IMG/VR virus record: IMGVR_UViG_643348545_000005 | Source of the DNA: a virus | Taxonomy: Duplodnaviria; Heunggongvirae; Uroviricota; Caudoviricetes | Length of the DNA: 40,336 nt | Direction: 5' to 3' (one strand) | The notes under the pieces: generated by a model | Database searches by the model: none | The model's input: the letters and a program-made list of their open reading frames with translations, nothing else | What the model was told of the DNA's origin: nothing | Translations under genes and position numbers: made by a program | Shown here: positions 1-40,336 of the stretch, piece after piece | How the letters are laid out: every line of letters starts with the position of its first letter | How positions within the stretch are numbered: the first letter of the stretch is position 1

Positions 1-1293
<1,293 letters not shown>

Positions 1294-1317
1294 TACCCAA
1301 TTTTTCTGAATCTAAAA

Positions 1318-1337
1318 AGCGCCTGCGGGCGCTTTTC
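1318..1337 (+). terminator. Rho-independent terminator after serS
   Basis: GC-rich hairpin agcgcc-loop-ggcgct followed by a T-run, 25 nt after the serS stop. Confidence 0.6.
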
Positions 1338-1415
1338 GCATGAGGTTAATTAACTGAAAATAAAAGGGATTTATTTTCAGGTGTCCATATAATGCCCATC
1401 TTTGAAACAAAAAAA

Positions 1416-1448
1416 GCCCGCAGTTTTTACGCTGCGGGCTTTATTTTT
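1416..1448. terminator. Bidirectional hairpin terminator
   Basis: 8-bp stem gcccgcag/ctgcgggc flanked by an A-run upstream and a T-run downstream. Confidence 0.45.
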
Positions 1449-1840
1449 CTTTGTGACTTGCGTGTGAGGGTGCTACTTTCGGCCTTACCCTGACAACCGA
1501 TTGACGGGGGATTACTCCCCCGTCGCGGTTTCCTTACTGCTTACACTGTAAGAACGCCGCAAACTCCGCTCCCCAGATGTTCATCCGTATTTCACACAGC
1601 GAACCATGTAACATCCAGATGATGAGGATTGCCGTCACGCAGAACGTGATGGCCATAAGCGATTTTTGCGACATAGCGCTTGCTCCTTTGTTGGAGAGGC
1701 GCTAACCTGTCACTTGCTAAGGTTAGATGGTTAGGGCCTCGGGTTAACGTTTAAGTTGACTCGGGGCCTTTCCACATCCGGCCTTCAGGTAATCCTTCCA
1801 GCCGTCAGCCGAAAGGCACCCACGTGTAATCTACTGATTT
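1440..1840. repeat. hok/sok-like type I toxin-antitoxin locus, copy A (tandem with 1920-2320)
   Basis: About 400 bp segment that is roughly 80 percent identical by eye to 1920-2320; contains a small Hok-family ORF on the minus strand and a strong 3-prime hairpin (cgggggattactcccccg). Confidence 0.6.
1534..1674 (-). CDS. Hok/Gef-family small membrane toxin (46 aa), HokA-like
   Basis: My translation MSQKSLMAITFCVTAILIIWMLHGSLCEIRMNIWGAEFAAFLQCKQ has an N-terminal TM helix, the conserved SLCE-R cysteine motif and a C-terminal AAFL-C-K tail as in HokA. Below the ORF-track size cut-off. Confidence 0.6.
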   Translation of the reverse strand: MSQKSLMAITFCVTAILIIWMLHGSLCEIRMNIWGAEFAAFLQCKQ

Positions 1841-1919
1841 CCCTTTGTGCGCGCAATGCTCAGTGTTGAAACTGTTTAGGGGGAGGGCGGCAAAAAAGCC
1901 CGCATATTGCGGGCAAATA

Positions 1920-2320
1920 CGTCTGTAATCCAATGGAGAAAGGGGTGCCATATCGACTGCACCCGACAACCGGATAGCGGGGGCTTTCACCCCCGCTGCG
2001 GTTTCTTACTGTTTACACTGCAAGAACGCCGCAAATTCTGACCACATGATGTTAAGTCTGAACTCACACGGCGAACGGTGTATCATCCAGATGGCCAACA
2101 ACATGGTTAAGCATAAAATGCTCACGATGATCGTTTTTTGCGGCATAGCGCTTGACTCCTTTTACAGGGAGGCGCTAACCTTCCACTTGTCTAGGGTAGG
2201 AATGGTTAGGGCCTCGGGTTAAACAATATGTTTGACTCGGGGCCTTTCCACATCCGGCCTTCAGGTTTTCCTTCCAGCCGTCAGCCGAAAGGCACCCGCG
2301 CGTAATGTACTGGTTTTGAG
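1920..2320. repeat. hok/sok-like type I toxin-antitoxin locus, copy B
   Basis: Diverged tandem copy of 1440-1840 with its own Hok-like ORF and 3-prime hairpin (cgggggctttcacccccg); its right end lies inside the 3-prime end of the ogr ORF. Confidence 0.6.
2006..2146 (-). CDS. Hok/Gef-family small membrane toxin (46 aa), second copy
   Basis: My translation MPQKTIIVSILCLTMLLAIWMIHRSPCEFRLNIMWSEFAAFLQCKQ; same architecture as the copy A toxin. Confidence 0.55.
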   Translation of the reverse strand: MPQKTIIVSILCLTMLLAIWMIHRSPCEFRLNIMWSEFAAFLQCKQ

Positions 2321-2583
2321 GATATGCCGCAATCCTCCAGTTGTAGCGTTAACTGACTGCGTCCCTGATGGGATTTGCGCATTGTCTCCCGTGGAATATC
2401 TTTATCATGGAAGAGCAACTGAGGCTGGCCAATAATTCTGTGCACACTTTCCATTGTTGAAAATGTGGCGCTGCACTCAAGGTTATTGCACTGATAGTAT
2501 TTGTAGCGGATGGTGCCGGTATCATTGGCGGCTTTACTGGTACGGATCCGGGCAGATGCGCCGCAGAATGGACAATGAAACAT
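2281..2583 (-). CDS. ogr: Ogr/Delta late-gene transcriptional activator (zinc finger), with a C-terminal extension
   Basis: N-terminus MFHCPFCG...YYQCNNLECSATF carries the C4 zinc-finger of P2 Ogr; 100 aa versus about 72 aa for P2 Ogr because the ORF runs into the flanking repeat. Confidence 0.85.
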   Translation of the reverse strand: MFHCPFCGASARIRTSKAANDTGTIRYKYYQCNNLECSATFSTMESVHRIIGQPQLLFHDKDIPRETMRKSHQGRSQLTLQLEDCGISSKPVHYARVPFG

Positions 2584-2627
2584 TGATATACCCCCCTGGC
2601 TGAACTGGGGTTGAACTCGTCGCCATT

Positions 2628-3752
2628 CTAACCATTGCTTTCCTTTTCAGCTATCCACTCGGGTATTCTTGCCTCCAGTTCAAGCCTTGTGGTGAAGCCG
2701 CTTCCGTCGATATTGTGTTCCACTTTTGCAATGAGCCAGTCCTGATTGTCTATCTCGGTTTTAAAGCCGGTTACCGTGCCATGCATTTCCGGGTAAAGCT
2801 CCGCTCTGCCCCGGGCCAGCGTGATGGAGAATTCAGCCGCACCGCGCTGTAATTGCTGCCACCTGGCGGCAGCTGCGCGCTGTGCAGCAATTTCATTTGG
2901 GTAGGTTTTTCTCAGAACGAACACGTTACCTTCTGCCCCCTCCATGTAGCTGCCTTCCCGGCTGCTGCTCTTTTCAGCGTGAGTTTTTCGTTTTTTTATG
3001 TTGACGGCTTTCTTTTTGCCATGATTCAAATCCAGCCAGTACGCCTTCACCCCTGTGTATGCCTGGCGATCGGCTATTCTGAACTGGTGACTGTCTCCGT
3101 CACTGCGTGCCAGTGCAAATGAGGGGAGTGGGCGCCCGTCAGCTGTCACGCCGCCACCCGGCAGAATGAACAGCAGACAGCCATTTTTGACGGTAGTGAT
3201 GGCTCCCAGCATATCAGCCATGCGGGTAAGGAATGACATGTCGCTTTCTTCCGTCTGGTCGGCATGATCGATTTCAATATCCATAAGCATATCGCTTATC
3301 TGGGCTTTCAGTCCGTAACGGTGGGCAATAGCGGAAACCACGCGTTCAACAGTCACGCCGTGCCAGGATACTTCCCGTTTGACGTTAAATTCCTCCCTGA
3401 AGTCTGCGCTGTTTGCACTCAGTGTCAGCCGATCCGGAGGTCCTTCATGAGCGACCTCATCAACAATGTAGGTGCCTTTATCAACCAGAGGCTCTCCCTT
3501 CCATCCCAGCATGACTCTGATGTGTGTTCCCCGCCCGGGGAGAGCCAGCTGCCCGTCGGCATCATCCAGCACAAGAGTGACCCTGTCTGCTTCAAACCCC
3601 CGGTTGTCTGTCATGGAAAGCGATATCACCCGGTTATTCAGTTCCTGAAGAGTGTTTTTATCCTGCTCCCTGTCCAGTGAAACGCTGAAATCAGGCATTT
3701 TCACCAGTTCTTTCAGGGGGGAATAAACCGTGTTACCGTTCAGCAATACCAT
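2628..3752 (-). CDS. D: Tail protein D (late control gene D family)
   Basis: Translation from MVLLNGNTV matches P2 gpD along its length (TDNRGFEAD, SADFR, FLTRMA, GGMTS motifs). Start moved to the ATG at 3752, which has a GGAGG RBS; the track ORF extends further upstream. Confidence 0.85.
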   Translation of the reverse strand: MVLLNGNTVYSPLKELVKMPDFSVSLDREQDKNTLQELNNRVISLSMTDNRGFEADRVTLVLDDADGQLALPGRGTHIRVMLGWKGEPLVDKGTYIVDEVAHEGPPDRLTLSANSADFREEFNVKREVSWHGVTVERVVSAIAHRYGLKAQISDMLMDIEIDHADQTEESDMSFLTRMADMLGAITTVKNGCLLFILPGGGVTADGRPLPSFALARSDGDSHQFRIADRQAYTGVKAYWLDLNHGKKKAVNIKKRKTHAEKSSSREGSYMEGAEGNVFVLRKTYPNEIAAQRAAAARWQQLQRGAAEFSITLARGRAELYPEMHGTVTGFKTEIDNQDWLIAKVEHNIDGSGFTTRLELEARIPEWIAEKESNG

Positions 3753-3906
3753 AATTCCTCCGTTTTTCCCGCCACAGTTGCATACCAGAAACACCACCGG
3801 AATGAGTTTGGGTTGTATGTGTATTGCGAGAAACCGCAGTTCGTGAAAAAGCTCCCCGTGTTCGTAAAGATCTCTGCTGAACTCACACGAATGCAGGGTG
3901 AATAAT

Positions 3907-5094
3907 ATGGCTGAAACCCGTTTCCATGGCGTGCGGGTCCGGGAGAATGCGGATCTGGTCACGGCCATTAATGATATTGACTCCAGTGTGATTGGTATCG
4001 TGGCTGTTGCTGATGATGCTGATGCAAAAACATTTCCGCTGGATAAGCCGGTGCTCCTGACGCGCGTTATGGATGTGCTGGGTAAGGCCGGGAAAACCGG
4101 CACGCTGTACAAAAGTCTGAAAGCTATTGCCGATCAGGTCAGCACCAGAGTTGTTGTGGTGCGGGTTGCTGCTGCGAAGGAGGGGGATGGTCAGCCGACA
4201 CAAACGCAGCTTGTTATTGGTGAGGTCAAAAATGACGGAACCTATACAGGCATGCAGGCGCTCCTGGTGGCTGAACAGAATGAGGCTGTTGGTGTTCGTC
4301 CCAGGATCCTGGCCGTGCCATCGCTTGACACCAAAGAGGTGGTGGCGGCACTGGTAACCGTCGCGAAAAAGCTGCGTGCCTTTGTGTATGCGGGCTGTCC
4401 CGGCTGTAATACCGTGCAGGAGGCTGTTACCTGGCGCGCCGATCTTGCTCACCGTGAAGTTATGCTGATCTGGCCTGATTTTATCGCGTACAACCCTAAC
4501 AGTGGCCAGAATGAGGCTTTTCCTGCATCTGCGTATGCGTGCGGGTTGCGTGCGAAGATTGACCACGAGCAGGGCTGGCATAAATCCCTGTCCAATGTGG
4601 CAGTGAATAATGTCCTGGGTATTTCTGTGCCGGTGTTCTGGTCGCTCCAGGCAGAGGACAGTGACGCGGAAACCCTCAATGACAAGGAGATCACCACACT
4701 CATTAAACGTAACGGCTTCCGTTTCTGGGGTAACCGGACTCTCGACACCACTACCTACACCTTTGAGACCTACACGCGTACGGCGCAGTCGCTGGCGGAT
4801 ACCATCGCCGAATCGCAGTTTGAAACCGTGGACAAGCCGCTGACGCCGTCGAACGTGAAGGATGTGTTAAGCGATATCCGGGCAAAACTGAGTGCCCTTG
4901 TGACAGCGGGTAAACTTATCGGGGCAGAGTGCTGGTATGACGTGGTGGATAACGGCACAACGGATCTGCGTCAGGGGATTGTGCGGATCCGCTACAGATA
5001 TACGCCGGTACCACCGCTTGAAGATCTGGAGCTTCACCAGACGTTTACTGATGAGTTCTTTGACGGTGCATTTGCATCACTGGGAGGTGAGTAA
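3907..5094 (+). CDS. FI: Contractile tail sheath protein
   Basis: Strong similarity to P2 FI (KPVL, DTKEV, KLRAF, WPDF, IDHEQGWHK, GFRFWGNRT, YTPVPPLE). ATG at 3907 has an AGGGTG RBS; the track start at 3898 is a GTG. Confidence 0.9.
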   Translation: MAETRFHGVRVRENADLVTAINDIDSSVIGIVAVADDADAKTFPLDKPVLLTRVMDVLGKAGKTGTLYKSLKAIADQVSTRVVVVRVAAAKEGDGQPTQTQLVIGEVKNDGTYTGMQALLVAEQNEAVGVRPRILAVPSLDTKEVVAALVTVAKKLRAFVYAGCPGCNTVQEAVTWRADLAHREVMLIWPDFIAYNPNSGQNEAFPASAYACGLRAKIDHEQGWHKSLSNVAVNNVLGISVPVFWSLQAEDSDAETLNDKEITTLIKRNGFRFWGNRTLDTTTYTFETYTRTAQSLADTIAESQFETVDKPLTPSNVKDVLSDIRAKLSALVTAGKLIGAECWYDVVDNGTTDLRQGIVRIRYRYTPVPPLEDLELHQTFTDEFFDGAFASLGGE

Positions 5095-5603
5095 TGGCGG
5101 TACCAAACAAACTTCGCGTTTTCACGGTGTACATCGATGGCGAAAACAAGCTGGGGCGGGTGACGTCCTTCACGCCGCCTAAACTGACCCGAAAAACGGA
5201 GTCCTTCCGTGGTGCCGGGATGCCCGGCAGTGTTTCCGTCGACTTTGGTCTTGATGATGGTGCACTGGATCTCTCTTTTGCGGTAGGCGGCGCAGATGCC
5301 CACCTTTTCTCCCGTTATGCCGGGTCACTTGATGAAGTCCGTCTTCGCTTTTCCGGTGAGTACTATTCGGATGCGGATATCAGATATGTGGATATTGAGG
5401 TCCGCGGGCGCATCACTGAAATCGATATGGGGGAGGCGAAGCAGGGTGAAGACACTGAGCACAGTTATTCGATGAAAAACACCTGGTACAGACTGAGTGT
5501 GGACGATCTGGAAAAAATCGAATTTGATGTGCTGAATTTTATCTGGCGCATTGACGGTAAGGATGTGCTGCCGGATCGCACCCGCTCGATGCTGGGCTTC
5601 TGA
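5094..5603 (+). CDS. FII: Tail tube protein
   Basis: FTPPKLTRK...FRGAGM motif of P2 FII; ATG overlaps the sheath stop; GGGAGG RBS. Confidence 0.9.
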   Translation: MAVPNKLRVFTVYIDGENKLGRVTSFTPPKLTRKTESFRGAGMPGSVSVDFGLDDGALDLSFAVGGADAHLFSRYAGSLDEVRLRFSGEYYSDADIRYVDIEVRGRITEIDMGEAKQGEDTEHSYSMKNTWYRLSVDDLEKIEFDVLNFIWRIDGKDVLPDRTRSMLGF

Positions 5604-5650
5604 TGATGGTTTAACAGAGAACGGCGGGGATCCCGCCGTGGAGACTGAAA

Positions 5651-6040
5651 ATGGATAAAGAAACGGAAATGGCCACTGGCACTGCCGTCAGTAACGGGGA
5701 GGCTTCCGCGGTGGCAGTTGCCGCTACGGCTGCACCTAAGAACGTGGTGAAGCTGACGGTGCCTGTTGTGCGCGGAGATGTGTCGTACAGTGAAATTAAA
5801 ATCGGACCGCTGGCGAATCAGGCCGGATCGCTGCGTGGGCTGTCTTTGCTTGCGCTTTACAACATGAACTGTGATGCCATGGTCACCTGGCTTGCGCGTG
5901 TGACAGAGCCAAAACTCAAGGAGGCCGAAATGTATGCCATGAATACGGCGGATTTTACGGCGCTGAGCTCGGCGGCGGTTAATTTTTTCGCACCCTCGGG
6001 GTCGAATGCACCGGCACCGGAGAACACGGCAGAGCCGTAA
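5651..6040 (+). CDS. E: Tail assembly chaperone E
   Basis: Position between tube and tape measure; GGAG RBS; contains a slippery heptamer near its 3-prime end. Confidence 0.7.
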   Translation: MDKETEMATGTAVSNGEASAVAVAATAAPKNVVKLTVPVVRGDVSYSEIKIGPLANQAGSLRGLSLLALYNMNCDAMVTWLARVTEPKLKEAEMYAMNTADFTALSSAAVNFFAPSGSNAPAPENTAEP

Positions 6041-6198
6041 CCTGTCTTTGCTTTGACTGCATTGAAGATCCCGTTGCGGATATTGCTGTTATTTTTAACT
6101 GGCCGCCCGCAGAGATATTTGCAATGACGCCTGCAGAGGTGGTCGCCTGGCGTGAGCGGGCGGCTGCCAGAAGCGGAAGTCACAATCATGATGAATAA
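5651..6198 (+). CDS. Tail assembly chaperone E+E-prime (frameshift product)
   Basis: E frame to 5989, then the -1 frame to the TAA at 6196-6198, overlapping the start of T; analogous to P2 E/E-prime and lambda G/GT. Confidence 0.5.
5983..5989 (+). other. Programmed -1 ribosomal frameshift site (T TTT TTC) for E/E-prime
   Basis: Heptamer TTTTTTC in the E frame; the -1 frame continues to 6198 and encodes ...NWPPAEIFAMTPAEVVAWRERAAARSG. Confidence 0.55.
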
Positions 6199-8980
6199 TC
6201 TGCATATCAGGGTTGCTCTGGCGGCGGCAGACACCCTGACACAACCTCTCAGGCGCGCCCGCGAAACCGTGGGCGCGCTTTCTGATTCCCTCCGTGAAAC
6301 TCAGGACTCCATCCGCTCGCTTGAACGGCAGAGTGAAGCCTTTGCTGCGGCACAGACTAAATTTGACGAAGCCACCCGGAAAATTGCCGCTGTTCAGCAG
6401 CAACTGAACCGTCTGCAGCAGGCGGAGCGTGAGGGTACCGTGCTCAGTGAACGGCAGCGTGAAATGATGGCTTCGCTGACCACCCGGCTTGAACGTCTGA
6501 ACCGGGTGAGGGATGTACATCAGCGACGCCTGGAGGATTCTCGCCGGGAGCTGGAGAGACACGGTATTGCCGCAGAGGGCAGCAGTCAGACCATACAGGC
6601 AGCCATTCGCCGGACGGCAGAGTATAACGAAGCGCTGGCGCGACAGCGGCAGGCACTCGCACAGGTGACCCGTGCACAGCAACGCTATGAACAGGCGCAG
6701 GAGCGACTCGGGCGGATACGTAATGCCGGTGCGGCGGCACTGGCTGCCGGTGCAGCAGGACTTTACGCTGGCGGGCGTGCCGTTGCGCCGGTGATGGATC
6801 TCCAGCGTCATGGTGCCGTCATTGCGGCTCAGGCAGGAGAGGGCGCGTCAGATGCCGTGGGGTATACCGGGGTTATAAACCACATGGTTCATACCGGTAT
6901 CACACCGGATGCACAACTGGCGGCTGAAGCTGTGGGTGCTGTCCGCTCCACGCTGGGTGGGCTGGGGGCGGTTAGTGAGAATGAACTGACCCGAATCACC
7001 CGAAAAATGCTGGATATGCAGGCCGTGATGGGGGGCGATATCCCGCAGCACATTCAGGCGGCTGCCATCATGATCAAAAACGGTCTTGCACGCAGCAGTG
7101 ACGAGGCGGTTGATCTGATGGTGGCGGGCATGCAGCGCATGGGGCCGGTTATGCGCGATGAGCTGCCTGAGATCCTTCACGAATATTCGACCCATTTTCG
7201 TAACATGGGGCTGACAGGGTCGGAAACCATGACGCTCCTTGCGGATATGGCGCAGCAGGGGAAGTTTGCGCTGGATAAAACCGGCGATGCCATCAAGGAG
7301 TTCAGTATTCGCGGCTCCGATATGTCAAAGGCGAGTGCTGAAGCGTATGCGCTTATCGGGCTGGATGCAGCCAGGATGTCATCGGCTGTAGCCAGTGGTG
7401 GAACGGCTGCACGGGCTGCGCTGCAGAAAACAGCCTCGGGTCTGTTGCAGATCGTCGATCCGGCTGAGCGGGCCAATGCGGCCATCGCACTTTTTGGTAC
7501 ACCGGTTGAAGATCTGTCTGTCGATCAAATCCCTGCCTTTCTTGGCGCGCTGGCGCGGGTGTCTGACCGTATGGCTGACGTGTCTGGTGTGGCGGACCGG
7601 ATGGGGCAAACCCTGCGTGACAATCTGAGTGGTGATGTGGCGCGGCTTACCGGGACGTTCAGCGCGCTGAGAAGTGGGATTATCGGGGAGATTACGGACG
7701 ATCTGCGTGGGCTTGTCCGGATGGCCACAGCGTGGGGTGAGCGTCTGCAGGCGTGGGTGAATGCGCATCCGGAACTGGTGCGAATGATTGCGCTGACGAC
7801 GGGAGCGGTGCTGGCGTTAACCACAGCGATGGGGGCGTTGTCCGTTGCGGCCTGGATGGTTGTCGCACCGTTACTGAAACTGCGTCTGGGGCTTGCCCTG
7901 CTTCGCGCGATCCCGGCCGGACTCTCCGTTGCCGGTACGCTGTTTGGCGGACTGACGGGTGTGATTTCAGCCGTGGGGGCTGCGCTTGGGGCGCTGACCT
8001 GGCCGGTTGTGGTGGCGGTGGGAGCCCTGGTCGGTGGTGCTCTGCTGGTCTGGCGCTACTGGGATCGGGTCAGGGCGTTTGTGAGCGGATTTATTGAAGG
8101 GGTACAGTCAGCACTGGCGCCCTTCATGGCGACAGCCTCCCGTTTTGCGCCGCTGCTGGATCTGGTTTCAGGGGCACTGTCCCGTATTCTGGGATGGTTT
8201 AAATCCCTGTTAACGCCGGTCTCCTCCACGCGTGATTTGCTTGAGCAGTGCACCTCTGCCGGGCAGATGTTCGGGAGTACTCTGGCCGGTGCGTTAGCCA
8301 CGGTTTTTTCGCCCCTGAAAGCTCTGATTGACGGTCTGGCGTGGGTGCTGGAAAAACTCGGTGTTCTGCCCGGTGAAGCTGAGCGGGTTAAGCGAAAACT
8401 GGATGAGGCCCGTAAAACGCCGGTGGCGTGGGAGTGGGATCCGGAACAGAAAAAAATGGTTCAGAAGGCGTGGCACTGGTCGCCTCCTGGTGGGGCCAGT
8501 GTGCCTTCCGGCGCCTCCGGTACACAGCCTCCGCCGGTGGCGCTCCCTGCGGGGATAGCGCCGGACGGTAACCGTAACGTTCTCCGTCACCTGAAAGGCA
8601 TTGAGGGGAATACCGGTGGTCTGCTGGCTGAAAACCGTAAACGTATCGGACCCGGAGATATTGTGTTTAAACATCTTCCACGGGCGCTGGCGGTCCGGGG
8701 GCAGTGGCATGAACCTGTCGTTGCGCCGTCTTCCGGCGGAATGCGCGCGCTGCCACAGGAGGAGATTCAGGTGCAGCAATGGCCGACGGCACGCCCGGCG
8801 CCACGAATGCACCAGCAGGAAACCTTCGCCAGCGCCTTTCAGGGGGAGATACATGTGCATCTTCACGGGGTGAGTTCGCATAATCCCCGGGAACTGGCGC
8901 GCATGGTTGGTGACGCTGTCAGGGCGGAAATGAACAGAATGGCACGTGCCGGAACCGGCAGCTTCCGCGATCGCGACTGA
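6188..8980 (+). CDS. T: Tail tape measure protein
   Basis: About 930 aa, coiled-coil rich N-terminus and hydrophobic Gly/Ala-rich middle, typical of tape measure; sits between E and U. Start set at the ATGATG at 6188. Confidence 0.85.
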   Translation: MMNNLHIRVALAAADTLTQPLRRARETVGALSDSLRETQDSIRSLERQSEAFAAAQTKFDEATRKIAAVQQQLNRLQQAEREGTVLSERQREMMASLTTRLERLNRVRDVHQRRLEDSRRELERHGIAAEGSSQTIQAAIRRTAEYNEALARQRQALAQVTRAQQRYEQAQERLGRIRNAGAAALAAGAAGLYAGGRAVAPVMDLQRHGAVIAAQAGEGASDAVGYTGVINHMVHTGITPDAQLAAEAVGAVRSTLGGLGAVSENELTRITRKMLDMQAVMGGDIPQHIQAAAIMIKNGLARSSDEAVDLMVAGMQRMGPVMRDELPEILHEYSTHFRNMGLTGSETMTLLADMAQQGKFALDKTGDAIKEFSIRGSDMSKASAEAYALIGLDAARMSSAVASGGTAARAALQKTASGLLQIVDPAERANAAIALFGTPVEDLSVDQIPAFLGALARVSDRMADVSGVADRMGQTLRDNLSGDVARLTGTFSALRSGIIGEITDDLRGLVRMATAWGERLQAWVNAHPELVRMIALTTGAVLALTTAMGALSVAAWMVVAPLLKLRLGLALLRAIPAGLSVAGTLFGGLTGVISAVGAALGALTWPVVVAVGALVGGALLVWRYWDRVRAFVSGFIEGVQSALAPFMATASRFAPLLDLVSGALSRILGWFKSLLTPVSSTRDLLEQCTSAGQMFGSTLAGALATVFSPLKALIDGLAWVLEKLGVLPGEAERVKRKLDEARKTPVAWEWDPEQKKMVQKAWHWSPPGGASVPSGASGTQPPPVALPAGIAPDGNRNVLRHLKGIEGNTGGLLAENRKRIGPGDIVFKHLPRALAVRGQWHEPVVAPSSGGMRALPQEEIQVQQWPTARPAPRMHQQETFASAFQGEIHVHLHGVSSHNPRELARMVGDAVRAEMNRMARAGTGSFRDRD

Positions 8981-8990
8981 GGTGAAAAAG

Positions 8991-9482
8991 ATGATGATGA
9001 TTTATGGGATGTTTGTGTTTCAGTTAAGTACCCTGCCGCATCAGCAGGTGGAACAGAGTAAACGCTGGCGACACGTCAGTAATGAACGGGTTAACCGTTC
9101 ATCCTCCTGGCAGTATATTGGCTCTGGTGAAGATCACATCACGATGTCCGGTGTGCTCTGTCCGGAAATCACCGGCGGGGAGGTGTCACTGACTGCCCTG
9201 AACACCCTGGCCTACACAGGATTACCCTGGCCACTGATTGATGGTGTCGGACAGATTTACGGGATGTATGTCATTACGGAAATCAGGACCACCCGTCAGG
9301 AGCTGGATCGCTATGGCATGGCCCGCAAAATTGAGTTCACTGTCAGCTTTCAGCGATGCAATGAAGATCTGCGTGAGCGTCTTCAGTCGGGCTCGGTGGG
9401 TGATCTGATGGCAGGATTAAAAAACAGCGCGTCGTCGGCCCTGTCGTCGGCGTCCTCTGCGCTGTCTGGTCTCATGTTGTGA
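8991..9482 (+). CDS. U: Tail protein U
   Basis: MMMIYGMFVFQLSTLP...WRH...GPGED...LTGG matches the P2 gpU N-terminus; GAGGTG RBS. Confidence 0.85.
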   Translation: MMMIYGMFVFQLSTLPHQQVEQSKRWRHVSNERVNRSSSWQYIGSGEDHITMSGVLCPEITGGEVSLTALNTLAYTGLPWPLIDGVGQIYGMYVITEIRTTRQELDRYGMARKIEFTVSFQRCNEDLRERLQSGSVGDLMAGLKNSASSALSSASSALSGLML

Positions 9483-9492
9483 AGGTCACTGT

Positions 9493-10080
9493 TCAGGCTT
9501 CGGCTTCTTTTCCCCAGCCAACCTTATAGTCCAGAATCGCCGCCGTATCGTTCAGGGCGGCGATCTCTTTTTTCATGTTACGCTGGCGAATGTGAATTTC
9601 CATCCCTTTGGCAAACAGGGCTTTTGCGGCTGCATCGCTGAGGGCAATCAGCTCATCAGCAGAAACAGGAACATCGTTGTTCTGTGCATCAGTCCAGAAA
9701 AAATCCAGCGGCAGGATCCCCGCTTTTGCGGCAGCAACGGAAGGCTCAAGGCGGGCCTGCGTTGACTTCCCGTAGTCCCATTTCCGGCCGTTATGTTCAA
9801 AGGTGTAACTCGCCGCTTCCATCGCATTACGCCAGGTGTTGATTTCGTCGTTTTTCAGGCGTCTGGCGTTTTCCCTGTCAGTGTCGTTTTCCTGGTATTC
9901 AGATACAGGGCCGTGATTTCCTGCTTTCAGTTCGCCCCAGAGTTTTTTGCCGTGTGGCGAGTTGTCATATTCGGTTGCCGTATAGGGCAGCCAGCTCTCC
10001 TCCCCTTCAAACTGGATCTCACAGTCGATAGTGCCGTCACGGTTATAAGCGGCATTTCTTGCTGATTTGATTGTGTGCAT
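9493..10080 (-). CDS. G: Tail fibre assembly protein
   Basis: Tfa-like protein immediately downstream of the tail fibre gene; stop codon only 10 bp from the U stop (convergent). Confidence 0.8.
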   Translation of the reverse strand: MHTIKSARNAAYNRDGTIDCEIQFEGEESWLPYTATEYDNSPHGKKLWGELKAGNHGPVSEYQENDTDRENARRLKNDEINTWRNAMEAASYTFEHNGRKWDYGKSTQARLEPSVAAAKAGILPLDFFWTDAQNNDVPVSADELIALSDAAAKALFAKGMEIHIRQRNMKKEIAALNDTAAILDYKVGWGKEAEA

Positions 10081-10091
10081 GAGTCTCTCCG

Positions 10092-11432
10092 TCAGGCAAT
10101 GCGCTCAAATATTCCGATTCCTGCGCCTGCATAAATGTCAGCGCAGGCCCGCCACGTGCCCGGTGGCCTGCGGTTTGTGTTCCAGTTTTGCATGGATTCA
10201 CGGGGGCCGAAGTTGCCTTCGGAATGAGTCAGGCTTATCAGTCTGAGTTTACTGCCCGGGCGGGTGTTTCCGGCCGTTATATCAATTTTGGCTGGCCACT
10301 CCCCTTCGGCATCCGTTGCCGCCAGAATAAAGCTGCCCACATCCCAGAGTGTCCGCTGTGTTTTTGCCTGTGCAGCCTCCAGTGCTTGCCGTGCTTTCTG
10401 CCCGGCGTTTTCTGCTGCCGTCATGGCCGTCTTCACAGCTTTTGGTGTGGCAGCCAGCACTTCACTGTCACTGTCCGTTGCGCTGCTTAGCTGAACAATA
10501 CCTCGCTCTGTCAGGGAGGCATCGCCGGTCTGCGTGATGGGGAGTATGGCAACCTCCTTCCATTCAGACCACGGCCCGTTGCCGGTGAAGTTACCTGTCA
10601 CTGTCCGGATAAATTTCCGTGGTGGATTCCAGGCGGTGTATTCCTGCTGGCAGAATCCCCATGCGCCCATCCTGATGGATAATGATCCGGCTGATGTTAC
10701 CGGGTAGTGATGTGCTGTAGTGGCGCCGTTGTTGTTGGGCTGATAGTAGTCACCATGATGTTCAGGTCTCCCCAGTGTATTCAGATCCACGGCGAGGGGG
10801 GCTGTTGGTCTTGTTACTGTCAGCGCCTTAAGTGCTTTTATTGCTTTGGGTGTGGCTGCCCGGGTTTCATCATCACTGTCGGTTTCACTACTGAGCTGAG
10901 TAAATCCTTTACTGGTGGTTGTGGCATCCGGGTGTTTACCGTTTTGTTCATGCTGCTTTATCATTTCTGCCACGCCAGCCTGTGTTGCCATGGTGGTTGA
11001 TGAGTCGGCTGTCAGATTTACAGAGGCTTCGTTGCTCAGCAGAATCACCATGCGGAATACCTGTTCTCTGCCTGAGCCCTCATCAAGCTGCGGTTTGTAA
11101 CCTTCCGCAACATTACCCACGGCGATGAGTGTGCCTTTGCTGTCAAACAGACCGATTTCGCGGATCCAGAATCCTCCTTCATTCGCAGGAATGATCACTT
11201 CGGCGGTTAAAAAACTGGTGTTTTCCGCGTCACGGCTGACCCTGCTGACCTCGCCCCGCCAGACCTCTTTAACGAGAGCGGTTTGCGTGGCCAGTGGTTC
11301 TGTGGGTTTACCGTTACCGTCTCCGACGGCGATATGTGTCAGCGTGATCTTTTCTCCATCCGGTAACACCGCAGCTGCGAGGGCTGCTGTGCCGGCATTT
11401 GTGATAATGGTTTTGTATTTTGCGGCCATCAT
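10092..11432 (-). CDS. H: Tail fibre protein
   Basis: N-terminus ...KTIITNAG...KITLTHIAVGDGNG...EVWRGEV...GGFWIREIGL matches the conserved P2 gpH N-terminal domain. Confidence 0.85.
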   Translation of the reverse strand: MMAAKYKTIITNAGTAALAAAVLPDGEKITLTHIAVGDGNGKPTEPLATQTALVKEVWRGEVSRVSRDAENTSFLTAEVIIPANEGGFWIREIGLFDSKGTLIAVGNVAEGYKPQLDEGSGREQVFRMVILLSNEASVNLTADSSTTMATQAGVAEMIKQHEQNGKHPDATTTSKGFTQLSSETDSDDETRAATPKAIKALKALTVTRPTAPLAVDLNTLGRPEHHGDYYQPNNNGATTAHHYPVTSAGSLSIRMGAWGFCQQEYTAWNPPRKFIRTVTGNFTGNGPWSEWKEVAILPITQTGDASLTERGIVQLSSATDSDSEVLAATPKAVKTAMTAAENAGQKARQALEAAQAKTQRTLWDVGSFILAATDAEGEWPAKIDITAGNTRPGSKLRLISLTHSEGNFGPRESMQNWNTNRRPPGTWRACADIYAGAGIGIFERIA

Positions 11433-12064
11433 TACTCCTTGTCCGGTCTGATGGTTACTGTGATGCCTTCATAGGTGACTCCACCCGGGTGGATGTCACC
11501 ACTGACTGACAGCGGGCTTGTCACTTCTGCTGCCGGATATACCACGATGGTTTCCCCGGTCAGCGTGGCCCCGGTTATGCGGGATACACCCCGTGCAACG
11601 TAGGTCATTTTCATGGCGGCAAGGTGTCGGCTTACCGGGCGAACGGTGGTAATCATTCGCTCCATCTCCTGCCGGGTTTCCTCTGTCAGTCCGCGCTCCG
11701 ATATGTCAATATCCAGCCTGAATGACCCCGGCGGATCGTTGTTCTCCCACCATTCTGTAATACTCAGTATCGCGCCGAAGGGCTCCACAGCCCGACGCAT
11801 GGCGCTGATGGTGCCTTTGTGGCGGTGAATATGCCACGAGTCACGGATGATCTGACGACGTGCCTCTTCACTCCATGTTTCATCCCAGCGGTCAACGGAA
11901 AGCGCCCAGGCAAGCCATGGCAGCAGATGGGCTGGGCAGGTGTCGGGGTTCCAGAGGGTGTTGATATGGTTCGGCAGCTCTGACAGGCGCTGAGCGCCCT
12001 GTTCCGAATGATGCAGGAAGGAGGGCGATGATGGCGGCAGCAGTCGGTTATTCATCGGTGCCAC
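11432..12064 (-). CDS. I: Baseplate / tail protein I
   Basis: Position and similarity to P2 gpI (LLPWLAWALSVD...W motifs). Confidence 0.8.
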   Translation of the reverse strand: MAPMNNRLLPPSSPSFLHHSEQGAQRLSELPNHINTLWNPDTCPAHLLPWLAWALSVDRWDETWSEEARRQIIRDSWHIHRHKGTISAMRRAVEPFGAILSITEWWENNDPPGSFRLDIDISERGLTEETRQEMERMITTVRPVSRHLAAMKMTYVARGVSRITGATLTGETIVVYPAAEVTSPLSVSGDIHPGGVTYEGITVTIRPDKE

Positions 12065-12944
12065 CTGCAGAGATGTTCCGGGATGTGCAGCGGGCTGACT
12101 GGGTGTTACTGATCACCACATTCTGCGCTGGTTTCTTCAGCTCGACTCGCTGAACGCCCGGTACGTGTAGCGTTGCCATAATGGCAGAGCGGGCCACATC
12201 ACGCCCTATGGCATTCTGAGTCTTCAGCCATGTGTCAAGTGCATCTCTGGCGGCGGCAAGAATGGGTTCAGATTCCGGGCCAGGATAAAAATAGAGTACG
12301 GCCTCAATATCGTAACTGACGATGGTCGCACTCTGTACCGTGAGTCTGTCGGCCAGGGGGCGCACAGTTTCACCATTGAGAGCCCGGCTGACGGTCGCGA
12401 TTAATTCCGGTGACGCTGTGCCGTCTCCTTCCGTTGAGAGAATGGAGACAATGACCGTCGCAGGTGACGGACTGGTTGCCCGTGCATCGGCAACAAGACC
12501 GCTGGCACTGCGGGCAAAATATTCATATGCAGCAGAGGGGCCGGCGACGCTGAAACCTTCAAATCCGGATTGTGCCCGCAGACGGAACGCGCTGTCGCTC
12601 TCCATGATGGCAGCTTCTGTATCAGTAGCAGGTTTCAGTTCAAGGCGTTTCGCATTCACGATAGCGGCGAGATTATCCAGGTCTGTGGATACGGCATGGC
12701 TGAGCATGCACCCCGCCGCTGCATCGTTGATCCGCTGACGGAGCAGCATTTCGCGAAAGGCGATGGCCTGAGCAATGATGTTGAGTGGCTCTGATTCCAG
12801 CGCAATGGCTGTGCTGACGGCACTGCGCATGTTCTCAGGGAAGGCATCAATCATAAAGGCCTTCACGTCTTTCAGTATGCTCTCATAATCCAGTGATTCA
12901 ATGATCTGCGGACGTGGTAACTGAGACAGGTCAATTGTCGGCAT
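12048..12944 (-). CDS. J: Baseplate assembly protein J
   Basis: Similarity to P2 gpJ; overlaps the neighbouring genes as in the P2 operon. Confidence 0.85.
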   Translation of the reverse strand: MPTIDLSQLPRPQIIESLDYESILKDVKAFMIDAFPENMRSAVSTAIALESEPLNIIAQAIAFREMLLRQRINDAAAGCMLSHAVSTDLDNLAAIVNAKRLELKPATDTEAAIMESDSAFRLRAQSGFEGFSVAGPSAAYEYFARSASGLVADARATSPSPATVIVSILSTEGDGTASPELIATVSRALNGETVRPLADRLTVQSATIVSYDIEAVLYFYPGPESEPILAAARDALDTWLKTQNAIGRDVARSAIMATLHVPGVQRVELKKPAQNVVISNTQSARCTSRNISAGGTDE

Positions 12945-13296
12945 TACTCCCCCTCAGCGGAATGCTCATCTGTACGGGCTGCATTGTGCGGGTGAGCACG
13001 CCTGAGATGGCCAGCAGAGCGCGTCCGTCAGGCAGCCAGGTGATATCCACCCGGTTAATGGCGATCCGGGGCTCCCACTGTGCGAGCGCCATAACCACCG
13101 CGCTCATGCACTGCAGACGTGTCACGTCGTTTTGTGGCGCATCGAGCAGTTCAGGCAACAGGCTGCCATACTCTCTTCGCATGATGCGACTGCCGCGCGG
13201 GGTGGTCAGAATATTGTTTACAGAGTGGCGGAGGTGTTCTGTGTCACTGATGCATCCGCTACCATGCGGGTTCATGCCTGTGCATACCGGTGTCAT
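12931..13296 (-). CDS. W: Baseplate protein W (gp25-like)
   Basis: Similarity to P2 gpW (DTEHLRHSV..ILTTP.GSR.MRREYGS). Confidence 0.85.
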   Translation of the reverse strand: MTPVCTGMNPHGSGCISDTEHLRHSVNNILTTPRGSRIMRREYGSLLPELLDAPQNDVTRLQCMSAVVMALAQWEPRIAINRVDITWLPDGRALLAISGVLTRTMQPVQMSIPLRGSNADN

Positions 13297-13889
13297 TTCG
13301 GCCCCCCTGTCATGCTTCCGCCGGACTGAACACCGTTATGAACGTGCGTATGCACGGTAACACCATTTGAGCGTAAGTTTCCGTTACTGTGTGTGATATC
13401 CCCTTTCATGGTGCCACCGTCAGTCAGTTCAAACGTCCTGGCCTTCAGATGTTTTGTGCACTCTACGGCCGGTGTGTCCAGGGTAATACGTGTTTCCGCA
13501 GAGATCTCTGCGGTTTTGATTCCTTTCACCGTCAGCGCGCCTTTTTCTGCGTCATAGCGTATCTCGGCACCGTCAGGTGCAAGGAGTATCACTTCATTCT
13601 GTTTTGTGCCGGGCGCCGGGTGTTCTTCGCTGTAGAGACTGCCAGCCACAACGGCCATTTCAGGACTGCCGCCCGGGCAGAGCAACAGCACCTGTTCACC
13701 GGGGGAGGGGGGCAGCCAGATTTTAAACGCCCCGGCGCGTGTGCAGTTCCAGCGGAGCCAGTCCGTTGTCAGTCCGCCGCTGGTAGCGCGAATGCGCCAG
13801 TTTTTCAGATCCACCTCCGAAACGACGCCGGTGCGGACCATGTTTTCCAGCAGTCGCATGATTTCAGCATTCAACGGGTGTTTCTCCAC
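13293..13889 (-). CDS. V: Baseplate spike / assembly protein V
   Basis: Similarity to P2 gpV (TGG..TDWL.W...AG, SPGEQVL). Confidence 0.85.
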   Translation of the reverse strand: MEKHPLNAEIMRLLENMVRTGVVSEVDLKNWRIRATSGGLTTDWLRWNCTRAGAFKIWLPPSPGEQVLLLCPGGSPEMAVVAGSLYSEEHPAPGTKQNEVILLAPDGAEIRYDAEKGALTVKGIKTAEISAETRITLDTPAVECTKHLKARTFELTDGGTMKGDITHSNGNLRSNGVTVHTHVHNGVQSGGSMTGGPK

Positions 13890-14515
13890 AGGTTGTTGAT
13901 AATGATTTCCGTCACTTTCTGTCTGTCGGCTTCACTGAATCCCAGCAGTTCGCGTTGCGGATAGCGGACGGCATTACCGGCAGAGACCAGTGACACTTCG
14001 CCGAACTGATGAACGCGGGCAATGCGGGCTGCGCGGCCTTCAAATCCCACGCTGACGCCGCCGGGATCGGTTTTTACCTTCAGAAAGCGGTTTGTCCGAA
14101 GCTGCTCAAACATGGGTGGACGCTTAATGGCGCTCTGCGTTCGCCTGCGGGTGTCAATTTCCAGGTATTCTTCAATATCGGCTTTGTGGAACGAGCGTAT
14201 TCCCCGGCGCTCCGTGTCGTAACCGGTGATCATGGGGCCGTACCGGCCGGTTGTTGTCCGCCAGTTTTTCAGTCGTCTCACCTGAGTGCCGTTCCAGATG
14301 AACACCACACCTGCCTGGACACGGAATACACGTTTTTTACGGGCGGGCCACCGGTTACCGTCCGGTGATTGTTGCGAACGTATACGCTTTTGTTGCGCGG
14401 CGCGGACAGCCTGACCGACAGCACGGGCTGTTTTGTTTATACCGGCAGCGGACAAACCACTGAGGATCTCCTGAAAGAGACCGTCCAGTCTGTGCAGGTC
14501 ATCCGGAGCCATCAT
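13871..14515 (-). CDS. S: Phage virion morphogenesis / tail completion protein S family
   Basis: Position between R and V; start set at the ATGATG at 14515 just after the R stop; the track ORF extends upstream. Confidence 0.6.
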   Translation of the reverse strand: MMAPDDLHRLDGLFQEILSGLSAAGINKTARAVGQAVRAAQQKRIRSQQSPDGNRWPARKKRVFRVQAGVVFIWNGTQVRRLKNWRTTTGRYGPMITGYDTERRGIRSFHKADIEEYLEIDTRRRTQSAIKRPPMFEQLRTNRFLKVKTDPGGVSVGFEGRAARIARVHQFGEVSLVSAGNAVRYPQRELLGFSEADRQKVTEIIINNLWRNTR

Positions 14516-14966
14516 TCTGACCCCATGTGACATCTTCGAGGGTGACGCGCCATGCTTCCAGGGCCCGGCTGACAGGCGGCTCTCCGATGTGTTCTGCGTG
14601 AACAGTGCCATCATCATTACGGCGGATAATCACCCGCTCCCATACCGGGATTTCCAGCAGGATATCGGTGCTGTCGTCGTCATTGATGGCAACAGAAAAT
14701 TTGATATCCCTGTTTTTCTCCGGATTAAGCAGGAGATCAGGCTGATTGCGGTACAGCCAGCGCATCAGCGGCACCATCAGTTCATCGAGATCCTGCGTGA
14801 AGTCCATGACAAAGATCCCAAGCGTGTAACGGTAAAGATATGAGGGGGATTCGCCGGTCGTCTCAATGCCTCCGTTATTCACATACACAGTGAATTTCTC
14901 CGGGTTGGCGCGACACCATGGGCAGGCGTCAGTCATGGCGTCGCGCAGGGTGTTAATTTTCAGCAT
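14499..14966 (-). CDS. R: Tail completion protein R
   Basis: Similarity to P2 gpR; conserved position upstream of S. Confidence 0.8.
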   Translation of the reverse strand: MLKINTLRDAMTDACPWCRANPEKFTVYVNNGGIETTGESPSYLYRYTLGIFVMDFTQDLDELMVPLMRWLYRNQPDLLLNPEKNRDIKFSVAINDDDSTDILLEIPVWERVIIRRNDDGTVHAEHIGEPPVSRALEAWRVTLEDVTWGQNDGSG

Positions 14967-14981
14967 GCCCCCTCCTGTGTG

Positions 14982-15155
14982 TTATGGCATGTTCTGGTTG
15001 TTCTGTTGTGCAGACTTCTGACTGATTTTTTCAGCGGCGCGCTCGTCAATTTTTCGCTGAAAATAATTTCTGATAACACTGTAACCGCCGCTGATCAGAT
15101 ACAGCGCGCAGACGGCAGTACAGAAATACAGCATGATCTGATGAATGAATAACAT
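14982..15155 (-). CDS. Small hydrophobic protein (about 57 aa), function unknown
   Basis: ORF with a GAGGTG RBS and one predicted TM helix (MLFIHQIMLYFCTAVCALYLISGG), between the esterase gene and R. Confidence 0.3.
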   Translation of the reverse strand: MLFIHQIMLYFCTAVCALYLISGGYSVIRNYFQRKIDERAAEKISQKSAQQNNQNMP

Positions 15156-15301
15156 AATCACCTCACACAAATGATTGACATAACGATGTCTGGCGTTTTA
15201 AAAAAAATGAATAACAATAATAAACACTCTCCATAATTCCTCTTGCGCTCCCGTCAGGTATCTTTTCCTCTCAGTCTTGCCTGCCGGGAGCCTCTTTTTT
15301 C

Positions 15302-17347
15302 TTATGCGGCGTTGCTGTTATTGATATCCACCGTCACATACTCAATCAGCACGGGGTAGGTGTCCTGGTTACTGGTGATATCCGTGATCAGCAGTTTGTC
15401 GTTATCCAGTCCTGCCGCCGGGCATTTCGCCAGATTAAAGGCCGCCTGGGTCTGACCGTTGATGACCGGTGTCACGCTGATGCTGTTATTTCCGGCAAAC
15501 CGGAACACCACGTTGTGCCAGTTATGATTAAATGCCCCGAAGGTTCCCAGTTTTGCATTCTGTTGTTTGTGCTGCATCAGATTCAGGTTTGCGCTGTCGC
15601 TCTGGATGAAGAAGGCGGCCAGCATATCGTTTCCTGCGCTGCCTTCCAGAACAACGTTTTCAGGTAGCTGAGAAACCGGCCAGTGCAGAGCCATGGCGAA
15701 GCGGTTTTCTGCCAGCTGAACACCTTCCGGGATTTTGAAACGAAAGGCAATTTCCCCGCCTTTCTGAAGTAATTCAGCTGCTTTACTTGCAGGCACATCG
15801 TGGGCGATTTTCCAGGCTGTTTGTTGCCCCTGGACTTTTTCCACTCGCATGGCTTTACCGCTCTCAGCAGCAGAGTCATTTACGACGGAGGCTTTTCCAT
15901 CTGCCCCTGTCCAGCCCTGTTCTTTCAGTTTCCCTTCCTGTGCGTCTGCGCGATAAGCGACGGCCGTTGTTCTTGCCGGTGATGACTGCGTACCTGCGCC
16001 CGGCTGAGGTGCAGGTGTGGAGGGCTGCGGGCTTTCCGTGGTGGTGCTGTCTGAACCGGCCGTGGCGGGAGGTATTGCGAGCACGCTGAACGGTGCGGGT
16101 GCACCTTTCAGGAAGGCGACGGTCTTCCCGGCATGCATCAGGATCGCCGTTGCCAGGCGGTCAGAAATAATGCCGCGGCGGGCCCATGAACTGAAATGCG
16201 TGGCGCGATCTGAAGAGGTCCAGTTTCCGTTACTACGGGATGCAGCACCGTAATAACCGGCTTCTGCCAGGTCAGGATCTTCGGCAGGCAGGTTTGTTGG
16301 CGTGTTAGCACCTTTCTCATCGGTCATCAGGGGCACAAAATAAATTTTTTGCGCTTCTTTGTTCTGATATGCACCGTAAACCACCGGGTACTGAGAGGTA
16401 TATTGTTGTTTCCAGATATAGGTGGTATCGCCGCAAATCCAGGGAACAAGTGATGCGTTGCCTCCGGTGCACTGTGCAGCATATGCGCTGAGATCTGCGC
16501 GGAACTGATTCACCATGTTCAGGAATAATTGCGGGTACTGTGCGTATGTTGCTGATTTCAGATCAAACTCTCCCAGCATCCAGACCACGGATAACAGGAC
16601 GTTTTTGGGGTTTTTATCCAGCGCGGCTTTTGTACGGGTAAGCAGATCGTTATACAGCGGTTTGCCGACGCCCCACAGGGATGATTCGGCCGTTGCTCCT
16701 GAAGATTCACTGAATGCCCCCTCTGCGCCGGAAGTAAACGCTGACCCTCCACGACAGCAAGGTACCAGGAGGATCCCTGCATTTTTCGGGATAAACGCCA
16801 GTAATTTTTTGGCAATATGTAAACCCTGTCCGACGCAGCCATACTGACCTTTTGACAGATCGGCGTTCGGATGATTAAGGCTGCTCATATCCTGTACATC
16901 ATGGAGACAGTGATCTGCCGGAATAATATCGTTATAGGTACATGCAGCGCCGCCCGGTGTCACCGTACTGCGACGCGCTAACTGTTTAATTCGTGGATCA
17001 GGACTGTCGAATGTATCCGGTAATGGCAGCCCCTCACCGTATGCCATGCCATTGGACTGACCAGCCAGTGGCACCACATAATAAAACTCTGGCTCAGTTG
17101 TGTGTCCAGTGTTGTATCCGTCGGTAGTGCCCGGTACGGGTTTTTCCTCGCCTTCTGGTACCGGAATGGCTGATGGCAGGTCTCTGTCAGTGACCAGTGC
17201 CTGCATCAGGTAAAATGGTGCTCCCGGCTCTGATGCTGAGACAGGTCCCCCAAGAAGTCCCCATCCTTCCCTGAGCATGGGCGCAAGTTTTTCGGCAAGT
17301 TCCTTGTTCGTCATTGCCGTCACAAGCTGATAATGTTTCGGTACCAT
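15302..17347 (-). CDS. NanS-p-like putative sialate O-acetylesterase (N-terminal DUF1737-like region, SGNH/GQSN esterase domain, Ser/Thr/Pro linker, C-terminal lectin-like domain)
   Basis: GQSN block (VVPLAGQSNGMAYGEG) and domain order resemble prophage NanS-p/YjhS esterases. Start moved to the ATG at 17347, which has a GGAG RBS. Confidence 0.55.
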   Translation of the reverse strand: MVPKHYQLVTAMTNKELAEKLAPMLREGWGLLGGPVSASEPGAPFYLMQALVTDRDLPSAIPVPEGEEKPVPGTTDGYNTGHTTEPEFYYVVPLAGQSNGMAYGEGLPLPDTFDSPDPRIKQLARRSTVTPGGAACTYNDIIPADHCLHDVQDMSSLNHPNADLSKGQYGCVGQGLHIAKKLLAFIPKNAGILLVPCCRGGSAFTSGAEGAFSESSGATAESSLWGVGKPLYNDLLTRTKAALDKNPKNVLLSVVWMLGEFDLKSATYAQYPQLFLNMVNQFRADLSAYAAQCTGGNASLVPWICGDTTYIWKQQYTSQYPVVYGAYQNKEAQKIYFVPLMTDEKGANTPTNLPAEDPDLAEAGYYGAASRSNGNWTSSDRATHFSSWARRGIISDRLATAILMHAGKTVAFLKGAPAPFSVLAIPPATAGSDSTTTESPQPSTPAPQPGAGTQSSPARTTAVAYRADAQEGKLKEQGWTGADGKASVVNDSAAESGKAMRVEKVQGQQTAWKIAHDVPASKAAELLQKGGEIAFRFKIPEGVQLAENRFAMALHWPVSQLPENVVLEGSAGNDMLAAFFIQSDSANLNLMQHKQQNAKLGTFGAFNHNWHNVVFRFAGNNSISVTPVINGQTQAAFNLAKCPAAGLDNDKLLITDITSNQDTYPVLIEYVTVDINNSNAA

Positions 17348-17357
17348 AGTGACTCCG

Positions 17358-17633
17358 TTATTTTTCATGAGTGTTCATTCGTGCTGTCCGCTGCCGCTCC
17401 AGCCCGGCAATGGCGGCTTTATCGGCATTACAACTGTCCAGGGCATCTACCAGTCGGTCTCCCCAGTCAGCCACATCAGCCCATATCATGTGTTGCGGCA
17501 GCACCGGTACCGGCGTCTGTCTGGTCAGACTTTCCGGCACGCTCCCGCAAATGACGCCGGTTTTCAGCGGCGCTGGCGTGTTGTTGCAGGCTGTCAGCAA
17601 CATCAGCAGGGGGAGAAGTGCGTGCGCACTCAT
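17358..17633 (-). CDS. lysC: o-spanin (Rz1/LysC-like outer-membrane lipoprotein)
   Basis: Signal peptide with lipobox (LLMLLTAC) when started at MSAHALL; embedded in the 3-prime part of the i-spanin gene in another frame. Confidence 0.55.
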   Translation of the reverse strand: MSAHALLPLLMLLTACNNTPAPLKTGVICGSVPESLTRQTPVPVLPQHMIWADVADWGDRLVDALDSCNADKAAIAGLERQRTARMNTHEK

Positions 17634-17901
17634 CCGCCTGTAAGTTTTTCCGCATCGTTTCACGTCGTTCTTCCCCTCTGGCTGCACGCTCCTGATCTTC
17701 GCGCCGGATAGCGGCCAGCGCTGACTGTGTCTCCGCCGTGGCCTTAAGCAACTCCCGGACGGTCGTATTGCTCTCTTTCACGGCTTTTTCCAGCGCTTCA
17801 TAACGGGTGCTCTCCTGACCTGAGCGATAGGCCCGGATGACCACCATTGCCTGCAGCGAAATGGTCAGCAGCAGCGCACAAAGGATAATGTTCAGTTTCA
17901 T
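17476..17901 (-). CDS. lysB: i-spanin (Rz/LysB-like)
   Basis: N-terminal TM helix (MKLNIILCALLLTISLQAMVV) followed by a charged coiled-coil region; ATGA overlap with the endolysin stop. Confidence 0.6.
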   Translation of the reverse strand: MKLNIILCALLLTISLQAMVVIRAYRSGQESTRYEALEKAVKESNTTVRELLKATAETQSALAAIRREDQERAARGEERRETMRKNLQADECARTSPPADVADSLQQHASAAENRRHLRERAGKSDQTDAGTGAAATHDMG

Positions 17902-18449
17902 GGCTGCGCTCCCGCGTCTTTCAGGCACCAGTTCTTAAAATCATTCCGGCGGTTAACCAGTCCCTGCGTGCGCGTTCCGCCACTGTTCACAAAATCTGTC
18001 AGCCGGTAACACATGAGGCGCCATTGCCGTGTCTGCGCGTGTTTCCAGATGGTGGTGCGTTGCGGCGTGCCGTTTTTGTTTTTAAACCACATCAGATTCC
18101 GGCAGCCCAGGTTAAAGGCGGCGTCCGTCATGGCTTCGAATGCAGACTGCGGCATCTGCTGCCCCCTGAAATTCTGTGTGATGCAGTTCTCAGCGCGGCG
18201 CATATCGTTGATCCACCGCCCGGCCACTTCCTCCTGTGTGTACAGGCGGTTTTCCACGTTACCGGTGGATCCGCATCCGACCGTACCGACCCCCACCAGA
18301 TCACGGTAGGGTCGGGCCCGGCACTCCTCCCATGTGGCAATTTTGATTTGTGCCTCGCGGGAGGTTCTCAGTTCTCCGGGAGCCAGGGAGATCCCCAGCG
18401 CCACAATGGCGGCCACGGCGTAACGCTTAGGTCCGGCCATCGTGCTCAT
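17898..18449 (-). CDS. K: SAR endolysin (lysozyme, GH24-like)
   Basis: N-terminal signal-anchor-release region (AVAAIVALGISLA) and E...D...T catalytic region (EECRARPYRDLVGVGTVGCG) as in P21 R-type lysozymes. Confidence 0.8.
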   Translation of the reverse strand: MSTMAGPKRYAVAAIVALGISLAPGELRTSREAQIKIATWEECRARPYRDLVGVGTVGCGSTGNVENRLYTQEEVAGRWINDMRRAENCITQNFRGQQMPQSAFEAMTDAAFNLGCRNLMWFKNKNGTPQRTTIWKHAQTRQWRLMCYRLTDFVNSGGTRTQGLVNRRNDFKNWCLKDAGAQP

Positions 18450-18723
18450 CCTGCTTCAGAAGCATCATTGCCCGGCGCTCTGCGTCGTTCAGCTCCCTTC
18501 CTTCTGACTGCATAAGGATTTTTTCAATCAGTTCGTTGCGCCTTGCCTGGGCGATCTCCATCCTGCGGCGGTGAAGCCAGGCACGAAGCAGTGACAGCGT
18601 TCCCAGCACAAAACCGGCCACGGCAATTTTTTCGCTCAGCGTCATCACGCCGATACCGGCTGTCGTCACTGACGCCCAGAACGTGATGTGATCACAAAGC
18701 CGCTGAAACATTCTCACCCCCAC
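18427..18723 (-). CDS. Y: Holin
   Basis: Small protein with predicted TM helices immediately upstream of the endolysin gene. Confidence 0.6.
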   Translation of the reverse strand: MGVRMFQRLCDHITFWASVTTAGIGVMTLSEKIAVAGFVLGTLSLLRAWLHRRRMEIAQARRNELIEKILMQSEGRELNDAERRAMMLLKQDEHDGRT

Positions 18724-18914
18724 AACTGGATCATTTCACGCCGGGTCTGCCCCTGCAGCTCCGGCAGCTCCACTTCCTGTCCGGCATGCAGAAACATGAC
18801 GGCTGAAATCCCCGGATTGGCGGCCAGTACCGCCTCAGTCACCCCCTGCGTGGTGCCGTAATGGCGCTGACAGAGTAAATCGACGGTGTCACCGTCCAGA
18901 GCCATTACTTTCAT
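18714..18914 (-). CDS. X: Tail protein X
   Basis: MKVMALDGDTVDLLCQRHYG...VLAANPG matches P2 gpX; start at MKVM overlaps the L stop. Confidence 0.7.
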   Translation of the reverse strand: MKVMALDGDTVDLLCQRHYGTTQGVTEAVLAANPGISAVMFLHAGQEVELPELQGQTRREMIQLWG

Positions 18915-19408
18915 CAGACCAGCTCCGCATAAATGCGGGTGACACCGCGTATGTCTGATATTGCCCAGCGGGCATCCCGCCACAAATCCTCAACCTGCAT
19001 GTCCAGCGCGTCAGCCCTGCGGTCGCCTTTATCGGTGGTATCCACATCCCGGGTGCGCTCCAGTACAAACGCGCGGGTGAGTGCGAAAACGGCCCTGCGG
19101 TAGCGGTGGACGTGTACACTCTCTCCGTTCACCTGCGTGGCCGGAACGTCAGCCAGTGAGGCCGCGCCTTCAGCCATCCGCTCACGTTTCCAGAGCTCCA
19201 GTTCGGCGATCACATGGGCGACCGCTTCCGTTGCTGCATGTAACAGACGGGTTGTTGTTGTCCTCCCCGGAATGCGGGAAGCCAGGCGAATTTCATGCAG
19301 TGAGATCGCCGGCCAGAAGTCACCCGCGCTCACCATGGCGTCGCCGTCATCGGTGTCGGTGGTATCTGTGTCAGCGCTGTTCACGCGGGGTCTGGCTATC
19401 AGACTCAT
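18914..19408 (-). CDS. L: Head completion / stabilisation protein L
   Basis: Position downstream of M and similarity to P2 gpL. Confidence 0.8.
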   Translation of the reverse strand: MSLIARPRVNSADTDTTDTDDGDAMVSAGDFWPAISLHEIRLASRIPGRTTTTRLLHAATEAVAHVIAELELWKRERMAEGAASLADVPATQVNGESVHVHRYRRAVFALTRAFVLERTRDVDTTDKGDRRADALDMQVEDLWRDARWAISDIRGVTRIYAELV

Positions 19409-19512
19409 GCCTGTCTCCGTAAAAATCAGGCGGTGGGCAACCGGTAAAAAGAACGCGAAGCCTGTTCAGATCACCGGTTGCGCCGCCTGCCGACGAGGTG
19501 CGGTTCGTTAAA

Positions 19513-20310
19513 TCAGTTTGTTTTGCGCGCGGCTTTTTTCTGGCTGGCAGCGCTTTTCTTTTTTGCGCTGCTCTTTTTCCCGCCGGTGGTGGTTTTCCTG
19601 CCCGTTGTGGATGCAGGCACCACCTGATTTCCGTCTGCCAGTTTCCTGACCGCGCGCTCCAGCGTGGCAATTTCACGCTTCACTCCCGAAGCCGGATTGA
19701 TCCGCATGGCTTCACGTAACAGGCTCAGCGACAGACGCAGATCATCGGGAGAGGAGGAGGCGCGGCGGGAAAATGCGCGTGCCTTGTGCAGTTTTGACCT
19801 GACCTGGTCCGGCATATCCTGCTCACTGACCAGGTGGTTCAGCTCATCAAGCATGGCGGTGTACACAGACAAATCCGCCTCGCTGTCCGTTGTGGCCTGC
19901 GTCAGAACGGCGTCAGTAATCTCTTCAGCCAGTACCGTGGCGGCGTCACGGCCAAAGTTATCCGGCAGCGCCAGACCATGGCGGATCACGTACTCCCCGA
20001 TACGCAGTGCCAGCGGGTAGTCACGGCAGTCAATGGCCCACACCATCATGGTGGTGATGACCTCATCCTGGCGTCCGCTGTCTCCTGCCAGGGTGCCTTC
20101 AATCCACCCTTCAAAGTCAGGCAACAGATGTTTTTTAAGCTCTGCCCTGGCGACGTTTGACTGAATACCCTTCAGCTGCATCTGTGCCAGCCTTAACTGG
20201 TGAAGGACCTGTTCATGTGCGGTTCTTTCCCGTTGTGTTTCCCGGGCGTTCATGGTCACCCGGTTGCGGGCCACCGCCTGTTGCACATAGCGTTGTGCCG
20301 GTGTCAGCAT
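19513..20310 (-). CDS. M: Terminase endonuclease (small) subunit M
   Basis: Similarity to P2 gpM; basic Lys-rich C-terminal tail. Confidence 0.85.
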   Translation of the reverse strand: MLTPAQRYVQQAVARNRVTMNARETQRERTAHEQVLHQLRLAQMQLKGIQSNVARAELKKHLLPDFEGWIEGTLAGDSGRQDEVITTMMVWAIDCRDYPLALRIGEYVIRHGLALPDNFGRDAATVLAEEITDAVLTQATTDSEADLSVYTAMLDELNHLVSEQDMPDQVRSKLHKARAFSRRASSSPDDLRLSLSLLREAMRINPASGVKREIATLERAVRKLADGNQVVPASTTGRKTTTGGKKSSAKKKSAASQKKAARKTN

Positions 20311-20350
20311 TTCTCAGCTCCTGTTAACGGGCGCGGCGCGCCCGTCCGGG

Positions 20351-21451
20351 TTATGCTTCGGGTTGCGGCTGTCCGCTTTCGGCGTTGTTGTCCGGATCTT
20401 CACCTGCGAAGGTGATCCCCTCAATCAGCGCGCATTTTCCGTAGTCTTCCACCACGTAGCAGTCATTCATGGACTGGTAAGTCGCGATACGGTTGTATTC
20501 CGGCTCCTCGCGAATGAAACGGCGCAGTGAGCCTTTCTGGAAGTAGATCGACAGGTTTTTCAGCGACGTGATGAGCATGGCGTCTTTCGGGAAGTACGGC
20601 GCAAGATACGTCTGAAGACCACCGACGGTACGGGACGCCACAATCAGCTGCCCGGCAACAAGCTCAGTGTTCGGGTTGGTGGTGCTGATGGCGTTAATCA
20701 TGGGAAGACGCAGTGTATTGAACAGATCCCGCCCCATCAGTACGACCAGATCCGGTGCGTCCTTATGCCATTCATCCAGCACGGATGAGCGGATGTCGTG
20801 CACCATGGCATCCGGGTTACCATAGTCACCTTTTGCCACCAGTTTGTTTTCATCATCGCGACGGGTCAGGGTCATCCCTTTAACCACGCGGGTGGCAGCC
20901 TTGTCGCGGATGTGTTTCAGCCAGCCCGGGTTGACGTCCTGCAGGAGAGGGTTGGTGGCACGATCGGAAATCAGCGCGTGTGACTCCCCGTTGAAACCAA
21001 TCATGATTCGATCCAGGGCTACCTGGCGGGTGATTTGCGCGCTCAGCAGTTGCTGAAAGTTTTTCTGGCTGCTCCATGCGTCAATCTGTGCGTAGCTGAT
21101 GAAGGTATCGTAGTTCACCTGCTCGCAGCGGTAACGGCGTGCATCCAGATCAGCAACTGATGCAGGATTGCGGCGTTTCACTCCGTCGCTCGTTGCGTTC
21201 GTGCTGGCAATGGGGCCGCTGGTGTCAATCAGGACTTTTTCACCTTCCTGGTCATCCACACCGATAAAATTGATTTCCTGTAACAGTCCGGCGCTTTCCT
21301 TGATGGCGTTCTCCATCTTCTGCTGAATGGATGGATCCACGCTGAAGGTTTTACCCAGGCGCTCTGTTGTGATACCAGCCAGCGATGCCTGCTGAATCAT
21401 ATAGCGTTCCAGACTGTCACGTCCTTCACGGGAAAGGGATAAACGGGCCAT
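20351..21451 (-). CDS. N: Major capsid protein N
   Basis: Similarity to P2 gpN throughout (MLQDV..GWL, DPDLVV, NLSIY, YVVEDY). Confidence 0.9.
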   Translation of the reverse strand: MARLSLSREGRDSLERYMIQQASLAGITTERLGKTFSVDPSIQQKMENAIKESAGLLQEINFIGVDDQEGEKVLIDTSGPIASTNATSDGVKRRNPASVADLDARRYRCEQVNYDTFISYAQIDAWSSQKNFQQLLSAQITRQVALDRIMIGFNGESHALISDRATNPLLQDVNPGWLKHIRDKAATRVVKGMTLTRRDDENKLVAKGDYGNPDAMVHDIRSSVLDEWHKDAPDLVVLMGRDLFNTLRLPMINAISTTNPNTELVAGQLIVASRTVGGLQTYLAPYFPKDAMLITSLKNLSIYFQKGSLRRFIREEPEYNRIATYQSMNDCYVVEDYGKCALIEGITFAGEDPDNNAESGQPQPEA

Positions 21452-21468
21452 AAATTACTCTTCTCCTG

Positions 21469-22305
21469 TCAGAATTCAGCCAGTGTCTGGTCAGTGCCGC
21501 CAGCGGAAGTAAAACGCTGCTGTGGATCGGCATCCTGGTTTCTCAGTTGCGCTTTCAGTGCTGCAAGCTCGAGACTGAGCTCATCCAGCGCCGTTTTGTC
21601 GAGGGCATGTTTCTGCTCCAGAGTGCTGAAACGGTCGATAAGATCTGCATGATCGGATGCGATGTTTTCCACAACGTCGCGCAGCTGGCTGAACTGCTCG
21701 CCATCCGCTGTGCGTGTTTTGCTGATGAGTGCCATGACGCGGCTGAACCACTGACGGCTCTCTTCCGTTCGCTGTTCTGTGGTGGTAAGCATCTCTGCTT
21801 CCATGGCGACGGTGAACATGGAGGGTTCTGTTGTGCACTTACTGAACTGCATGATGCTGGCGCGTTGCTGTGCGGCAAACTTCAGGCGTTCAGTGCCCAG
21901 ACTTGCTGGCGTGTCGGTCATTGCCAGACCCACAATGTAAGGCCCCTTGACGGCGTCCAGCTCAGGCAACACCTCAATGCTCGAATACACTTTTTTCCCG
22001 TCAGCAATCATGTTTTTCATGCGGTCGGTGGGTTCAATTTCGGCATATAACGCTGTACGCCCTGCCAGTTTCCCTTCGGTGATTTCATCAGTTGACAGAG
22101 CGATCAGATCACCCACTGCGCAGAGTTCACTGGATGGCCACATCGAAAGGACGTGCTCAATGTTCACCCGGGAGGCGTAAACGGACGGGTCATAGTTTTC
22201 TGCGGCCTGACGCAGCATTTCACCAGAAATTTCACGTCCGTCGATGGTTGAACCGGAAACGGCAACGCGAAATTTTTTGCGCTCTGGCGTGTTTTTGCTT
22301 CCCAT
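21469..22305 (-). CDS. O: Capsid scaffolding protein O
   Basis: Similarity to P2 gpO (FRVAVSG...DGR.IS). Start set at the ATG at 22305 with a GGAG RBS; the track ORF starts slightly upstream. Confidence 0.85.
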   Translation of the reverse strand: MGSKNTPERKKFRVAVSGSTIDGREISGEMLRQAAENYDPSVYASRVNIEHVLSMWPSSELCAVGDLIALSTDEITEGKLAGRTALYAEIEPTDRMKNMIADGKKVYSSIEVLPELDAVKGPYIVGLAMTDTPASLGTERLKFAAQQRASIMQFSKCTTEPSMFTVAMEAEMLTTTEQRTEESRQWFSRVMALISKTRTADGEQFSQLRDVVENIASDHADLIDRFSTLEQKHALDKTALDELSLELAALKAQLRNQDADPQQRFTSAGGTDQTLAEF

Positions 22306-22377
22306 GGAAATTCTCCATAACCTGGTCGTTTTTCCCATGATGGCGGTAGAGAACGGTGTGTCTCAAGGTGCTTAAGT

Positions 22378-22395
22378 TGTATGGCGACGGGGACA
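22378..22395. promoter_or_regulatory. Candidate Ogr-type late promoter element (TGT-N12-ACA) in the divergent O/P intergenic region
   Basis: TGTatggcgacggggACA about 65 bp upstream of the P start; P2 late promoters carry a TGT-N12-ACA dyad near -55. Confidence 0.35.
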
Positions 22396-22460
22396 ACGCG
22401 GGCAGGTATCAGGCGGTATTGCTGAGGCTTAATCTTGCCCTGTTAATGTCAGGGGGTGCA

Positions 22461-24194
22461 ATGATCCAGGATGTCTTTATTCGTATGCGGGCGAAACAGC
22501 TTTACTGGCAGGGGTATACCCCGGCGGATATCGCTCAGCTGATGGGAATAAACCAGAACACGGTTTATTCGTGGAAAAAACGCGATGAGTGGGATGCAAC
22601 TCCCCCGATCCAGCGGGTCACCCAGTCCATTGATGCACGCCTGATACAGCTCACCGCCAAACCGGATAAAAGCGGCGGTGACTTTAAGGAAATTGACCTG
22701 CTGACGCGCCAGCTGAAAAAACTGAATGACGGTCAGGGAGAACAGGCTGTTTCCGGTAAGAAGCCCCGCAGGCGCAAACTGAAAAATCACTTCACCGAAG
22801 AGCAGATTGTCGCACTCAGGGAAAAAATCCTGCCGTCACTGGCCTGGCATCAGCGCGAATGGTACGACAACCGCCATCACCGCAACCGCATGATCCTGAA
22901 GTCGCGTCAGATTGGTGCGACCTGGTATTTTGCGCGCGAAGCACTCCTTGATGCACTGCGTGATGATGTCTCCGCCGGGTACCAGCGCAACCAGATATTT
23001 TTGTCCGCATCCCGTCGCCAGGCATATCAGTTCAAACACTTTATTCAGCAGGCGGCGCTGGAAGTTGATGTCGAACTGAAAGGGGGGGACAAGATTGTTT
23101 TGTCTAACGGTGCAGAGCTTCACTTCCTTGGCACATCGGCAGCAACCGCTCAGTCGTATACCGGACACCTTAAATTTGATGAATTTTTTTGGGTCAGTAA
23201 CTTTGTGGAACTCAGGAAGGTTGCTGGGGCAATGGCGACACTGGAAGGGCTTACGCGAACCTACTTTTCAACACCGTCAGGTGAAACACATGAGGCGTAT
23301 CAGTTCTGGACGGGGGACCGCTGGAACAGCGAACAGCCACGCTCAAAACGCAGTGAGTTTGATGTTTCACATGCGCATCTGAAGGGGGGCGTGCTCTTTC
23401 CTGACGAAACATGGCGGCAGATTGTCACTATTGAGGATGCTGTCGCTAACGGATGGCGGTACACCAATATTGGTGTTATTCGCAGCGAAAATACAGAAAG
23501 TGAATTTCGTAATCTGTACATGTGCGAATTTGTCCGTGATGGTGAGGCAGCCTTCAGCCTGAGTGCGCTCACCGGCTGCGGTGTTGACGGCTATGACGAA
23601 TGGCCTGACTGGAAACCTTTTGCTGCCCGCCCTATGGGGGTGAGGGAGGTCTGGCTTGGGTATGACGCCAACGGCAGCAGCGGGAAGGGGGACTGCGGGG
23701 CACTGTCGGTGTGCGTGCCGCCCCTTGTTGCCGGTGGGCGTTTTCGCACGGTGGAAACTGTCAGGGTTCAGGGGATGGAGTTTGAACAGCAGGCCGCACT
23801 GATTGAGGAATACACCCAAAAATATAACGTGAAACATATCGGCATTGATGTGACCGGCGGGAACGGGGAGGGGGTTTATCAGATTGTGAAAAAGTTTTTC
23901 CCGATGGCCGTACCGTACAACTTCAATATCGCCTCCAAGCGGGCACTGGTCATGAAAATGCTTCAGGTGGTGCGTGCCGGACGCTGGGAGTATGACCGCA
24001 GTGAACGTGACCTGATCCAGGCATTCGCATCGGTGCGAAAAATACAGACACCCGGCGGCTATATCACCTACGACACCGACCGCTCCCGTGGCGTCAGCCA
24101 TGGTGACCTCGCCTGGGCAACCATGCTTGCTGTTATCAATGAGCCAATTGGTGCGGAGCGTGAGGATAATCGCGGCTTTGCAATGGAGTTCTGA
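22461..24194 (+). CDS. P: Terminase ATPase (large) subunit P
   Basis: Similarity to P2 gpP. Start set at the ATG at 22461 preceded by a GGGGG RBS. Confidence 0.9.
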   Translation: MIQDVFIRMRAKQLYWQGYTPADIAQLMGINQNTVYSWKKRDEWDATPPIQRVTQSIDARLIQLTAKPDKSGGDFKEIDLLTRQLKKLNDGQGEQAVSGKKPRRRKLKNHFTEEQIVALREKILPSLAWHQREWYDNRHHRNRMILKSRQIGATWYFAREALLDALRDDVSAGYQRNQIFLSASRRQAYQFKHFIQQAALEVDVELKGGDKIVLSNGAELHFLGTSAATAQSYTGHLKFDEFFWVSNFVELRKVAGAMATLEGLTRTYFSTPSGETHEAYQFWTGDRWNSEQPRSKRSEFDVSHAHLKGGVLFPDETWRQIVTIEDAVANGWRYTNIGVIRSENTESEFRNLYMCEFVRDGEAAFSLSALTGCGVDGYDEWPDWKPFAARPMGVREVWLGYDANGSSGKGDCGALSVCVPPLVAGGRFRTVETVRVQGMEFEQQAALIEEYTQKYNVKHIGIDVTGGNGEGVYQIVKKFFPMAVPYNFNIASKRALVMKMLQVVRAGRWEYDRSERDLIQAFASVRKIQTPGGYITYDTDRSRGVSHGDLAWATMLAVINEPIGAEREDNRGFAMEF

Positions 24195-24199
24195 ACACA

Positions 24200-25242
24200 A
24201 TGAGTAAACGCAAAAATACACCGGAAAGCGGGGGCAGGATTCGCTACACGATGCACTGAAATCAACGCCTGCACTCAGCGCATTCACCTTTGATGGGCCC
24301 TATGAAGTCAGCCGCATGGATCTCCTGGATAACATGTCATGTGCAGATAACGGGCGCTACTTTGATACCCCCATGGACTGGAACGCTATCGCCCGTGCAT
24401 CCCGTCGTGCGTCCTGGCATCAGTCGGCTTTGTACTTCAAGCGCAACGCCCTGAACGGGTGCTTTGTTCCTCACCCTCTGCTGTCCCGCCAGGCGTTTTC
24501 AGCGTTTGCGCTCGACTGGTTTGTGTTTGGTAATGCCTATCTTGAAGTGCGGCGTAACAGGCTGGGGGAACCACTCCTGCTTCGCCCGGCACTGGCAAAA
24601 TATACACGCAGGGGAAGTGACCTGGATACCTACTGGTATCTCAACGACGACGGTACGGAGTTCAGTTTCAGGAAAGGGACTGTGTGCCACGTGCTTAATC
24701 CTGATATTAATCAGGAGATCTACGGGATGCCGGAATATATCGGCGGGTTGCTGTCTGTCAGCCTGTCAAACTCAGCGGATACATTCCGCAAACTCTACTA
24801 CGATAACGGCTCGCATGCCGGGTGTATTATCTATGTAGGCACATCTCAGGCGAATGCGGAAAGTGTCGAGGCCATTAAAAAAACGCTTACGGATTCCCGT
24901 GGTCGCGGGGCGTTTAAAAACCTGTTTCTACATGCACCGGGTGGTGGCAAGGATGGTGTGCAAATACTGCCGTTCCAGCAGATAACCGCAAAGGATGAAT
25001 TCCTGAACATCAAGGGGAGCGCCCGCGACGATATCCTTGCTGCCCATCGTGTACCACCTCAACTGATGGGGGCAATGCCTGACGGGAATGCGGCGTTTGG
25101 TGACGTTGAAAAAGCGGCGAGAGTGTTTTTCATCAACGAGTTGCAACCTGTCATGGAGGCCATGAAGCATGTCAATGAATGGCTTGGCGTTGAGGTGATG
25201 CGCTTTAACCCCTATGCCCTGCTTCTGGATAACGCCAGCTGA
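24200..25242 (+). CDS. Q: Portal protein Q; apparent frameshift near the 5-prime end (possible pseudogene or sequencing error)
   Basis: ATG at 24200 (5 nt after the P stop) encodes MSKRKNTPESGG... and hits a stop at 24257-24259; the portal-like remainder is in another frame that is open from 24208 (first in-frame ATG at 24316). The frames meet at a G5 run at 24230-24235. Confidence 0.6.
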
Positions 25243-25269
25243 CGCGCTTCGCTTGTCTGCTGCTTCGCC

Positions 25270-25292
25270 GGGGCATAAAAAATTTATGCCCC
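25270..25292. terminator. Bidirectional hairpin terminator between convergent Q and the 167-aa gene
   Basis: Perfect 10-bp stem ggggcataaa/tttatgcccc with a 3-nt loop. Confidence 0.5.
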
Positions 25293-25307
25293 GACTCTCC
25301 AGCTCTC

Positions 25308-25811
25308 TTAACGGAATGCGGATGGCGTTCTTCTTTGCAGCTTGCTGATAATATGCATCTTCATACTGTTTACTATCGGCAGCCATTCCCTGTCACCGTC
25401 TCCGTTGATGACCACGCGAATGGAGGTATCATCTTCCACGCGAACCCGAAGAGATACACCGTCTTTTCCGACGGAATGTAACTCCATTGCCAGGACTATG
25501 TTTACCGACTCTCCTTCATCGTGTGAGTCAACCCATGTTCTTACAGCCATCCGGAATATGTTATCTGTGTCGGTTGCAATCATATTTACCGGAAATGGCC
25601 TGAAGTCCCGATCGTTTCTGCACGGAAACCCCGTATCAACGTAACGATGATGCTCGCCGTCTTTGTCTTCCCATGTCTCTGAAGGCAATTCCAGCCACTG
25701 CTCATAAAAAGCAACCAGCTTTTCAGCCTGATTGCGCAGAATCCCTGTAACCTCCCGCCTCGCGTCCCGGCTCTTTTTGTTTGCCAGGTACAAATCGCGA
25801 AAATGGCTCAT
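25308..25811 (-). CDS. Hypothetical protein (167 aa), cargo gene at the portal/cos side
   Basis: Clean ORF with ordinary codon composition; no family I can recognise; lies in the variable region of P2-like phages. Confidence 0.5.
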   Translation of the reverse strand: MSHFRDLYLANKKSRDARREVTGILRNQAEKLVAFYEQWLELPSETWEDKDGEHHRYVDTGFPCRNDRDFRPFPVNMIATDTDNIFRMAVRTWVDSHDEGESVNIVLAMELHSVGKDGVSLRVRVEDDTSIRVVINGDGDREWLPIVNSMKMHIISKLQRRTPSAFR

Positions 25812-26356
25812 GTCGCTCTCCTTTGGTCTGTTTATGCCAGCCTGTATTCTGCGCTCACCTCATATTGTGCGCAAGTTTTCACCCGTGAATGACTGATACT
25901 TTAAATTCTATTAACTTTATGATTTCAGTGATTTTTGTCTCTCTTTTTTATCCCGTTCGTCACGTCCGTTTCCCTCCCGATCTCCGACCTCGCCAGACGC
26001 AATCAGACGCATTCTGACGGCCTGTTTCCCTGACCATGTTTTGATGTGGTTTTTCAAAACTGACTTTACTGCGTGCGTATCACGCGCCATACGACCCCAA
26101 ATAAAGCAACCCGCCTTCCATCCCTCAATTCGGGCGCCCTTCCCTCGTCGCCTGCGCGCTGCAATTGCCTCGTTTTTCGTGCACCGTGCAAACCGGCCTC
26201 AGCCAGCGCCGTTACTGGGCTGAATGGGGATGAAACACATAAGAAAAATTGTGCAATTTCGTGCGCTTTTGTGCATTTTTTATCTTGCGATTTTTGGGGG
26301 TGGGTGGTGATGATAATCATCTGTCTGAATCAGTGGTGTATTGCCGGGTGAGAACT

Positions 26357-26893
26357 GTGAAAAATTACTCATATCCTTATTTAACTTTTGTCACGCTTTC
26401 TGTTTTGGGGGGGATTTTTCTTTTTATTTGGTGGCGAAACGATGTTTACAGAATTACCTACCTTTATTCGTTCACGACAAACTGCCTTGTTTCAGTGTCT
26501 GTGGTGCTTTCGGTTTTTGTCTCACTGTGCCTGTTGAAAAAGAACCTGGTTGATCGGTCTAAATTTACCGGGGTTACATCGTATCTTAAGTTTTTTTCGG
26601 GTATGTGCCTTCTTACCTGGATGATTCTGTTTACCCTCCTGGTTACGCTGATATATTTTCTTCCGGGTGAAGATTCATTCTATTCCGCTCCCTATGAGTA
26701 CAGTCGCGGTAGCTCAAAAAGTTGTTCAGGGGCATTTGTTGATGATCCTGATTTGCAAAAAACAATCTTTATTTGCTACCCATACGGTGACTATCAGGAT
26801 GGTAATGTGATTTATGTGAAGAAGCGTGTGAATGCGCTGGGTGCGGTGGTCACCTATGCATACGCGACAAGCGGCCGATTTCGGTTTGACTGA
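26357..26893 (+). CDS. Hypothetical AT-rich membrane protein (about 3 TM helices plus a roughly 85-aa soluble C-terminal domain)
   Basis: ORF in an AT-rich island; hydrophobic segments; start uncertain (GTG at 26357 with a GGGTGAG RBS, or the internal ATG near 26599). Confidence 0.35.
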   Translation: MKNYSYPYLTFVTLSVLGGIFLFIWWRNDVYRITYLYSFTTNCLVSVSVVLSVFVSLCLLKKNLVDRSKFTGVTSYLKFFSGMCLLTWMILFTLLVTLIYFLPGEDSFYSAPYEYSRGSSKSCSGAFVDDPDLQKTIFICYPYGDYQDGNVIYVKKRVNALGAVVTYAYATSGRFRFD

Positions 26894-26942
26894 AAAAAGA
26901 AATCCTGTGTTACCCTCGCTGCTGAGGGTAACATGCGTGAAG

Positions 26943-27198
26943 TCATCGCCCGGTTCTTGAGCTGATAATGCTTTGCGTCAGCAGCTGCCAGCCCTCTTTC
27001 TGTTGCCCGTACTTGTCCTGATACCTGTTTACCTGCAAGTTTCCGTGCACCAGAATCAGATCGCCTTTTCTGTGTTTTGCCAGTTCTTCGTGCTGCTTCC
27101 CGAATGAAATAAGGTAAAGCCACATTGTGGTTGGCTGTTCTGCGCCATGGCAGGGTAGTGATACCGCCAGTTGTGCCGTTGTGACGTTTGAGGTAGCC
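26943..27198 (-). pseudogene. SSB-like OB-fold protein gene, 3-prime portion (interrupted by the IS)
   Basis: Translation ...TSNVTTAQLAVSLPCHGAEQPTTMWLYLISFGKQHEELAKHRKGDLILVHGNLQVNRYQDKYGQQKEGW aligns with the SSB core (W..V.LFGK...RKG..V.I.G.L..R.W.D..GQ); the frame runs up to the IS left end. Confidence 0.45.
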
Positions 27199-27252
27199 TG
27201 AGTTTAACGGACACTCCTTCCTGAAATAGAATGGCATCAGAAGGAGCTAATA

Positions 27253-27555
27253 ATGAGCAGAAAAACCCAACGTTACTCTAAAGAGTTCAAAGCCGAAGCT
27301 GTCAGAACGGTTCTTGAAAATCAACTTTCGATCAGTGAAGGCGCTTCCCGATTATCTCTTCCTGAAGGCACTTTAGGACAATGGGTTACCGCCGCCAGAA
27401 AAGGGCTCGGTACTCCTGGTTCCCGCACGGTGGCTGAACTGGAATCTGAAATTCTGCAACTGCGTAAGGCGTTAAATGAAGCTCGCCTTGAGCGAGATAT
27501 ATTAAAAAAAGCAACAGCGTATTTTGCACAGGAGTCGCTGAAAAATACGCGTTAA
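27253..27555 (+). CDS. IS3-family transposase OrfA (HTH)
   Basis: 100-aa ORF with the typical IS3-family OrfA leucine-zipper end (...LERDILKKATAYFAQESLKNTR). Confidence 0.85.
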   Translation: MSRKTQRYSKEFKAEAVRTVLENQLSISEGASRLSLPEGTLGQWVTAARKGLGTPGSRTVAELESEILQLRKALNEARLERDILKKATAYFAQESLKNTR

Positions 27556-28409
27556 TCGAACAATGGCGACAACAATTTCCCATTGAAGCGATGTGTCAGG
27601 TATTTGGTGTATCCAGGAGCGGTTATTACAACTGGGTACAGCATGAACCCTCAGACATAAAACAAAGTGATGAGCGGCTAAAACTGGAGATTAAGGTGGC
27701 ACATATCCGCACTCGCGAAACATATGGAACCCGGCGGCTCCAGACGGAGCTGGCAGAGAATGGCATCATCGTTGGTCGTGACCGACTGGCACGTCTTCGT
27801 AAGGAGCTAAGGCTACGCTGTAAGCAGAAACGCAAGTTCAGAGCGACTACGAACTCGAACCACAATCTGCCAGTTGCGCCAAATCTGCTGAACCAGACGT
27901 TCGCTCCTACAGCACCAAATCAGGTCTGGGTGGCGGACCTGACGTATGTTGCCACACAGGAGGGATGGTTGTACCTCGCTGGCATCAAAGATGTTTATAC
28001 GTGCGAAATTGTCGGCTACGCCATGGGAGAGCGCATGACAAAAGAGCTGACAGGTAAAGCCCTGTTTATGGCGCTCAGGAGCCAGCGCCCACCTGCCGGG
28101 CTAATCCACCACTCTGATCGAGGTTCACAGTACTGCGCATACGATTACCGGGTCATACAGGAGCAGTTTGGTCTGAAAACATCAATGTCGCGTAAAGGTA
28201 ACTGTTACGACAACGCTCCGATGGAAAGCTTCTGGGGAACGCTGAAAAATGAGAGCCTGAGCCACTATCGTTTTAATAACCGGGATGAAGCCATCTCAGT
28301 AATACGGGAATACATTGAGATTTTCTACAATCGTCAGCGTCGTCACTCTCGTCTGGGGAATATCTCCCCGGCAGCCTTCAGGGAAAAATATCATCAGATG
28401 GCTGCTTAA
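27504..28409 (+). CDS. IS3-family transposase OrfB (DDE catalytic domain), expressed as an OrfAB fusion by -1 frameshift at A AAA AAA G (27504-27511)
   Basis: The -1 frame is open from the slippery site and encodes an rve-type integrase core (...VADLTYV...HHSDRGSQY...NAPMESFWGTLKNE...). Confidence 0.8.
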   Translation, partial: KKSNSVFCTGVAEKYALIEQWRQQFPIEAMCQVFGVSRSGYYNWVQHEPSDIKQSDERLKLEIKVAHIRTRETYGTRRLQTELAENGIIVGRDRLARLRKELRLRCKQKRKFRATTNSNHNLPVAPNLLNQTFAPTAPNQVWVADLTYVATQEGWLYLAGIKDVYTCEIVGYAMGERMTKELTGKALFMALRSQRPPAGLIHHSDRGSQYCAYDYRVIQEQFGLKTSMSRKGNCYDNAPMESFWGTLKNESLSHYRFNNRDEAISVIREYIEIFYNRQRRHSRLGNISPAAFREKYHQMAA

Positions 28410-28442
28410 AAAAAGAACAAATGGTAGTGTCCGCTATTGCCA

Positions 28443-28527
28443 GTACACCTCAGTTGGTTCCTTTGGTTGTTCTCCTTGTGTTCGGGTCTGCTGCCAGTCG
28501 TCCCTCTGTTGCAACCTGTGTTGGCAT
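28443..28527 (-). pseudogene. SSB-like gene, 5-prime fragment on the other side of the IS
   Basis: ATG at 28527 with a GGGAGA RBS encodes MPTQVATEGRLAADPNTRRTTKGTN, matching the SSB N-terminal GNLGQDPEVRYMPNG signature; the frame does not join cleanly to the 3-prime part. Confidence 0.35.
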
Positions 28528-28559
28528 ATTTGTCTCCCGTGTTGGTTTTATTGTTGGGG

Positions 28560-28898
28560 TTAGATGACTGGCAGCTCTTCGCCAGCGCCGTAGATAAACA
28601 GAATTCGCTTCATGATTTCGCTTCGCTTGCAGTCCTGGATTACGGACGGCTTTTGTTGCTGTTCAGCCCGCCGCTCCAGCTCCAGTCGTTCCTTTTCCGT
28701 TGGCTTCCGGTAATGCGTTATCTTGTCCGTGTACCCGTCCACAACCAGCAGCCCTTCGCGTACCATCTTTCCGGCGGCCTGATTAATGATGGTCCTTTTC
28801 ACGCCCAGTTTTTCAACCAGCTCTGGCGCGCTGAAGCGTGCGTGCGTTTCCAGGTAGCGTAAAATGATTACCTTTCCGGTCATTCTGGGTGTCTTCAT
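28560..28898 (-). CDS. Hypothetical winged-helix DNA-binding protein (about 112 aa)
   Basis: AGGAG RBS before the ATG at 28898; the FSAPELVEKLGVKRTIINQAAGKMVREGLL segment looks like a winged HTH; ATGA overlap with the upstream gene stop. Confidence 0.45.
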   Translation of the reverse strand: MKTPRMTGKVIILRYLETHARFSAPELVEKLGVKRTIINQAAGKMVREGLLVVDGYTDKITHYRKPTEKERLELERRAEQQQKPSVIQDCKRSEIMKRILFIYGAGEELPVI

Positions 28899-29065
28899 TT
28901 GGCGGCTCCTTCGTTGTTCCGGCGTTCGCGGAGTTCGGTCAGTGCTGCCAGTAAATTTTCCCACCATGTTTCTTCCACAACCGGATTTCGTCGTGAAAGC
29001 AGCTGCTGCGCCGACTCAATCATTTTCGTAAGCTCTTTGTCGCTGATCCTCCTGATGTCGTTCAT
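28895..29065 (-). CDS. Hypothetical small protein (about 56 aa)
   Basis: GGAG RBS 7 nt upstream of the ATG at 29065; translationally coupled to the downstream gene. Confidence 0.4.
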   Translation of the reverse strand: MNDIRRISDKELTKMIESAQQLLSRRNPVVEETWWENLLAALTELRERRNNEGAAK

Positions 29066-29113
29066 GGTGTGCTCCTTCGGTTTGCTGTTTCTGGTCATGT
29101 TCATGGTCTTTTG

Positions 29114-29518
29114 TTACCTGCGTGATTGCCTGCTGGCGGCCGAATGCACATAGCTGACAATTGCCGCTTTTCGGTTAACGACGGCCAGCGTTCTTGCCAG
29201 TTCTTCGTTGAGTTTTCTGGTCTGTTTTTCGTGGTATGCCTGCATGATTTTTCCTACGGGAGTCAGTGGTTCAGGCTCTGATATGGCGCGACGAGGGCGC
29301 ACGGCAACGATGAATGCGCTTCTGTCGGTGTTGGTTCTTGCAGTCAGGATGTCGGTCATGACGGTATCTGTGCTGCGATCGGGGTTTGCGATCGTGATCT
29401 CCAGTTCGTCGCCTGGCTGTGGTCGAACACTGACGCCGCTCAGCGTCAGTGCCGGAATGCGTCCACTCATGATGGCGCTGAAATCATGGTGCTGGAGTAC
29501 ACAATGGAATCGTGTCAT
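29114..29518 (-). CDS. Hypothetical protein (134 aa) translationally coupled to gene A
   Basis: Start overlaps the A stop (ATGA); same position as the small ORF downstream of A in P2. Confidence 0.5.
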   Translation of the reverse strand: MTRFHCVLQHHDFSAIMSGRIPALTLSGVSVRPQPGDELEITIANPDRSTDTVMTDILTARTNTDRSAFIVAVRPRRAISEPEPLTPVGKIMQAYHEKQTRKLNEELARTLAVVNRKAAIVSYVHSAASRQSRR

Positions 29519-32037
29519 GGGTTCACCTCCGGTTGATCTGCTGCCACCAGGCTTCGTGATTTCTCATCCCAGTGCACAATCCGCCCGTCAGGCAGGCGAA
29601 CGCGTGCACCTCTGTGTACGGAAAGTGCTGCGCCACTGTGTAGCTCCTCGCCCGTCGCGCTCAGTGCCGACTTGATTACGGTGGTGGTGACGTCAGTCAG
29701 CGGCAATGCTGTACGCACATGTATGACGTCATCGGGCGTGGTGGGGCCGCCGGTTTTCACGGTTTTTGTGTCAGATGGCGCATCTTTCAGCTGCCTGGTG
29801 AGTTGTTTTCGCTTTGTGGGGGTCAGTGACCTTAACCACTCACCCAAATCACCTCCCGGGACGACCAGTTTTTGTTCTTTCCTGGTTTCCGGTGGTGGGT
29901 TTTTACCCTCTCCGGTGTCTGTTTTTTCATCATGGGGACAGTTATTGCCACGAGTCCAAGGTGCGGCAAAGCCGCACTCAACGTCAAAACCCTCGTCCGT
30001 GCGGTCTTCGTTTTCCGGCTTACGTCTGACCAGTTTCCAGGTGTCCGGGTGGGTGCATATGGTGTGGCGCTCCCCGAGTAACGGGGCGCGGACGCCGTAA
30101 ATGCGCTGCGGGAATTCGCCGTAGTCGTTGGCCTCATCTGCGGTTTCGTATGCGGTGCGGATCAGGTACAGGTTGCGTGGAATGAGCACGCCGCCCTGAC
30201 GGTTGATGTAGGTGGCAAAACACCCCACGTCAGCGGCGGCCAGAATGGCGTCAATGTCGTCATGGTCCAGGCGCTTCGGTGATGCGGGGTTACGCTCCAT
30301 TTGTCCGGCAAGGCGGCGGAGTTCACGCCATACCTGGCGGGGCGGGATACCGAAGAACTGGAACTGCCGGATGCGGTGGAGACTCGCCCAGGCAATGGCG
30401 TTTTCCACGGTTTCCGCCATGGTTTTTCCCGATTCTTTATCGGCGTAAGGTTTGCCGGTTTTCGGGTCATTGTCGTGAAAGGTGCTGGCGTCCAGGTTCT
30501 TGCCAATATAGGTTGCGATGTAGCTTGCCGGTGTGCCTTTTGCCGGGTCGATTTTTTCGCACTTGAAGCGCGGAGAAATATCATTCCCCAGTTCTGCGCG
30601 ATCTGATTTGATTGCTGCGTCACGCATGATTTCAATGATGCGTTCTTCATTGTCCGGGGCGGTGAATACCAGCATGTGCCAGTGCGGTGTGCCGTCATGG
30701 TGTGGCTCAACGGTGCGCACCCCGTACCAGCTCAGGCCTTCTTTGTTGAGTTTTTTTCTTGCAGCTGCAAAGACGTCGTAAACCAGATAATCACTGGCAT
30801 CGCGCACGGTGGCACCGTTGTATTTCGGGTTCAGGCTGCCGTCCTCGTTTACGCTGTGAAAGCGGGAAGGGCAGGTCACTGTCACGAAGAACGCGGAGTC
30901 ACCACGCGATTCGGCGACCTGTTCCATCCCTCTGACGCAGGCCATCATCTCGTTGCGGCGGTTGCGCGGATTCCCCAGCCCTGACCAGTACACGTCCTCC
31001 AGACTCAGGCGTTCACCGTCTTCGTTTTCAATGTCCCAGCTTTTGAGAAAATCACGGGTGCGCTGGCGTTTCTCCCGGAATTCCTGGAGTGACTCATGGC
31101 TGATGTAGGGGGATGCCTTGCGCGATACTCTTCCGGCGGCACGCAGTAATTCCTCCCGCCAGAGATCAGCGAGGTGGCGCAGCTGGTTGTTCCACCAGGT
31201 AGCGCAGGTGATACGCATTACCGCGCCCGGTACCAGTTCAGGGTCTGGTGCCGTGCGGCGGTCACGTCTGATCTCGAGTGACGGCCAGTATGGTGGGTTC
31301 ACGCCCAGTTTTATTGCCATGCGCGCCAGCTGCTGGTAAGTCAGCAACCAGGTAAACAGGTTATCGTCGCCTTTTCCTGTCCGCTCAGTAACTTCATCAC
31401 ATATGCGTTCCAGTTCGGTGGAAAATGCCGCCGCCGTTAGTGTGGCAAGGCGCTGAATTTGATCACGGTTGAGTTGTGGCAGCATGAGTAATTCATCAAG
31501 GCGATGGCGTGCTGCGGTGGCTTTGAATGCCGTCGTGGCGAAGCATTCATTCACCTGTTCGATGCGTTTCAGGCGTGTGCGCAGTCCACGGCGAACAAAG
31601 TTATCAGCCACGTGTGTATTGTTGTTTTTCACGCCTTCATGGCGGGCGCTTTGCTGTTTGCGGTTTAAACGCGTCAGATCACGAATGAGCGCGTTGCCAA
31701 GAAACGAGGGCAGGGCGCGAAGTTCTGCCATGGCTTCCGATACCACCGTGGGCGGATTCTCGCGTTTGTGCCGCGCCAGTTTTTCCAGTCTGATCCGACG
31801 CTCTTCGTTGTGGTGAAGGTGCGAATTAATTCGCTTCCCTTCGTCTGTGGTTGTCAGAAAGGCGACGGTTTCTTCATCCAGTCTGGCATCAATGCGAATG
31901 TCCTCGTTGATGTAGCTCTGAATGGCCTGGCGTAATGCGGTTGGCTGTGCTCTGCCGAACGTTTCAGGATCGATAACCGGTAGCGGGGCGTTCCACGGGT
32001 ACGCCAGTTGTGCGTTATGGTCGCTCATGCGTCGCAC
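29515..32037 (-). CDS. A: Replication initiation endonuclease A (rolling-circle nickase)
   Basis: 840 aa; similarity to the P2 gpA family, including TVTCPSRFH and the active-site tyrosine region YIATYIGKN. Confidence 0.9.
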   Translation of the reverse strand: MRRMSDHNAQLAYPWNAPLPVIDPETFGRAQPTALRQAIQSYINEDIRIDARLDEETVAFLTTTDEGKRINSHLHHNEERRIRLEKLARHKRENPPTVVSEAMAELRALPSFLGNALIRDLTRLNRKQQSARHEGVKNNNTHVADNFVRRGLRTRLKRIEQVNECFATTAFKATAARHRLDELLMLPQLNRDQIQRLATLTAAAFSTELERICDEVTERTGKGDDNLFTWLLTYQQLARMAIKLGVNPPYWPSLEIRRDRRTAPDPELVPGAVMRITCATWWNNQLRHLADLWREELLRAAGRVSRKASPYISHESLQEFREKRQRTRDFLKSWDIENEDGERLSLEDVYWSGLGNPRNRRNEMMACVRGMEQVAESRGDSAFFVTVTCPSRFHSVNEDGSLNPKYNGATVRDASDYLVYDVFAAARKKLNKEGLSWYGVRTVEPHHDGTPHWHMLVFTAPDNEERIIEIMRDAAIKSDRAELGNDISPRFKCEKIDPAKGTPASYIATYIGKNLDASTFHDNDPKTGKPYADKESGKTMAETVENAIAWASLHRIRQFQFFGIPPRQVWRELRRLAGQMERNPASPKRLDHDDIDAILAAADVGCFATYINRQGGVLIPRNLYLIRTAYETADEANDYGEFPQRIYGVRAPLLGERHTICTHPDTWKLVRRKPENEDRTDEGFDVECGFAAPWTRGNNCPHDEKTDTGEGKNPPPETRKEQKLVVPGGDLGEWLRSLTPTKRKQLTRQLKDAPSDTKTVKTGGPTTPDDVIHVRTALPLTDVTTTVIKSALSATGEELHSGAALSVHRGARVRLPDGRIVHWDEKSRSLVAADQPEVNP

Positions 32038-32441
32038 TCCCCGGCAGTTGCCACCTGAAACGCCGCGCGGTACAGCACGAGAAGGCGCTGGTATTCGCCG
32101 ATAAAACCTTCTGCGGTGTATATACCTTTCACGGCCACGCTGTGGGTTGTCATTTCCAGAACCAGCGCCATCTCTGATGACGACCAGCTGATGGCGGTAC
32201 TGTCGGTGCCGTTGATGTGAAATAAACCCAGTCCATCACCATCACCTTTCACGTCCACGCGGTAACGACCGTCCACGGTGAAGGAGAAATCCCCGTATGT
32301 GGTGACGCTGCGGGCAGCCTGTTTACAGGCGCGGCGGTAATAGTCGTGCCAGTTGTTCAGGCGGGAAGCCAGCAGGGGATCCACCGCCCACATCCAGTTA
32401 AAGAAGTCCTGAATATCTGAAAGTCCCTTAACGCTCTTCAT
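32025..32441 (-). CDS. Hypothetical protein (138 aa), overlaps the start of A
   Basis: ORF immediately upstream of A in the same operon. Confidence 0.5.
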   Translation of the reverse strand: MKSVKGLSDIQDFFNWMWAVDPLLASRLNNWHDYYRRACKQAARSVTTYGDFSFTVDGRYRVDVKGDGDGLGLFHINGTDSTAISWSSSEMALVLEMTTHSVAVKGIYTAEGFIGEYQRLLVLYRAAFQVATAGECDA

Positions 32442-32509
32442 GAGAACCTCCGGTAACAGACGTGCGGAAGCCTCCCGCGTGCAGGTGTGGGATAGCTTCC
32501 GGATGTGGT

Positions 32510-32731
32510 TTATCGGTGCTGGTTGATGAGGCTTTGCAGTTCTGCCAGATCTTCGGCGAGATAGCTGAAGACAGCAGCGCAGTAACGGTTTGACAGCGCG
32601 TGCGTGCGCTCATGCAGCATGTTGATATGCATGATTTGTGCGACGCGTGTTGCGCGGAAAAGTCTGCGGTTGATTTCGCTGCGGATGTGAAGACGCTCAG
32701 CGCGGGCGCGCTGTTGCTTGCGGTTTGCCAT
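32510..32731 (-). CDS. Hypothetical protein (73 aa)
   Basis: Small basic ORF upstream of the 138-aa gene. Confidence 0.4.
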   Translation of the reverse strand: MANRKQQRARAERLHIRSEINRRLFRATRVAQIMHINMLHERTHALSNRYCAAVFSYLAEDLAELQSLINQHR

Positions 32732-33069
32732 GGTGTGGCCTCTTTGCTAGTAAGTTGTGAAAACTCACCATCCAGAGCTGCGAAACTGTGGGTGGCGAGA
32801 CGTACGAGGTTCGCAGTACCGGCTAGCAAAGAACCCGGCCCGACCGAAGTCGGCCCCGTACGCCCCGCCATAATTCTGACGCGAAAAAGACGTGGCAATA
32901 CAGTACGCACAAAAAAACCGCTGGCGCGGTTGTGCGCTTTGCTAGTCGGCAGGCTGCGAAACCCGGCACCCGTTTTATGAGGTGCAGCGGAAATGTAACC
33001 CGACACGACGAGCGCTGGCAAGCGGTTTTTGTGTTGCGTGTTGATGTGGTTAGAATGTTGCGAATTAAT

Positions 33070-33089
33070 ATCACCTGGCAACTGGTGAT
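33070..33089. promoter_or_regulatory. Palindromic operator-like site ATCACC-N8-GGTGAT
   Basis: Perfect 6-bp inverted repeat with an 8-bp spacer, 26 bp upstream of the ATG at 33115 and next to -35/-10-like hexamers (TTGATG ... TAATAT). Confidence 0.3.
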
Positions 33090-33114
33090 TGTCTGCATAC
33101 GCGGGGTGTTTCTG

Positions 33115-33579
33115 ATGAGTGATAAGCTCCCTTCTGATTACGAAATTCTTTTTGACCTGTGGTACAGCTACTGGCTTGAACACATGACAAACCTTCTCCA
33201 CCGTCGCGCTTCCTTGGTTCTGAGGATTAGCGCTTTCCTTGCGATTGTTGCCGCATTCATTTTTTGCGACAGCGCAACGTTTGTTTTCGCCAGTGTGGTG
33301 CTCTTTCTGGTGTGGCAGGTCATGGCTGCCTCTCTTTCTATCAGAGCTGAAAAGGCTGAATGGCAGGCGCTTAGCTATCAAAGACTGATTAGCCAGCGCC
33401 ACGTGCTCACCCCGGAATGCATGATTGCGCGCCTCTCCTTTGTTGAGGAAAGTGACAGCCCCGTGATGGAGTGCATGATCAACCTTGCCTGGAATAAAGC
33501 CTGTGAGACGGTTGGTAGCTCTTCGCGCAATCATGTTTCGATCTCCGGTCGGTTACTCAGTCGCCTGTGTGGCTTTTGA
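33115..33579 (+). CDS. Hypothetical 2-TM membrane protein (154 aa), antisense to the early operon
   Basis: ATG at 33115; two hydrophobic helices (LVLRISAFLAIVAAFIFC, FVFASVVLFLVWQVMAASL); its 3-prime end overlaps the convergent DUF4406 gene. Confidence 0.45.
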   Translation: MSDKLPSDYEILFDLWYSYWLEHMTNLLHRRASLVLRISAFLAIVAAFIFCDSATFVFASVVLFLVWQVMAASLSIRAEKAEWQALSYQRLISQRHVLTPECMIARLSFVEESDSPVMECMINLAWNKACETVGSSSRNHVSISGRLLSRLCGF

Positions 33580-33903
33580 TTTGTGAAGCAGCTGCGCGAC
33601 GGTTTCGCCGGCTGCCCGGTTTTCCGGGAATGACACTGGCATGTTCAGTTTGAGTGCCATTACGTACTCCGCCCGCGCGCCAGCTGAATCCACCCAGCCT
33701 TCCAGTAAGTAAATGGCATCGGCACACATGAGCATCGGAATACAAATGCTCATGTACTGCTGCTGGCTTAATCCTTCCGGCAACGTGGCAGGGTTCAGCA
33801 CAACGTGCCCGTCTGCCGCGAGCCTCATCGCCTCTGTGAAAAACGCCGTTCTGTTGTGATCTTTGTATCCGGTCATTGGACCGGCGATATAAATCACTGC
33901 CAT
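33553..33903 (-). CDS. DUF4406 family protein (nucleoside 2-deoxyribosyltransferase-like)
   Basis: IYIAGPMTG N-terminal motif typical of DUF4406 proteins found in P2-like early regions. Confidence 0.55.
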   Translation of the reverse strand: MAVIYIAGPMTGYKDHNRTAFFTEAMRLAADGHVVLNPATLPEGLSQQQYMSICIPMLMCADAIYLLEGWVDSAGARAEYVMALKLNMPVSFPENRAAGETVAQLLHKSKATQATE

Positions 33904-34112
33904 GCTTTACCTCCCGTATTGCGTGTTGCTGTCAGCACGCGTACTTCTTCCATGTTCGTGGCGCAGAAGTGCGAACCGTTGATAAGGCGGATGTGATGCA
34001 TCTCAGAATTGCGTGAGTCCTGGCGTGTCATGCCCTGGTCAATCAGGCTTTCGTCTACCTCGTACTGACGGCCGTTGGCTGTGAACCGGATAACGGTTGA
34101 TTCCTGGATCAT
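33894..34112 (-). CDS. Hypothetical protein (72 aa)
   Basis: ORF overlapping its neighbours within the early operon. Confidence 0.4.
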   Translation of the reverse strand: MIQESTVIRFTANGRQYEVDESLIDQGMTRQDSRNSEMHHIRLINGSHFCATNMEEVRVLTATRNTGGKAWQ

Positions 34113-34345
34113 TGCTGACTCCTTTGCCCGGCAGATTTCTCGTTGAGCTGCTTTTTAAGGGTGGCGATTTCACTTTCCTGATCCTGAATCACCCGGATTG
34201 CTTCCATGGTGATCCTCAGTGAGATTGCTGAAGCGATAACGAGATCTGGTCTTCCAGCAGCTGCGATAACTTTTGCTGCTTCCTCATGTGCACGGGCGAT
34301 GAGACGCAATTCCCGCAAAAGCTCTTTGTTGTTTTCGCTATTCAT
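34109..34345 (-). CDS. Hypothetical protein (78 aa)
   Basis: ORF overlapping its neighbour within the early operon. Confidence 0.4.
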   Translation of the reverse strand: MNSENNKELLRELRLIARAHEEAAKVIAAAGRPDLVIASAISLRITMEAIRVIQDQESEIATLKKQLNEKSAGQRSQQ

Positions 34346-34380
34346 TTCCTGACTCCGGTGTTACTGATTCATCTGTTTAT

Positions 34381-35361
34381 TCACGTACTGGCAGGGGTAA
34401 ACATCACGCTGTAAGTTGCATCTCCCGTTACAGGTCCGCAGTCCGGGCAGTAGCCACCGCCATGGTGACCGCAGGCGTCGCACTGTCTCAGGGTGGCGAT
34501 AACCTCCGGTGCTGATTCCCGGGTTCTTGCGCCAACGCTTCGTGGTGCCTGTATGCAGTTCATCCGGTAACCCCGATAAATGCGTCGTGTTTCCGGTGTG
34601 TCGGAATTGGAGATGGTGATGCTGGTCATGCCGCCCGTTTCCTGTGAAAGGCGGTCAAGCGCTGCCCTCAGACGAACGTGCTCGTCTTCATCGAATGGTT
34701 TTCCGTAGGCGGTAAAATTGTCCCGGCCACTGAATTGCAGGTAAGGGGGATCGCAGTACACGCAAAGCGTGTTGCCCATGCCGAACAGGTGACTGGCAGA
34801 GTTCAGCGTATCCTTAAAATCTGCGTGGATAAGCAGCGTTCGGGTGCTGTTTGCCTTGTCTGCAAATGCGCGGATTTCACGCTCAGGGAAGTAGGGCTTG
34901 CGGTAGCAGCCGAAAGGCACGTTAAAATCGCCTTTTCCGTTCACGCGGAACAAACCGTTAAAGCTGTGCCGGTTCAGGTACAAAAACATGGCGGCCAGTC
35001 GCAGTTCACGGCGGTCGCTTATTCCCGTTCTGCTGTTCAGGAAGGCATGATTCTCTGCGTTAAAGGTTTCGCGAATGATGAGATAGTCACCCCTGTTGTT
35101 GTGGTTCAGGAACAGGGTTTTCGCCTCGTCGATCAGGCTGTCGGTGTTGTCCCTGGCTTGCCGGTAGAAATTAATCAGCGCACCATTGGAATCACCCAGG
35201 ATGTAACGCTTGTAACTGGTGTTCATGAATACCGATGCGCCACCCACAAACGGCTCAACCAGGCAGTCTGCTTCTGGCAGATGCGCCTTCAGTGTGTTCA
35301 TGATGCGACTTTTTCCGCCCACCCATTTAAGCGGCGTGCCGGATAACAGTTCTTTGCTCAT
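34381..35361 (-). CDS. dam: DNA adenine methyltransferase (Dam family, N6-adenine) with a C-terminal Cys4 zinc-ribbon extension
   Basis: LKWVGGK (AdoMet motif I) and DPPY (motif IV) match Dam family signatures; C-terminus CDACGHHGGGYCPDCGP. Confidence 0.8.
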   Translation of the reverse strand: MSKELLSGTPLKWVGGKSRIMNTLKAHLPEADCLVEPFVGGASVFMNTSYKRYILGDSNGALINFYRQARDNTDSLIDEAKTLFLNHNNRGDYLIIRETFNAENHAFLNSRTGISDRRELRLAAMFLYLNRHSFNGLFRVNGKGDFNVPFGCYRKPYFPEREIRAFADKANSTRTLLIHADFKDTLNSASHLFGMGNTLCVYCDPPYLQFSGRDNFTAYGKPFDEDEHVRLRAALDRLSQETGGMTSITISNSDTPETRRIYRGYRMNCIQAPRSVGARTRESAPEVIATLRQCDACGHHGGGYCPDCGPVTGDATYSVMFTPAST

Positions 35362-35585
35362 AACGCGGCCTCTTTGTTATAGGTTTCGTGCGTTAATAAA
35401 TCCCATGACGCCCCGTTGTTTTTGCTCAGCAATCGCCAGCGAAAACCGATTCTTATTACCAGGTAGTCGTGGGGTTTTATGCGTGAAAAATTCCGCACGC
35501 CGTCGCGGAATAAACGCAGCGATGCGCGGGCTTTTCTTTCCACGTTCAGGGGGGGGCAGCAACACACATTCAGGATGGCGACCAT
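35358..35585 (-). CDS. Hypothetical small protein (75 aa)
   Basis: ORF wedged between the exonuclease and dam genes; atypical composition, so low confidence. Confidence 0.25.
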   Translation of the reverse strand: MVAILNVCCCPPLNVERKARASLRLFRDGVRNFSRIKPHDYLVIRIGFRWRLLSKNNGASWDLLTHETYNKEAAL

Positions 35586-35594
35586 GGCTTCACC

Positions 35595-36185
35595 TCATAT
35601 GTTCAGGAATGGTGTTGTGAAGCGCTGCCAGATTTCTGACACGACCTTTGCCTGGTAAACGGCATCGCCCAGTGCAGTGTGAGCAATAGCCTCCTTTCCT
35701 GATCTGCCTGGCATTTTCCATCCAGTTGATTCAGCCATGGCGATAAGCGGGCGCATACAGCGCTCGTTCCAGTAGCACCAGGGGATGCTTTTTTCTCCGG
35801 CTGTGCGTGTTATGGCGGATTTCAGGATCGGGAAATCGAAGGATGCGCCTTTGCACCATATGGTCAGTGAATTGCCCGGGCTTTCGTCATGCATATTGCG
35901 TGAAATGAACGCCAGAAATTCGGTTACTGCCGCAAGCTCTGTTCCCTCTGCGTTGCGCAGGCAGGATCTGGCCTCCACGGATTGTCCGGCCCACCATACA
36001 GCGGTGGCTGCATTGACGGTTCCGCCGTTGCGTTCTGAATCCACCGGGTCGATGAATTTCTCAAACTGCTTGCCCAGCTTTCCGGTGAACGGGTCGAAAA
36101 ACACCGCCCCAATCGCGAATATGGCTGCGCCCGGTCCGTTACCCAGTGTTTCGGTGTCAATCATGAGATGGTTCATTATGCGCAC
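35595..36185 (-). CDS. DEDD-type 3-prime to 5-prime exonuclease (DnaQ-like fold)
   Basis: N-terminal Exo I motif MIDTETLG and overall size typical of phage-encoded DnaQ-like exonucleases. Confidence 0.6.
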   Translation of the reverse strand: MRIMNHLMIDTETLGNGPGAAIFAIGAVFFDPFTGKLGKQFEKFIDPVDSERNGGTVNAATAVWWAGQSVEARSCLRNAEGTELAAVTEFLAFISRNMHDESPGNSLTIWCKGASFDFPILKSAITRTAGEKSIPWCYWNERCMRPLIAMAESTGWKMPGRSGKEAIAHTALGDAVYQAKVVSEIWQRFTTPFLNI

Positions 36186-36406
36186 CCCTTCAGTTCGTCT
36201 GGGTTGGCGAGTATTGCAATCAGTCGTTCAATGGCTGCGCAGGTTTCCTGTGGACAGGTGTGTGTCTCTTTCGCTGTCTCAGTCAGCTCGCGCAGTAATT
36301 CGCAGATATGTGCACGCTCGGCTTTTCTTGCGGCCATGCTGATATGCGCATGATGGTTAGCTGGTCTGGCGGTTATTTCTCTGCCGGGTGATTCGGCTGT
36401 TCTCAT
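36176..36406 (-). CDS. Hypothetical Cys-containing protein (about 76 aa)
   Basis: ATG at 36406 with an AGGAG RBS; the track ORF extends upstream. Confidence 0.4.
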   Translation of the reverse strand: MRTAESPGREITARPANHHAHISMAARKAERAHICELLRELTETAKETHTCPQETCAAIERLIAILANPDELKGCA

Positions 36407-36512
36407 TTGTTGACTCCTGAAAAAAAGACAAAGGGAACCCGAAGGCATGAATGCCTTAATTAATTGCTCGTGTGTTTTCTGGTGTTATTCCGCGCCTGCT
36501 TTCGGCTTCAGG

Positions 36513-36608
36513 TTATTCCCAGATCTTCAGGGCTAACCAGATAAGCGCACTCACCTGAAATATCACCCATACAGTGGCGATGGTGTGTATTGCTTTTACA
36601 TTCTTCAT
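36513..36608 (-). CDS. Candidate small hydrophobic peptide (31 aa)
   Basis: My translation MKNVKAIHTIATVWVIFQVSALIWLALKIWE; below the ORF-track size cut-off. Confidence 0.2.
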   Translation of the reverse strand: MKNVKAIHTIATVWVIFQVSALIWLALKIWE

Positions 36609-36620
36609 AAGGTTTTCGCT

Positions 36621-36746
36621 TTATTTACGGCGTTTATCGCCGGTAAAGAATAATTCGATATCCTTCAGTGTGTAGATAATTCGCATAATGCCGATTGCCA
36701 TAAGCACGGAGATAATCAGAATTACCCATGAAAGAAATATGCTCAT
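36621..36746 (-). CDS. Candidate small membrane peptide (41 aa)
   Basis: My translation MSIFLSWVILIISVLMAIGIMRIIYTLKDIELFFTGDKRRK; start overlaps the stop of the upstream 80-aa ORF. Confidence 0.25.
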   Translation of the reverse strand: MSIFLSWVILIISVLMAIGIMRIIYTLKDIELFFTGDKRRK

Positions 36747-36985
36747 GCGGCTACCCCTGTGAAGTAAGGCTCAACAATTTCACCTTCAAACAGTTCTGTC
36801 ATAATCGACTTTAATTCTTCCAGCGCTTCACGGTCATCGCTGCCCAGTGCGCAGTTGTATAGCCCCATAATTGCGCCGCGCAGTGAGTTACGAAGGCTTT
36901 CATCCTTAGTTACGCCCCGGTTTGCAAGTTCGAAGTGGTAACGCTGCAACGCGTTATTAATAAGTATTTTGTAGGCTTCGATCAT
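36743..36985 (-). CDS. Hypothetical protein (80 aa)
   Basis: ORF in the early operon. Confidence 0.4.
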   Translation of the reverse strand: MIEAYKILINNALQRYHFELANRGVTKDESLRNSLRGAIMGLYNCALGSDDREALEELKSIMTELFEGEIVEPYFTGVAA

Positions 36986-37003
36986 GGCTGAATCCTTTAT
37001 TTA

Positions 37004-37348
37004 TCAGTGCTTGCTTCCCGGATATTGAAAACGCAGGCCGTTGATTAATCTGTCTGCCGTTCTTAAGGCTTCAAAAAATGTGAAATCCTGTCCGAAGTAA
37101 TCATCCCCGCGAGTCAGGGTGAAATTAAATCTGCCAGTAACAGGGCTGCGAAAACTTTTGTGAATAACGATGCCAGTGTCGCCAATCGTCCAGGTGTGCT
37201 TGCCGGTTTGTTTTACCGGGTGACCGTCTGGTGTGGCATGGATTTCAGTGGTTGTGGTCGCACTATTTTTGCGGAAGTGCTGGCGTGCAACGTGGCGTTC
37301 GGCACTTGTTCGAAAATTCTGCTGTGAAAAATTTCCCGGTTTCTTCAT
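37004..37348 (-). CDS. Hypothetical protein (about 114 aa)
   Basis: ATG at 37348 with an AGGGA RBS; the track ORF extends to 37405 without an RBS. Confidence 0.4.
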   Translation of the reverse strand: MKKPGNFSQQNFRTSAERHVARQHFRKNSATTTTEIHATPDGHPVKQTGKHTWTIGDTGIVIHKSFRSPVTGRFNFTLTRGDDYFGQDFTFFEALRTADRLINGLRFQYPGSKH

Positions 37349-37500
37349 AAAAATCCCTACTGCTGCTGTGAATTTGTGCCGGGTTTTTAGCCATGCCCGG
37401 CGCATGGTTTTGTAGTAATTTCGTTACGCCTTGCAATTCTTGCCCGAACTGTTGTAACGATAACCAACCACACAAAGGAGTATTTATGTTTTCTCATAAA

Positions 37501-37764
37501 CTATTTCGGCAATTTGCACTGCATTGAGACTGGTATCGAGTAAACCAGTCGTCGTTTTGGCGGTATTCGCAGTGGAAATGTTTTGTCACGGGAGATGTTG
37601 ATACTCTGCATCTTGACGATGCTGTCTTCCGTTATTTTTTCCTTTATCCACTCAAGTACCGTTACGGCCTCTTCGTAAGAATAATTATTCAGGGCAATCA
37701 ACATTGACTCTGTTGCATCCTGTAATCGTTTCACAAAATAATCCGGAGATTTCTCTTTATTCAT
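37501..37764 (-). CDS. Hypothetical protein (about 87 aa) in an AT-rich island
   Basis: ATG at 37764 with an AGGA RBS; the alternative track start is at 37878. Confidence 0.3.
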   Translation of the reverse strand: MNKEKSPDYFVKRLQDATESMLIALNNYSYEEAVTVLEWIKEKITEDSIVKMQSINISRDKTFPLRIPPKRRLVYSIPVSMQCKLPK

Positions 37765-38220
37765 ATGAAAATTATCCTTACATCCGAATCTGGGCGGTGG
37801 TTTTGGGTTTTGCGTGCTGCCGAACGTGAGCTTGCAAGAAGTGAGGGGTTTCACAGTTTTGTTGATGCCCGTGCTCATGCAGAACTCTTTCGTATTGGCG
37901 CGCGTTCCCCTGTGATTCTTCGCTCTGTAAAAAAATGTGCTCAGTCACTGGTGAATGATAAATATCACCTTGTCTTCTTGGTTACGGAATCTACGTCTGG
38001 TTTTTGCTTGTCACTTTCGTATCCTGAAAACATTCACTTGTATGATGAGGTGTTTGAGTCTTTTGAAGGTGCCGAATCGTTTGCTCAACATCTCTCATAC
38101 GATGTGTTCGAACTGGCTGATATTTATGATTGTTGGGGGTCGCTTATTCATCCCTTGCAACATTCTCGTTTTTACAGAAATGTGTTTGATATTGATGATG
38201 ATCATCCATCAGCCTGGTAG
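37765..38220 (+). CDS. Hypothetical protein (151 aa) in an AT-rich island, antisense to the early operon
   Basis: Long ORF with plausible protein composition; its ATG is back-to-back with the minus-strand ATG (CATATG at 37762-37767). Confidence 0.35.
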   Translation: MKIILTSESGRWFWVLRAAERELARSEGFHSFVDARAHAELFRIGARSPVILRSVKKCAQSLVNDKYHLVFLVTESTSGFCLSLSYPENIHLYDEVFESFEGAESFAQHLSYDVFELADIYDCWGSLIHPLQHSRFYRNVFDIDDDHPSAW

Positions 38221-38304
38221 GCTGCTTGCATAACAACCATTTTCCACAGCATCTGCGGCGAAATCTCATTCCTGGGATTTCGCTGTTGCCGGTTTGTTTT
38301 GATG

Positions 38305-38829
38305 TCACTGGTTGCCTCCACTGTATTGGTGTTGCTCCAGTTTTGACTTTCTTCCTGTGTAAACCCGCTTTCCATTGATGGTCTGGCAGTCTTCTTTGTT
38401 TGCCGGGGAAAACTTTCTTTTCTGTCGGTCGTATGTCCAGTAGCTTTTCCAGTTGTGCCATTCTGGCGGCTCGCATTCTGGTAGTTCGTCAGCCAGCTTG
38501 TCCCACTCTCTGGCGTTAAACCACCACACGCCATCCGAATTTTCATCTTCAGGGTTTGAACGGGTCTTGTGTCCAGGCATCTGATTTCGCTGAAGCGCCA
38601 CGCGCAATGCAGCTTTTGTCAACCCGATATAGGCTGCCCCTTTTTCAAGTGAGCAAAGTCCGGCTACCGGGCCATCCAGTCGCAAGGTTGCCCCTTTTTT
38701 GTAGGTGCGTTTTTTCTTTTCCTCTTGGTGTTCATCGTCGTTTGCCGCGCCAACGGATTCGGTGATGCTGTCGTTTTCCTGAAGGGCTTGTGTGTCAGAT
38801 AACTCTTTATCGGCAATTGACTTCCGCAT
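38305..38829 (-). CDS. First early-operon gene (174 aa); possible Cox/excisionase-like regulator with extensions
   Basis: Divergent from C with a 103-bp intergenic region; AGGA RBS; central segment is HTH-like and has a GVWWFNAREW segment reminiscent of P2 Cox GEYWVYLPAW; larger than Cox or Apl. Confidence 0.35.
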   Translation of the reverse strand: MRKSIADKELSDTQALQENDSITESVGAANDDEHQEEKKKRTYKKGATLRLDGPVAGLCSLEKGAAYIGLTKAALRVALQRNQMPGHKTRSNPEDENSDGVWWFNAREWDKLADELPECEPPEWHNWKSYWTYDRQKRKFSPANKEDCQTINGKRVYTGRKSKLEQHQYSGGNQ

Positions 38830-38891
38830 TTGCTATCCTCTTGCGTTGGTGCGCTTGTCGCGCATCATGAAGGTTTGTTTTGATTTGTTTA

Positions 38892-38909
38892 CTTCACCCT
38901 GTGGTGAAG
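38892..38909. promoter_or_regulatory. Palindromic operator-like site CTTCACC-N4-GGTGAAG in the C/early-operon intergenic region
   Basis: Perfect 7-bp inverted repeat between the divergent starts at 38829 and 38933. Confidence 0.3.
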
Positions 38910-38932
38910 TTCGAATAGAGGATACTCATCGT

Positions 38933-39274
38933 ATGGTGAACATGTCAAGAGATTACGCCAAAAAACTAAAGGCAATCAGAAACGCGGAAAACCTTACACA
39001 ATCTCAGTTTTCGCAAGTAACGGGAGTTTCTGTAGGAACTATAGGAAATTATGAGTCTGGATATAAACCTGCGCGAATTGAGGTTGTAGAAAAAGTAATC
39101 CAAGTCGAGCGATTCGAAAAATACACTATGTGGATACTTCACGACAAAACATTTCCCGCTGCCGGGCAGGTTGCCCCGGCTCTCTCTCTTGATGGCTCCA
39201 TTCAGTCGGAGGGCGATCAGGTTTCAATCGGCATTACCCAAAAATCACCCCGATCTCGTCGCAATGCTGGCTAA
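38933..39274 (+). CDS. C: Immunity repressor C (XRE-family HTH)
   Basis: HTH (LTQSQFSQVTGVSVGTIGNYESG) and C-terminal FEKYTMWIL...GQVAPAL match P2 C. Start set at the ATG at 38933; the track ORF begins upstream. Confidence 0.75.
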   Translation: MVNMSRDYAKKLKAIRNAENLTQSQFSQVTGVSVGTIGNYESGYKPARIEVVEKVIQVERFEKYTMWILHDKTFPAAGQVAPALSLDGSIQSEGDQVSIGITQKSPRSRRNAG

Positions 39275-39343
39275 CGCTGTACATCGAGCGGGTTTCATCC
39301 CGTAGAGAGTGTACGGCTGATTCATCCGTTGGAGGGGCTAATC

Positions 39344-40336
39344 ATGTCGATTAAGCAACTCAAAGACGGGCGTTATAAGGTTGATGTAAGACCGCAAGGG
39401 ACGGAAGGAAAGCGGATCCGTAAGATTTTTACCCTGAAGTCAAAGGCACAGGAGTTTGAAAGGTATGTTTTGCAGAATTTCCACGATAAACCGTGGCAGG
39501 CCAAGCCAGCTGATCAGCGTCGGTTATCCGAACTGATAGATGCCTGGTGGGTGCTTGATGGCCGGAATCAGCCTTACGGGGATACTTACAGGGTCAGGCT
39601 GGAAAAAATAAACCGTGAGATGAGGGACCCCTGCGCCAGTGAGATGACGCGAAAGTTTATGCTCGGGTATCGTTCAGACAAATTACAGGCCGGATTAATG
39701 CCCTCCAGTGTTAATCGTGATTTGTGCGCCTTGTCTGCAATGTTTACCTCGCTGATTGATGCGGAGGTTTTCCATAACGAAAACCCGGTGCGTGGAATAC
39801 GTAAGCTCAAGGTCAGGAATACAGAAATGGCCTTTCTTTCAGATGATGAGATTGATCGGCTGCTTGAACGACTCGAGGGGGATGCGCGTCGTGTTGCTGT
39901 TCTGTGTCTTTCCACTGGCGCAAGGTGGGGGGAAGCAGCTGGCTTACGTGGTGAGCATATCGTTGGTAACCGCGTAATGTTCTTTAACACAAAGAATGGA
40001 AAATCCCGCGCGGTTCCTGTTTCTGATACGGTGCTTTCGTTGATAAAAACCCGAAAAACCGGGCTATTGTACCAGGCTGATTACATCCGTTTTCGGGATA
40101 TCCTTCAGGAGGTGAAACCGGATTTACCCAAAGGTCAGGCGACTCACGTTATGCGTCACACGTTCGCCACGCATTTCATGATGAACGGCGGAAATATCGT
40201 TACGTTACAGCGAATCCTTGGGCACACCACGATTCAACAAACGATGACGTATGCGCATTTTTCACCGGACTTTTTACAGGATGCGATTAGCTTTAATCCG
40301 CTGGCTGATAGTGTCCATAAACTGTCCATTGACTAG
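39344..40336 (+). CDS. int: Tyrosine integrase (P2 Int family)
   Basis: Similarity to P2 Int (MSIKQL.DGRY.VD.RP, LSTGARWGEAA, HxxRHTFATHFMMNGG, ILGHT...YAHF); GGAGGGG RBS; ends exactly at the window end. Confidence 0.9.
   Translation: MSIKQLKDGRYKVDVRPQGTEGKRIRKIFTLKSKAQEFERYVLQNFHDKPWQAKPADQRRLSELIDAWWVLDGRNQPYGDTYRVRLEKINREMRDPCASEMTRKFMLGYRSDKLQAGLMPSSVNRDLCALSAMFTSLIDAEVFHNENPVRGIRKLKVRNTEMAFLSDDEIDRLLERLEGDARRVAVLCLSTGARWGEAAGLRGEHIVGNRVMFFNTKNGKSRAVPVSDTVLSLIKTRKTGLLYQADYIRFRDILQEVKPDLPKGQATHVMRHTFATHFMMNGGNIVTLQRILGHTTIQQTMTYAHFSPDFLQDAISFNPLADSVHKLSID

Follow-up and report, generated by a model that had tools for sequence, protein, structure and literature searches.

What do two similar segments beside the Escherichia coli serS gene, at one end of an integrated phage, encode, and do they belong to the host or to the phage? 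The segments lie near the start of a 40,336-nt stretch of DNA (IMG/VR record IMGVR_UViG_643348545_000005, hereafter the window), and a preliminary description made from the sequence alone had read them as a tandem pair of diverged type I toxin loci of the hok/sok kind, placed between serS and the end of the prophage. We conclude, with a probability of roughly 0.85, that two type I cassettes of the hok/sok kind form an array here, and that they are accessory cargo of a P2-like (Peduoviridae) prophage, at its ogr-proximal (attR) end and just past the serS terminator. The proposed identity stood, supported by Pfam, by sub-threshold Rfam sok matches, by a predicted fold-back and by Sok-like hairpins, but the proposed position was wrong: both units lie inside the prophage, between ogr and attR. 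The setting is as follows.

1-1293, plus strand: serS, which opens the window and is followed by its own terminator
1313-1336, plus strand: serS terminator and the last bases common to prophage-free E. coli; chromosome/prophage junction (attR side) at 1336/1337
1337-1404: phage-side att arm, from the junction to unit A; by eye ~80% similar to the same position in AVS0151 (L003)
2281-2583, minus strand: zinc-finger late-gene activator of the ogr/Delta type, 100 aa (Pfam Ogr_Delta, 57.4 bits), marking the prophage end

Two Head-to-Tail Units Encode 46-aa Hok/Gef Peptides

The array consists of two head-to-tail units of ~473 bp each, promoter and terminator included, with unit A at ~1405-1870 and unit B at ~1890-2345; each is predicted to be autonomous. 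When 1400-1900 and 1870-2340 were aligned on the minus strand, mean column identity was 81% over ~470 aligned columns, matching the ~80% estimated by eye for 1440-1840 and 1920-2320, coordinates that were slightly too narrow. A repeat search likewise returned four collinear direct-repeat families, spaced by 472-476 bp, that link the two units. Conservation was uneven, the first 85 nt of the leader being 93% identical between units whereas the ORFs were only 69.5% identical at the nucleotide level, which is the pattern that would be expected of an RNA-regulated locus. The coding features are listed below.

1534-1674, minus strand: hok-A ORF, 46 aa, A-type, cluster 72 (MSQKSLMAITFCVTAILIIWMLHGSLCEIRMNIWGAEFAAFLQCKQ; Pfam HOK_GEF, PHROG 251, RefSeq WP_000078909.1)
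1683-1686: hok-A Shine-Dalgarno (SD) sequence, GGAG
2006-2146, minus strand: hok-B ORF, 46 aa, B-type (MPQKTIIVSILCLTMLLAIWMIHRSPCEFRLNIMWSEFAAFLQCKQ; Pfam HOK_GEF, PHROG 251, RefSeq WP_001135719.1)

Each segment does encode, as had been suggested, a minus-strand Hok/Gef peptide. Both ORFs exceeded the gathering score of 22 for Pfam HOK_GEF (PF01848), at 30.3 bits for hok-A and 26.6 bits for hok-B, and both matched PHROG 251 (E 8.6e-23 and 1.7e-18, respectively). The two peptides share 27 of 46 residues (59%). Although the ORFs had been thought easy to miss, both are annotated by RefSeq/PGAP, being named 'Hok/Gef family protein' in a 99.2% identical genome, and each exact peptide occurs under that name on at least ~1000 contigs. 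The positions conserved in >80% of 1264 Hok peptides define a residue pattern of an N-terminal hydrophobic helix with C..T, then L-C-E and a later E. This pattern is complete in hok-A (C12, T14, L26-C27-E28, E37) and present with one deviation in hok-B (C12, T14, P26-C27-E28, E37), where SPCE replaces the usual SLCE; the Leu-to-Pro change is common to all B-type loci.

HokA of K-12 was the nearest named homolog and the best NCBIfam match, with 20 to 21 identities over 46 residues compared with 13 of 46 for HokC. The two ORFs are not HokA orthologs, however, since they scored only 34.1 and 36.6 bits against the HokA equivalog model NF007290, whose cutoff is 89, and judged by these alignments neither ORF is the ortholog of a named K-12 gene.

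The 46-aa subfamily itself is already known from RefSeq names, from PHROG 251 and from clusters 72 (A-type) and 82 (B-type) of a 2025-26 preprint whose catalogue sorts 1264 Hok peptides into 61 clusters (Escalera-Maurer et al., bioRxiv 10.1101/2025.08.07.668861). The exact hok-A peptide is present in the supplement of that work and is identical at 43 of 46 positions to the cloned representative 72_1621; hok-B is identical at 34 of 46 positions (~74%) to 82_1289, which also bears SPCE. Representatives of cluster 72 include the 46-aa peptides of AVS0151 and Sakai. Toxicity assays were set up with clones that included 72_1621 and 82_1289; of 45 constructs 42 proved toxic, and neither of these two is among the three that did not (bioRxiv 10.1101/2025.08.07.668861).

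Conserved Elements of the Predicted hok mRNAs

Units A and B were aligned with nine related units to give 11 loci. Related 46-aa units were found in the phages P88, P88_4B11, TL-2011c, and VT2-Sakai, and the remainder came from E. coli AVS0151, KY172 (three units), and JE86-ST05. In a generic sigma-70 scan no hok or sok promoter reached threshold, and both kinds of promoter were placed from conservation across the 11 loci. The following elements of the hok mRNAs were delineated.

1405-1442, minus strand: terminator of the hok-A mRNA, Rho-independent and bidirectional (stem at 1413-1442 followed by a run of T; terminator scan)
1468-1486, minus strand: AAGGCCGAAAGUAGCACCC, the fbi-like 3' element of unit A, which the minimum free energy (MFE) fold pairs with the 5' end of the mRNA
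1502-1525, minus strand: GC-rich 3' UTR hairpin of unit A (scan, fold, compensatory pairs in the alignment)
1806-1821, minus strand: tac-like 5' end of the hok-A mRNA, GGGUGCCUUUCGGCUG, with a predicted +1 at 1821 (position 1 of the Rfam sok model; invariant in 11 loci)
1828-1856, minus strand: hok-A promoter (-35 TTGCGC at 1851-1856, 17-nt spacer, -10 TAGATT at 1828-1833)
1890-1914, minus strand: terminator of the hok-B mRNA (scan; stem 1898-1914 plus T run)
1943-1960, minus strand: fbi-like 3' element of unit B, GCAGUCGAUAUGGCACCC (fold-back in the MFE structure)
1975-1998, minus strand: GC-rich 3' UTR hairpin of unit B (scan, fold, alignment)
2282-2297, minus strand: tac-like 5' end of the hok-B mRNA, overlapping ogr over its stop codon and the 5 codons before it (2284-2298)
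2304-2332, minus strand: hok-B promoter (-35 TTGCGG at 2327-2332, 17-nt spacer, -10 TACATT at 2304-2309), within the 3' end of the ogr ORF

The hok promoter, TTGC(N2)-N17-TA(N)ATTA, was kept in all 11 loci despite unrelated upstream contexts, and the mRNA start GGGTGCCTTTCGGCTGA was invariant in the same alignment. In each unit this weak conserved promoter is predicted to drive a hok mRNA of ~410 nt. Folding of the predicted full-length mRNAs, from 1821 to 1405 and from 2297 to 1890, gave very stable structures (z = -8.9 and -7.0), and in both mRNAs the first ~15 nt (GGGUGCCUUUCGGC) were predicted to pair with the element just upstream of the terminator, in MFE and centroid structures alike. 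The 5'-3' closure that a hok mRNA should form was thus predicted for both units. Across the 11 loci the fold-back helix was 93% paired compared with 27 to 50% for slid controls; it is without two-sided covariation because its 5' side is invariant, and all changes fell on the 3' side and were wobble-compatible.

The consensus fold of the 11 loci chose an alternative, local hairpin at the 5' end, in which columns 1-14 pair with 47-59, and placed the hok SD sequence GGAG in a further local hairpin with an upstream anti-SD CCUC(C/U). In the predicted folds, the tac-like 5' end therefore pairs either locally or with the fbi-like element. Compensatory changes were found in 16 of the 87 pairs of this consensus. 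The GC hairpins that had been noticed directly past each stop codon were recovered at the two positions listed above and also showed compensatory changes across the 11 loci (alignment columns 304-328).

Predicted Sok Antisense RNAs with Diverged 5' Tails

At the gathering threshold, an Rfam scan of the whole window returned no hok/sok family, only C4 and isrK, both elsewhere. An E-value search of 1290-2400 placed the sok family (RF01794) end to end on both leaders, from model position 1, at 1664-1821 in unit A (42.0 bits, E 8e-08) and 2135-2297 in unit B (43.9 bits, E 2.6e-08). A Sok match, for which the preliminary description had proposed a search, was thus recovered for each unit, but at scores below the gathering value of 59 bits. 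Other weak Rfam matches (Thr_leader, trpB, and similar) all fell on the 1413-1442 terminator and were rejected as terminator look-alikes. On the strand opposite to hok, the following features were predicted.

1680-1708, plus strand: predicted sok-A promoter (-35 TTGCTC at 1680-1685, 17-nt spacer, -10 TAACCT at 1703-1708)
1715-1773, plus strand: predicted Sok-A RNA, ~59 nt, ends predicted (13-nt single-stranded 5' tail, 16-bp hairpin, UUU)
2152-2181, plus strand: predicted sok-B promoter (-35 TTGACT at 2152-2157, 18-nt spacer, -10 TAACCT at 2176-2181)
2188-2249, plus strand: predicted Sok-B RNA, ~62 nt, ends predicted, within the Rfam sok match

The sequence AGGTTAGCGCC at the sok promoter was invariant in the 11 loci, and the predicted promoters overlap the hok ribosome-binding region on the opposite strand. 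Both putative RNAs combine a single-stranded tail of 13 to 15 nt with a hairpin of 16 to 18 bp and a terminal UUU, fold stably (Sok-A, -30.1 kcal/mol, z = -5.2; Sok-B, -30.3 kcal/mol, z = -5.0), and are complementary to nt ~48-107 of the leader. The hairpin motif GGCCUCGGGUU...ACUCGGGGC of predicted Sok-A is common to the annotated K-12 SokC. Like SokC (59 nt), the predicted RNAs carry a GGCCUCGGGUU...ACUCGGGGCUUU hairpin and have a 5' end 41 to 49 nt upstream of the hok ATG.

The tails have diverged between units, with predicted tail duplexes of -23.8 and -27.0 kcal/mol for cognate pairs and -10.2 and -12.4 kcal/mol for non-cognate pairs. These energies suggest that the two modules would not cross-protect, and units A and B probably work as two independent modules.

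Relation to Characterized hok/sok Systems and Candidate Roles

In the R1 hok system the full-length mRNA folds its 5' end onto its 3' end (tac/fbi), is processed at the 3' end, and is cleaved by RNase III once in duplex with Sok; a 70-codon mok leader, starting 58 nt upstream of hok, must be translated, and mutations of the mok start codon abolish toxicity (PMC9841398). The units described here resemble R1 hok/sok in encoding a small Hok from an mRNA of ~400 nt that is predicted to be stable and strongly folded, with a tac/fbi fold-back, a local 5' hairpin, and a sequestered SD sequence, together with a short predicted Sok that has a single-stranded 5' tail, a hairpin, and a promoter inside the leader. 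Unlike R1, they are without mok and score below gathering for Rfam sok. Against the R1 Hok sequence, the two 46-aa peptides are only ~14 to 15 of 46 residues identical.

By analogy with R1, the full-length hok mRNA would be inert until slow 3' trimming opened the fold-back and activated it. An unstable Sok would then pair with the leader of the activated mRNA, and RNase III would cut the duplex. Were Sok synthesis to stop, Hok would be made, the inner membrane depolarized, and the cell killed. Transcript ends, processing, RNase III dependence, and toxicity are, for these exact alleles, what we infer. The array may serve to retain the prophage by post-segregational killing, to exclude other phages, or to help lysis after induction.

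A rival on role, not on identity, is that the array serves chiefly as an anti-phage (abortive infection) or lysis-timing device tied to prophage late transcription, and not as a classical addiction module. [quoted passage not shown] 2021, PMC8621323). Like the units in the window, hokW-sokW is a prophage-borne hok/sok module with a comparable sok promoter layout: in the published sokW primers (PMC8621323), TAACC lies 17 nt past a TTGCCT hexamer and is altered by the promoter-less mutagenesis primer, and we read TAACC as the putative sokW -10, equivalent in position to the sok -10 predicted here. HokW, however, is a different, 51-aa HokC-like protein (MKQQKAM...DYESEK) and not of the 46-aa type, which weighs against carrying its role over to this array, and we regard a chiefly anti-phage or lysis-timing function as unlikely, if still worth keeping in view. 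An equation of the A-type unit with hokW of Sp5 had been considered, as phage matches were labelled 'MokW-like', and was dropped because the published primers show hokW to be that separate 51-aa locus; in Sp5 the 46-aa type is encoded separately, at a second locus that lies between lom and orf66 and is unannotated.

The mok Frame Is Missing from the Whole Subfamily

An overlapping mok frame, for which the preliminary description had proposed a search, was found in neither copy: with near-cognate starts (CTG/ATT/ATC/ATA) allowed, no ORF upstream of the hok ATG reads past that ATG in any frame in units A and B. Unlike K-12 hokC, which has an in-frame mokC extension, both units have an in-frame TAG 9 codons upstream of the hok ATG. 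A mok-like ORF was also absent in 7 of the 11 related loci, and the ORFs in the remaining loci were not conserved. Absence of mok, as judged from these alignments, is thus a trait found throughout the 46-aa subfamily and does not reflect damage at this locus. One candidate for a minimal mok, a conserved mini-ORF of three codons (GUG-NNN-GGU-UAG), was rejected: the Sakai and TL-2011c units have GUA in place of its GUG, and the sok -10 on the opposite strand accounts for the bases that are conserved. With no mok to couple through, Sok would probably act on hok directly, via decay or via the structure of the adjacent SD hairpin, and not via translational coupling.

A more elaborate reading can be built on these features. 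The 46-aa subfamily would be a mok-independent hok/sok variant in which Sok pairs at least 25 nt upstream of the SD hairpin, and the array would comprise two orthogonal modules (clusters 72 and 82) with hok-B wired to ogr, since hok-B has its promoter within ogr, whose ORF ends inside the tac-like element. Read-through upon induction would then yield 5'-extended hok-B transcripts without the fold-back, coupling toxin release to the lytic programme. As a whole, we hold this scheme to be doubtful.

We give still less credence to the idea that one or both units are decayed, non-functional hok/sok relics. Many K-12 chromosomal hok loci are inactivated (for example, the mokA pseudogene adjoining IS150), and here mok is absent, the Rfam sok scores lie below gathering, and copy B has SPCE where >80% of Hok peptides have Leu. 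Yet the missing mok and SPCE occur throughout the subfamily and are not defects peculiar to this copy, the ORFs are intact in both units and recur as exact peptides on the many contigs noted above, and the SPCE-bearing 82_1289 was cloned for testing and is not among the listed non-toxic constructs. Moreover, promoter, tac-like element, SD hairpin, Sok hairpin, fbi-like element, and terminator are kept in both units and in the nine other loci. A pair of hok/sok-type cassettes remains the preferred reading.

Both Units Are Terminal Prophage Cargo

The array was compared with E. coli genomes occupied and unoccupied at this site. Of 5426 complete E. coli genomes, 5424 matched the query, most of them over bases 1-43 only (window 1294-1336), the serS terminator. 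At an empty site (L002), divergence from the window begins directly past ...gcgggcgctttt, and what follows is a plain serS-dmsA spacer with no hok; the 1337-1404 stretch was likewise absent from empty sites. This divergence, together with the single units found beside ogr in related phages, indicates that both units are terminal prophage cargo. That one copy is a resident chromosomal hok beside serS and the other phage-borne, so that the pair marks the integration site, might have been expected from phages that integrate into genes and often carry a copy of the target's end, and no other gene is flanked by the two units, but this idea is already refuted by the empty-site comparison, in which neither copy proved chromosomal and only 43 bases past the serS stop are common with the window, and it sits poorly with the serS-proximal unit A being of the type found beside ogr in virion-derived phage genomes and with site-specific integration at a core, which would not set two units side by side.

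The prophage spans 1337 to beyond the window end, and past ogr it encodes late control D, tail sheath, and tail tube proteins of the P2 type (RefSeq annotation of the 99.2% identical genome). No att-core repeat was found inside the window; the integrase gene stops at 40336, and because the window ends at that stop codon, attL lies outside it. The near-identical genome STEC2018-607 could not confirm the att core, since its integrase-side flank is yfaT/DUF2138 and not dmsA.

The number and type of units at this position vary. A single A-type unit is followed directly by ogr in AVS0151, a serS-integrated P2-like prophage, and lies beside tail and ogr genes in P88 and P88_4B11; unit A is 87 to 90% identical to the P88-type units. 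KY172 carries three B-type units at the same place, with 88 to 94% identity to copy B. At least 80% of 1294-2340, counted as two units, was held by 53 of the 5426 complete E. coli genomes, and tandem units were present on two IMG/VR prophage contigs, while none of the INPHARED phage records had the tandem. A comparison of 19 kb of the prophage with sequenced phages returned no close relative, the best matches covering no more than 5% of the query at ~74 to 80% identity. At its serS-proximal end, this prophage family has a small hotspot for one to three hok/sok cassettes.

Significance of a Heterotypic, mok-Less Array

Multiple hok copies are familiar from the catalogue, in which islets of 2 to 6 copies hold 10% of Hok genes and 13.5% of chromosomal hok genes in Escherichia, two copies occur in 3.5% of hok-bearing phages, and 98% of islets contain a single 60%-identity cluster (bioRxiv 10.1101/2025.08.07.668861). 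Compared with these, the pair in the window, 59% identical and made up of one unit from each of clusters 72 (A-type) and 82 (B-type), is one of a small heterotypic minority, which is a nuance and not a discovery. As both ORFs are already annotated and catalogued, the feature is real but ordinary, and it is unusual only in mixing two cluster types, in having no mok, and in the way ogr overlaps the 5' end of hok-B.

For type I toxin-antitoxin specialists, the mok-less 46-aa subfamily is of note because the textbook mechanism requires mok, and arrays that mix types and whose Sok tails have diverged are a natural system in which to test how specific the antitoxin is. For the prophage and its host, the main value lies in correct annotation: these short genes and RNAs are phage cargo, not host genes.

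Cargo, regulatory RNAs and flanks of the prophage

Downstream of serS, the P2-like prophage carries, far from its hok units, an ORF with an esterase-like part and two RNA matches, located as follows (window coordinates):
15302-17368, minus strand: 688-aa ORF, part of which (~16138-17096) matches NanS/SASA-family esterase genes
32788-32875 and 32911-32985, minus strand: C4 antisense RNA and isrK matches, respectively (Rfam)

The matching part of the 688-aa ORF shared 74-80% nucleotide identity with NanS/SASA-family carbohydrate esterase genes of Stx-converting phages, an unusual passenger for a P2-like prophage; otherwise, a search with 19 kb of the prophage found no close relative among sequenced phages. 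The C4 antisense RNA (82.8 bits) and isrK (64.3 bits) matches, both full-length and above the Rfam gathering score, are neighbors in the early/immunity region of the prophage. Such an RNA pair is usually known from antirepressor control of the P1/P7 type and from Gifsy-type islands of Salmonella.

The genome of E. coli STEC2018-607, 99% identical to window positions 1294-2340, harbors a near-identical prophage, ~3 kb shorter than that of the window. Instead of dmsA, its integrase side adjoins yfaT, an alpha-2-macroglobulin gene and a DUF2138 gene that is truncated, and no copy of the serS-terminator core was visible there. This arrangement suggests either that the chromosome was inverted between two prophages or that the element is a hybrid.

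Transcriptional boundaries of the hok units

The two tandem, minus-strand hok/sok-like units, hok-A and hok-B, are bounded on the serS side by a terminator and on the other by ogr, the Ogr/Delta late-gene activator gene:
1413-1442: perfect bidirectional terminator hairpin at the end of the minus-strand hok-A mRNA

This hairpin could also stop any plus-strand read-through from the serS side; several weak Rfam leader and sRNA matches falling on it were spurious. The ogr ORF encodes 100 aa, versus 86 aa in P88-type prophages; P2 ogr encodes 72 aa. On the minus strand (2281-2345), the ogr stop codon and last five codons overlap the tac-like element that forms the 5' end of the hok-B mRNA, and the ogr 3' end contains the hok-B promoter. 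Since a terminator scan found none between ogr and hok-B, transcription of ogr may possibly read through into the hok-B toxin unit.

46-aa hok units in other elements

An intact, unannotated 46-aa hok unit (MSQKSLITVTICMTVIFTIWMLHGSLCEFRLNLWGAEFAAFLQCKQ) was found between lom and orf66 of phage VT2-Sakai/Sp5 (~800-1190 of the analyzed segment). As the published 51-aa hokW is another locus, Sp5 has two different hok modules. In E. coli JE86-ST05 (2415-2895 of the analyzed segment), a unit of the B-type sequence class adjoins a paralog of rpmE (L31) and a TraG-like conjugation gene, apparently within an integrative conjugative element, not a prophage. E. coli JNEC-KY172 carries three B-type units in tandem (2568-3985 of the analyzed segment), spaced 472-473 bp apart, at the serS-proximal prophage end as in the window, and the junction between its units, made up of terminator and promoter, is conserved relative to that between hok-A and hok-B. 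The serS-proximal prophage end behaves as an expandable cassette array.

Follow-up and report, generated by a model that had tools for sequence, protein, structure and literature searches.

The stretch of DNA analysed here (40,336 nucleotides, hereafter the window) holds an E. coli prophage of the P2 family (Peduoviridae) inserted beside serS, and the reversed orientation of its tail genes FI to U is a gene order both old and normal for an entire branch of that family, comprising P88, SEN4 and their relatives. In other words, the layout is ordinary. We consider it very likely that in this Enterobacterales branch of the Peduoviridae a segment holding a promoter and the genes FI to U flipped once, long ago, became fixed and has been inherited since, with D now lying beside the Ogr-type site of the FI promoter, which it would share, and with a U/G junction that has here shrunk to 10 bp and lacks a terminator.

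Gene layout and its distribution

The late gene set of the Peduoviridae is present, with Q/P divergent from O-N-M-L, together with X, the lysis genes, R, S, V, W, J, I, H, G, FI, FII, E/E', T, U and D (Pfam, PHROG, PGAP and tblastn). PGAP names in an identical copy include 'major capsid protein, P2 family', the GPO scaffold, gpM and the portal. The window also encodes a gpA rolling-circle replication protein at 29515-32037 (Phage_GPA, E=2e-108) and an Ogr_Delta activator. Identity to P2 by tblastn is 40-54% for the tail and baseplate proteins (44-54% for those of the tail), with the tape measure protein T at 27%.

Three blocks make up the tail region (Table 1), as assigned by Pfam, PHROG and the PGAP names of the identical copy: a minus-strand pair (ogr and D), a plus-strand block (FI-FII-E/E'-T-U) and a second minus-strand block (G-H-I-J-W-V-S-R). 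The first block is co-directional, with ogr 44 bp downstream of D, and the genes from G to R likewise run in one direction and overlap or abut. Frame translations indicate a -1 slip into E' at T_TTT_TTC (5983-5989), the -1 frame being open to 6198. The stop codon of U (TGA, 9480-9482) and that of G (9493-9495, tca on the plus strand) have ten bases in between. The sequence-only reading had described the FI-U block as inverted relative to P2 and D as divergent from FI across 154 bp; gene identities, strands and the comparison with P2 confirm the former, and the sequence itself confirms the length of the spacer.

Table 1. Features of the tail region and of the O/P comparison region, in window coordinates
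Feature	Position	Strand or length	Assignment and remarks
ogr	2281-2583	minus	ogr/delta-type zinc-finger late activator; Pfam Ogr_Delta E=1.3e-15; PGAP 'ogr/Delta-like zinc finger family protein' in identical copy
D	2628-3752	minus	gpD, baseplate hub / late control D; Pfam Phage_GPD, phrog_52; detached from FI-U operon
D/FI divergent control region (predicted)	3753-3906	154 bp	sequence
Predicted -10-like hexamer, D promoter, AACTGT	3774-3779	minus	ends 49 nt from dyad centre; predicted start ~3766-3768
Central Ogr-type dyad TTGTATGTGTATTGCGAGAA (TTGT-N12-AGAA)	3813-3832		centre 3822/3823; most conserved element of spacer alignment
Predicted -10-like hexamer, FI promoter, AAAGAT	3866-3871	plus	ends 49 nt from dyad centre; predicted start ~3877-3879
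FI, tail sheath	3907-5094	plus	Pfam Phage_sheath_1, sheath_1C, Gp18_domIII_N; phrog_23
FII, tail tube	5094-5603	plus	Pfam Phage_tube E=5e-48
E; E+E', tail chaperone	5651-6040; 5651-6198	plus	phrog_103; PGAP 'GpE family phage tail protein' at matching place
T, tape measure protein	6188-8980	plus	Pfam PhageMin_Tail, phrog_28
U, tail protein	8991-9482	plus	Pfam Phage_P2_GpU E=1e-38
U/G convergent junction AGGTCACTGT	9483-9492	10 bp	sequence; without terminator
G, fibre assembly	9493-10080	minus	DUF4376; Pfam/PHROG
H, tail-collar fibre	10092-11432	minus	Pfam/PHROG
G, H, I (Tail_P2_I), J, W, V (baseplate), S, R (tail completion)	9493-14966	minus	Pfam/PHROG for G, H, I; tblastn collinearity for J, W, V; PGAP names
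Second dyad TTGTATGGCGACGGGGACAA	22377-22396		centre of 155-bp O/P divergent region 22306-22460; internal comparison for D/FI

The premise of the sequence-only reading, that P2 and its known relatives all keep these genes co-directional, proved wrong, as five ICTV genera (Xuanwuvirus, Novemvirus, Reipivirus, Reginaelenavirus and Senquatrovirus) carry the inverted order. It is annotated in P88_4B11 (Xuanwuvirus), SEN4 (Senquatrovirus) and phiT5282H (Novemvirus), is recovered by tblastn in Kp4845-1 (Reipivirus) and Kp4871-3 (Reginaelenavirus), and the annotated divergence of D and FI is visible in the partial record of Serratia phage KSP20. Alignment to P2-like genomes thus places the orientation as standard in described phage genera, and because it is standard there the case for an anomaly falls on that reading's own terms. 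We regard the layout as a lineage marker, one that was already in the annotated genomes of five genera and in the early GenBank record of KSP20, and therefore one that should not count as anomalous in future scans. The window has all the traits of this branch: only a short spacer separates the divergent D and FI, U converges on the fibre/baseplate operon, and ogr lies downstream of D.

Among loci chosen for their similarity to the window, the inverted layout occurs in all 38 informative loci (of 39 contigs) from IMG/VR, where U is at least 66% identical, and in 44/44 loci from GTDB species genomes in which D is at least 55% identical, covering more than 20 Enterobacterales genera. Every IMG/VR or GTDB locus with D at or below 51% identity keeps the P2 order. 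A gap is seen in GenBank phage records, 48 of which have D at 59.8% identity or more, the next value down being 49.6%. Identity to this gpD is 59-99% in members of the inverted branch against 35-49% in P2-layout phages in one comparison, and 59-79% in every inverted-layout relative against at most 51% in P2-layout phages in another. This provides a simple rule for telling apart the two large branches of P2-like prophages in enterobacteria, namely that a gpD at least ~55% identical to this one goes with an inverted tail module.

In the literature searched on P88, phiSM, SEN4, Xuanwuvirus, Peduoviridae inversion and carotovoricin (open-access papers in the case of P88, phiSM and SEN4), no discussion of the gene order was found. 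Xenorhabdicin (xnp1) was considered as a tailocin version of the layout and rejected, as the literature puts its variable region between the sheath and fibre genes, which is the P2 order. The inverted-layout loci found in Xenorhabdus are prophages other than xnp1.

The D/FI spacer and the U/G junction

The TGT-N12-ACA consensus and the Ogr dependence of P2-type late promoters are summarised in PMC3931495. The pattern used here for an Ogr-dependent P2 late promoter combines a -10-like element and a poor -35 with a TGT-N12-ACA-type dyad whose centre precedes the start by ~55 nt. The exact TGT-N12-ACA is absent from the D/FI spacer, and its count across the window is that expected by chance; the right half of the dyad in the window reads AGA rather than ACA, a variant common in the clade. 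The informative motif is instead the alignment-derived TTGT-N12-A[CG]AA. The dyad is found in 68 of the 79 unique spacers against 1.2 expected from shuffles, at 74.5-88.5 nt from the FI start. The strict motif is missing from the other 11, mostly from Xenorhabdus and Providencia. Measured from the dyad centre in the window, the FI ATG is 84.5 nt away and the D start 70.5 nt. Spacers measure 116-217 bp in 85 inverted-layout loci, with start codons in the relatives estimated from tblastn matches; in the relatives the dyad lies at widely differing distances from the D start codon (45-133 nt), figures that are imprecise because of that estimation.

On both sides of the dyad the geometry is conserved, TGT-N12-AGA with hexamers at plus and minus 49. 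Facing FI, an nAnnnT hexamer ends at offset 49 in 32/34 representatives of the inverted clade and in 23/24 with the P2 layout. Facing D, it ends at offset 49 in 25 of 34 inverted-clade representatives and at offset 50 in 8 more, whereas only 2 of 24 P2-layout loci have a mirror hexamer on the side away from FI. The only other match to the dyad in the 40-kb window falls at the centre of the P/O divergent region, where the -10-like hexamer on the P side is TAATCT (offset 49) and that on the O side is CATCAT (offset 50). This comparative evidence, a conserved dyad with mirror hexamers, supports the earlier expectation that the 154-bp spacer holds two promoters, and a single activator site probably drives both of them. 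We hypothesize that Ogr would bind at the central site and activate two divergent late promoters, one reading FI to U and the other reading D, after a predicted leader of only ~15 nt, and by read-through ogr.

It is also conceivable, if unlikely, that the dyad serves the FI promoter only, and that D and ogr are expressed from an independent promoter that does not depend on Ogr, for instance an early or constitutive sigma-70 promoter like that of ogr in P2. The dyad-to-FI distance is tight and that from the dyad to the start codon of D is not, in P2 a separate promoter situated between D and ogr serves ogr, and gpD is needed in few copies, such that weak constitutive expression could suffice. 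However, the mirror hexamer on the D side, frequent in the inverted clade and rare on the corresponding side of P2-layout loci, speaks against an FI-only site, and the O/P region of the window has the same design of one dyad and two hexamers. Furthermore, 3753-3906 has no match to a sigma-70 consensus promoter, which is expected because late promoters are activator-dependent. We thus continue to favor a dyad shared by D and FI. If the prediction holds, the spacer is a testable case of a symmetric activator site letting an inversion be tolerated.

At the other end of the block, the convergence of U and G across 10 bp with no terminator, as the sequence-only reading had it, is upheld by pattern scanning and folding. 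The scan for intrinsic terminators gave 20 sites in 13 kb against 13.1 ± 3.8 in shuffles, none of them at or near the junction, and the RNA fold there is no better than that of shuffled sequence (z-scores from +0.6 to -0.7). In sister lineages (L022, L025, L026 and L035) the U/G spacer is 32-42 bp long and holds a strong hairpin flanked by runs of A and T. To judge from these sequences, a bidirectional terminator hairpin has been lost in this E. coli lineage. Because the 10-bp junction has no terminator, termination would have to rely on other means, of which Rho acting on untranslated antisense read-through seems the likeliest. The junction provides a naturally occurring example of late operons that converge with no terminator between them.

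A fuller proposal, for which we judge belief and doubt to be evenly balanced, is that the inversion created a second bidirectional late control region and so gave D and ogr an Ogr-activated promoter, which would put ogr in a direct positive feedback loop. The bidirectional terminator between U and G would have been lost later in this E. coli lineage, and because of that loss the two longest late transcripts would now run head-on across 10 bp.

With nothing separating G from the FI-U block, no cargo of the Z/fun type is carried. The absence of that locus was described correctly, but its explanation as a result of the inversion does not stand, because the junction of U with G or H is the variable locus in relatives, where it spans 1.2-4.6 kb and sometimes includes an invertase. 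This lineage carries a minimal version of the variable locus. The U-side junction of relatives is occupied either by a bidirectional terminator or by fibre cassettes together with an invertase.

Origin and age of the inversion

Neighbor-joining trees of D, FI and U (simple trees, built without support values) each contain a bipartition that splits the inverted from the P2 layouts exactly, which indicates one old inversion. When the D tree is midpoint-rooted, the inverted group is monophyletic within a paraphyletic P2-layout group. By the trees, and in the case of D by identity as well, the gpD, FI and U of this prophage group with the inverted branch and not with the P2-layout phages. The inversion must be old, because proteins across the layout split are only 45-57% identical. 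Very probably the promoter and the FI-FII-E/E'-T-U segment flipped together, once and long ago, and were then fixed. This would have severed D from the end of the F operon and brought its 5' end beside the dyad-symmetric Ogr site of the FI promoter.

That the layout arose independently several times is very unlikely. For FI of SEN4, identity to the inverted group (51-59%) hardly exceeds that to the P2-layout group (51-55%), and tail operons have been reshuffled in other P2-like phages such as Smp131. However, the exact split recurs in all three trees, the D identities part the groups without overlap, and SEN4-like and P88-like members have both the breakpoints and the design of the D/FI spacer (dyad and mirror hexamers) in common.

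We give scarcely any credence to a recent or reversible inversion, whether a strain-specific rearrangement or an invertible segment of the Hin/Gin/Cin type. P2-like phages, Cartapus for example, often have a DNA invertase at this locus, and one directly follows U in several relatives (L001/P88, L006, L010, L023, L072, L073 and L104). Yet tblastn with the P88 and Cartapus invertases as queries finds no serine invertase gene in the window, next to the segment or elsewhere. The invertase of P88 and that of Cartapus share the orientation of H and G and are positioned outside the inverted block, so that neither was part of the inverted segment. An invertase-mediated origin was rejected on these grounds, since in either layout the enzyme, where there is one, points the same way as H and G and is found outside the block. 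The search for inverted repeats at the junctions returned pairs at chance level only, none linking 3753-3906 with 9483-9492. All 12 E. coli copies show one and the same orientation, as do the 85 inverted-layout relatives whose D-FI spacer could be measured, and the divergence across the split speaks for an old event. The 12.7-kb region is collinear and aligns without a break in 12 complete E. coli chromosomes (95.7-99.5% identity) and in IMG/VR contig L004, which together with the same order in described phages excludes a strain-specific event.

Misorientation of the FI-U block in this one assembly, for which no supporting point was found, is practically ruled out by the base-for-base recurrence of both junctions in the 12 complete E. 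coli genomes, which were assembled independently, and in an IMG/VR contig, and by the same order in more than 80 diverged relatives including the isolated, plaque-forming phages P88, phiSM and SEN4.

Comparison with known phages

The closest named relatives are Escherichia phage P88 (P88_4B11, Xuanwuvirus) and Citrobacter phage phiSM, both viable temperate phages, in which, as here, V W J I H G run one way and U T E' E FII FI the opposite way, followed by D and ogr. Their proteins are 77-79% (D), 75% (FI) and 68-69% (U) identical to those of this prophage. The D/FI spacer of P88 is 154 bp by a tblastn-based estimate and has the same dyad, and both P88 and this prophage carry a hok/mok-type toxin gene on the far side of ogr. 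The two differ in the fibre locus, where an alternative fibre cassette plus a DNA invertase, situated between G and U in P88, make the distance from U to H 4.6 kb as compared to 1.95 kb here. Because DNA similarity to P88 covers only 6-7% of the 12.7-kb region (~76% identity), this prophage is not a Xuanwuvirus. Over the tail region (2281-15000) it falls below the ICTV genus threshold of ~70% nucleotide identity for Xuanwuvirus and for the other four genera alike, and in a megablast of that region against 50,697 phage records the top match covers 7% at 76% identity.

Salmonella phages SEN4/SEN5 (Senquatrovirus), Enterobacter phage phiT5282H (Novemvirus), Klebsiella phages 3LV2017/Kp4871-3 (Reginaelenavirus) and Kp4845-1 (Reipivirus), and Serratia phage KSP20 are more distant, with D 60-71% identical. 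All have the tail module inverted as here, except that the 6-kb partial record of KSP20 reveals only the divergence of D from FI. SEN4, Kp4845-1 and Kp4871-3 all have the central dyad. Between U and G, SEN4 has ~200 bp in place of the 10 bp found here.

P2 (Peduovirus) and 186 resemble this prophage in gene set, in the E/E' frameshift, in having an Ogr-type activator and in having TGT-N12-ACA-type sites ~83 nt upstream of FI. Unlike here, the P2 genes from FI to D form a single operon co-directional with V to G, and U and D, detached from one another in this prophage, overlap by 1 nt. P2 also holds the Z/fun cargo and a terminator between G and FI, as well as a separate pV promoter. The activator site of P2 pF lies 82.5 nt from FI, similar to the distance from the dyad to FI here, and P2's own activator sites are also imperfect (CCA). 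The pF promoter has no mirror -10 on its other side, in contrast to the D/FI spacer here. The mapped start sites of pF, pO and pP all fit the geometry of a dyad with hexamers at 49 nt. In P2 the bidirectional design is documented only between P and O, where mapped start sites lie 55.5 nt either side of a single annotated activator site. The second copy proposed here between D and FI matches the pP/pO arrangement in having one dyad central in a divergent spacer of 154-173 bp, with -10-like hexamers ~49 nt to each side.

Orientation and distribution of the tail module

The sequence-only reading placed FI to U on the strand opposite to both D and the G-R block, and our ORF map and Pfam and PHROG scans bear out its gene calls and strands. 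The E' extension uses a canonical -1 slip at T_TTT_TTC (5983-5989), with the -1 frame open to 6198; a TAA in that frame directly precedes the preserved slip site, so that the E' frame begins exactly there.

Features of the tail region and of other parts of the window
Feature	Position	Strand	Remarks
Two Hok/Gef-family toxin genes	~1534-1674, ~2006-2146	minus	between serS and ogr; PGAP annotation of identical copy
ogr	2281-2583	minus	Ogr_Delta
D	2628-3752	minus	Phage_GPD
D-FI spacer	between D and FI		154 bp
Predicted D-promoter -10	3774-3779	minus	AACTGT; predicted start ~3766-3768
Dyad in D/FI spacer	3813-3832
Predicted FI-promoter -10	3866-3871	plus	AAAGAT; predicted start ~3877-3879
FI	3907-5094	plus	sheath
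FII	5094-5603	plus	tube
E	5651-6040	plus
T	6188-8980	plus	tape measure
U	8991-9482	plus	Phage_P2_GpU
G	9493-10080	minus	DUF4376 fibre-assembly type
H	10092-11432	minus	tail-collar fibre
I		minus	Tail_P2_I
J, W, V, S, R	after I, ending 14966	minus
Cargo gene	15302-17368	minus	688 aa; between lysis genes and R; DUF1737, SASA, DUF6645 domains
Second motif match	22377-22396		centre of O/P divergent spacer; sole other in 40 kb
IS3-type transposase pair	27253-28409	plus	HTH_21 + rve; prophage early region

Twelve complete E. coli chromosomes match the 12.7 kb from 2281 to 15000 full-length and in a single piece, with 95.7-99.5% identity; in STEC2018-607, whose annotated copy we inspected, the prophage adjoins serS. 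These collinear copies contradict the implied strain-specific event or misassembly, and on their evidence the inverted layout is neither artefact nor strain-specific. The comparison with complete chromosomes found the opposite orientation of this DNA in no E. coli genome. The window encodes no invertase gene, and a search of the junctions for inverted repeats, as the earlier reading had suggested, found none bracketing the FI-U block. An invertible segment is rejected, since every defining feature of that model fails.

The observation stands, but its interpretation is only partly supported, since the premise that P2's known relatives are all co-directional is wrong. The annotation of P88_4B11 places V, W, J, I, H and G on one strand. 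Past an alternative fibre cassette with an invertase, the opposite strand carries U, T, E', E, FII and FI, and D and ogr are back on the first. SEN4 of Salmonella (Senquatrovirus) and phiT5282H of Enterobacter (Novemvirus) are annotated in the same order, and tblastn recovers it in two Klebsiella phages that lack annotation, Kp4845-1 (Reipivirus) and Kp4871-3 (Reginaelenavirus). For Serratia phage KSP20 the record is partial; in it, a gene labelled gpD-like diverges from gpFI-, gpFII-, gpE- and gpT-like genes. The co-directional order is that of P2, Cartapus (Elveevirus) and ST11-VIM1phi8.4 (Kapieceevirus). Judged by these gene orders, a described phage group has the inverted layout as its standard, a possibility that the earlier reading had itself named as fatal to its interpretation; publicly available annotated genomes from five genera already show it. 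The layout passes without remark in the accessible literature on P88, phiSM and SEN4; rearranged tail operons are already on record in other P2-like phages (Smp131). The prophage clearly belongs to Peduoviridae and, within it, to the inverted-module branch. Over the tail region compared, its DNA identity to every phage record falls below genus level, the nearest (Xuanwuvirus P88_4B11, phiSM and similar phages) aligning over only ~800 bp at 76% identity.

The distribution of the layout was followed by placing twelve window proteins by tblastn on 59 IMG/VR loci fetched with the U protein and on 80 species-representative bacterial loci fetched with an alignment of D proteins. Where U is at least 66% identical (39 IMG/VR loci), 38 loci are inverted and one contig is too short for either neighbour, and where U is at most 45% identical the P2 order is found in 21/21. 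Likewise, the layout is inverted in each of the 44 genome loci whose D is at least 55% identical; these come from Salmonella, Citrobacter, Kluyvera, Kosakonia, Enterobacter, Klebsiella, Raoultella, Yokenella, Mixta, Pantoea, Erwinia, Brenneria, Pectobacterium, Symbiopectobacterium, Serratia, Rouxiella, Yersinia, Providencia, Morganella, Photorhabdus, Xenorhabdus and others; the 36 whose D is at most 51% identical either keep the P2 order or are uninformative. In GenBank, D reaches 59.8% or more in 48 phage records, and the next record stands at 49.6%. Neighbour-joining trees of D, FI and U, built without support values, each split exactly into inverted and P2-layout sequences, and midpoint rooting of the D tree makes the inverted sequences one clade within a paraphyletic P2-layout group. 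Most simply read, a single ancient inversion took in the FI promoter together with FI to U, the P2 order being ancestral; we regard this as well supported but short of proof, because the trees carry no support values and sampling was by similarity to the window.

In IMGVR_UViG_2648501916_000004 (6721-10500), alone among the relatives, I and H share the strand of U and follow an invertase; J, W and V are missing from this contig, which may represent a further rearrangement or be degraded or chimeric. A 226-kb contig labelled as a Firmicute ('Vagococcus sp. WN89Y', NZ_JBQPOM010000071.1) carries an enterobacterial-type prophage with the inverted layout and a D 78% identical to that of the window, and is probably contaminated or mislabelled.

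The U/G junction

The U and G stop codons lie 10 bp apart, and the claim that no terminator fits between them is borne out: a scan found no terminator-like site at the junction, and shuffled sequence folds just as well. Members of the clade have between 1.2 and 4.6 kb from U stop to H start, and several carry an invertase directly after U, which makes this junction the variable fibre locus of the clade and the topological equivalent of the G-to-FI locus of P2. The absence of cargo is a feature of the lineage and not, as had been proposed, a result of the inversion. In the closest lineages with a homologous G abutting U (L022, L025, L026 and L035 among the fetched loci), the spacer is 32-42 bp and holds a strong hairpin between A and T runs, e.g. 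TTAAAACGCCCGTCAGTCGGGCGTTTTAA, which is, to judge by its sequence, a bidirectional terminator. In the window, the STEC2018-607 copy and an IMG/VR copy (L004), the junction measures 10 bp and lacks the hairpin; since sister lineages have it, the terminator was lost in the window's lineage. Our guess is that Rho, acting on untranslated antisense read-through, ends the two convergent late transcripts.

Cargo, insertion and decay

The cargo gene has AT-rich flanks, its SASA domain is sialate O-acetylesterase-like, and PADLOC gave no match for this gene; we take its domain architecture to resemble that of prophage NanS-p esterases of EHEC. At the place equivalent to the Hok/Gef toxin genes, P88 has a MokW-like gene. 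The interval from ogr to the Dam methylase gene is ~1.7 kb longer in the window than in the STEC2018-607 copy, which has no annotated transposase, and the IS3-type pair looks like an insertion specific to the window's copy. H is a single intact 446-aa ORF in the window and is annotated as three pseudogene fragments in STEC2018-607 (25815-27149 of the fetched locus), where the large terminase is also frameshifted; copies of the prophage are therefore in differing states of decay.

A proposed shared activator site in the D/FI spacer

In an alignment of 37 distinct spacers, a central TTGT-N12-A(G/C)AA is by far the most conserved element. TTGT-N12-A[CG]A occurs in 68 of 79 distinct spacers, against a mean of 1.2 in shuffles, and in these 68 the FI start is 74.5-88.5 nt (median 83.5) away from the motif centre; the window has 84.5 nt, and P2, at its annotated pF site, 82.5 nt. 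The strict motif is absent from the other 11, and the window's right half-site is AGA. When 34 representatives (mutually at most 80% identical) were anchored on the dyad centre, a -10-like hexamer (nAnnnT) ended exactly 49 nt away on the FI side in 32; on the D side it ended at offset 49 in 25 and at 50 in 8 more, no other offset exceeding 8. In 24 representatives of P2-layout phages the offset-49 hexamer is found on the FI side in 23 and on the other side in 2. The experimentally mapped pP and pO start sites of P2 lie 55.5 nt either side of one annotated activator site, with hexamers likewise ending about 49 nt from it; PMC3931495 reviews the TGT-N12-ACA consensus, the four late operons of P2 and how these depend on Ogr. 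From the conserved dyad, the mirror hexamers and the pP/pO geometry we infer a pair of divergent, Ogr-dependent promoters in the spacer that share one site; the AGA half-site, the 11 spacers without the strict motif and the short predicted D leader (~15 nt) call for caution.

The only other dyad in the window lies in the 155-bp spacer between O (scaffold) and P (terminase). S and V overlap at 13871-13889, so that neither a P2-type pV promoter nor an orf30-type insert can fit there; given this and the two dyads, a single very long late operon may run from O to G and take in the head, lysis, tail-completion, baseplate and fibre genes.

For experiment, only the proposed promoter pair on one dyad and the loss of the terminator are of interest. 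The inversion would have set D beside a symmetric site, so that only a mirror -10 was needed to serve D, a possible reason why the rearrangement could be tolerated. Transcribing ogr together with D would create positive feedback, as P2 likewise achieves on ogr via read-through from the F operon.

What the first reader, a model, noticed from the sequence alone, without database searches (positions are those of the whole stretch)
14982..17347. NanS-p-like sialate O-acetylesterase cargo inserted between the lysis cassette and tail completion genes
A 680-aa protein has an SGNH/GQSN esterase core (VVPLAGQSNGMAYGEG), a Ser/Thr/Pro-rich linker and a C-terminal lectin-like domain, the architecture of prophage NanS-p esterases. 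Those are best known from lambdoid Stx prophages, so finding one between lysC and R of a P2-like phage is unusual. It is accompanied by a small predicted membrane protein (14982-15155).
Basis: partly seen in the sequence, partly recalled or inferred. Interest (0 to 1): 0.55.

Follow-up and report, generated by a model that had tools for sequence, protein, structure and literature searches.

The report
NanS-p sialate esterase in P2-like prophage
A P2-type prophage of E. coli carries, inside its late operon, an intact copy of the mucus-sugar de-acetylating enzyme known from Shiga-toxin phages; the call is correct, but this placement turns out to be common in E. coli rather than unusual.

Summary
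Window 15302-17347 (-) encodes a 681-aa protein with DUF1737 + SASA esterase + DUF6645 domains. Its core matches solved NanS (3PT5, E 4e-119) and its C-terminal domain matches solved NanS-p (6YP6, E 9e-60). The Ser/His dyad is intact. Window 14982-15155 (-) encodes a DUF1378 single-pass membrane protein. Both genes lie between lysC and the tail-completion gene R of a P2-like prophage.

The "unusual" claim does not hold:
- This exact arrangement is in 12 of 5426 complete E. coli genomes.
- A sister arrangement (lysC, NanS-p, R; ST131/JJ1886 type) is in 375 genomes.
- The empty P88-type junction is in 687 genomes.
- A context-blind motif scan of IMG/VR gave 36 contigs, all P2-like.

New detail: P2-borne copies share their own DUF1737 subtype, at most 40% identical to lambdoid N-domains. 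The esterase, the C-terminal domain and the first half of DUF1378 are 93-94% identical in DNA to a lambdoid allele, so the gene is mosaic.

I predict no promoter or terminator inside the cassette. It is therefore probably made with the late genes and released by phage lysis. No paper in the searchable library describes NanS-p in P2-like phages. I rate it a new member of a known kind, of modest interest.

The parts
15302..17347 (-). nanS-p-like gene, 681 aa plus stop: DUF1737 - linker - SASA/NanS esterase - S/T/P linker - DUF6645 lectin-like domain
   Evidence: PHROG 143 matches end to end (E 2e-294).
17180..17347 (-). N-terminal DUF1737 domain (residues 1-56) of the P2-specific subtype, with motif EPGxP[FW]YLMQA
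   Evidence: - Pfam 31.3 bits.
- AF2 model gives strand-helix-strand-strand with pLDDT 76.
- It is at most 40% identical to any lambdoid N-domain in the phage collection.
- It is 47-64% identical to other P2-borne copies.
16136..17089 (-). Esterase core (residues 87-404). Nucleophile Ser98 is at 17054-17056 in GQSN, Gln97 is the oxyanion residue, and His384 is at 16196-16198 in RATH.
   Evidence: - Aligned to 3PT5 residues 15-332 with E 4e-119.
- Q97, S98 and H384 are invariant columns.
- Dyad definition taken from PMC9063846.
- dN/dS is 0.14 against the lambdoid allele.
15971..16135 (-). Ser/Thr/Pro-rich linker 2 (residues 405-459), holding the only SSP motif (residue 455)
   Evidence: The phi24B preprint proposes SSP-containing linkers as autoprocessing sites.
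15305..15970 (-). C-terminal lectin-like jelly-roll domain (residues 460-681, DUF6645)
   Evidence: - PDB 6YP6 match, E 9e-60.
- dN/dS is 0.09.
- The phi24B sugar-site residues Y510/Y515/Y540/F611 correspond to F550/H555/F580/L647 here.
15156..15301 (-). Intergenic spacer between nanS-p and DUF1378, shared with lambdoid prophages
   Evidence: - It is 93-100% identical to the lambdoid spacer.
- Its fold is not exceptional (z = -1.0).
- No Rfam family matches.
14982..15155 (-). DUF1378 gene: 57 aa, one predicted transmembrane helix, function unknown
   Evidence: - Pfam E 3.5e-27.
- Hydropathy shows one hydrophobic segment.
- Homology to the lambdoid allele breaks near codon 20, at about 15095.
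17358..17552 (-). lysC (Rz1-like o-spanin), the upstream flank. Its stop is 10 nt before the nanS-p start.
14499..14966 (-). R (P2 tail completion protein), the downstream flank. AGGAGG and its ATG lie 15 nt after the DUF1378 stop.
22378..22395 (.). TGT-N12-ACA dyad in the divergent O/P intergenic region. It is a candidate Ogr-type late promoter element for the operon that contains the cassette.
   Evidence: The link to Ogr-dependent P2 late promoters rests on established P2 knowledge. No transcription start site was determined.

Best explanation
The cassette is a two-gene cargo (nanS-p-like esterase plus DUF1378) embedded in the late operon of a P2-like prophage: O-N-M-L-X-holin-lysozyme-lysB/lysC-[nanS-p-DUF1378]-R-S.

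**Shown here**
- The protein belongs to the NanS-p family, with an intact Gln97/Ser98/His384 active site and a lectin-like C-terminal domain.
- It is under purifying selection.
- The gene is tightly packed between lysC and R and has its own ribosome-binding site.
- No promoter or terminator is predicted on its strand.
- Close relatives of the phage lack the cassette.
- The gene is mosaic. The DUF1737 domain and the 3' half of DUF1378 belong to a P2-phage lineage. Everything between about 17085 and 15095 is 93-94% identical to an allele in a lambdoid (Sepvirinae-like) prophage. This points to allelic exchange by homologous recombination between co-resident prophages.

**Inferred**
- It is transcribed only with the late genes during lytic growth, from the Ogr-type late promoter.
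- It has no signal peptide, so it probably leaves the cell when the holin, endolysin and spanins lyse it.
- Outside the cell it would remove 9-O-acetyl groups from Neu5,9Ac2 on mucins or free sialic acid, as shown for lambdoid NanS-p.
- That would make sialic acid usable for surviving sibling lysogens.
For: **Family identity**
- Domain architecture.
- Solved-structure matches: 3PT5 at E 4e-119 and 6YP6 at E 9e-60.
- Catalytic residues conserved. The dyad is defined in PMC9063846.
- dN/dS is 0.14 for the esterase and 0.09 for the C-terminal domain.

**Operon placement**
- No promoter-like or terminator-like site on the minus strand inside the cassette. The only two minus-strand terminator-like hits in 14400-19600 lie upstream inside other genes.
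- Junction sequences.
- Late-promoter dyad.
- No hydrophobic N-terminus: maximum 19-residue hydropathy is 0.58.

**Variable cargo**
- Empty sites in P88 and Enterobacter phage phiT5282H.
- 687 E. coli genomes carry the empty P88-type junction.

**Mosaicism**.

**Published NanS-p biology**
- Esterase activity, growth on Neu5,9Ac2 and late-gene induction of lambdoid NanS-p are reviewed in PMC8065619.
Against: - No expression or activity data exist for any P2-borne copy.
- The promoter and terminator scan is a simple consensus scan.
- P2-type prophages are often poorly inducible (my own knowledge of P2 biology). That would limit a benefit that depends on release by lysis.
- Only two of the four proposed sugar-binding aromatic residues in the C-terminal domain stay aromatic, so substrate targeting may differ.
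- Some IMG/VR copies are deleted or frameshifted, so the gene is dispensable.
- The phi24B preprint reports that NanS-p is a capsid-bound structural protein, not just a released enzyme.
Confidence: 0.75

Rival explanations
1. The protein is a virion-displayed enzyme. The P2-specific DUF1737 domain would bind gpN capsid hexons, as DUF1737 of phi24B gp84 binds hexon centres. P2-like particles would then carry a sialate esterase and lectin module for mucus adherence or penetration. This does not exclude the released-enzyme reading.
For: - The phi24B cryo-EM preprint identifies DUF1737 as a capsid-binding domain anchored through a loop carrying Tyr42.
- The window's domain has the same predicted strand-helix-strand-strand fold.
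- The hairpin loop at the corresponding position (residues 39-45) is the most divergent part of the N-domain between lambdoid and P2-borne copies.
- A context-blind scan for the P2-type loop motif found 36 of 36 IMG/VR contigs in P2 context.
- Across P2-like lineages, N-domain identity tracks gpN identity (r = 0.69) better than esterase identity does (r = 0.25).
Against: - Retention of the N-domain is explained by recombination mechanics alone. Crossovers with lambdoid alleles can only occur inside the conserved esterase region.
- Among lambdoid phages, N-domain loop types are shared across different capsid families.
- P2-like phages with 98% identical gpN carry N-domains that are only 73% identical.
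- In phi24B the domain binds only the flat facet-centre hexon of a T=9 shell. P2-family capsids are T=7 (established knowledge) and have no such hexon.
- The SISSP motif after the domain is absent here.
- No stand-alone P2-type DUF1737 protein was found.
Confidence: 0.2
2. The enzyme serves the phage at the bacterial surface. It would remove O-acetyl groups from bacterial glycans (O-antigen, or O-acetylated polysialic acid capsule) to help adsorption, or to stop progeny being trapped on debris.
For: This role is raised as an open possibility for NanS-p in the review PMC8065619. The gene sits among virion and lysis genes.
Against: - There is no direct evidence.
- The esterase core is close to NanS, a sialic-acid catabolic enzyme.
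- The gene is absent from many otherwise near-identical phages that infect the same species.
Confidence: 0.1
3. The cassette is a selectively neutral passenger, picked up by recombination and on its way to decay.
For: - In-frame deletions and frameshifts occur in some IMG/VR copies (L046, L052, L026, L042, L037).
- About two thirds of the genomes holding a P88-type lysB-R junction have it empty: 687 empty against 375 filled.
Against: - The frame is intact in the window, and none of the 12 near-identical genomes has it flagged as a pseudogene in the product names listed. The feature table was read only for one of them.
- dN/dS is 0.09-0.14.
- The cassette is kept in at least six divergent P2-like lineages.
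Confidence: 0.05

Closest known systems
NanS-p of lambdoid Stx phages (933W L0105/z1466; phi24B vb_24B_21 = gp84)
   Same: - Same three-domain architecture, catalytic residues and C-terminal jelly-roll domain.
- Followed by DUF1378.
- Lies in a late transcript next to the lysis genes.
- The esterase and C-terminal parts are about 97% identical in protein to one lambdoid allele, from strain 2012EL-2448.
   Different: - The host phage is P2-like (a myovirus with a gpN capsid), not lambdoid.
- The gene lies downstream of the lysis genes rather than upstream.
- Late expression would depend on an Ogr-type activator rather than on Q antitermination.
- The N-terminal DUF1737 is a separate subtype, about 35-40% identical.
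- The first linker lacks the SISSP motif.
Chromosomal NanS (YjhS), PDB 3PT5
   Same: The esterase core aligns end to end (E 4e-119) with Gln/Ser/His conserved.
   Different: NanS has no DUF1737 domain and no lectin-like domain. It belongs to the chromosomal nanCMS operon (my own knowledge of the E. coli sialoregulon).
NanS-p of the P88-like (Xuanwuvirus-type) prophage of ST131, e.g. JJ1886 WP_023363135
   Same: It occupies the same slot (lysC, NanS-p, R), carries the same P2-type DUF1737 motif and has the same architecture.
   Different: - It is only 54% identical overall.
- It has no DUF1378.
- Its lysis cassette differs (M15 peptidase endolysin rather than lysozyme).
- It is far more common: 375 genomes against 12.
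Accessory cargo genes of P2-like phages (P2 old, tin, Z/fun, orf30; the cdt-V operon of P2-like prophages)
   Same: These are non-essential cargo, present in some members of an otherwise collinear phage family and absent in others.
   Different: - The slot is different. The lysC|R junction is not one of the classical P2 cargo sites (from my own knowledge of P2).
- No promoter or terminator of its own is predicted, so it is cargo embedded in the operon.

Membership tests
NanS-p (prophage-borne sialate O-acetylesterase) | Three-domain architecture: DUF1737 - SASA esterase - C-terminal DUF6645/lectin-like domain | tested here: met
   All three Pfam models score above their gathering cut-offs. PHROG 143 matches end to end.
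NanS-p (prophage-borne sialate O-acetylesterase) | Esterase core homologous to NanS/YjhS, with the Ser nucleophile, Gln oxyanion residue and His base (no catalytic Asp) | tested here: met
   The core matches 3PT5 at E 4e-119. Q97/S98 align with Gln18/Ser19 and H384 aligns with His301.
NanS-p (prophage-borne sialate O-acetylesterase) | C-terminal jelly-roll domain with the proposed aromatic sugar-binding site (Y510, Y515, Y540, F611 in phi24B) | tested here: inconclusive
   The domain is homologous (6YP6, E 9e-60). The four residues are F, H, F and L here.
NanS-p (prophage-borne sialate O-acetylesterase) | Encoded in a prophage late region beside the lysis genes | tested here: met
   It lies between lysC and R in a P2-like late operon. 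It is downstream of the lysis genes, not upstream as in lambdoid phages.
NanS-p (prophage-borne sialate O-acetylesterase) | De-O-acetylation of Neu5,9Ac2 and mucin sialic acids | not testable with these tools
   This needs an enzyme assay.
   The motif is R-A-T-H, as in NanS (RSSH). NanS itself lacks the Asp (PMC9063846), so this criterion does not apply to the family.
DUF1378 (PF07125) | Match to the family model; small protein with one hydrophobic helix, encoded after nanS-p | tested here: met
   E 3.5e-27. One hydrophobic segment at residues 3-21. The same gene order is seen in lambdoid phages.
phi24B gp84-type capsid decoration protein | DUF1737 fold (one helix, three strands) | tested here: met
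   Pfam hit. The AF2 model gives E5-11, H14-26, E30-38, E46-53 with pLDDT 76.
phi24B gp84-type capsid decoration protein | Anchor loop with Tyr42, and SISSP cleavage motif after Gly54 | tested here: not met
   The loop reads SEPGAPFY, with F45/Y46 in place of Y42. The first linker lacks SSP.
phi24B gp84-type capsid decoration protein | Bound to capsid hexons in the virion | not testable with these tools
   This needs virion proteomics or cryo-EM. P2-family capsids are T=7 (established knowledge), unlike the T=9 phi24B shell.
P2-like phage (Peduoviridae) late operon | Collinear P2 gene set: Q, P, O, N, M, L, X, lysis genes, R, S, V, W, J, I, H, G, FI, FII, E, T, U, D, ogr | tested here: met
   RefSeq annotation of the 99.7% identical prophage. 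Pfam GpR, Phage_tail_S and LysC hits.
Classical moron (self-contained transcription unit) | Own promoter and terminator flanking the cargo | tested here: not met
   No promoter-like or terminator-like site on the coding strand within the cassette.

The most novel reading that the evidence does not exclude
P2-like phages may have their own DUF1737 subtype that tethers NanS-p to gpN capsid hexons. The enzyme would then be a virion decoration that helps P2-like particles, including the prophage of pandemic ST131, bind or cross O-acetylated sialomucin. As far as I know, this would be the first decoration protein described for P2-family phages themselves. Psu of satellite P4 already shows that gpN hexons can accept one (from memory, not tested here).
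Probability: 0.15. Interest if true: 0.6.

Novelty: new member of a known kind. Interest (0 to 1): 0.3.

Why it matters
NanS-p is discussed almost only as a feature of Stx and other lambdoid prophages.

- **Wider reach.** The same enzyme module is a frequent, exchangeable cargo of P2-like prophages. It occurs in about 7% of complete E. coli genomes, including ST131. That widens the set of strains that may gain access to O-acetylated sialic acids in gut mucus.
- **Cross-family exchange.** Esterase alleles move between unrelated phage families by recombination inside the gene.
- **A testable idea.** A P2-specific DUF1737 subtype, read alongside the 2026 report that DUF1737 binds capsids, gives a cheap experiment on whether P2-like virions are decorated.
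- **A practical point.** GenBank records of several P2-like phages break off inside this multi-copy gene, which hides it from phage-genome surveys.

Tried and rejected
1. **Tail fibre or depolymerase identity.** Rejected. No such hits appeared, and the matches to NanS and NanS-p are strong.
2. **Rare cargo.** Rejected by prevalence counts and by the IMG/VR scan.
3. **Strict matching of DUF1737 subtype to capsid family.** Not supported.
   - Lambdoid loop types b and c each occur with two different major capsid protein families.
   - P2-like phages with near-identical gpN carry different N-domain variants.
4. **Stand-alone P2-type DUF1737 proteins.** The two protein searches returned only partial or frameshifted NanS-p fragments.
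5. **GTDB species-representative genomes.** Both scans found nothing usable.
6. **RNA element or terminator in the nanS-p/DUF1378 spacer.** The fold z-score is -1.0 and there is no Rfam hit.
7. **NCBIfam.** No model matches either protein.
8. **Structure prediction with the full N-domain alignment.** A shallower alignment was used instead.
9. **PDB search for the phi24B capsid-bound DUF1737.** It is not in the copy searched.
10. **Direction of the exchange with the lambdoid allele.** This could not be resolved.
Full report
**1. The observation**

On the minus strand, window 15302-17347 is a 681-aa open frame.
- A longer version from an ATG at 17368 overlaps lysC and has no ribosome-binding site.
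- The 17347 ATG follows GGAG, lies 10 nt after the lysC stop, and is the start used in RefSeq for identical prophages.

Pfam places three domains on it, each above its gathering score: DUF1737 (residues 11-60), SASA, and DUF6645 (residues 534-650). PHROG 143 matches end to end.

Against solved structures:
- Residues 83-404 match NanS/YjhS (3PT5, E 4e-119).
- Residues 460-676 match the NanS-p C-terminal domain of phage phi24B (6YP6, E 9e-60).

Window 14982-15155 (-) encodes a 57-aa DUF1378 protein with one hydrophobic helix. The neighbours are lysC and lysB upstream, and the P2 tail-completion gene R and then S downstream.

**2. Active site**

NanS uses Ser19 and His301, with Gln18 in the oxyanion hole, and has no catalytic Asp (PMC9063846). 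In the alignment to 3PT5, these residues correspond to Gln97, Ser98 (in GQSN) and His384 (in RATH) of the window protein. All three are invariant in my alignments.

The N-terminus has no hydrophobic stretch, so no signal peptide is apparent.

In the lectin-like domain, the four aromatic residues proposed as the sugar site in phi24B are F, H, F and L here. Glycan targeting may differ.

**3. The host element**

The window is E. coli DNA. serS lies at 1-1293 and a P2-like prophage follows. In a 99.7% identical copy (strain JNEC-KY179), RefSeq annotates ogr, D, the sheath, tube and tape-measure genes, the fibre genes, I, J, W, V, S and R. It then annotates the cassette, lysC/lysB, lysozyme, holin, X, L, M, N, O, P, the portal, the early genes and the integrase.

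The divergent O/P intergenic region holds a perfect TGT-N12-ACA dyad. This is the element of Ogr-dependent P2 late promoters (established P2 knowledge).

On the coding strand, the simple scans find no promoter-like site anywhere in 14400-19600 and no terminator-like site within the cassette. Only two weak terminator-like hits lie upstream inside other genes. The spacers are very short: 10 nt from lysC to nanS-p, and 15 nt from DUF1378 to R. I infer that the cassette is transcribed as part of the late operon.

**4. Is it unusual?**

No.
- The same arrangement, at 98.7% identity or more, is in 12 of 5426 complete E. coli genomes. No genome holds this phage lineage with an empty site.
- A different P2-like lineage (P88/Xuanwuvirus-type, for example ST131 strain JJ1886) has a 625-aa DUF1737-SASA-DUF6645 gene overlapping the lysC stop and ending 23 nt before R. 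It has no DUF1378.
- That junction is present in 375 genomes. The empty P88-type lysB-R junction is in 687 genomes.
- A third lineage turned up in a draft genome.
- Relatives with empty sites include phage P88 itself and Enterobacter phage phiT5282H.
- In JJ1886 compared with P88, similarity is lost within the last codons of lysC and resumes about 40 nt into R. The module therefore seems to be swapped by recombination in the flanking genes.
- Three GenBank Peduoviridae records stop inside this gene, presumably because assemblies break at a multi-copy gene.
- The searchable literature does not connect NanS-p with P2-like phages.

**5. Mosaic structure**

Compared with the closest lambdoid allele (a Sepvirinae-like prophage of strain 2012EL-2448):
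- DNA identity is 85-100% from about 17085 to about 15095. That covers the esterase, linker 2, the C-terminal domain, the spacer and the first ~20 codons of DUF1378.
- It falls to 40-57% on both sides.
- In the shared part, dN/dS is 0.14 (esterase) and 0.09 (C-terminal domain).

The N-terminal domain is only about 35-40% identical to any lambdoid N-domain in the phage collection. It shares a motif, L[IV]TA..(25)..[EA]PGxP[FW]YLMQA, with the other P2-borne copies.

A context-blind DNA pattern for that motif behaved as follows:
- It hit 36 IMG/VR contigs. All 36 carry P2 markers (gpN, lysB, R, S) around the gene, in the order lysB, NanS-p, (DUF1378), R, S. They show about seven N-domain variants.
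- It hit nothing in the GTDB species representatives.
- Partial proteins of this subtype are also on record from Salmonella and Enterobacter.

**6. What the N-domain might mean**

A 2026 preprint reports three things about phi24B. NanS-p (gp84) is a capsid decoration protein. Its DUF1737 domain sits as a hexamer on the facet-centre hexon of the T=9 shell through a loop carrying Tyr42. The protein is also self-processed.

The AF2 model of the window's domain has the same strand-helix-strand-strand layout (pLDDT 76). The equivalent hairpin loop is the region that most clearly separates the lambdoid and P2 subtypes. This suggests capsid-specific adaptation.

The controls argue for caution:
- Lambdoid loop types are shared between different capsid families.
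- P2-like phages with 98% identical gpN carry N-domains that are only 73% identical.
- Retention of the N-domain needs no selection. Exchange with lambdoid alleles can only cross over inside the conserved esterase region.
- P2 capsids are T=7, and the SISSP motif is missing.

I give the decoration reading about 0.15-0.2.

**7. Verdict**

This is a genuine, intact NanS-p family esterase with its DUF1378 companion. It is carried as operon-embedded cargo of a P2-like prophage. It is most likely made late in lytic growth and released by lysis, to de-O-acetylate sialic acids. It is a new member of a known kind. The placement is common in genomes but undescribed in the searchable literature.

Noticed in passing
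window 1534-1674 (-) and 2006-2146 (-): Two tandem 46-aa Hok/Gef-type toxin ORFs lie between the host gene serS and the prophage ogr gene. The same pair is annotated as Hok/Gef in the near-identical prophage of JNEC-KY179. There the host flank is zapB/glpF rather than serS, so the prophage, or this end of it, sits at different chromosomal sites in different strains.
   Followed up: partly
window 32788-32875 (-) and 32911-32985 (-): Rfam finds a C4 antisense RNA (82.8 bits) and isrK (64.3 bits) side by side in the early region. They lie near the gene annotated as 'derepression protein' in the identical prophage. This looks like a P1/P7-style antisense-controlled antirepressor module inside a P2-like prophage.
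   Followed up: no
window 27591-28409 (+), within the low-GC stretch at about 25500-28500: An ORF with HTH_21 and rve integrase-core domains (an IS-type transposase) lies between the portal gene and the early genes. It is not in the feature table of the otherwise identical JNEC-KY179 prophage.
   Followed up: no
window 6000-9000 and 17500-20000 versus 14500-16000: The phage backbone has 57-61% GC, well above the cassette (50-55%). Its nearest sequenced relatives are Enterobacter and Klebsiella P2-like phages, at about 70% DNA identity. The lineage may have entered E. coli from a higher-GC enterobacterial host.
   Followed up: partly
window 14391-14408: A second perfect TGT-N12-ACA dyad lies inside the 5' part of gene S, about 500 nt upstream of V. 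It could be chance, since 9 matches were found and 10 are expected in the window, or it could be a displaced P_V-type late promoter.
   Followed up: no
L005 (ON470623), L006 (PV468777), and ON470599: GenBank records of P2-like phages end inside the NanS-p gene. One of them calls it only 'similar to DUF1737 domain-containing protein'. Assemblies probably break at this multi-copy gene, so it is under-reported in phage genome records.
   Followed up: partly
L046 and L052 (IMG/VR); L026, L042, L037; L054: Some P2-borne copies are degraded. Two have an in-frame loss of roughly residues 197-525 (most of the esterase). Several others have frameshifts that split off the DUF1737 domain.
   Followed up: partly
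L011, L012, L013, L014, L015, L017: Lambdoid NanS-p N-domains share an almost invariant first 33 residues. They fall into three hairpin-loop types that do not follow capsid family. Type c occurs with both the 645-aa MCP phages and a lambda gpE phage. Type b occurs with a Sepvirinae phage and with phage ASU11.
   Followed up: partly

Follow-up and report, generated by a model that had tools for sequence, protein, structure and literature searches.

The arrangement of reading frames behind the large terminase gene of a P2-like prophage raises the question of whether this prophage can still make a portal protein, as a start codon immediately after the terminase gene opens a frame that soon stops and the bulk of the portal sequence lies in another frame. 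The prophage fills the window, the whole 40,336-nucleotide stretch that was analysed, between serS (1-1293), which it adjoins, and the integrase gene (39344-40336). The sequence matches E. coli ED1a, which would be the host lineage. The nearest sequenced phages are Peduoviridae of the P88/Xuanwuvirus type, at approximately 68-76% DNA identity, and the closest relatives are prophages at the same serS site in several E. coli strains, which are 99-99.8% identical to the window in DNA and share its integration site and gene order. These relatives have intact portal alleles (WP_042109434.1 in 2013C-3033 and STEC17-183; WP_016237829.1 in STEC2018-607), with a run of six A residues (or AAAAAT), a portal ORF of 347/348 amino acids and an SSB gene free of IS600, whereas the window has a run of five A residues and carries IS600. 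When the 56 annotated features of STEC17-183 (55 prophage coding sequences and serS) were mapped onto the window, all were open and of equal length with the exception of the portal gene (1 nt shorter), the SSB gene (split) and the exonuclease gene. The last of these, a 1-nt difference at 35759, was considered as a lesion and rejected, since an open ORF of 196 amino acids remains in the window.

The large terminase gene (gpP-like; 22461-24194, plus strand) is intact and is followed directly, in the same operon, by the portal gene, both being divergent from the scaffold, capsid and small terminase genes. As described in the earlier note, an ATG at 24200 lies 5 nt past the terminase stop codon (TGA, 24192-24194) and opens a frame that ends at a TGA after 19 codons (24200-24259, plus strand; stop codon at 24257-24259). 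A Shine-Dalgarno-like GGAG can be read in the sequence at 24185-24188 on the same strand, 11 nt upstream of this ATG and overlapping the end of the terminase gene. The product of the short frame, MSKRKNTPESGGRIRYTMH, begins with MSKRK, the authentic start of the portal, and continues with the out-of-frame NTPESGGRIRYTMH up to the TGA. The rest of the gpQ-like coding sequence (24214-25242, plus strand) is in the -1 frame, which is open from 24208, and the addition of one A yields a portal of 347 amino acids. The relatives' intact allele is annotated as a 347-amino-acid 'phage portal protein', and their translations give the N-terminus as MSKRKKYTGKRGQDSL; MSKRKKYTGKRGQDSLHDALKSTPALSAFTFDGPYEVSRMDLL. 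In the window the ATG at 24316, also noticed earlier, is the first ATG, GTG or TTG of the portal frame, with none between 24208 and 24316, and it begins an ORF of 308 amino acids (24316-25242, plus strand) that is listed in public databases as the portal (CAR07098.1 / B7MRY4; UniRef100_B7MRY4 is titled 'Portal vertex protein (GpQ) from prophage'). Consistent with a portal, this ORF matches the Pfam profile PF04860 with 66.9 bits against a cut-off of 39.1. What the window does not have is an uninterrupted ORF that includes both the propeptide and the AFTFxxP motif, because the frame is interrupted after codon 5; positions 24281-24301 do encode the motif, but it can be reached from no start codon.

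A 401-nt query across the junction between the two frames was used to find where the base had been lost. In 29 of 29 related prophages from complete E. coli genomes the matching sequence spans 402 nt, and all 29 matches are annotated there as 'phage portal protein' beside the terminase. An alignment of the window with six of these relatives (seven sequences) contains a single gap, which is in a run of A: the window reads cgcAAAAAtac, close relatives read cgcAAAAAAtac and JNEC-KY174 reads AAAAAT-TAC. The alignments, together with the indel census given below, place the 1-nt deletion in the tract of five A residues at 24212-24216 (plus strand), where the ancestral six encoded Lys5 and Lys6 as AAA AAA. 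The difference between five and six is not a multiple of three and leads to a stop after 19 codons, the pattern of a pseudogene created by a homopolymer indel.

The portal of the window is 45% identical to P2 gpQ over its full length and shares with it the operon layout, in which terminase P is followed by portal Q and both are divergent from scaffold O, capsid N and small terminase M, as well as a basic N-terminus (MSK[KR]K) and, where gpQ is cleaved to Q*, the AFTF motif. In the window, unlike P2, the 1-nt deletion interrupts the frame after codon 5, so that standard translation can no longer yield the full-length precursor. The likeness of the short ORF to the N-terminus of P2 Q, which had been remarked upon before, holds for the authentic MSKRK, but the following 'NTPESGG' is out of frame and its resemblance to 'KTPQPAA' of P2 / MSKKKGKTPQPA, as compared in the gpQ alignment, is coincidental. 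The 19-mer of the P2 cos site was sought in the window and was not found within three mismatches. Maturation of P2 gpQ involves a cleavage, presumably by gpO (PMC7552001), and the cryo-EM model of P2 Q* covers residues 27-340 (bioRxiv 10.64898/2026.09.14.750843). This published model was used for the N-terminus in place of an AlphaFold2 monomer, which, when the intact portal was predicted with the 47-sequence alignment described below, had pLDDT values of 35-56 over residues 1-50 and was mute on the fold of residues 30-39. Searching the PDB by sequence gave only distant portals of the HK97 family (Rcc01684), aligned from residue 159 on, which do not inform the N-terminus.

Several other explanations of the two frames have to be weighed against the loss of an A. 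The earlier note had placed the frameshift in the G5 run at 24230-24234 (plus strand), and a G added there would likewise join the two frames arithmetically. However, GGGGG has the same length and sequence in four intact close relatives, the only gap in the alignment is 18 nt upstream in the A run, and the protein obtained by inserting a G, MSKRKNTPESGGQDSL, differs from all intact relatives at residues 6-11. A missing G is therefore almost certainly not the cause, and the note, correct in its catch of the broken gene, misplaced the lesion by 18 nt. In general, arithmetic may allow two ORFs to be joined at any of several homopolymers, and it takes comparison with intact relatives to reveal which of them mutated. 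It has also been proposed that the run was mis-sequenced, in which case the true genome would have six A residues and an intact portal. Homopolymers are classic sites of error, and the carriers of the five-A allele shown here include none among diverged isolates. Against an error, however, assembly GCA_903974465.1 is 100% identical to the window over 9 kb (18316-27299) and carries the five A residues; its contig stops after 111 nt of IS600, the break that de novo assembly of short reads from the same clone would produce, and its identity confirms the base call for that clone while covering no diverged isolates. The truncated 308-amino-acid gene call recurs on approximately 30 contigs from several sources (NCBI, ENA and Logan); the exact product is indexed in 53 assembly-collection blocks, of the contigs, 24 were read, and the neighbourhood seen in GCA_903974465.1 recurs at a further 22 places. 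Assembly GCA_020580275.1 was dropped as support for the five-A allele, its contig beginning 1 nt before the ATG at 24316 with the A run outside it. It represents a different variant of the prophage, with 98.7% identity and no IS600, and its partial gene call equals the 308-amino-acid frameshift product; partial calls of this type mean that the counts of such contigs slightly overstate the carriers of the frameshift. Nor is the window prone to error. Indels were counted base by base against two whole relatives, and comparison with STEC2018-607, which is 99.3% identical, gave just three in 27 kb, namely A7/A6 at 1409, the relative's own terminase frameshift at 23818 and the deletion in the portal A run, which argues against a noisy assembly. 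A run of five A residues is short and is read reliably by both Sanger and Illumina sequencing. A metagenome scan found two contigs with the portal gene, both of intact length, and a scan of genome contigs for either portal allele gave no match. An error is very improbable, and on these comparisons the five-A allele is real but confined to one lineage.

A second set of alternatives accepts the deletion and asks whether a portal could be made in spite of it. One is that a functional portal of 308 amino acids starts at the ATG at 24316, as its public annotation implies. This ORF is open and keeps a complete PF04860 match, with profile position 52 aligning at residue 58 of the truncated form, and the first 26 residues of P2 gpQ are in any case removed in maturation (bioRxiv 10.64898/2026.09.14.750843). 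However, Thr27 of P2, the first modelled residue of the mature protein, aligns with Thr30 of the window portal, upstream of Met40, and a product starting at Met40 would lose the entire propeptide and also ten residues from the start of what, in P2, is the mature protein. A database search returned 3,136 portal homologues, nearly all of 340-365 amino acids unless partial. Of these, 47 diverse full-length sequences were aligned; all have 21-55 residues ahead of the Met40 column, so that the related portals starting at the equivalent of 24316, which had been put forward as a possibility and were looked for, are absent among the 47 (every one being at least 21 residues longer at the N-terminus). 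The column of Met40 is not conserved, with Arg, Tyr or Ser being commoner. By contrast, the (A/S)F(T/S)F-x-x-P motif, which spans the cleavage site of P2 gpQ and would be missing from the Met40 product, is carried by all 47, with Phe29 in 42, Phe31 in 44 and Pro34 in 43 of them. There is also no good Shine-Dalgarno sequence upstream of the internal ATG (GGCCCTATGAAGTCAGCCGC), no internal promoter for it was found, and its position 57 nt past the stop codon of the short ORF is likely to be poor for reinitiation. Given that the 308-amino-acid ORF holds the whole Pfam portal core, some activity from the internal start is conceivable, but the ATG at 24316 is not a natural start and a functional portal from it is very improbable. 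Recoding would be a different form of rescue, whereby a -1 slip of the ribosome on C-AAA-AAU (24211-24217), or an extra A added by RNA polymerase, restores a useful amount of full-length portal. A -1 slip after the AAA at 24212-24214 would give MSKRKKYTG..., identical to the wild type, slippage after AAT would produce the K6N form that occurs naturally in JNEC-KY174, and twelve portal copies per head suffice (bioRxiv 10.64898/2026.09.14.750843; PMC7552001). The window resembles programmed -1 frameshift sites, such as A AAA AAG of dnaX and that of the P2 E/E+E' tail chaperone, in its A-rich run and in the correct protein that results from a -1 slip, but it differs from them in having neither a canonical heptamer, a stimulatory structure nor a conserved two-frame layout. 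The heptamer C AAA AAU does not fit X XXY YYZ, its first base being C. The 83 nt downstream fold with an MFE of -19.8 against -20.65 +/- 2.79 for shuffled sequences (z = 0.30). As all 29 relatives are one base longer and the six aligned each carry one unbroken ORF, nothing at the portal junction has evolved as a recoding site. Transcriptional slippage becomes appreciable in E. coli from a run of about nine, and five A residues are well below this. Rescue by a -1 slip at a very low level is conceivable, but on these sequence features any rescue would be at background level, and a useful yield of portal by this route is even less probable than one from the internal start.

The portal is not the only gene of the prophage to be interrupted. 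An IS600 element of 1,264 bp (27189-28452, plus strand) is inserted in the SSB gene, leaving a 3' fragment (26943-27188, minus strand) cut off on one side and a 5' fragment (28453-28527, minus strand; coordinates mapped from the relative L007) on the other. Its size, its terminal inverted repeats (TGAGGT...ACCTCA), the 3-bp target duplication (GTT) and 100% identity to annotated copies identify it as IS600 of the IS3 family, and the insertion is absent from all close relatives examined. The suggestion that the prophage is cryptic, with a defective portal, thus gains from both a real lesion, seen again where the same clone was assembled independently, and the IS600 in the SSB gene. The tail fibre was considered as a third lesion and not counted, as it has an open ORF of 446 amino acids with a complete collar domain and two fibre repeats. 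This ORF (10092-11432, minus strand) has a unique C-terminal portion of approximately 100 amino acids and is followed by a DUF4376 gene (9493-10080, minus strand); the region is marked 'incomplete' by PGAP in two relatives and is an intact 'tail-collar fiber domain-containing protein' in others. For comparison, gpH of P2 has 669 amino acids. In STEC2018-607 a separate 1-nt deletion affects an A run of the large terminase gene (locus 17797-19529); the run has four A residues against five in the window (23814-23818), and PGAP marks the gene 'frameshifted'. This is a second, independent homopolymer mutation of a packaging gene, and it shows that A-run mutations recur in this family of prophages.

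Further differences and unusual genes were seen elsewhere in the prophage. Between the lysis cassette and the tail genes, 15302-17347 (minus strand) encodes a protein of 681 amino acids with DUF1737, SASA (sialate/carbohydrate acetylesterase) and DUF6645 domains, an unusual cargo for a P2-like phage that has no PADLOC match. Between the portal and the SSB/replication genes are a conserved protein of 167 amino acids (WP_000017881.1; 25308-25811, minus strand) and a hydrophobic ORF of 214 amino acids with a TTG start (26249-26893, plus strand), neither of which had a match in Pfam and PADLOC scans. Within the latter, which is unannotated in the relative, the G run at 26407-26413 is a further homopolymer of variable length, with seven G residues in the window and nine in STEC17-183. 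The relatives carry different content beside the portal, STEC2018-607 having an extra gene of 178 amino acids, and the corresponding region of P2 holds accessory and anti-phage genes (old, tin). In the stretch from serS to ogr (approximately 1400-2320), relatives have two annotated Hok/Gef toxin genes, and the region contains an internal repeat. Positions 1487-1840 and 1961-2316 of the window also match a shifted second position in the relatives with 79-94% identity, both Hok/Gef copies of the relatives map onto 2006-2146, and 1490-1760 is the stretch of the prophage most divergent from STEC17-183.

The account that very probably applies is that the portal gene lost one A from the six encoding Lys5 and Lys6, and that this is a recent null or severe lesion in the ordinary early decay of a prophage. 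The loss is most likely to have arisen by replication slippage. The deletion itself, its position, its presence in a second assembly and the lack of a natural internal start are shown by the sequence comparisons; the loss of function and the slippage are inferred. Ribosomes would start at the ATG at 24200, coupled to the end of the terminase gene, would be out of frame after codon 5 and would terminate after 19 codons, leaving the remaining 1,029 nt of portal sequence with no natural start. The body of the portal would then be untranslated or at best poorly translated, giving a null or severely hypomorphic gene. Once repaired, the portal of the window differs from the allele of STEC2018-607 by one synonymous and no nonsynonymous codon, which indicates that the frameshift is very recent. 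Together the portal deletion and the IS600 insertion mark the first steps of prophage decay. The window is like decaying or cryptic prophages in combining a frameshift in an essential morphogenesis gene and an IS insertion with an otherwise complete prophage, and unlike the typical case in being very early, with two lesions only, no deletions and a broken gene free of secondary substitutions. It is very doubtful, by comparison, that the knockout is a step towards a useful head-less derivative, such as tail-only tailocin-like particles, or that the change between five and six A residues is a reversible slip-strand switch; this idea stems from the tail genes (with the status of the fibre uncertain), lysis genes and regulators being open and from the independent terminase frameshift in STEC2018-607.

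Both head assembly and DNA packaging require the portal in P2-like phages, and with it broken the prophage should be non-productive and of no use as a helper of P4-like satellites. On the early-decay account no portal dodecamer would form, procapsids would be unable to package DNA, and the prophage would make no infectious particles and supply no heads to such satellites. Immunity, lysis and tail genes would probably still be expressible, the tail, lysis, replication, regulatory and integrase genes being open. A search of the literature on induction of the ED1a prophages found nothing relevant. As databases list the 308-amino-acid ORF as an ordinary 'phage portal protein' (CAR07098.1 / B7MRY4 and PGAP-type entries), tools that assess the completeness of prophages will tend to score the serS prophage of ED1a as intact. 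For those who use the ED1a lineage in induction experiments, in tests of helpers for P4 satellites or in a census of prophages, this prophage should be treated as probably non-productive.

Follow-up and report, generated by a model that had tools for sequence, protein, structure and literature searches.

The window analysed here is a stretch of 40,336 nucleotides of viral DNA (IMG/VR record IMGVR_UViG_643348545_000005) from a P88/P2-family E. coli prophage, in which the interval between the portal gene and replication gene A consists of a first gene, ORF-A, a non-coding stretch, and a second gene, ORF-B. This interval is a typical example of the known P2-family cos-proximal accessory-gene hotspot, and ORF-A and ORF-B are single-gene cassettes that are independent of each other and lie on opposite sides of the predicted cos. 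We consider moderately probable a joint reading wherein this instance of the hotspot holds the two cassettes and a cos site within the non-coding stretch, with ORF-B mediating phage exclusion at the envelope and ORF-A acting through protein binding. For both genes a part in phage exclusion is plausible but unproven, and neither is put forward as a novel type of system.

The left anchor of the hotspot is the portal gene, a homologue of P2 Q located at positions 24200-25242 on the plus strand. It matches the Pfam Phage_portal family with an E value of 2e-18, and the RefSeq annotation of near-identical prophages agrees. The reference gene is 1044 nt long, and the copy in the window carries a -1 frameshift in an A-run at 24212-24216, which contains five A residues rather than the six found in two relatives and leads to an early stop in the translation. 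The right anchor is the gene for the replication endonuclease, a homologue of P2 gene A at 29515-32037 on the minus strand, as annotated by RefSeq in near-identical prophages. Between ORF-B and this anchor there is a phage SSB gene, which is a conserved gene of the lineage and lies outside the swappable cargo. It is split by an IS3-family insertion sequence of 1264 bp with a 3-bp target duplication (27189-28452, plus strand) into a 3' part at 26943-27188 on the minus strand and a 5' part at 28453-28527. Because of the portal frameshift and the insertion in ssb, the prophage in the window may be defective and expression in this strain is not assured.

Between the portal gene and ORF-A there is an inverted repeat at 25269-25293 that forms a hairpin with a perfect, 100% complementary 11-bp stem and a 3-nt loop, with A/T runs on either side. 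The hairpin is likely a bidirectional terminator common to the portal gene and ORF-A, equivalent to P2 tQ, which is annotated at the matching position. The 63 nt around it are kept in some 1,140 E. coli genomes and 16 phage records.

The P2-family hotspot has been described in 1,650 arrangements, with anti-phage genes among the cargo as well as non-defence items that include partition systems and cytolethal distending toxin (Rousset et al. 2022, PMC9122126). The original prediction had taken the interval for a swappable locus of the P2 old/tin type, and this is borne out by the anchors being in place, by the equivalent layout of P2 and by its correspondence to the described hotspot. The corresponding interval of P2 contains, in matching orientation, cos, the old-tin promoter, old and tin, and its old-tin mRNA starts about 150 nt from cosR and heads away from cos. 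ORF-B likewise represents cargo on the A side that starts just past the cos core and is antisense to gene A. The likeness is one of layout, as no similarity could be detected between the cargo proteins of the window and Old, Tin or the validated systems of the hotspot. A tblastn search of 50,697 phage records, among them P2, gave no match to ORF-A or ORF-B in P2, and neither protein contains any Pfam domain, whereas Old is an AAA ATPase/nuclease. The window also has a further, smaller site for cargo between the portal gene and cos, and P2 carries nothing there.

Cargo turnover at this locus is extensive. The full 1658-bp locus is present in only 6 of 5426 E. coli genomes, as compared with the approximately 1,140 that carry the 63-nt portal terminator, and alternative cargo is found in syntenic prophages, as had been anticipated. 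In near-identical prophages (L010 and L011), the slot of ORF-B is filled by a DUF4760 protein or by a TumE/HVO_A0114 toxin-antitoxin pair, and in phage phiT5282H it is filled by IetAS. There are 58 loci with the same cos core, and their right flanks fall into 12 unrelated types. Homology between the window and prophages that carry ORF-A only ends at 26274-26279, which shows that the breakpoints of cargo exchange adjoin the cos core. The locus is therefore variable, and neither of its proteins matches a conserved structural or packaging protein.

The non-coding stretch, predicted to be about 550 bp long, measures 545 bp (25812-26356), and cos probably lies inside it at approximately 26134-26277. 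In P2 and 186, cos consists of a GC-rich 19-mer, followed by TTTTnnTGCA at 19-20 nt and three RTGCA repeats at about 100 nt. The corresponding 19-mer in the window is predicted on the minus strand at 26134-26152, where GGCGACGAGGGAAGGGCGC matches the P2 cos sequence GGCGAGGCGGGGAAAGCAC at 13 of 19 positions (11 of 19 for 186) and is the best such match in the intergenic region. Matches to P2 cos of 13 or more positions arise in 11% of intergenic shuffles, and this identity by itself is not significant. No match to the P2 cos 19-mer with three or fewer mismatches is found anywhere in the window. However, an unguided MAFFT alignment that included P2, 186, P88 and phiT5282H places the annotated cos 19-mers of both P2 and 186 on 26134-26152.

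The surrounding elements are consistent with this placement. A conserved GTTTTTCGTGCACC block is located at 26172-26185 on the plus strand, 19-20 nt from the predicted cos end, and P2 and 186 carry GGTTTTAATGCA at equal spacing. Three GTGCA/GTGCG repeats spaced by 10-11 nt (26246-26276, plus strand), a motif common to 66 IMG/VR loci, lie at a distance that matches that of the three ATGCA repeats of P2 and 186. In the alignment, the spacing of the TTTTnnTGCA block and the three RTGCA repeats thus equals that in P2 and 186. The repeats mark where the cos core ends on the right and where the exchangeable right-hand cargo begins. This non-coding core of about 150 nt is kept in the window, in P88 (Xuanwuvirus) and in phiT5282H (Novemvirus) despite unrelated cargo. 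In addition, a hidden Markov model built only from P2 and 186 finds its best match across the window at 26139-26268 on the plus strand, with a marginal E value of 0.07. Rfam searches and DNA folding gave nothing above threshold in the non-coding stretch. The side of the predicted cos relative to the portal gene is identical to that in P2 and 186, the cosN of the window being a prediction from sequence, and we infer that the cut site falls at 26134-26152. This assignment is offered for the packaging site of P88/Xuanwuvirus-type phages.

A cos site within the non-coding stretch had been proposed on the basis of a GGCGAGG...GGGAAAC motif. The location within the stretch very probably holds, but the motif does not appear to be the site, as the cos-like architecture is located about 140 nt further to the right. 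The motif does occur on the minus strand, at 25968-25994, and an ungapped comparison with the P2 cos 19-mer gives 10-11 matching positions out of 19, no more than chance would produce. It is absent from the non-coding regions of P88 and phiT5282H, and the model built from P2 and 186 passes over it.

Two phage records bear on the question of DNA ends. The linear record of P88_4B11 is opened within the conserved core, between ...GGGCTGGAAGGGCA and AAAATTCG, and its ends abut without overlap. These may or may not be physical ends, and they were kept out of the cos evidence. The record of phage 500465-2 includes host genes, and its ends are uninformative for cos.

ORF-B occupies 26357-26893 on the plus strand and encodes a predicted inner-membrane protein of 178 amino acids (WP_000801013.1). 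The PGAP gene model spans 537 nt and begins with a GTG codon, with which the ATG start codons of homologues align. As expected of an AT-rich gene for a membrane protein, its GC content is 42.1% as compared with 53.6% for the window, and Kyte-Doolittle analysis finds hydrophobic 19-mers at residues 8-26, 41-61 and 82-102 (approximate limits), followed by a non-hydrophobic tail of 76 amino acids. The last 90 amino acids match phrog_1416, a PHROG family of unknown function, with an E value of 1e-49, and searches of Pfam, NCBIfam, PADLOC and PDB sequences yielded nothing. The C-terminal domain is predicted to be beta-rich. An AlphaFold2 model of moderate confidence (pLDDT 65) has three long helices, and a fold search with it returned only generic matches to helical membrane proteins.

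The C-terminal domain is the best conserved part of the protein, with 66-70% identity to distant relatives versus 39-49% for the transmembrane region. Cysteines 123 and 140 are retained without exception in the 13 family members aligned, and the beta domain is probably disulfide-bonded. The loop between the second and third transmembrane segments carries the most positive charge (+4), which would place the C-terminus outside. Charge distribution and conservation together suggest an N-in/C-out topology, wherein the C-terminal domain would be periplasmic. A -10-like GATAAT element is located about 40 nt upstream of the gene (26312-26317, plus strand) and is kept upstream of diverged homologues, and it may be part of a putative promoter belonging to ORF-B. 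A consensus scan called no consensus sigma-70 promoter upstream of either ORF-A or ORF-B.

Relatives of ORF-B with 51-58% identity are found in the same cos-adjacent slot of other P2-like prophages in E. coli and Salmonella, next to different neighbours. Others, with 52% identity, are found as antisense morons between xis and exo in phages 434 and mEp332, and 915 of 5426 complete E. coli genomes carry this lambdoid variant. In phage 434 the relative is preceded by a membrane ORF of 56 amino acids, for which no homologue was found in the window. Annotation of the family goes no further than 'hypothetical protein', and the family is confined to Escherichia, Shigella and Salmonella, where many carriers are clinical isolates.

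Our best guess is that ORF-B is an envelope protein expressed from the prophage that blocks superinfection. The gene begins some 80 nt beyond the right edge of the cos core and points away from cos, on the strand opposite to that of the early/replication operon, and it would be transcribed from its own promoter in the manner of P2 old-tin. Its three helices would then anchor a small and probably disulfide-bonded beta domain in the periplasm. Through this conserved domain the protein would act after adsorption, at some step up to the passage of DNA across the inner membrane, such that superinfecting phages are excluded at the envelope.

Small phage-encoded exclusion proteins of the envelope include Imm and Sp of T4, gp15 of HK97 and Cor of phi80 and N15. 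Such proteins are often encoded by morons with their own promoter, and they stop genome entry or block receptors. ORF-B resembles them in kind only. Its nearest functional analogue, if the predicted properties are correct, is SieA of P22, an inner-membrane protein of about 160 amino acids with three predicted transmembrane helices that is expressed from the prophage and blocks the delivery of incoming phage DNA (PMC10883804). SieA and ORF-B are both single genes for proteins of some 160-180 amino acids with three transmembrane helices, which are predicted in the case of ORF-B. However, an hhalign comparison of the ORF-B family profile with P22 SieA gave a probability of 0.4%, and the SieA motif FxRYPxEAxxFNK was not found when the ORF-B sequence was read by eye. 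Furthermore, the conserved motif of SieA is predicted to be cytoplasmic, whereas the conserved part of ORF-B is the cysteine-containing C-terminal domain that is predicted to be periplasmic.

The reach of the family, which extends from the old-like slot beside cos in several P2-like lineages to a lambdoid moron in about 17% of complete E. coli genomes, raises a wider possibility. The family might constitute an unrecognised but widespread class of single-protein exclusion determinants of enterobacterial temperate phages that face the periplasm, wherein a disulfide-bonded C-terminal domain would stop genome delivery at a step that different phages have in common, and ORF-A would be a separate, new small-protein inhibitor confined to P2-like phages. 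We regard this proposal as possible but less likely than not.

ORF-A is located on the minus strand at 25308-25811 and encodes a soluble protein of 167 amino acids with a pI of 6.1, which RefSeq lists as a 'hypothetical protein' (WP_032330900.1). It has an ATG start codon and a strong AAGGAG ribosome-binding site. The protein had been described as lacking a recognisable family, and this is confirmed in that searches of Pfam, NCBIfam, PADLOC and PDB sequences found nothing and the sole family match is phrog_5091, a PHROG family of unknown function (E value 1e-40). Its AlphaFold2 model is confident (pLDDT 89, pTM 0.84) and depicts an alpha/beta fold consisting of a long N-terminal helix, an antiparallel sheet and a C-terminal helix. 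There is no convincing structural relative of this model; its neighbours include FP-domain, capping-protein and type III secretion chaperone-like alpha-beta sandwiches. Matches of residues 100-160 to large repeat proteins (cadherin, Ig and beta-propeller) were rejected as compositional similarity between beta strands.

Relatives of ORF-A are rare, amounting to only about a dozen clusters at 50% identity among 1.84 billion representatives. Those whose surroundings could be read are all found in the variable parts of P2-like prophages, and a profile search of genome contigs with a narrower ORF-A alignment recovered one locus, in Erwinia. The gene and about 150 nt upstream of it form a cassette (25306-25961, minus strand) that is present or absent as a block. 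Comparison with the E. coli DETEC-S792 sequence, in which 3 nt take the place of the cassette, shows this, as does the distance from the terminator to cos, which rises from about 370 nt in most relatives to about 942-952 nt in those with ORF-A.

ORF-A lies to the left of cos, is convergent with the portal gene and lacks a catalytic signature. It probably functions by binding a protein, and its partner might be a component of the host, of a competing phage or of a defence system. It is also conceivable that ORF-A is not an exclusion gene, but rather a protein that serves the phage itself in counter-defence or regulation, such as an inhibitor of a defence system or a modulator of lysogeny or packaging. 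We consider this reading of ORF-A rather unlikely.

For ORF-B, two other functions were weighed against envelope exclusion. One is that the protein is an abortive-infection or membrane-disrupting effector resembling RexB, which would permeabilise or depolarise the inner membrane upon sensing a competing phage, so that the cell dies before progeny are made. ORF-B is indeed a small protein with several transmembrane segments in a hotspot that is rich in Abi-type systems, the same slot carries toxin-antitoxin and IetAS systems in other prophages, and toxic defence genes are typically AT-rich and horizontally moved. However, ORF-B is a single gene that lacks a partner sensor, with no partner conserved across its P2-like and lambdoid contexts. 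Its best conserved part, moreover, is the extramembrane C-terminal domain with its invariant cysteines rather than the helices, and this pattern indicates a periplasmic interaction and not pore formation. ORF-B is also without a PADLOC match, as no family in PADLOC-DB v2.0.0 reached an E value of 0.1 or less with it or with ORF-A. Thus, the earlier suggestion of an abortive-infection locus finds no match to a defence family for either protein, and we judge an effector of this type improbable.

The other function is lysogenic conversion, wherein ORF-B would be an envelope protein that benefits the host in a manner unrelated to phages, for example in stress, serum or colonisation fitness. The Bor and Lom proteins of lambda are examples of lysogenic-conversion envelope proteins. 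The restriction of the ORF-B family to Escherichia, Shigella and Salmonella, with its many clinical isolates, would suit such a role, as would the presence of non-defence cargo in the hotspot (Rousset et al. 2022, PMC9122126). However, ORF-B is unlike any known virulence or envelope family, and its recurrent old-like position beside cos in several P2-like lineages fits competition between phages at least equally well. A function in lysogenic conversion likewise seems to us a poor prospect.

The original prediction had treated the two genes as one module. They occur independently, however, as among 5426 E. coli genomes ORF-A is present in 11 and ORF-B in 22, and the two are adjacent in only 6. 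ORF-B is found without ORF-A in at least 16 genomes, including the apparently intact DETEC-S792 prophage (L002), in which no frameshift is annotated in the portal or terminase genes, and ORF-A without ORF-B in at least five, with L010 and L011 as examples. The genes are also transcribed divergently from opposite sides of the predicted cos core, and being on either side of cos would place them at opposite ends of the packaged linear DNA. Thus, cooperation of ORF-A and ORF-B as a two-gene exclusion or abortive-infection module is very improbable and largely refuted by distribution, since the diverged relatives of ORF-B in P2-like and lambdoid phages have no ORF-A nearby and the relatives of ORF-A have other neighbours, even though the two are adjacent in the window and in six complete genomes and the single locus retrieved from Table S5A with WP_032330900 also holds WP_000801013, together with the SSB WP_032330903 (Rousset et al. 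2022, PMC9122126).

The hotspot was already known, and the value of this locus resides in its cargo. ORF-A, an orphan with a confident fold prediction that seems restricted to P2-like phages, could be a new inhibitor or sensor. If the favoured role of ORF-B in exclusion is correct, it would add a compact, single-gene exclusion determinant whose working domain is periplasmic. If ORF-B blocks phage entry, this would have consequences for the host range of phages used in therapy and for competition among prophages in E. coli, Shigella and Salmonella.

The window is a P2-family (Peduoviridae) E. coli prophage, and its nearest group is P88/Xuanwuvirus. The terminase small subunit, capsid and scaffold genes occupy the minus strand from ~19.5 kb rightwards and are followed on the plus strand by the terminase large subunit and portal genes. 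Next comes the interval that holds ORF-A (25308-25811, minus), which encodes 167 amino acids, and ORF-B (26357-26893, plus), a 537-nt gene for a 178-amino-acid membrane protein. Beyond it is a minus-strand early-gene block that ends with the replication endonuclease gene A (29515-32037), and genes for a Dam methylase, a Cox-like regulator and an integrase lie to the right of A. The same order is found in the RefSeq annotation of a near-identical prophage of E. coli STEC2018-607. P2 carries, in this order, portal Q, terminator tQ, cos, the start of the old-tin transcript ~150 nt past cos, old, tin, orf91 and A, and this matching layout identifies the interval as the P2-type cargo site between Q and A, as the original prediction held. 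The gpA-gpQ interval beside cos is a documented hotspot whose 1,650 E. coli arrangements include many anti-phage systems (Rousset et al. 2022, PMC9122126), and a second study counts the P2-family locus among the best-studied phage hotspots. Table S5A (PMC9122126) lists a locus with WP_000801013 (ORF-B), SSB WP_032330903, three more hypothetical proteins and WP_032330900 (ORF-A), and this locus is not among the tested systems in the tables of that study. Thus, as far as these tables extend, the locus with both proteins is catalogued and not characterised.

The locus is variable across syntenic P2-like prophages, in that the cargo (the swappable genes beside cos) is exchanged between prophages that are otherwise 94-99% identical over the terminase-to-A region. 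The DETEC-S792 prophage lacks ORF-A, and a 656-nt block (25306-25961) is replaced there by 3 nt. In place of ORF-B, the JNEC-KY179 prophage carries a DUF4760 protein and the LZSFT34 prophage a TumE/HVO_A0114 toxin-antitoxin pair. The equivalent slot of Enterobacter phage phiT5282H carries the known defence system IetA/IetS. At this locus (L014 3689-6972) the S8 peptidase corresponds to PADLOC IetS (E 2e-41) and the AAA ATPase to IetA (E 2e-88); the phiT5282H record carries no defence-system annotation for the two genes. A conserved non-coding motif retrieved 66 IMG/VR loci; of these and the other loci of the analysis, 58 extended a usable 1.5 kb rightwards from the motif, and the right flanks of the 58 form 12 unrelated DNA clusters. 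Of 5426 complete E. coli genomes, ~1,140 share the 63 nt located 3' of the portal stop, which include a perfect 11-bp hairpin, and only 6 have the entire 1658-bp interval. The four minus-strand genes from ORF-B to A, which encode SSB, a MarR/'Ren-like' winged-helix protein and two small ORFs, are invariant in relatives, being kept in all cargo variants of the lineage, and appear to be the distal end of the early operon rather than exchangeable cargo. For the winged-helix protein, which is encoded downstream of gene A (28560-28967, minus), the match to PHROG 142 'Ren-like exclusion protein' has E 3e-29 and that to MarR is weak.

Several observations concern the condition of these prophages. One nucleotide of a poly-A run in the portal gene is missing at 24200-24220 (24212-24216 reads A5, and two relatives have A6), which creates a stop three codons in, so that the longest intact portal ORF begins only at 24316. 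Either this is a defective prophage or the A-run reflects a homopolymer error in the sequence. The terminase large-subunit gene of STEC2018-607, the closest relative, is annotated as frameshifted (L001 5219-6951), and that prophage copy may therefore also be defective. The phage SSB gene is broken by a 1264-bp IS3-family insertion sequence (27189-28452; OrfA 100 aa, OrfB 272 aa; 3-bp target duplication), which we take from its length and OrfA sequence to resemble IS600. A second low-GC stretch (42-46%; 36400-38400) covers the regulatory region just before the integrase at the window end, and contains a DUF4761 protein, an unassigned 151-aa ORF and a Cox-like protein.

There are 545 bp without an annotated gene between ORF-A and ORF-B. 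The original prediction was right to look for cos in this stretch and probably wrong in its choice of motif: GGCGAGG...GGGAAAC is present at 25968-25994 (minus) and matches the P2 cos 19-mer at only 10-11 of 19 positions, ungapped, and cos probably lies ~140 nt further right. Nowhere in the window does the P2 19-mer match with three or fewer mismatches. A ~150-nt core (about 26113-26294) is conserved with P88 and phiT5282H, which represent different genera with different cargo. When this core was globally aligned, without guidance, to the cos junctions of P2 and 186 in circularised form, the annotated cos 19-mers of both phages came to lie on 26134-26152 (minus strand, GGCGACGAGGGAAGGGCGC), and a TTTTnnTGCA block (26172-26185) is located 19-20 nt past this predicted 19-mer. 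Three RTGCA repeats (26246-26276) follow ~100 nt past the 19-mer, and their spacing is equal in all five phages. With a profile made only from P2 and 186, the best match of the entire window on both strands is 26139-26268 (E 0.07, marginal). Identity between 26134-26152 and the P2 19-mer is 13/19, which is not significant alone since at least 13 matches occur in 11% of shuffles. Given these two scores, the assignment draws on collinearity, position and cross-genus conservation, which point to a predicted cos region at 26134-26277. Cargo-swap breakpoints abut the core, and homology with prophages that have ORF-A and not ORF-B is lost at 26274-26279, where the third repeat ends.

The lineage-specific non-coding DNA left of the core includes a tandem 10-nt duplication, CAGACGCAAT CAGACGCATT (25994-26013), of which E. 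coli DETEC-S792 (L002) has one copy only. The linear record of P88_4B11 (NC_049391; L004 7401, L007 7001) opens within the core, between GGGCTGGAAGGGCA and AAAATTCG, ~90 nt right of the predicted cohesive end, and this point may be either arbitrary or a mapped terminus.

Both predicted genes are annotated in RefSeq at these coordinates (WP_032330900.1 and WP_000801013.1), and neither product matches Pfam, NCBIfam, PADLOC or any PDB sequence. ORF-A, a 'hypothetical protein' with an ATG start and a strong AAGGAG ribosome-binding site, matches only phrog_5091, whose function is unassigned, in keeping with the earlier view that it has no recognisable family. A word-based search found only two clusters. 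Scanning 1.84 billion representatives exhaustively with HMMER gave ~12 true relatives, 159-177 aa long, along with spurious hits to repeat proteins of the cadherin, Ig and beta-propeller types. The AlphaFold2 model made with the scan alignment is confident (pLDDT 89, pTM 0.84) and has an N-terminal helix of 38 residues, then an antiparallel sheet and a C-terminal helix. The conserved residues (Y36, L40, L42, W47, D49, Y57, G61, F70, T92 and K151) suggest no active site. All relatives with readable surroundings are in P2-like prophages, and two others are on contigs that are too short. The Erwinia tracheiphila relative (43% identity) adjoins the portal, that of a second lineage lies between HicAB-containing cargo and the portal, and that of a third is directly after the late activator ogr and before HicAB. 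This distribution indicates that ORF-A is a P2-phage-restricted accessory protein. Two distant relatives (L085 3320-3963 and L087 5725-6359) are each less than ~1 kb from a HicA/HicB pair, an association at different positions that may be coincidence. ORF-A probably acts by binding a partner protein, perhaps in exclusion, counter-defence or regulation, among which a counter-defence or regulatory role for the phage itself is conceivable and somewhat doubtful.

ORF-B has a GTG start, with which the ATG starts of homologues align, and a GC content of 42% versus 53.6% for the window. Three hydrophobic segments precede a 76-residue non-hydrophobic tail, which bears out the description of an AT-rich multi-TM membrane protein with a C-terminal non-membrane part. 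The last 90 residues match phrog_1416, a 90-position model of unassigned function. The family is narrow (43 clusters), and all organism-named members are from Escherichia, Shigella and Salmonella. Their alignment has three modestly conserved TM helices and then a strongly conserved C-terminal domain (FLPGE-S-Y-APY-Y--GSSKSCSGA-VDDPDL---I-ICYPYG-Y---N-IYV-K--N-LGAVVTYA) with two invariant cysteines; this domain is 66-70% identical to that of distant members, and the membrane part 39-49%. Because the TM2-TM3 loop has four K/R residues, the positive-inside rule would make the C-terminal domain periplasmic, which fits a disulfide. The predicted topology is thus that of a protein with a periplasmic, disulfide-bonded working domain.

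Other P2-like prophages of E. coli and Salmonella have relatives of ORF-B (51-58% identity) in the same slot and orientation, ~60 nt past the core, with different neighbours (ParM/StbB, YafO-type toxin). Phages 434, 2B8 and mEp332 carry a form with 52% identity as a moron on the opposite strand between xis and exo; 915 of the 5426 complete E. coli genomes have this lambdoid form, always annotated as hypothetical. Two such antisense loci are L008 4965-5531 (phage 434) and L095 3929-4531; in phage 434 a 56-aa putative membrane ORF, without counterpart in the window, precedes the relative. A GATAAT-like -10 element ~40 nt upstream of ORF-B is conserved among P2-type copies, and no full consensus promoter was called there. 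ORF-B would probably be expressed in the prophage state, from a promoter of its own. The predicted periplasmic domain may be the working part of a protein that excludes superinfecting phages at the envelope, the reading we favour. The P22 inner-membrane superinfection exclusion protein SieA (~160 aa, three predicted TM helices; PMC10883804) is a precedent of comparable size and build. ORF-B has no homology to it (hhalign probability 0.4%), and reading the ORF-B sequence by eye did not reveal the SieA motif. Besides envelope exclusion, ORF-B might be an abortive-infection effector, which seems unlikely, or might provide non-defence lysogenic conversion, to which we give the same low weight.

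ORF-A is on the portal side of the predicted cos and reads toward the portal, and ORF-B is on the A side, reading away from cos and antisense to the early genes, which is the geometry of old-tin in P2. A hairpin common to ORF-A and the portal gene (25269-25293) is probably a bidirectional terminator. Given their opposite sides, the two genes would be at opposite ends of the packaged linear DNA. Complete E. coli genomes carry ORF-A in 11 cases and ORF-B in 22, with the two adjacent in only 6. Diverged ORF-B relatives never have an adjoining ORF-A, and ORF-A relatives have neighbours other than ORF-B. With divergent genes and such counts, the proposed joint module is very improbable; the two are independent cassettes that flank the predicted cos.

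The locus is real and was placed correctly from the start, as an instance of a well-described hotspot for which a locus with both proteins is already listed in the published tables. What is new is descriptive, namely the independent cassettes flanking a cos that can be placed by comparison, the membership of ORF-B in a widespread, unstudied family of prophage membrane proteins with a conserved domain predicted to be periplasmic, and ORF-A as an orphan that is well folded in its model. The locus would not surprise a specialist, and it merits cloning and phage challenge.

Follow-up and report, generated by a model that had tools for sequence, protein, structure and literature searches.

An IS600 insertion in an accessory single-stranded DNA-binding protein gene of a P2-like Escherichia coli prophage

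A small accessory gene for a single-stranded DNA-binding protein (SSB) in a P2-like prophage adjoining serS of Escherichia coli has, we are nearly certain, been interrupted by a simple insertion of the insertion sequence IS600, which entered at codon 25/26 of the 105-codon ssb gene, duplicated 3 bp (GTT) of its target and left the prophage otherwise unchanged. The prophage was studied in a stretch of 40,336 nucleotides, the IMG/VR record IMGVR_UViG_643348545_000005, which is referred to here as the window. The original prediction, made from the letters of the DNA, recognized an IS3-family element in a small SSB-like gene, and to that extent we agree with it; its further statement that the two halves of the gene do not rejoin in frame does not hold once the ends of the element are placed at its terminal repeats. 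The features on which the argument depends are collected in Table 1.

Table 1. Features of the interrupted ssb locus and its surroundings (positions are those of the window)
Feature	Position	Strand	Evidence or remark
P2-type replication initiator gpA	29515..32037	-	Pfam Phage_GPA 362.7 bits; PGAP 'replication endonuclease'
MarR-like winged-helix gene, upstream of ssb	28560..28898	-	PGAP 'MarR family transcriptional regulator' WP_000856784.1
Shine-Dalgarno-like GGGAGA, 5 nt before the ATG of ssb	28533..28538	-	read from sequence
ssb 5' fragment, codons 1-25, MPTQVATEGRLAADPNTRRTTKGTN	28453..28527	-	ORF list, in-frame join; TGA next, inside IS
Target-site duplication, right copy, GTT	28453..28455		
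IS600 (IS3 family), complete copy, 1264 bp	27189..28452	+	ends set by inverted repeats
IRR, ending ...CACCTCA	28426..28452	+	repeat search
IS600 orfB ORF, 272 aa, rve/HTH_21	27591-28409	+	ORF list; Pfam rve 92 bits
OrfAB fusion transposase, predicted, 385 aa after -1 shift	27253..28409	+	uninterrupted translation; rve/DDE integrase core in orfB part
Hairpin directly 3' of slippery site, candidate frameshift stimulator	27513..27553	+	RNA fold -13.1 kcal/mol; inverted repeat
A AAA AAA G, predicted programmed -1 frameshift motif	27504-27511	+	orfA-frame codons TTA AAA AAA GCA
IS600 orfA, 100 aa, HTH_Tnp_1	27253..27555	+	Pfam PF01527, 73.6 bits
IRL, 27 nt, TGAGGTAGCCTGAGTTTAACGGACACT	27189..27215	+	70% complementary to 28426-28452 (repeat search)
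Target-site duplication, left copy, GTT (ssb codon 25, AAC/Asn, on the minus strand)	27186..27188		
ssb 3' fragment, codon 25 (duplicated) to 105 and stop, most of OB fold	26943..27188	-	in-frame join; agrees with WP_016232588.1
Hairpin 26908-26933, with T-rich run 26893-26902 after 5 nt	26893..26933	-	between ssb and convergent plus-strand hypothetical gene

The element and its target site

A single minus-strand gene is split in two by the element, whose transposase is read from the plus strand and hence antisense to ssb. It had been described from the outset as an otherwise typical IS3-family member, and each of the parts then listed is present: an OrfA with the Pfam domain HTH_Tnp_1, an OrfB with the rve domain (and a score of 332 bits against NCBIfam transpos_IS3, where the cut-off is 160), and the A AAA AAA G slippery site followed by a hairpin. 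Its termini are imperfect 27-nt inverted repeats of the form TGAGGT...ACCTCA, with 5'-TG...CA-3' ends, so that all the features of IS600 and the IS3 family are found here together, namely an orfA in frame 0 with an orfB in frame -1, the slippery motif, the TG...CA ends, the 27-nt repeats and a 3-bp target duplication. From 27189 to 28452 the sequence is identical at 1264/1264 positions (100%) to copies that PGAP labels 'IS3-like element IS600 family transposase', and these identical copies stand in many unrelated contexts, among them beside trbG, beside dinD, within a portal gene and within an outer-membrane gene. By its sequence, the element is IS600, a member of the IS3 family. IS600 was first described in Shigella sonnei and is common in Shigella and E. 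coli; the name is taken here from the PGAP-labelled copies rather than from the ISfinder reference. We detect no difference between the present copy, which is complete and apparently active, and the known element, and the site of insertion alone is peculiar to this allele.

By analogy with other members of the IS3 family, the OrfAB transposase would result from a -1 shift of the ribosome on A AAA AAA G, and the hairpin that follows the motif is a candidate stimulator of the shift, its role likewise suggested by what is known of the family. The identical IS600 copies carry the PGAP label 'programmed frameshift', and a search of positions 25200-29600 against Rfam (E<=0.1) returned neither a curated frameshift element nor a small RNA.

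Two independent IS600 copies, located in ansA and in an integrase gene, agree with this one in their ends and in their length of 1264 bp, and each has a 3-bp duplication of its own (CCT and GGT). Both the length and the 3-bp duplication of IS600 rest on the present sequence comparisons, since usable literature on either was not found. A target preference of IS600 was also considered from the likeness of flanks among matches that begin 10-24 nt ahead of the IS end, and was rejected because the ranking of those matches is a selection effect.

The placement of the ends decides how the insertion is to be read. The element had been assigned to 27199-28442, which puts each end 10 bp too far inward, inside the terminal repeats; the inverted repeats instead give 27189..28452. 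With the ends at 27199 and 28442 the flanks had seemed to lack a clean 3-bp duplication, whereas with the corrected ends they read ...GACGTT-IS-GTTGGT..., a clean 3-bp direct repeat at 27186-27188 and 28453-28455. Likewise, when IS600 and one GTT are removed and, on the minus strand, 28527..28456 is joined to 27188..26943, the halves that were thought to be out of frame form an open, in-frame ORF of 105 codons, MPTQVATEGRLAADPNTRRTTKGTNVTTAQLAVSLPCHGAEQPTTMWLYLISFGKQHEELAKHRKGDLILVHGNLQVNRYQDKYGQQKEGWQLLTQSIISSRTGR.

It had been proposed that the insertion was accompanied by a small rearrangement, or that the SSB-like gene had already decayed. That proposal draws on a real observation, for joining the flanks at 27199/28442 does put a stop next to codon 25 and shift the frame, but the observation holds with those ends only, and the apparent frame problem comes from ends called 10 bp within the terminal repeats. 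It was also suggested that the locus be compared with an uninterrupted allele in related prophages, and such alleles exist. Rebuilt without the IS and one GTT, the empty site of 1034 nt is identical at 1034/1034 positions (100.0%) in seven complete E. coli genomes, and is 95-99.9% identical in 15 further ones; in all of these genomes the annotation pairs a 'MarR family transcriptional regulator' with a 'single-stranded DNA-binding protein'. In E. coli strain EC2 the intact gene is a 318-nt CDS (WP_016232588.1) whose translation is the reconstructed 105-aa protein. Aligned to an uninterrupted prophage (L001), positions 25980-27188 of the window fall on 19281-20489 and positions 28453-36751 on 20487-28786, and at the insertion point the two flanks overlap on exactly 3 bases of that prophage (20487-20489). 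The uninterrupted allele therefore matches the joined flanks base for base, which argues against any rearrangement and against earlier decay of the gene; we give either of these next to no chance.

A simple insertion of IS600 also agrees with the rest of the prophage, and no feature of the sequence speaks against it. Over positions 15400-40336 of the window the closest prophage, STEC17-183, is 99.0% identical and aligns in two pieces with 95% coverage, the missing 5% being the IS, and over positions 1-15400 relatives match in one piece. The IS is thus the only large difference from relatives. As in other IS3-family elements, transposition would have been of the copy-out/paste-in type by way of a circle, with the ends joined by 3 bp, which would account for a duplication of 3 bp; IS600 inserted into codon 25/26 of ssb and duplicated the target GTT, and the resulting allele is very probably shared by descent with at least one other mosaic prophage. 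The IS has identical copies elsewhere and its flanks match intact alleles without a difference, by which the insertion is judged to be recent.

The interrupted gene and its product

The 5' fragment had been credited with a ribosome-binding site and an SSB N-terminal signature, and both are there. Its ATG lies at 28527 behind the GGGAGA listed in Table 1, and in the alignment with E. coli SSB its GRLAADPNTRR stands opposite GNLGQDPEVRY. For the joined flanks, too, membership of the SSB family is upheld: the restored protein scores 50.9 bits against Pfam SSB (PF00436), with a gathering score of 26, over profile positions 3-96 of 104, and it matches the 'single strand DNA binding protein' family phrog_44 with E=2.8e-23. 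Its best match among solved SSBs in the PDB has E=2.5e-9. Against NCBIfam TIGR00621 it scores 47.6, under the cut-off of 53.95.

Compared with residues 13-97 of E. coli SSB (PDB 1EYG/1EQQ), the restored protein is 29% identical. In the alignment the aromatic residues W54, F60 and W88 of the E. coli protein correspond to W47, F53 and Y80, whereas the position of W40 falls in a loop that is shortened in the restored protein and has no aromatic counterpart. A larger difference lies at the C-terminus. The E. coli protein continues into a linker and an acidic tip of the DDDIPF type, which recruits partner proteins, whereas the restored protein ends at residue 105 (...SIISSRTGR), with neither the disordered linker nor the acidic tip. 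Naturally short paralogues without the canonical tail are known in the SsbB proteins of Bacillus subtilis and Staphylococcus aureus. The short OB-only chains of S. aureus SsbB (5YYU, 112 aa; 7D8J, 118 aa) are similar in size to the 105-aa protein, and 5yyu is among the best PDB matches both by sequence and by fold; the identity is only ~30-34%, between unrelated organisms and genomic contexts, and no functional link is implied.

The fold was examined in an AlphaFold (AF2) model of a homologue (P0001) that is 97% identical to the restored protein. The model has moderate confidence (pLDDT 69.8), shows the strand and helix order of a single OB fold, and in a Foldseek search its top 50 PDB matches are all SSB OB domains, with TM about 0.6. 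On its profile matches and this predicted structure, the restored product is a real OB domain of the SSB family and not a canonical full-length SSB.

At the point of insertion, the last three bases of the IS on the minus strand (28452-28450) are TGA, in frame directly after ssb codon 25, and the interrupted gene is now an ORF of 25 aa (28450..28527, minus strand). Because the gene stops after 25 codons at this IS-supplied TGA, ssb::IS600 should be a null allele from which the OB fold is not made. Translation could conceivably restart internally at Met46 (ORF 26943..27125, 60 aa), and the product would then be missing the three N-terminal strands of the OB fold.

The remainder of the operon is probably spared. 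The minus-strand genes run in the order gpA, a hypothetical gene of 134 aa, another of 69 aa, the MarR-like winged-helix gene and ssb, so that gpA is the first large gene of the operon and ssb the last; past the hairpin that follows ssb come a convergent plus-strand hypothetical gene and then the portal gene (gpQ; Pfam Phage_portal). No polar effect on other phage genes would be expected, since no further gene stands between ssb and the hairpin that separates the convergent genes. That hairpin (26908-26933) folds as RNA with -19.6 kcal/mol (z = -3.2) and, together with its T-rich run, is plausibly the terminator of the gpA operon. A simple terminator scan passed over this hairpin, as the T run begins too far from the stem.

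Distribution of the gene and of the interrupted allele

The ssb gene is rare. It occurs in 33/5426 complete E. coli genomes and at six related loci in IMG/VR, and a search of 5.8 billion proteins gave nine clusters, in which every full-length member is 105 aa long. A tblastn search of 50,697 deposited phage records (E<=1e-5) returned no match to the SSB, and a protein search of genome contigs gave no confirmed relative. Several of the database relatives are damaged in ways other than by an IS, through frameshifts and a deletion (P0005, P0006, P0007, P0008 and P0009, with P0007 on 51 contigs), and the gene is evidently expendable in lysogens.

The interrupted allele is rarer still. Because no record among the 5426 complete E. 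coli genomes spans the junction when queried with 300 nt across it, the ssb::IS600 allele is itself to be counted as rare, and the exact 36-mer of the left junction, GTGCCGTTGTGACGTTTGAGGTAGCCTGAGTTTAAC, has no match in the GTDB species-representative genomes. We found the allele in one other record only, the IMG/VR contig IMGVR_UViG_2630968933_000003 (L006), in which both junctions are exact. Between this contig and the window a block of 2086 bp centred on the IS (26521-28606) is 100% identical, and outside the block there are 99 differences over 6.35 kb, gathered in discrete patches.

Two accounts can be given of this second occurrence. The simplest reading of the comparison is that one event gave rise to the allele of both the window and L006, and that the flanks later recombined. 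The other account is that IS600 entered each prophage in a separate event, with site and orientation coinciding because the site is a target hotspot, and it can appeal to the 99 differences in the flanking prophage sequences and to the fact that the left flanks of two other IS600 copies somewhat resemble this target. The differences, however, are patchy, a pattern that recombination on either side of a shared allele would produce, while the 2086 bp around the IS are 100% identical; the resemblance of the flanks, moreover, is a selection effect, the matches having been ranked by their reach into the flank among thousands of copies. We therefore regard two independent insertions as very improbable, and read the allele in both records as the outcome of a single insertion.

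A separate issue is whether the loss of ssb is neutral. A tail-less SSB, or the hotspot cassette that contains it, might be costly or toxic to the lysogen, such that null alleles are selected and spread. Several observations are in line with this: the same ssb::IS600 allele stands in two prophage variants with mosaic flanks, several relatives in the databases are damaged in different ways (P0005-P0009), and the gene lies in the gpA-gpQ hotspot with accessory exclusion genes, directly downstream of a gene that matches the PHROG family 'Ren-like exclusion protein'. Neutral decay of accessory prophage genes is nevertheless commonplace, and sequencing errors might account for some of the damaged fragments, which are known from one draft assembly each. 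The locus is present over the full query, with an annotated SSB protein, in at least 22 complete genomes, and the SSB has no match in PADLOC. Selection for the loss of ssb seems to us unlikely, and the insertion is better read as an ordinary event in an expendable gene.

The ssb gene in the gpA-gpQ hotspot

In phage P2 itself, the interval between gpA and gpQ carries old and tin, and to our knowledge P2 has no ssb gene, which fits an accessory role for the ssb of the present prophage. The ssb gene described here lies within the same interval, between gpA and the portal gene gpQ. The P2 gpA-gpQ interval is a hotspot of accessory and anti-phage genes, and WP_016232588 is listed as 'SSB' in several hotspot arrangements of the supplementary table of the study that described it, where the protein was catalogued and not assayed (Rousset et al. 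2022, PMC9122126). When set against the anti-phage genes of the hotspot, this arrangement is distinguished by its co-orientation with gpA and its place directly downstream of it, and it could equally be an accessory of replication.

The neighbouring genes give a mixed picture. The product of the MarR-like gene scores 24.6 against Pfam MarR_2, under the threshold of 27, and matches phrog_142, 'Ren-like exclusion protein', with E=2.8e-29. In PADLOC this protein has a marginal winged-helix match only (E=0.0014), which is not convincing, and the 69-aa and 134-aa hypothetical proteins and the 178-aa and 167-aa ORFs share with the SSB the lack of any PADLOC match. It is unlikely, in our estimate, that an exclusion or counter-defence module is formed by the tail-less 105-aa SSB together with the MarR-like protein and the 134-aa and 69-aa hypothetical proteins encoded after gpA. 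Were this so, an OB-only SSB that is unable to recruit host partners might poison or shield single-stranded DNA intermediates, and IS600 and frameshifts would have inactivated ssb repeatedly because the gene is a burden to the lysogen.

The event itself is of an ordinary and already known kind, a textbook insertion of a known IS into an annotated accessory prophage gene. The locus should be annotated as an ssb::IS600 pseudogene in which the IS runs from 27189 to 28452 and GTT is duplicated, and it offers the lesson that IS ends called 10 bp short can mimic a rearrangement. The biological interest that remains lies in the role of a rare, tail-less SSB in the accessory-gene hotspot of P2-like prophages.

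Mosaic structure and chromosomal sites

The capsid, terminase and portal module of the prophage (19659-25317) has just 81-82% identity to both L001, an uninterrupted ssb locus, and L006, a separate prophage contig (IMGVR_UViG_2630968933_000003), and the adjoining ssb-gpA-early region (25980-36751) has about 98% identity to the same two loci. The prophage in the window is a mosaic. The interval from the portal gene to a hypothetical gene on the plus strand (25318-25979) is without a counterpart in L001 and L006, which are otherwise 98% identical. It is a short patch of variable sequence located where the P2 hotspot, the gpA-gpQ variable interval of P2-like prophages, lies nearest to cos. The 167-aa ORF that overlaps this patch had no match in Pfam or PADLOC. 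One ssb cassette occurs in prophages at different chromosomal sites, beside serS in the window and beside yecA/tyrP in strain EC2.

Features compared in the ssb region and the adjacent patch
Feature	Position	Strand	Remark
ORF, 167 aa	25308-25811	-	overlaps the 25318-25979 patch
Restored ssb gene	26943-27188 + 28456-28527	-	used for comparison
Gene upstream of ssb	28560-28967	-	PGAP name 'MarR family'

The gene upstream of ssb falls under the Pfam MarR_2 threshold (24.6 vs 27), and its match to phrog_142, annotated 'Ren-like exclusion protein', is much stronger (E=2.8e-29). Its overlap with the 69-aa ORF before it suggests that the two are translationally coupled within the gpA operon.

The interrupted allele and other IS600 copies

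The ssb::IS600 insertion is identical in L006, with both junctions exact. When L006 was compared with the window across 25980-32330, identity was 100% across 26521-28606, and the 99 differences outside this segment were grouped in patches (25980-26520, 28607-28675 and 29968-30100). The interrupted allele has thus either entered a mosaic relative or been retained in one.

At two loci with other IS600 copies (L008 and L009), the sequence directly left of IRL, the left terminal inverted repeat, loosely resembles the window target at 27160-27188 (e.g. CGCCAGTTG...GTTGT...GAC). The likeness was discounted as evidence of a target preference, because these matches were chosen by a ranking that favours matches extending into the flank, and it is probably a selection effect. 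An IS600 copy also lies beside wzzB/hisIE in many E. coli genomes, and near wzzB in NZ_CP041431.1 IS30 interrupts the IS600 copy, an IS nested in an IS.

Damaged relatives of the 105-aa SSB

Several of the database relatives of the restored protein (P0005-P0009) are damaged forms. The reading frame switches part-way in P0007, found on 51 contigs, and in P0009; P0008 combines a 21-aa internal deletion with a frameshift, and P0006 shares that deletion and is also cut short. Judging from these sequences, the 105-aa SSB gene seems to have been inactivated repeatedly.

Follow-up and report, generated by a model that had tools for sequence, protein, structure and literature searches.

The closest described systems come from phages lambda and P2. 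In lambda, the O, P and ren genes overlap and are co-translated, as set out in the supplement of Thomason et al. (10.1101/2021.04.19.439022). According to the same supplement, ren mutants are excluded by Rex, the suppressors lie in O and P, and two-hybrid assays show binding of Ren by RexA and RexB; Weigel and Seitz are cited there for Ren accompanying initiator-helicase-loader modules. In P2, the slot directly after gene A, in 4-nt overlap with the A stop, is occupied by orf91. Orf91 is a canonical protein (DUF3850 E 1e-16, ASCH E 2e-10) and carries the ASCH motif GxKxxExR as GKKRAEFR. This motif lies in the alpha1-beta2 cavity of ASCH domains (PMC6803910). A link with N6-adenine methylases is frequent among proteins of the ASCH fold (PMC4738411).

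The window, by which we mean the whole stretch of 40,336 nucleotides that was analysed, is a P2-like (Peduoviridae) E. coli prophage whose close relatives are integrated beside dmsA. Its early operon is read from the minus strand and comprises, as assigned partly by homology with relatives, a 3'-5' exonuclease, a ParE-like gene, a Dam-type methylase, a 'derepression protein', a 138-aa ORF and gene A. Three small genes, referred to here as g1, g2 and g3, follow A on the same strand. The features of this region are:

32025-32441, minus strand: 138-aa ORF overlapping the start of A (phrog_3237, without Pfam family)
29515-32037, minus strand: gene A, rolling-circle replication endonuclease of about 837-840 aa, of the 'large-A' clade (Pfam Phage_GPA, E 2e-108; phrog_91, E 3e-243)
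29114-29518, minus strand: g1, 134 aa, ATGA-coupled to A
28895-29065, minus strand: g2, 56 aa, predicted helix-loop-helix; AAGGAG-N6-ATG at 29065, stop at 28895 overlapping the g3 start
28560-28898, minus strand: g3, 112 aa, Ren-family protein with an N-terminal winged helix-turn-helix (phrog_142)
28490-28575, minus strand: candidate RNA stem, a 13-nt inverted repeat (92% complementary) between the last codons of g3 (28563-28575) and codons 9-12 of the SSB gene (28490-28502)
28453-28526, minus strand: 5' fragment of the SSB gene, about 25 codons, with GGGAG 6 nt before the ATG at 28526; junction mapped against the intact relative L001
27189-28452, plus strand: insertion sequence of the IS3 family, 1264 bp, with orfA (27253-27555) and orfB (27591-28409), delimited by comparison with L001
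26943-27188, minus strand: 3' fragment of the SSB gene, placed by blastn collinearity with L001 (7792-9000) and a tblastn match to SSB

The coordinates and strand of the three small genes, as read from the sequence, are those given in the earlier note, which had also pointed out the ATGA overlaps present at A/g1 and g2/g3 and the Shine-Dalgarno site that precedes each of g1, g2 and g3. At the first junction, A ends in ...ccATGAcacg, so that its stop is overlapped by the g1 ATG (29518); GGAGG lies 7 nt before this ATG. At the g2/g3 junction, gccaaATGAagaca, stop and start share an ATGA (28895-28898), and GAAGGAG is again found 7 nt before the ATG. Within this arrangement, only the position of the g2 start is uncertain. 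The ATG at 29065 has a strong Shine-Dalgarno sequence, whereas RefSeq uses an in-frame upstream ATG at 29104 in window-type prophages, giving a protein of 69 aa, and the relatives L005 and L033 have no equivalent of the 29065 ATG and must start upstream. When compared with diverged relatives, for which synonymous sites are saturated, dN/dS was 0.17-0.32 for g1, 0.16-0.49 for g2 and 0.14-0.26 for g3. Values of 0.14-0.49 reflect purifying selection on all three frames, which are thus real genes and not chance ORFs. The GC content of the g1-g3 region is 0.52-0.53, as in the phage backbone, whereas the neighbouring low-GC moron deviates. Finally, simple consensus scans of the coding strand from A to the SSB gene in an intact relative predicted neither a sigma-70-like promoter nor an intrinsic terminator.

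Upstream of g1, gene A of the relatives is labelled 'replication endonuclease' in RefSeq. In most loci the 138-aa ORF and the large-A replicase occur together, and the ORF is still 47% identical in L006, the relative from a metagenome. Since this ORF overlaps the A start and g1 overlaps the A stop, A has coupled unknown genes at both sides. Farther upstream (about 33500-36200, minus strand), homology with L001 and L037 locates the Dam-type DNA adenine methylase, the ParE-family toxin-like ORF, the 3'-5' exonuclease and a DUF4406 protein. The methylase deserves attention in view of the linkage between ASCH-fold proteins and N6-adenine methylases (PMC4738411). Two Rfam matches at gathering level, a C4 antisense RNA (RF01695, 82.8 bits; 32788-32875, minus strand) and isrK (RF01394, 64.3 bits; 32911-32985, minus strand), precede the 73-aa 'derepression protein' ORF (32510-32731, minus strand) at a short distance. 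They suggest that, in this P2-like prophage, an antirepressor is controlled by antisense RNA in the manner of P1/P7.

Thirty-two g1-carrying loci were assembled from complete E. coli genomes, IMG/VR and one metagenome, and the presence of each gene was scored by tblastn. Wherever upstream sequence is present in these 32 loci, g1 comes immediately after a large A (830-857 aa), and the two genes overlap by 4 nt in every case. This adjacency is kept in L006, where g1 is 45% and A 55% identical to the window. The description of these genes as cargo of a variable region is thus not valid for g1, which occurs with every large-A replicase found. The genes that follow are present in a nested manner: g2 was scored in 17 of the 32 loci, g3 in 11, all with g2, and the SSB gene in 7, all with g3, so that 6 loci have g2 without g3. 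Slots devoid of g2 or g3 are filled by other small coupled ORFs: one of 82-112 aa in L015 and L018, a pair of 88 and 193 aa in L006, and further hypothetical proteins in L003 and L004. The 88-aa gene in the g2 slot of L006 was considered as a g2 homologue and rejected, as the two have no similarity. In L002, g1 is 59% identical to the window, and g2 and g3 are 93% and 90% identical; this jump in identity places a recombination joint close to the 3' end of g1. The window-type stretch itself was detected by megablast in 38 of 5426 complete E. coli genomes. The nested counts (17, 11 and 7) and the L002 joint together indicate that the 'operon' is a chain of nested add-ons and not a fixed module. 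The accessory operon of three genes and an SSB-like gene proposed in the earlier note therefore stands as the distal end of the A operon beside a broken SSB gene, but not as one co-inherited unit.

No family was matched by g1 in Pfam, NCBIfam or PADLOC, and the gene falls in an unannotated PHROG. Searches of g1 and three divergent homologues against PF04266 and PF12961 gave no match at E<=1. Relatives were found solely in E. coli, as 25 clusters at 90% identity in a word-indexed search and as 3 clusters at 50% identity in an exhaustive HMMER search of 1.84e9 representatives. Three weak matches from the exhaustive search (E about 1e-5) were repeats in giant proteins and were dismissed. The g1 profile returned only noise from PDB sequences, and g1 had no match in the phage collection by DNA-level search or tblastn. 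In the AlphaFold2 model, a b1-a1-b2-b3-b4-b5 arrangement (residues 3-75) is followed by one long basic helix of 47 residues (87-133). The former is the topology of the PUA/ASCH core (PMC7641849). Moreover, a Foldseek search of the model against viral models retrieved DUF3850 and ASCH phage proteins, with E values of 2e-4 to 1e-2. The earlier statement that no family can be named for g1 thus holds for Pfam, where there is no significant match, but not for the predicted fold, which is ASCH/DUF3850-like.

Several features are common to g1 and these proteins. The five-stranded barrel with a helix after strand 1 is predicted for both, the slot directly after A with a 4-nt overlap is that of P2 orf91, and the relatives of Orf91 also have a variable C-terminal extension beyond the barrel. 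However, g1 has no significant sequence similarity to P2 Orf91 or to the DUF3850 and ASCH families (PF12961 and PF04266, PUA clan), and GxKxxExR is replaced by x-R-x-P-x-L-T-L. Residues 19-26 of g1 read G-R-I-P-A-L-T-L; the K, E and R of the motif are missing in 13 of 13 family members, R20 and P22 are invariant, and G19 is not conserved. From its sequence, g1 probably does without the canonical ASCH pocket chemistry, and a function in catalysis or in a base pocket may have been lost. Unlike P2 Orf91 and DUF3850 proteins, it ends in a basic helix of 47 residues and is restricted to E. coli prophages. Profile comparison with hhalign gave a probability of 0.2 between g1 and a profile of Orf91 only, both profiles being shallow. 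With a DUF3850 profile from nine phages, 73 columns were collinear (P 0.0085), at a probability of only 4.7%. We consider g1 to be ASCH/DUF3850-like in predicted fold and position and not a demonstrated member of the family, the sequence link being marginal. Homology with conserved P2 replication accessory proteins, which the earlier note had named as contrary to its proposal, speaks in part against that proposal where g1 is concerned, P2 having an ASCH protein (Orf91) in the same coupled slot.

A different explanation is that g1 is unrelated to ASCH proteins and that the fold match is an AlphaFold artefact due to a shallow alignment. The protein would then be a clade-specific orphan, for instance a helper that binds A through its C-terminal helix. 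The alignment indeed comprised only 12 sequences, near-identical down to 57% identity, and the best model reached a pLDDT of 82.8 while the other four of the five models remained at 54-62. The lack of an HMM match and of the GxKxxExR motif points in the same direction. This explanation is nevertheless disfavoured, both by two structure searches independent of each other and by the position that g1 shares with P2 Orf91, and we regard it as unlikely.

Another DUF3850/ASCH gene was observed in Yersinia phage vB_YpM_MHG96, a 186-like Eganvirus, where it is located immediately upstream of A (3504-3785). In phage 186 the corresponding slot upstream of A contains a PAPS-reductase-like orf.

The g2 product matches phrog_14672 (E 6e-35), and its homologues were found in E. 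coli only. Its conserved core is ISD.EL..MIESAQQLLSR.NPVVEETWWENLLAALTELRERR. The AlphaFold2 model (pLDDT 79.6) has two helices, at residues 9-24 and 32-55. A fold search gave no match below E 0.3, searches of Pfam, NCBIfam and PADLOC gave no usable match, and DNA-level and tblastn searches of the phage collection returned noise only.

The earlier note found no nameable family for any of the three proteins. This is incorrect for g3, which is a clear homologue of lambda Ren. The protein matches phrog_142, 'Ren-like exclusion protein', over residues 3-108 (E 2.2e-29), and in a tblastn search that matched 170 phage records, 88% of its length aligned with lambda ren at 41% identity (E 4e-13). Full-length alignment of g3 and Ren proteins gave 41-43% identity and 24 invariant columns, and common blocks comprise MTGK..I..YL.TH, INQAA, GLL, YYR and C..S..M.R.L, with MTGK, INQAA, YYR and C..S..M.R.L being invariant. 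Compared with lambda Ren, g3 is longer by 5 residues at the N-terminus, contains an insertion of 6 residues and ends in a different C-terminal tail.

The same note had recognised a winged-helix-like segment in the 112-aa protein, and residues 10-55 of g3 do match MarR_2, GntR and HTH_24, all below Pfam cut-offs. Such an N-terminal wHTH of 45 residues is shared with MarR/GntR-type regulators. It raises the question of whether g3 is an ordinary MarR-type transcription factor acting on phage or host promoters, for example to time the switch to late genes, with g1 and g2 as unrelated fillers. Consistent with this, the E values are 2e-5 for MarR_2 and 7e-4 for GntR, g3 matches phrog_1687, 'MarR family regulator', with E 5e-10, and RefSeq names it 'MarR family transcriptional regulator'. 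However, the scores do not reach the family thresholds (25.0 bits against a gathering cut-off of 27 for MarR_2, and 12.9 against 24.6 for MarR), and only residues 10-53 match. As these matches are confined to the N-terminal segment and are below cut-off, the RefSeq name describes the wHTH only. In addition, g3 is only 112 aa long and has no flanking dimerisation helices as in MarR, the remainder of the protein is Ren-specific, and Ren is at once the best match and the only one over the full length (E 2e-29). In P2-like phages the late genes are controlled by Ogr, which was found in relatives. A MarR-type regulator is thus a distinctly unlikely identity for g3, and we retain the assignment to the Ren family.

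The position of g3 resembles that of lambda ren. Both genes are promoter-distal in the replication operon and both start codons overlap the preceding stop as ATGA, ren overlapping P by 4 nt. The context differs, since the window operon encodes the rolling-circle A nickase and not an O/P initiator and helicase loader, and g3 is coupled to a 56-aa orphan whereas lambda ren is coupled to a replication protein. In the lambdoid loci inspected, the Ren gene comes directly after, and overlaps, P or a DnaC-type loader gene. Among the matches listed for the 170 phage records, Ren is beside P, a DnaC-type loader or an unannotated gene, and none is P2-like. In the g3 operon the replicase is the Phage_GPA rolling-circle nickase and there is no O or P homologue, so the association of the Ren family with O and P does not extend to g3. 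As the Ren contexts inspected are lambdoid, a Ren homologue in an A-type rolling-circle operon is in an unusual context. The g3 subtype itself is absent from 50,697 complete phage genomes, every match (170 records) being below 60% identity. A GTDB scan for Ren relatives revealed no new gene contexts. Its matches (L038-L054), in Bradyrhizobium, Paenibacillus, Pseudomonas, Shewanella, Oceanobacillus and others, are 40-42% identical to g3, as is lambda Ren, and several are on low-coverage contigs of about 48.4-48.5 kb. They look like being mostly contamination of assemblies by phage lambda DNA.

Of 5426 complete E. coli genomes, 99 had lambda-type rexAB, and most of these are K-12 laboratory derivatives. 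No trio carrier was found among the matches listed, which cover 60 of these 99 genomes. Given this rarity, protection against Rex is unlikely to be the main selective force acting on g3. Ren genes were also seen to be common in Stx and other lambdoid phages and far more widespread than Rex, their only known antagonist.

Downstream of g3, the SSB-like gene was indeed found to be disrupted, as the earlier note had described. An insertion sequence splits a PF00436 SSB gene that is intact in relatives. There, the gene encodes an OB-fold SSB of 105 aa (Pfam SSB PF00436, E 1.7e-13) similar to the short SSBs of phages. It differs from these in that the window copy is split and in that the gene is present in a minority of loci. 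Judging from its length, the protein seems to lack the long C-terminal tail that E. coli SSB has. The insertion is flanked by a 3-bp target duplication (27186-27188 and 28453-28455), and the end of the element is 100% identical in many Stx phages. We take the 1264-bp element to be IS600-like from its size and its transposase. Downstream of g1 in L015, which is an unrelated variant, there is a transposase with a single difference in the 150 aa that were compared, and L010 (IMG/VR) appears to be the same IS-bearing prophage. The spacer between g3 and the SSB gene is 33 nt long and contains GGGAG. The candidate stem that joins the two genes encloses the SSB Shine-Dalgarno site and start codon, with an MFE z-score of -2.2. 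In L033 and L022 one pair is changed from G-C to U-A, which is compensatory, and another from U-A to U-G, and in L012 one pair is broken. The evidence is weak, and the stem may be a translational-coupling hairpin.

Beyond the SSB remnant, on the side of the portal gene, a low-GC (0.41) ORF (26249-26893, plus strand) was observed. It measures 178 aa in RefSeq relatives, contains hydrophobic stretches and matches no Pfam family. It probably fills the lysogenic-conversion 'moron' slot of P2 tin and old. The adjacent ORF of 167 aa (25308-25811, minus strand) belongs to phrog_5091, in which no function is assigned.

The reality of the three genes, their coupling, homologies, predicted folds and nested distribution can be taken as established. 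On this basis, our reading of the gene identities and operon architecture is that g1, g2 and g3 are three separate add-ons at the distal end of a P2-like early operon, to which we assign a probability of 0.6. The genes are otherwise ordinary small phage genes, already present in RefSeq (as hypothetical or 'MarR family' proteins) and in PHROGs. The lack of predicted internal promoters and terminators, together with the backbone-like GC content, points to lytic-phase expression from the early transcript, g1 being produced in step with A. As promoter-distal genes of the early (replication) operon, all three would be made only in lytic development, through read-through and translational coupling from A.

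The specific biochemical roles are more tentative and, for each gene, rather doubtful. The g1 protein is the constant partner of the large A and would be a highly divergent PUA barrel that has lost GxKxxExR and gained a long basic C-terminal helix. It may bind RNA, or single-stranded or modified DNA, at or close to the intermediates that A generates in replication. The g2 protein is probably a small adaptor, its gene being coupled to g3. By analogy, g3 could act like Ren, as a replication-linked wHTH protein that shields phage replication from Rex-type exclusion by resident prophages, or that modulates replication. The anti-Rex version of this role is weakened by the rarity of rexAB (99 of 5426 genomes) and by Ren genetics, which point to O and P, both absent here. 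In some relatives a short SSB comes next in the series, and in the window its gene is inactivated by the IS. The most likely role of the trio is thus that of lytic-phase, replication-linked accessory or counter-exclusion proteins.

It might still be argued from their small, overlapping and coupled genes, one encoding a DNA-binding wHTH as in many antitoxins, from the cargo hot spot downstream of A (tin and old in P2, a TumE-type toxin-antitoxin system beside the trio in L005) and from weak PADLOC matches of g3 to WH domains (E 9e-4) that g2-g3 or g1-g2 form a toxin-antitoxin or abortive-infection pair, a lysogenic-conversion moron like P2 tin and old, but this is very improbable because no toxin, antitoxin or defence family was found for g1-g3 in Pfam, NCBIfam or PADLOC (apart from those WH-domain matches), the genes run in the direction of A, coupled and with no predicted promoter of their own, whereas P2 tin and old have a separate, divergent transcript, g3 is homologous to Ren over its full length and lambdoid Ren has no g2-like partner, and the distribution is nested and not pairwise, six loci having g2 without g3.

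The reading of the trio as replication-linked add-ons can be carried further. The Ren family might be a portable replication-coupled counter-defence or regulatory factor for any phage replicon and not an O/P accessory. The P2-like version may then need g2 as an adaptor, and g1 could be a dedicated helper of the cis-acting A nickase. We regard this extension as a long shot. If true, the phage would represent a natural experiment indicating that the target of Ren is not O or P but a sensor of phage replication, of host or prophage origin.

Three P2-like lineages have an ASCH-fold gene beside A: it is downstream in P2, upstream in an Eganvirus and downstream, in a degenerate form, here. This recurrent linkage of the ASCH fold and A hints at a conserved, unstudied partnership. 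As for Ren, it is a lambda gene that has been unexplained since 1980, and its accompaniment of O and P has been taken to imply a role tied to these proteins. The presence of g3 in an A-type rolling-circle operon suggests a Ren function that is independent of O or P, and the phage that carries it provides a second, simpler system in which Ren function may be tested.
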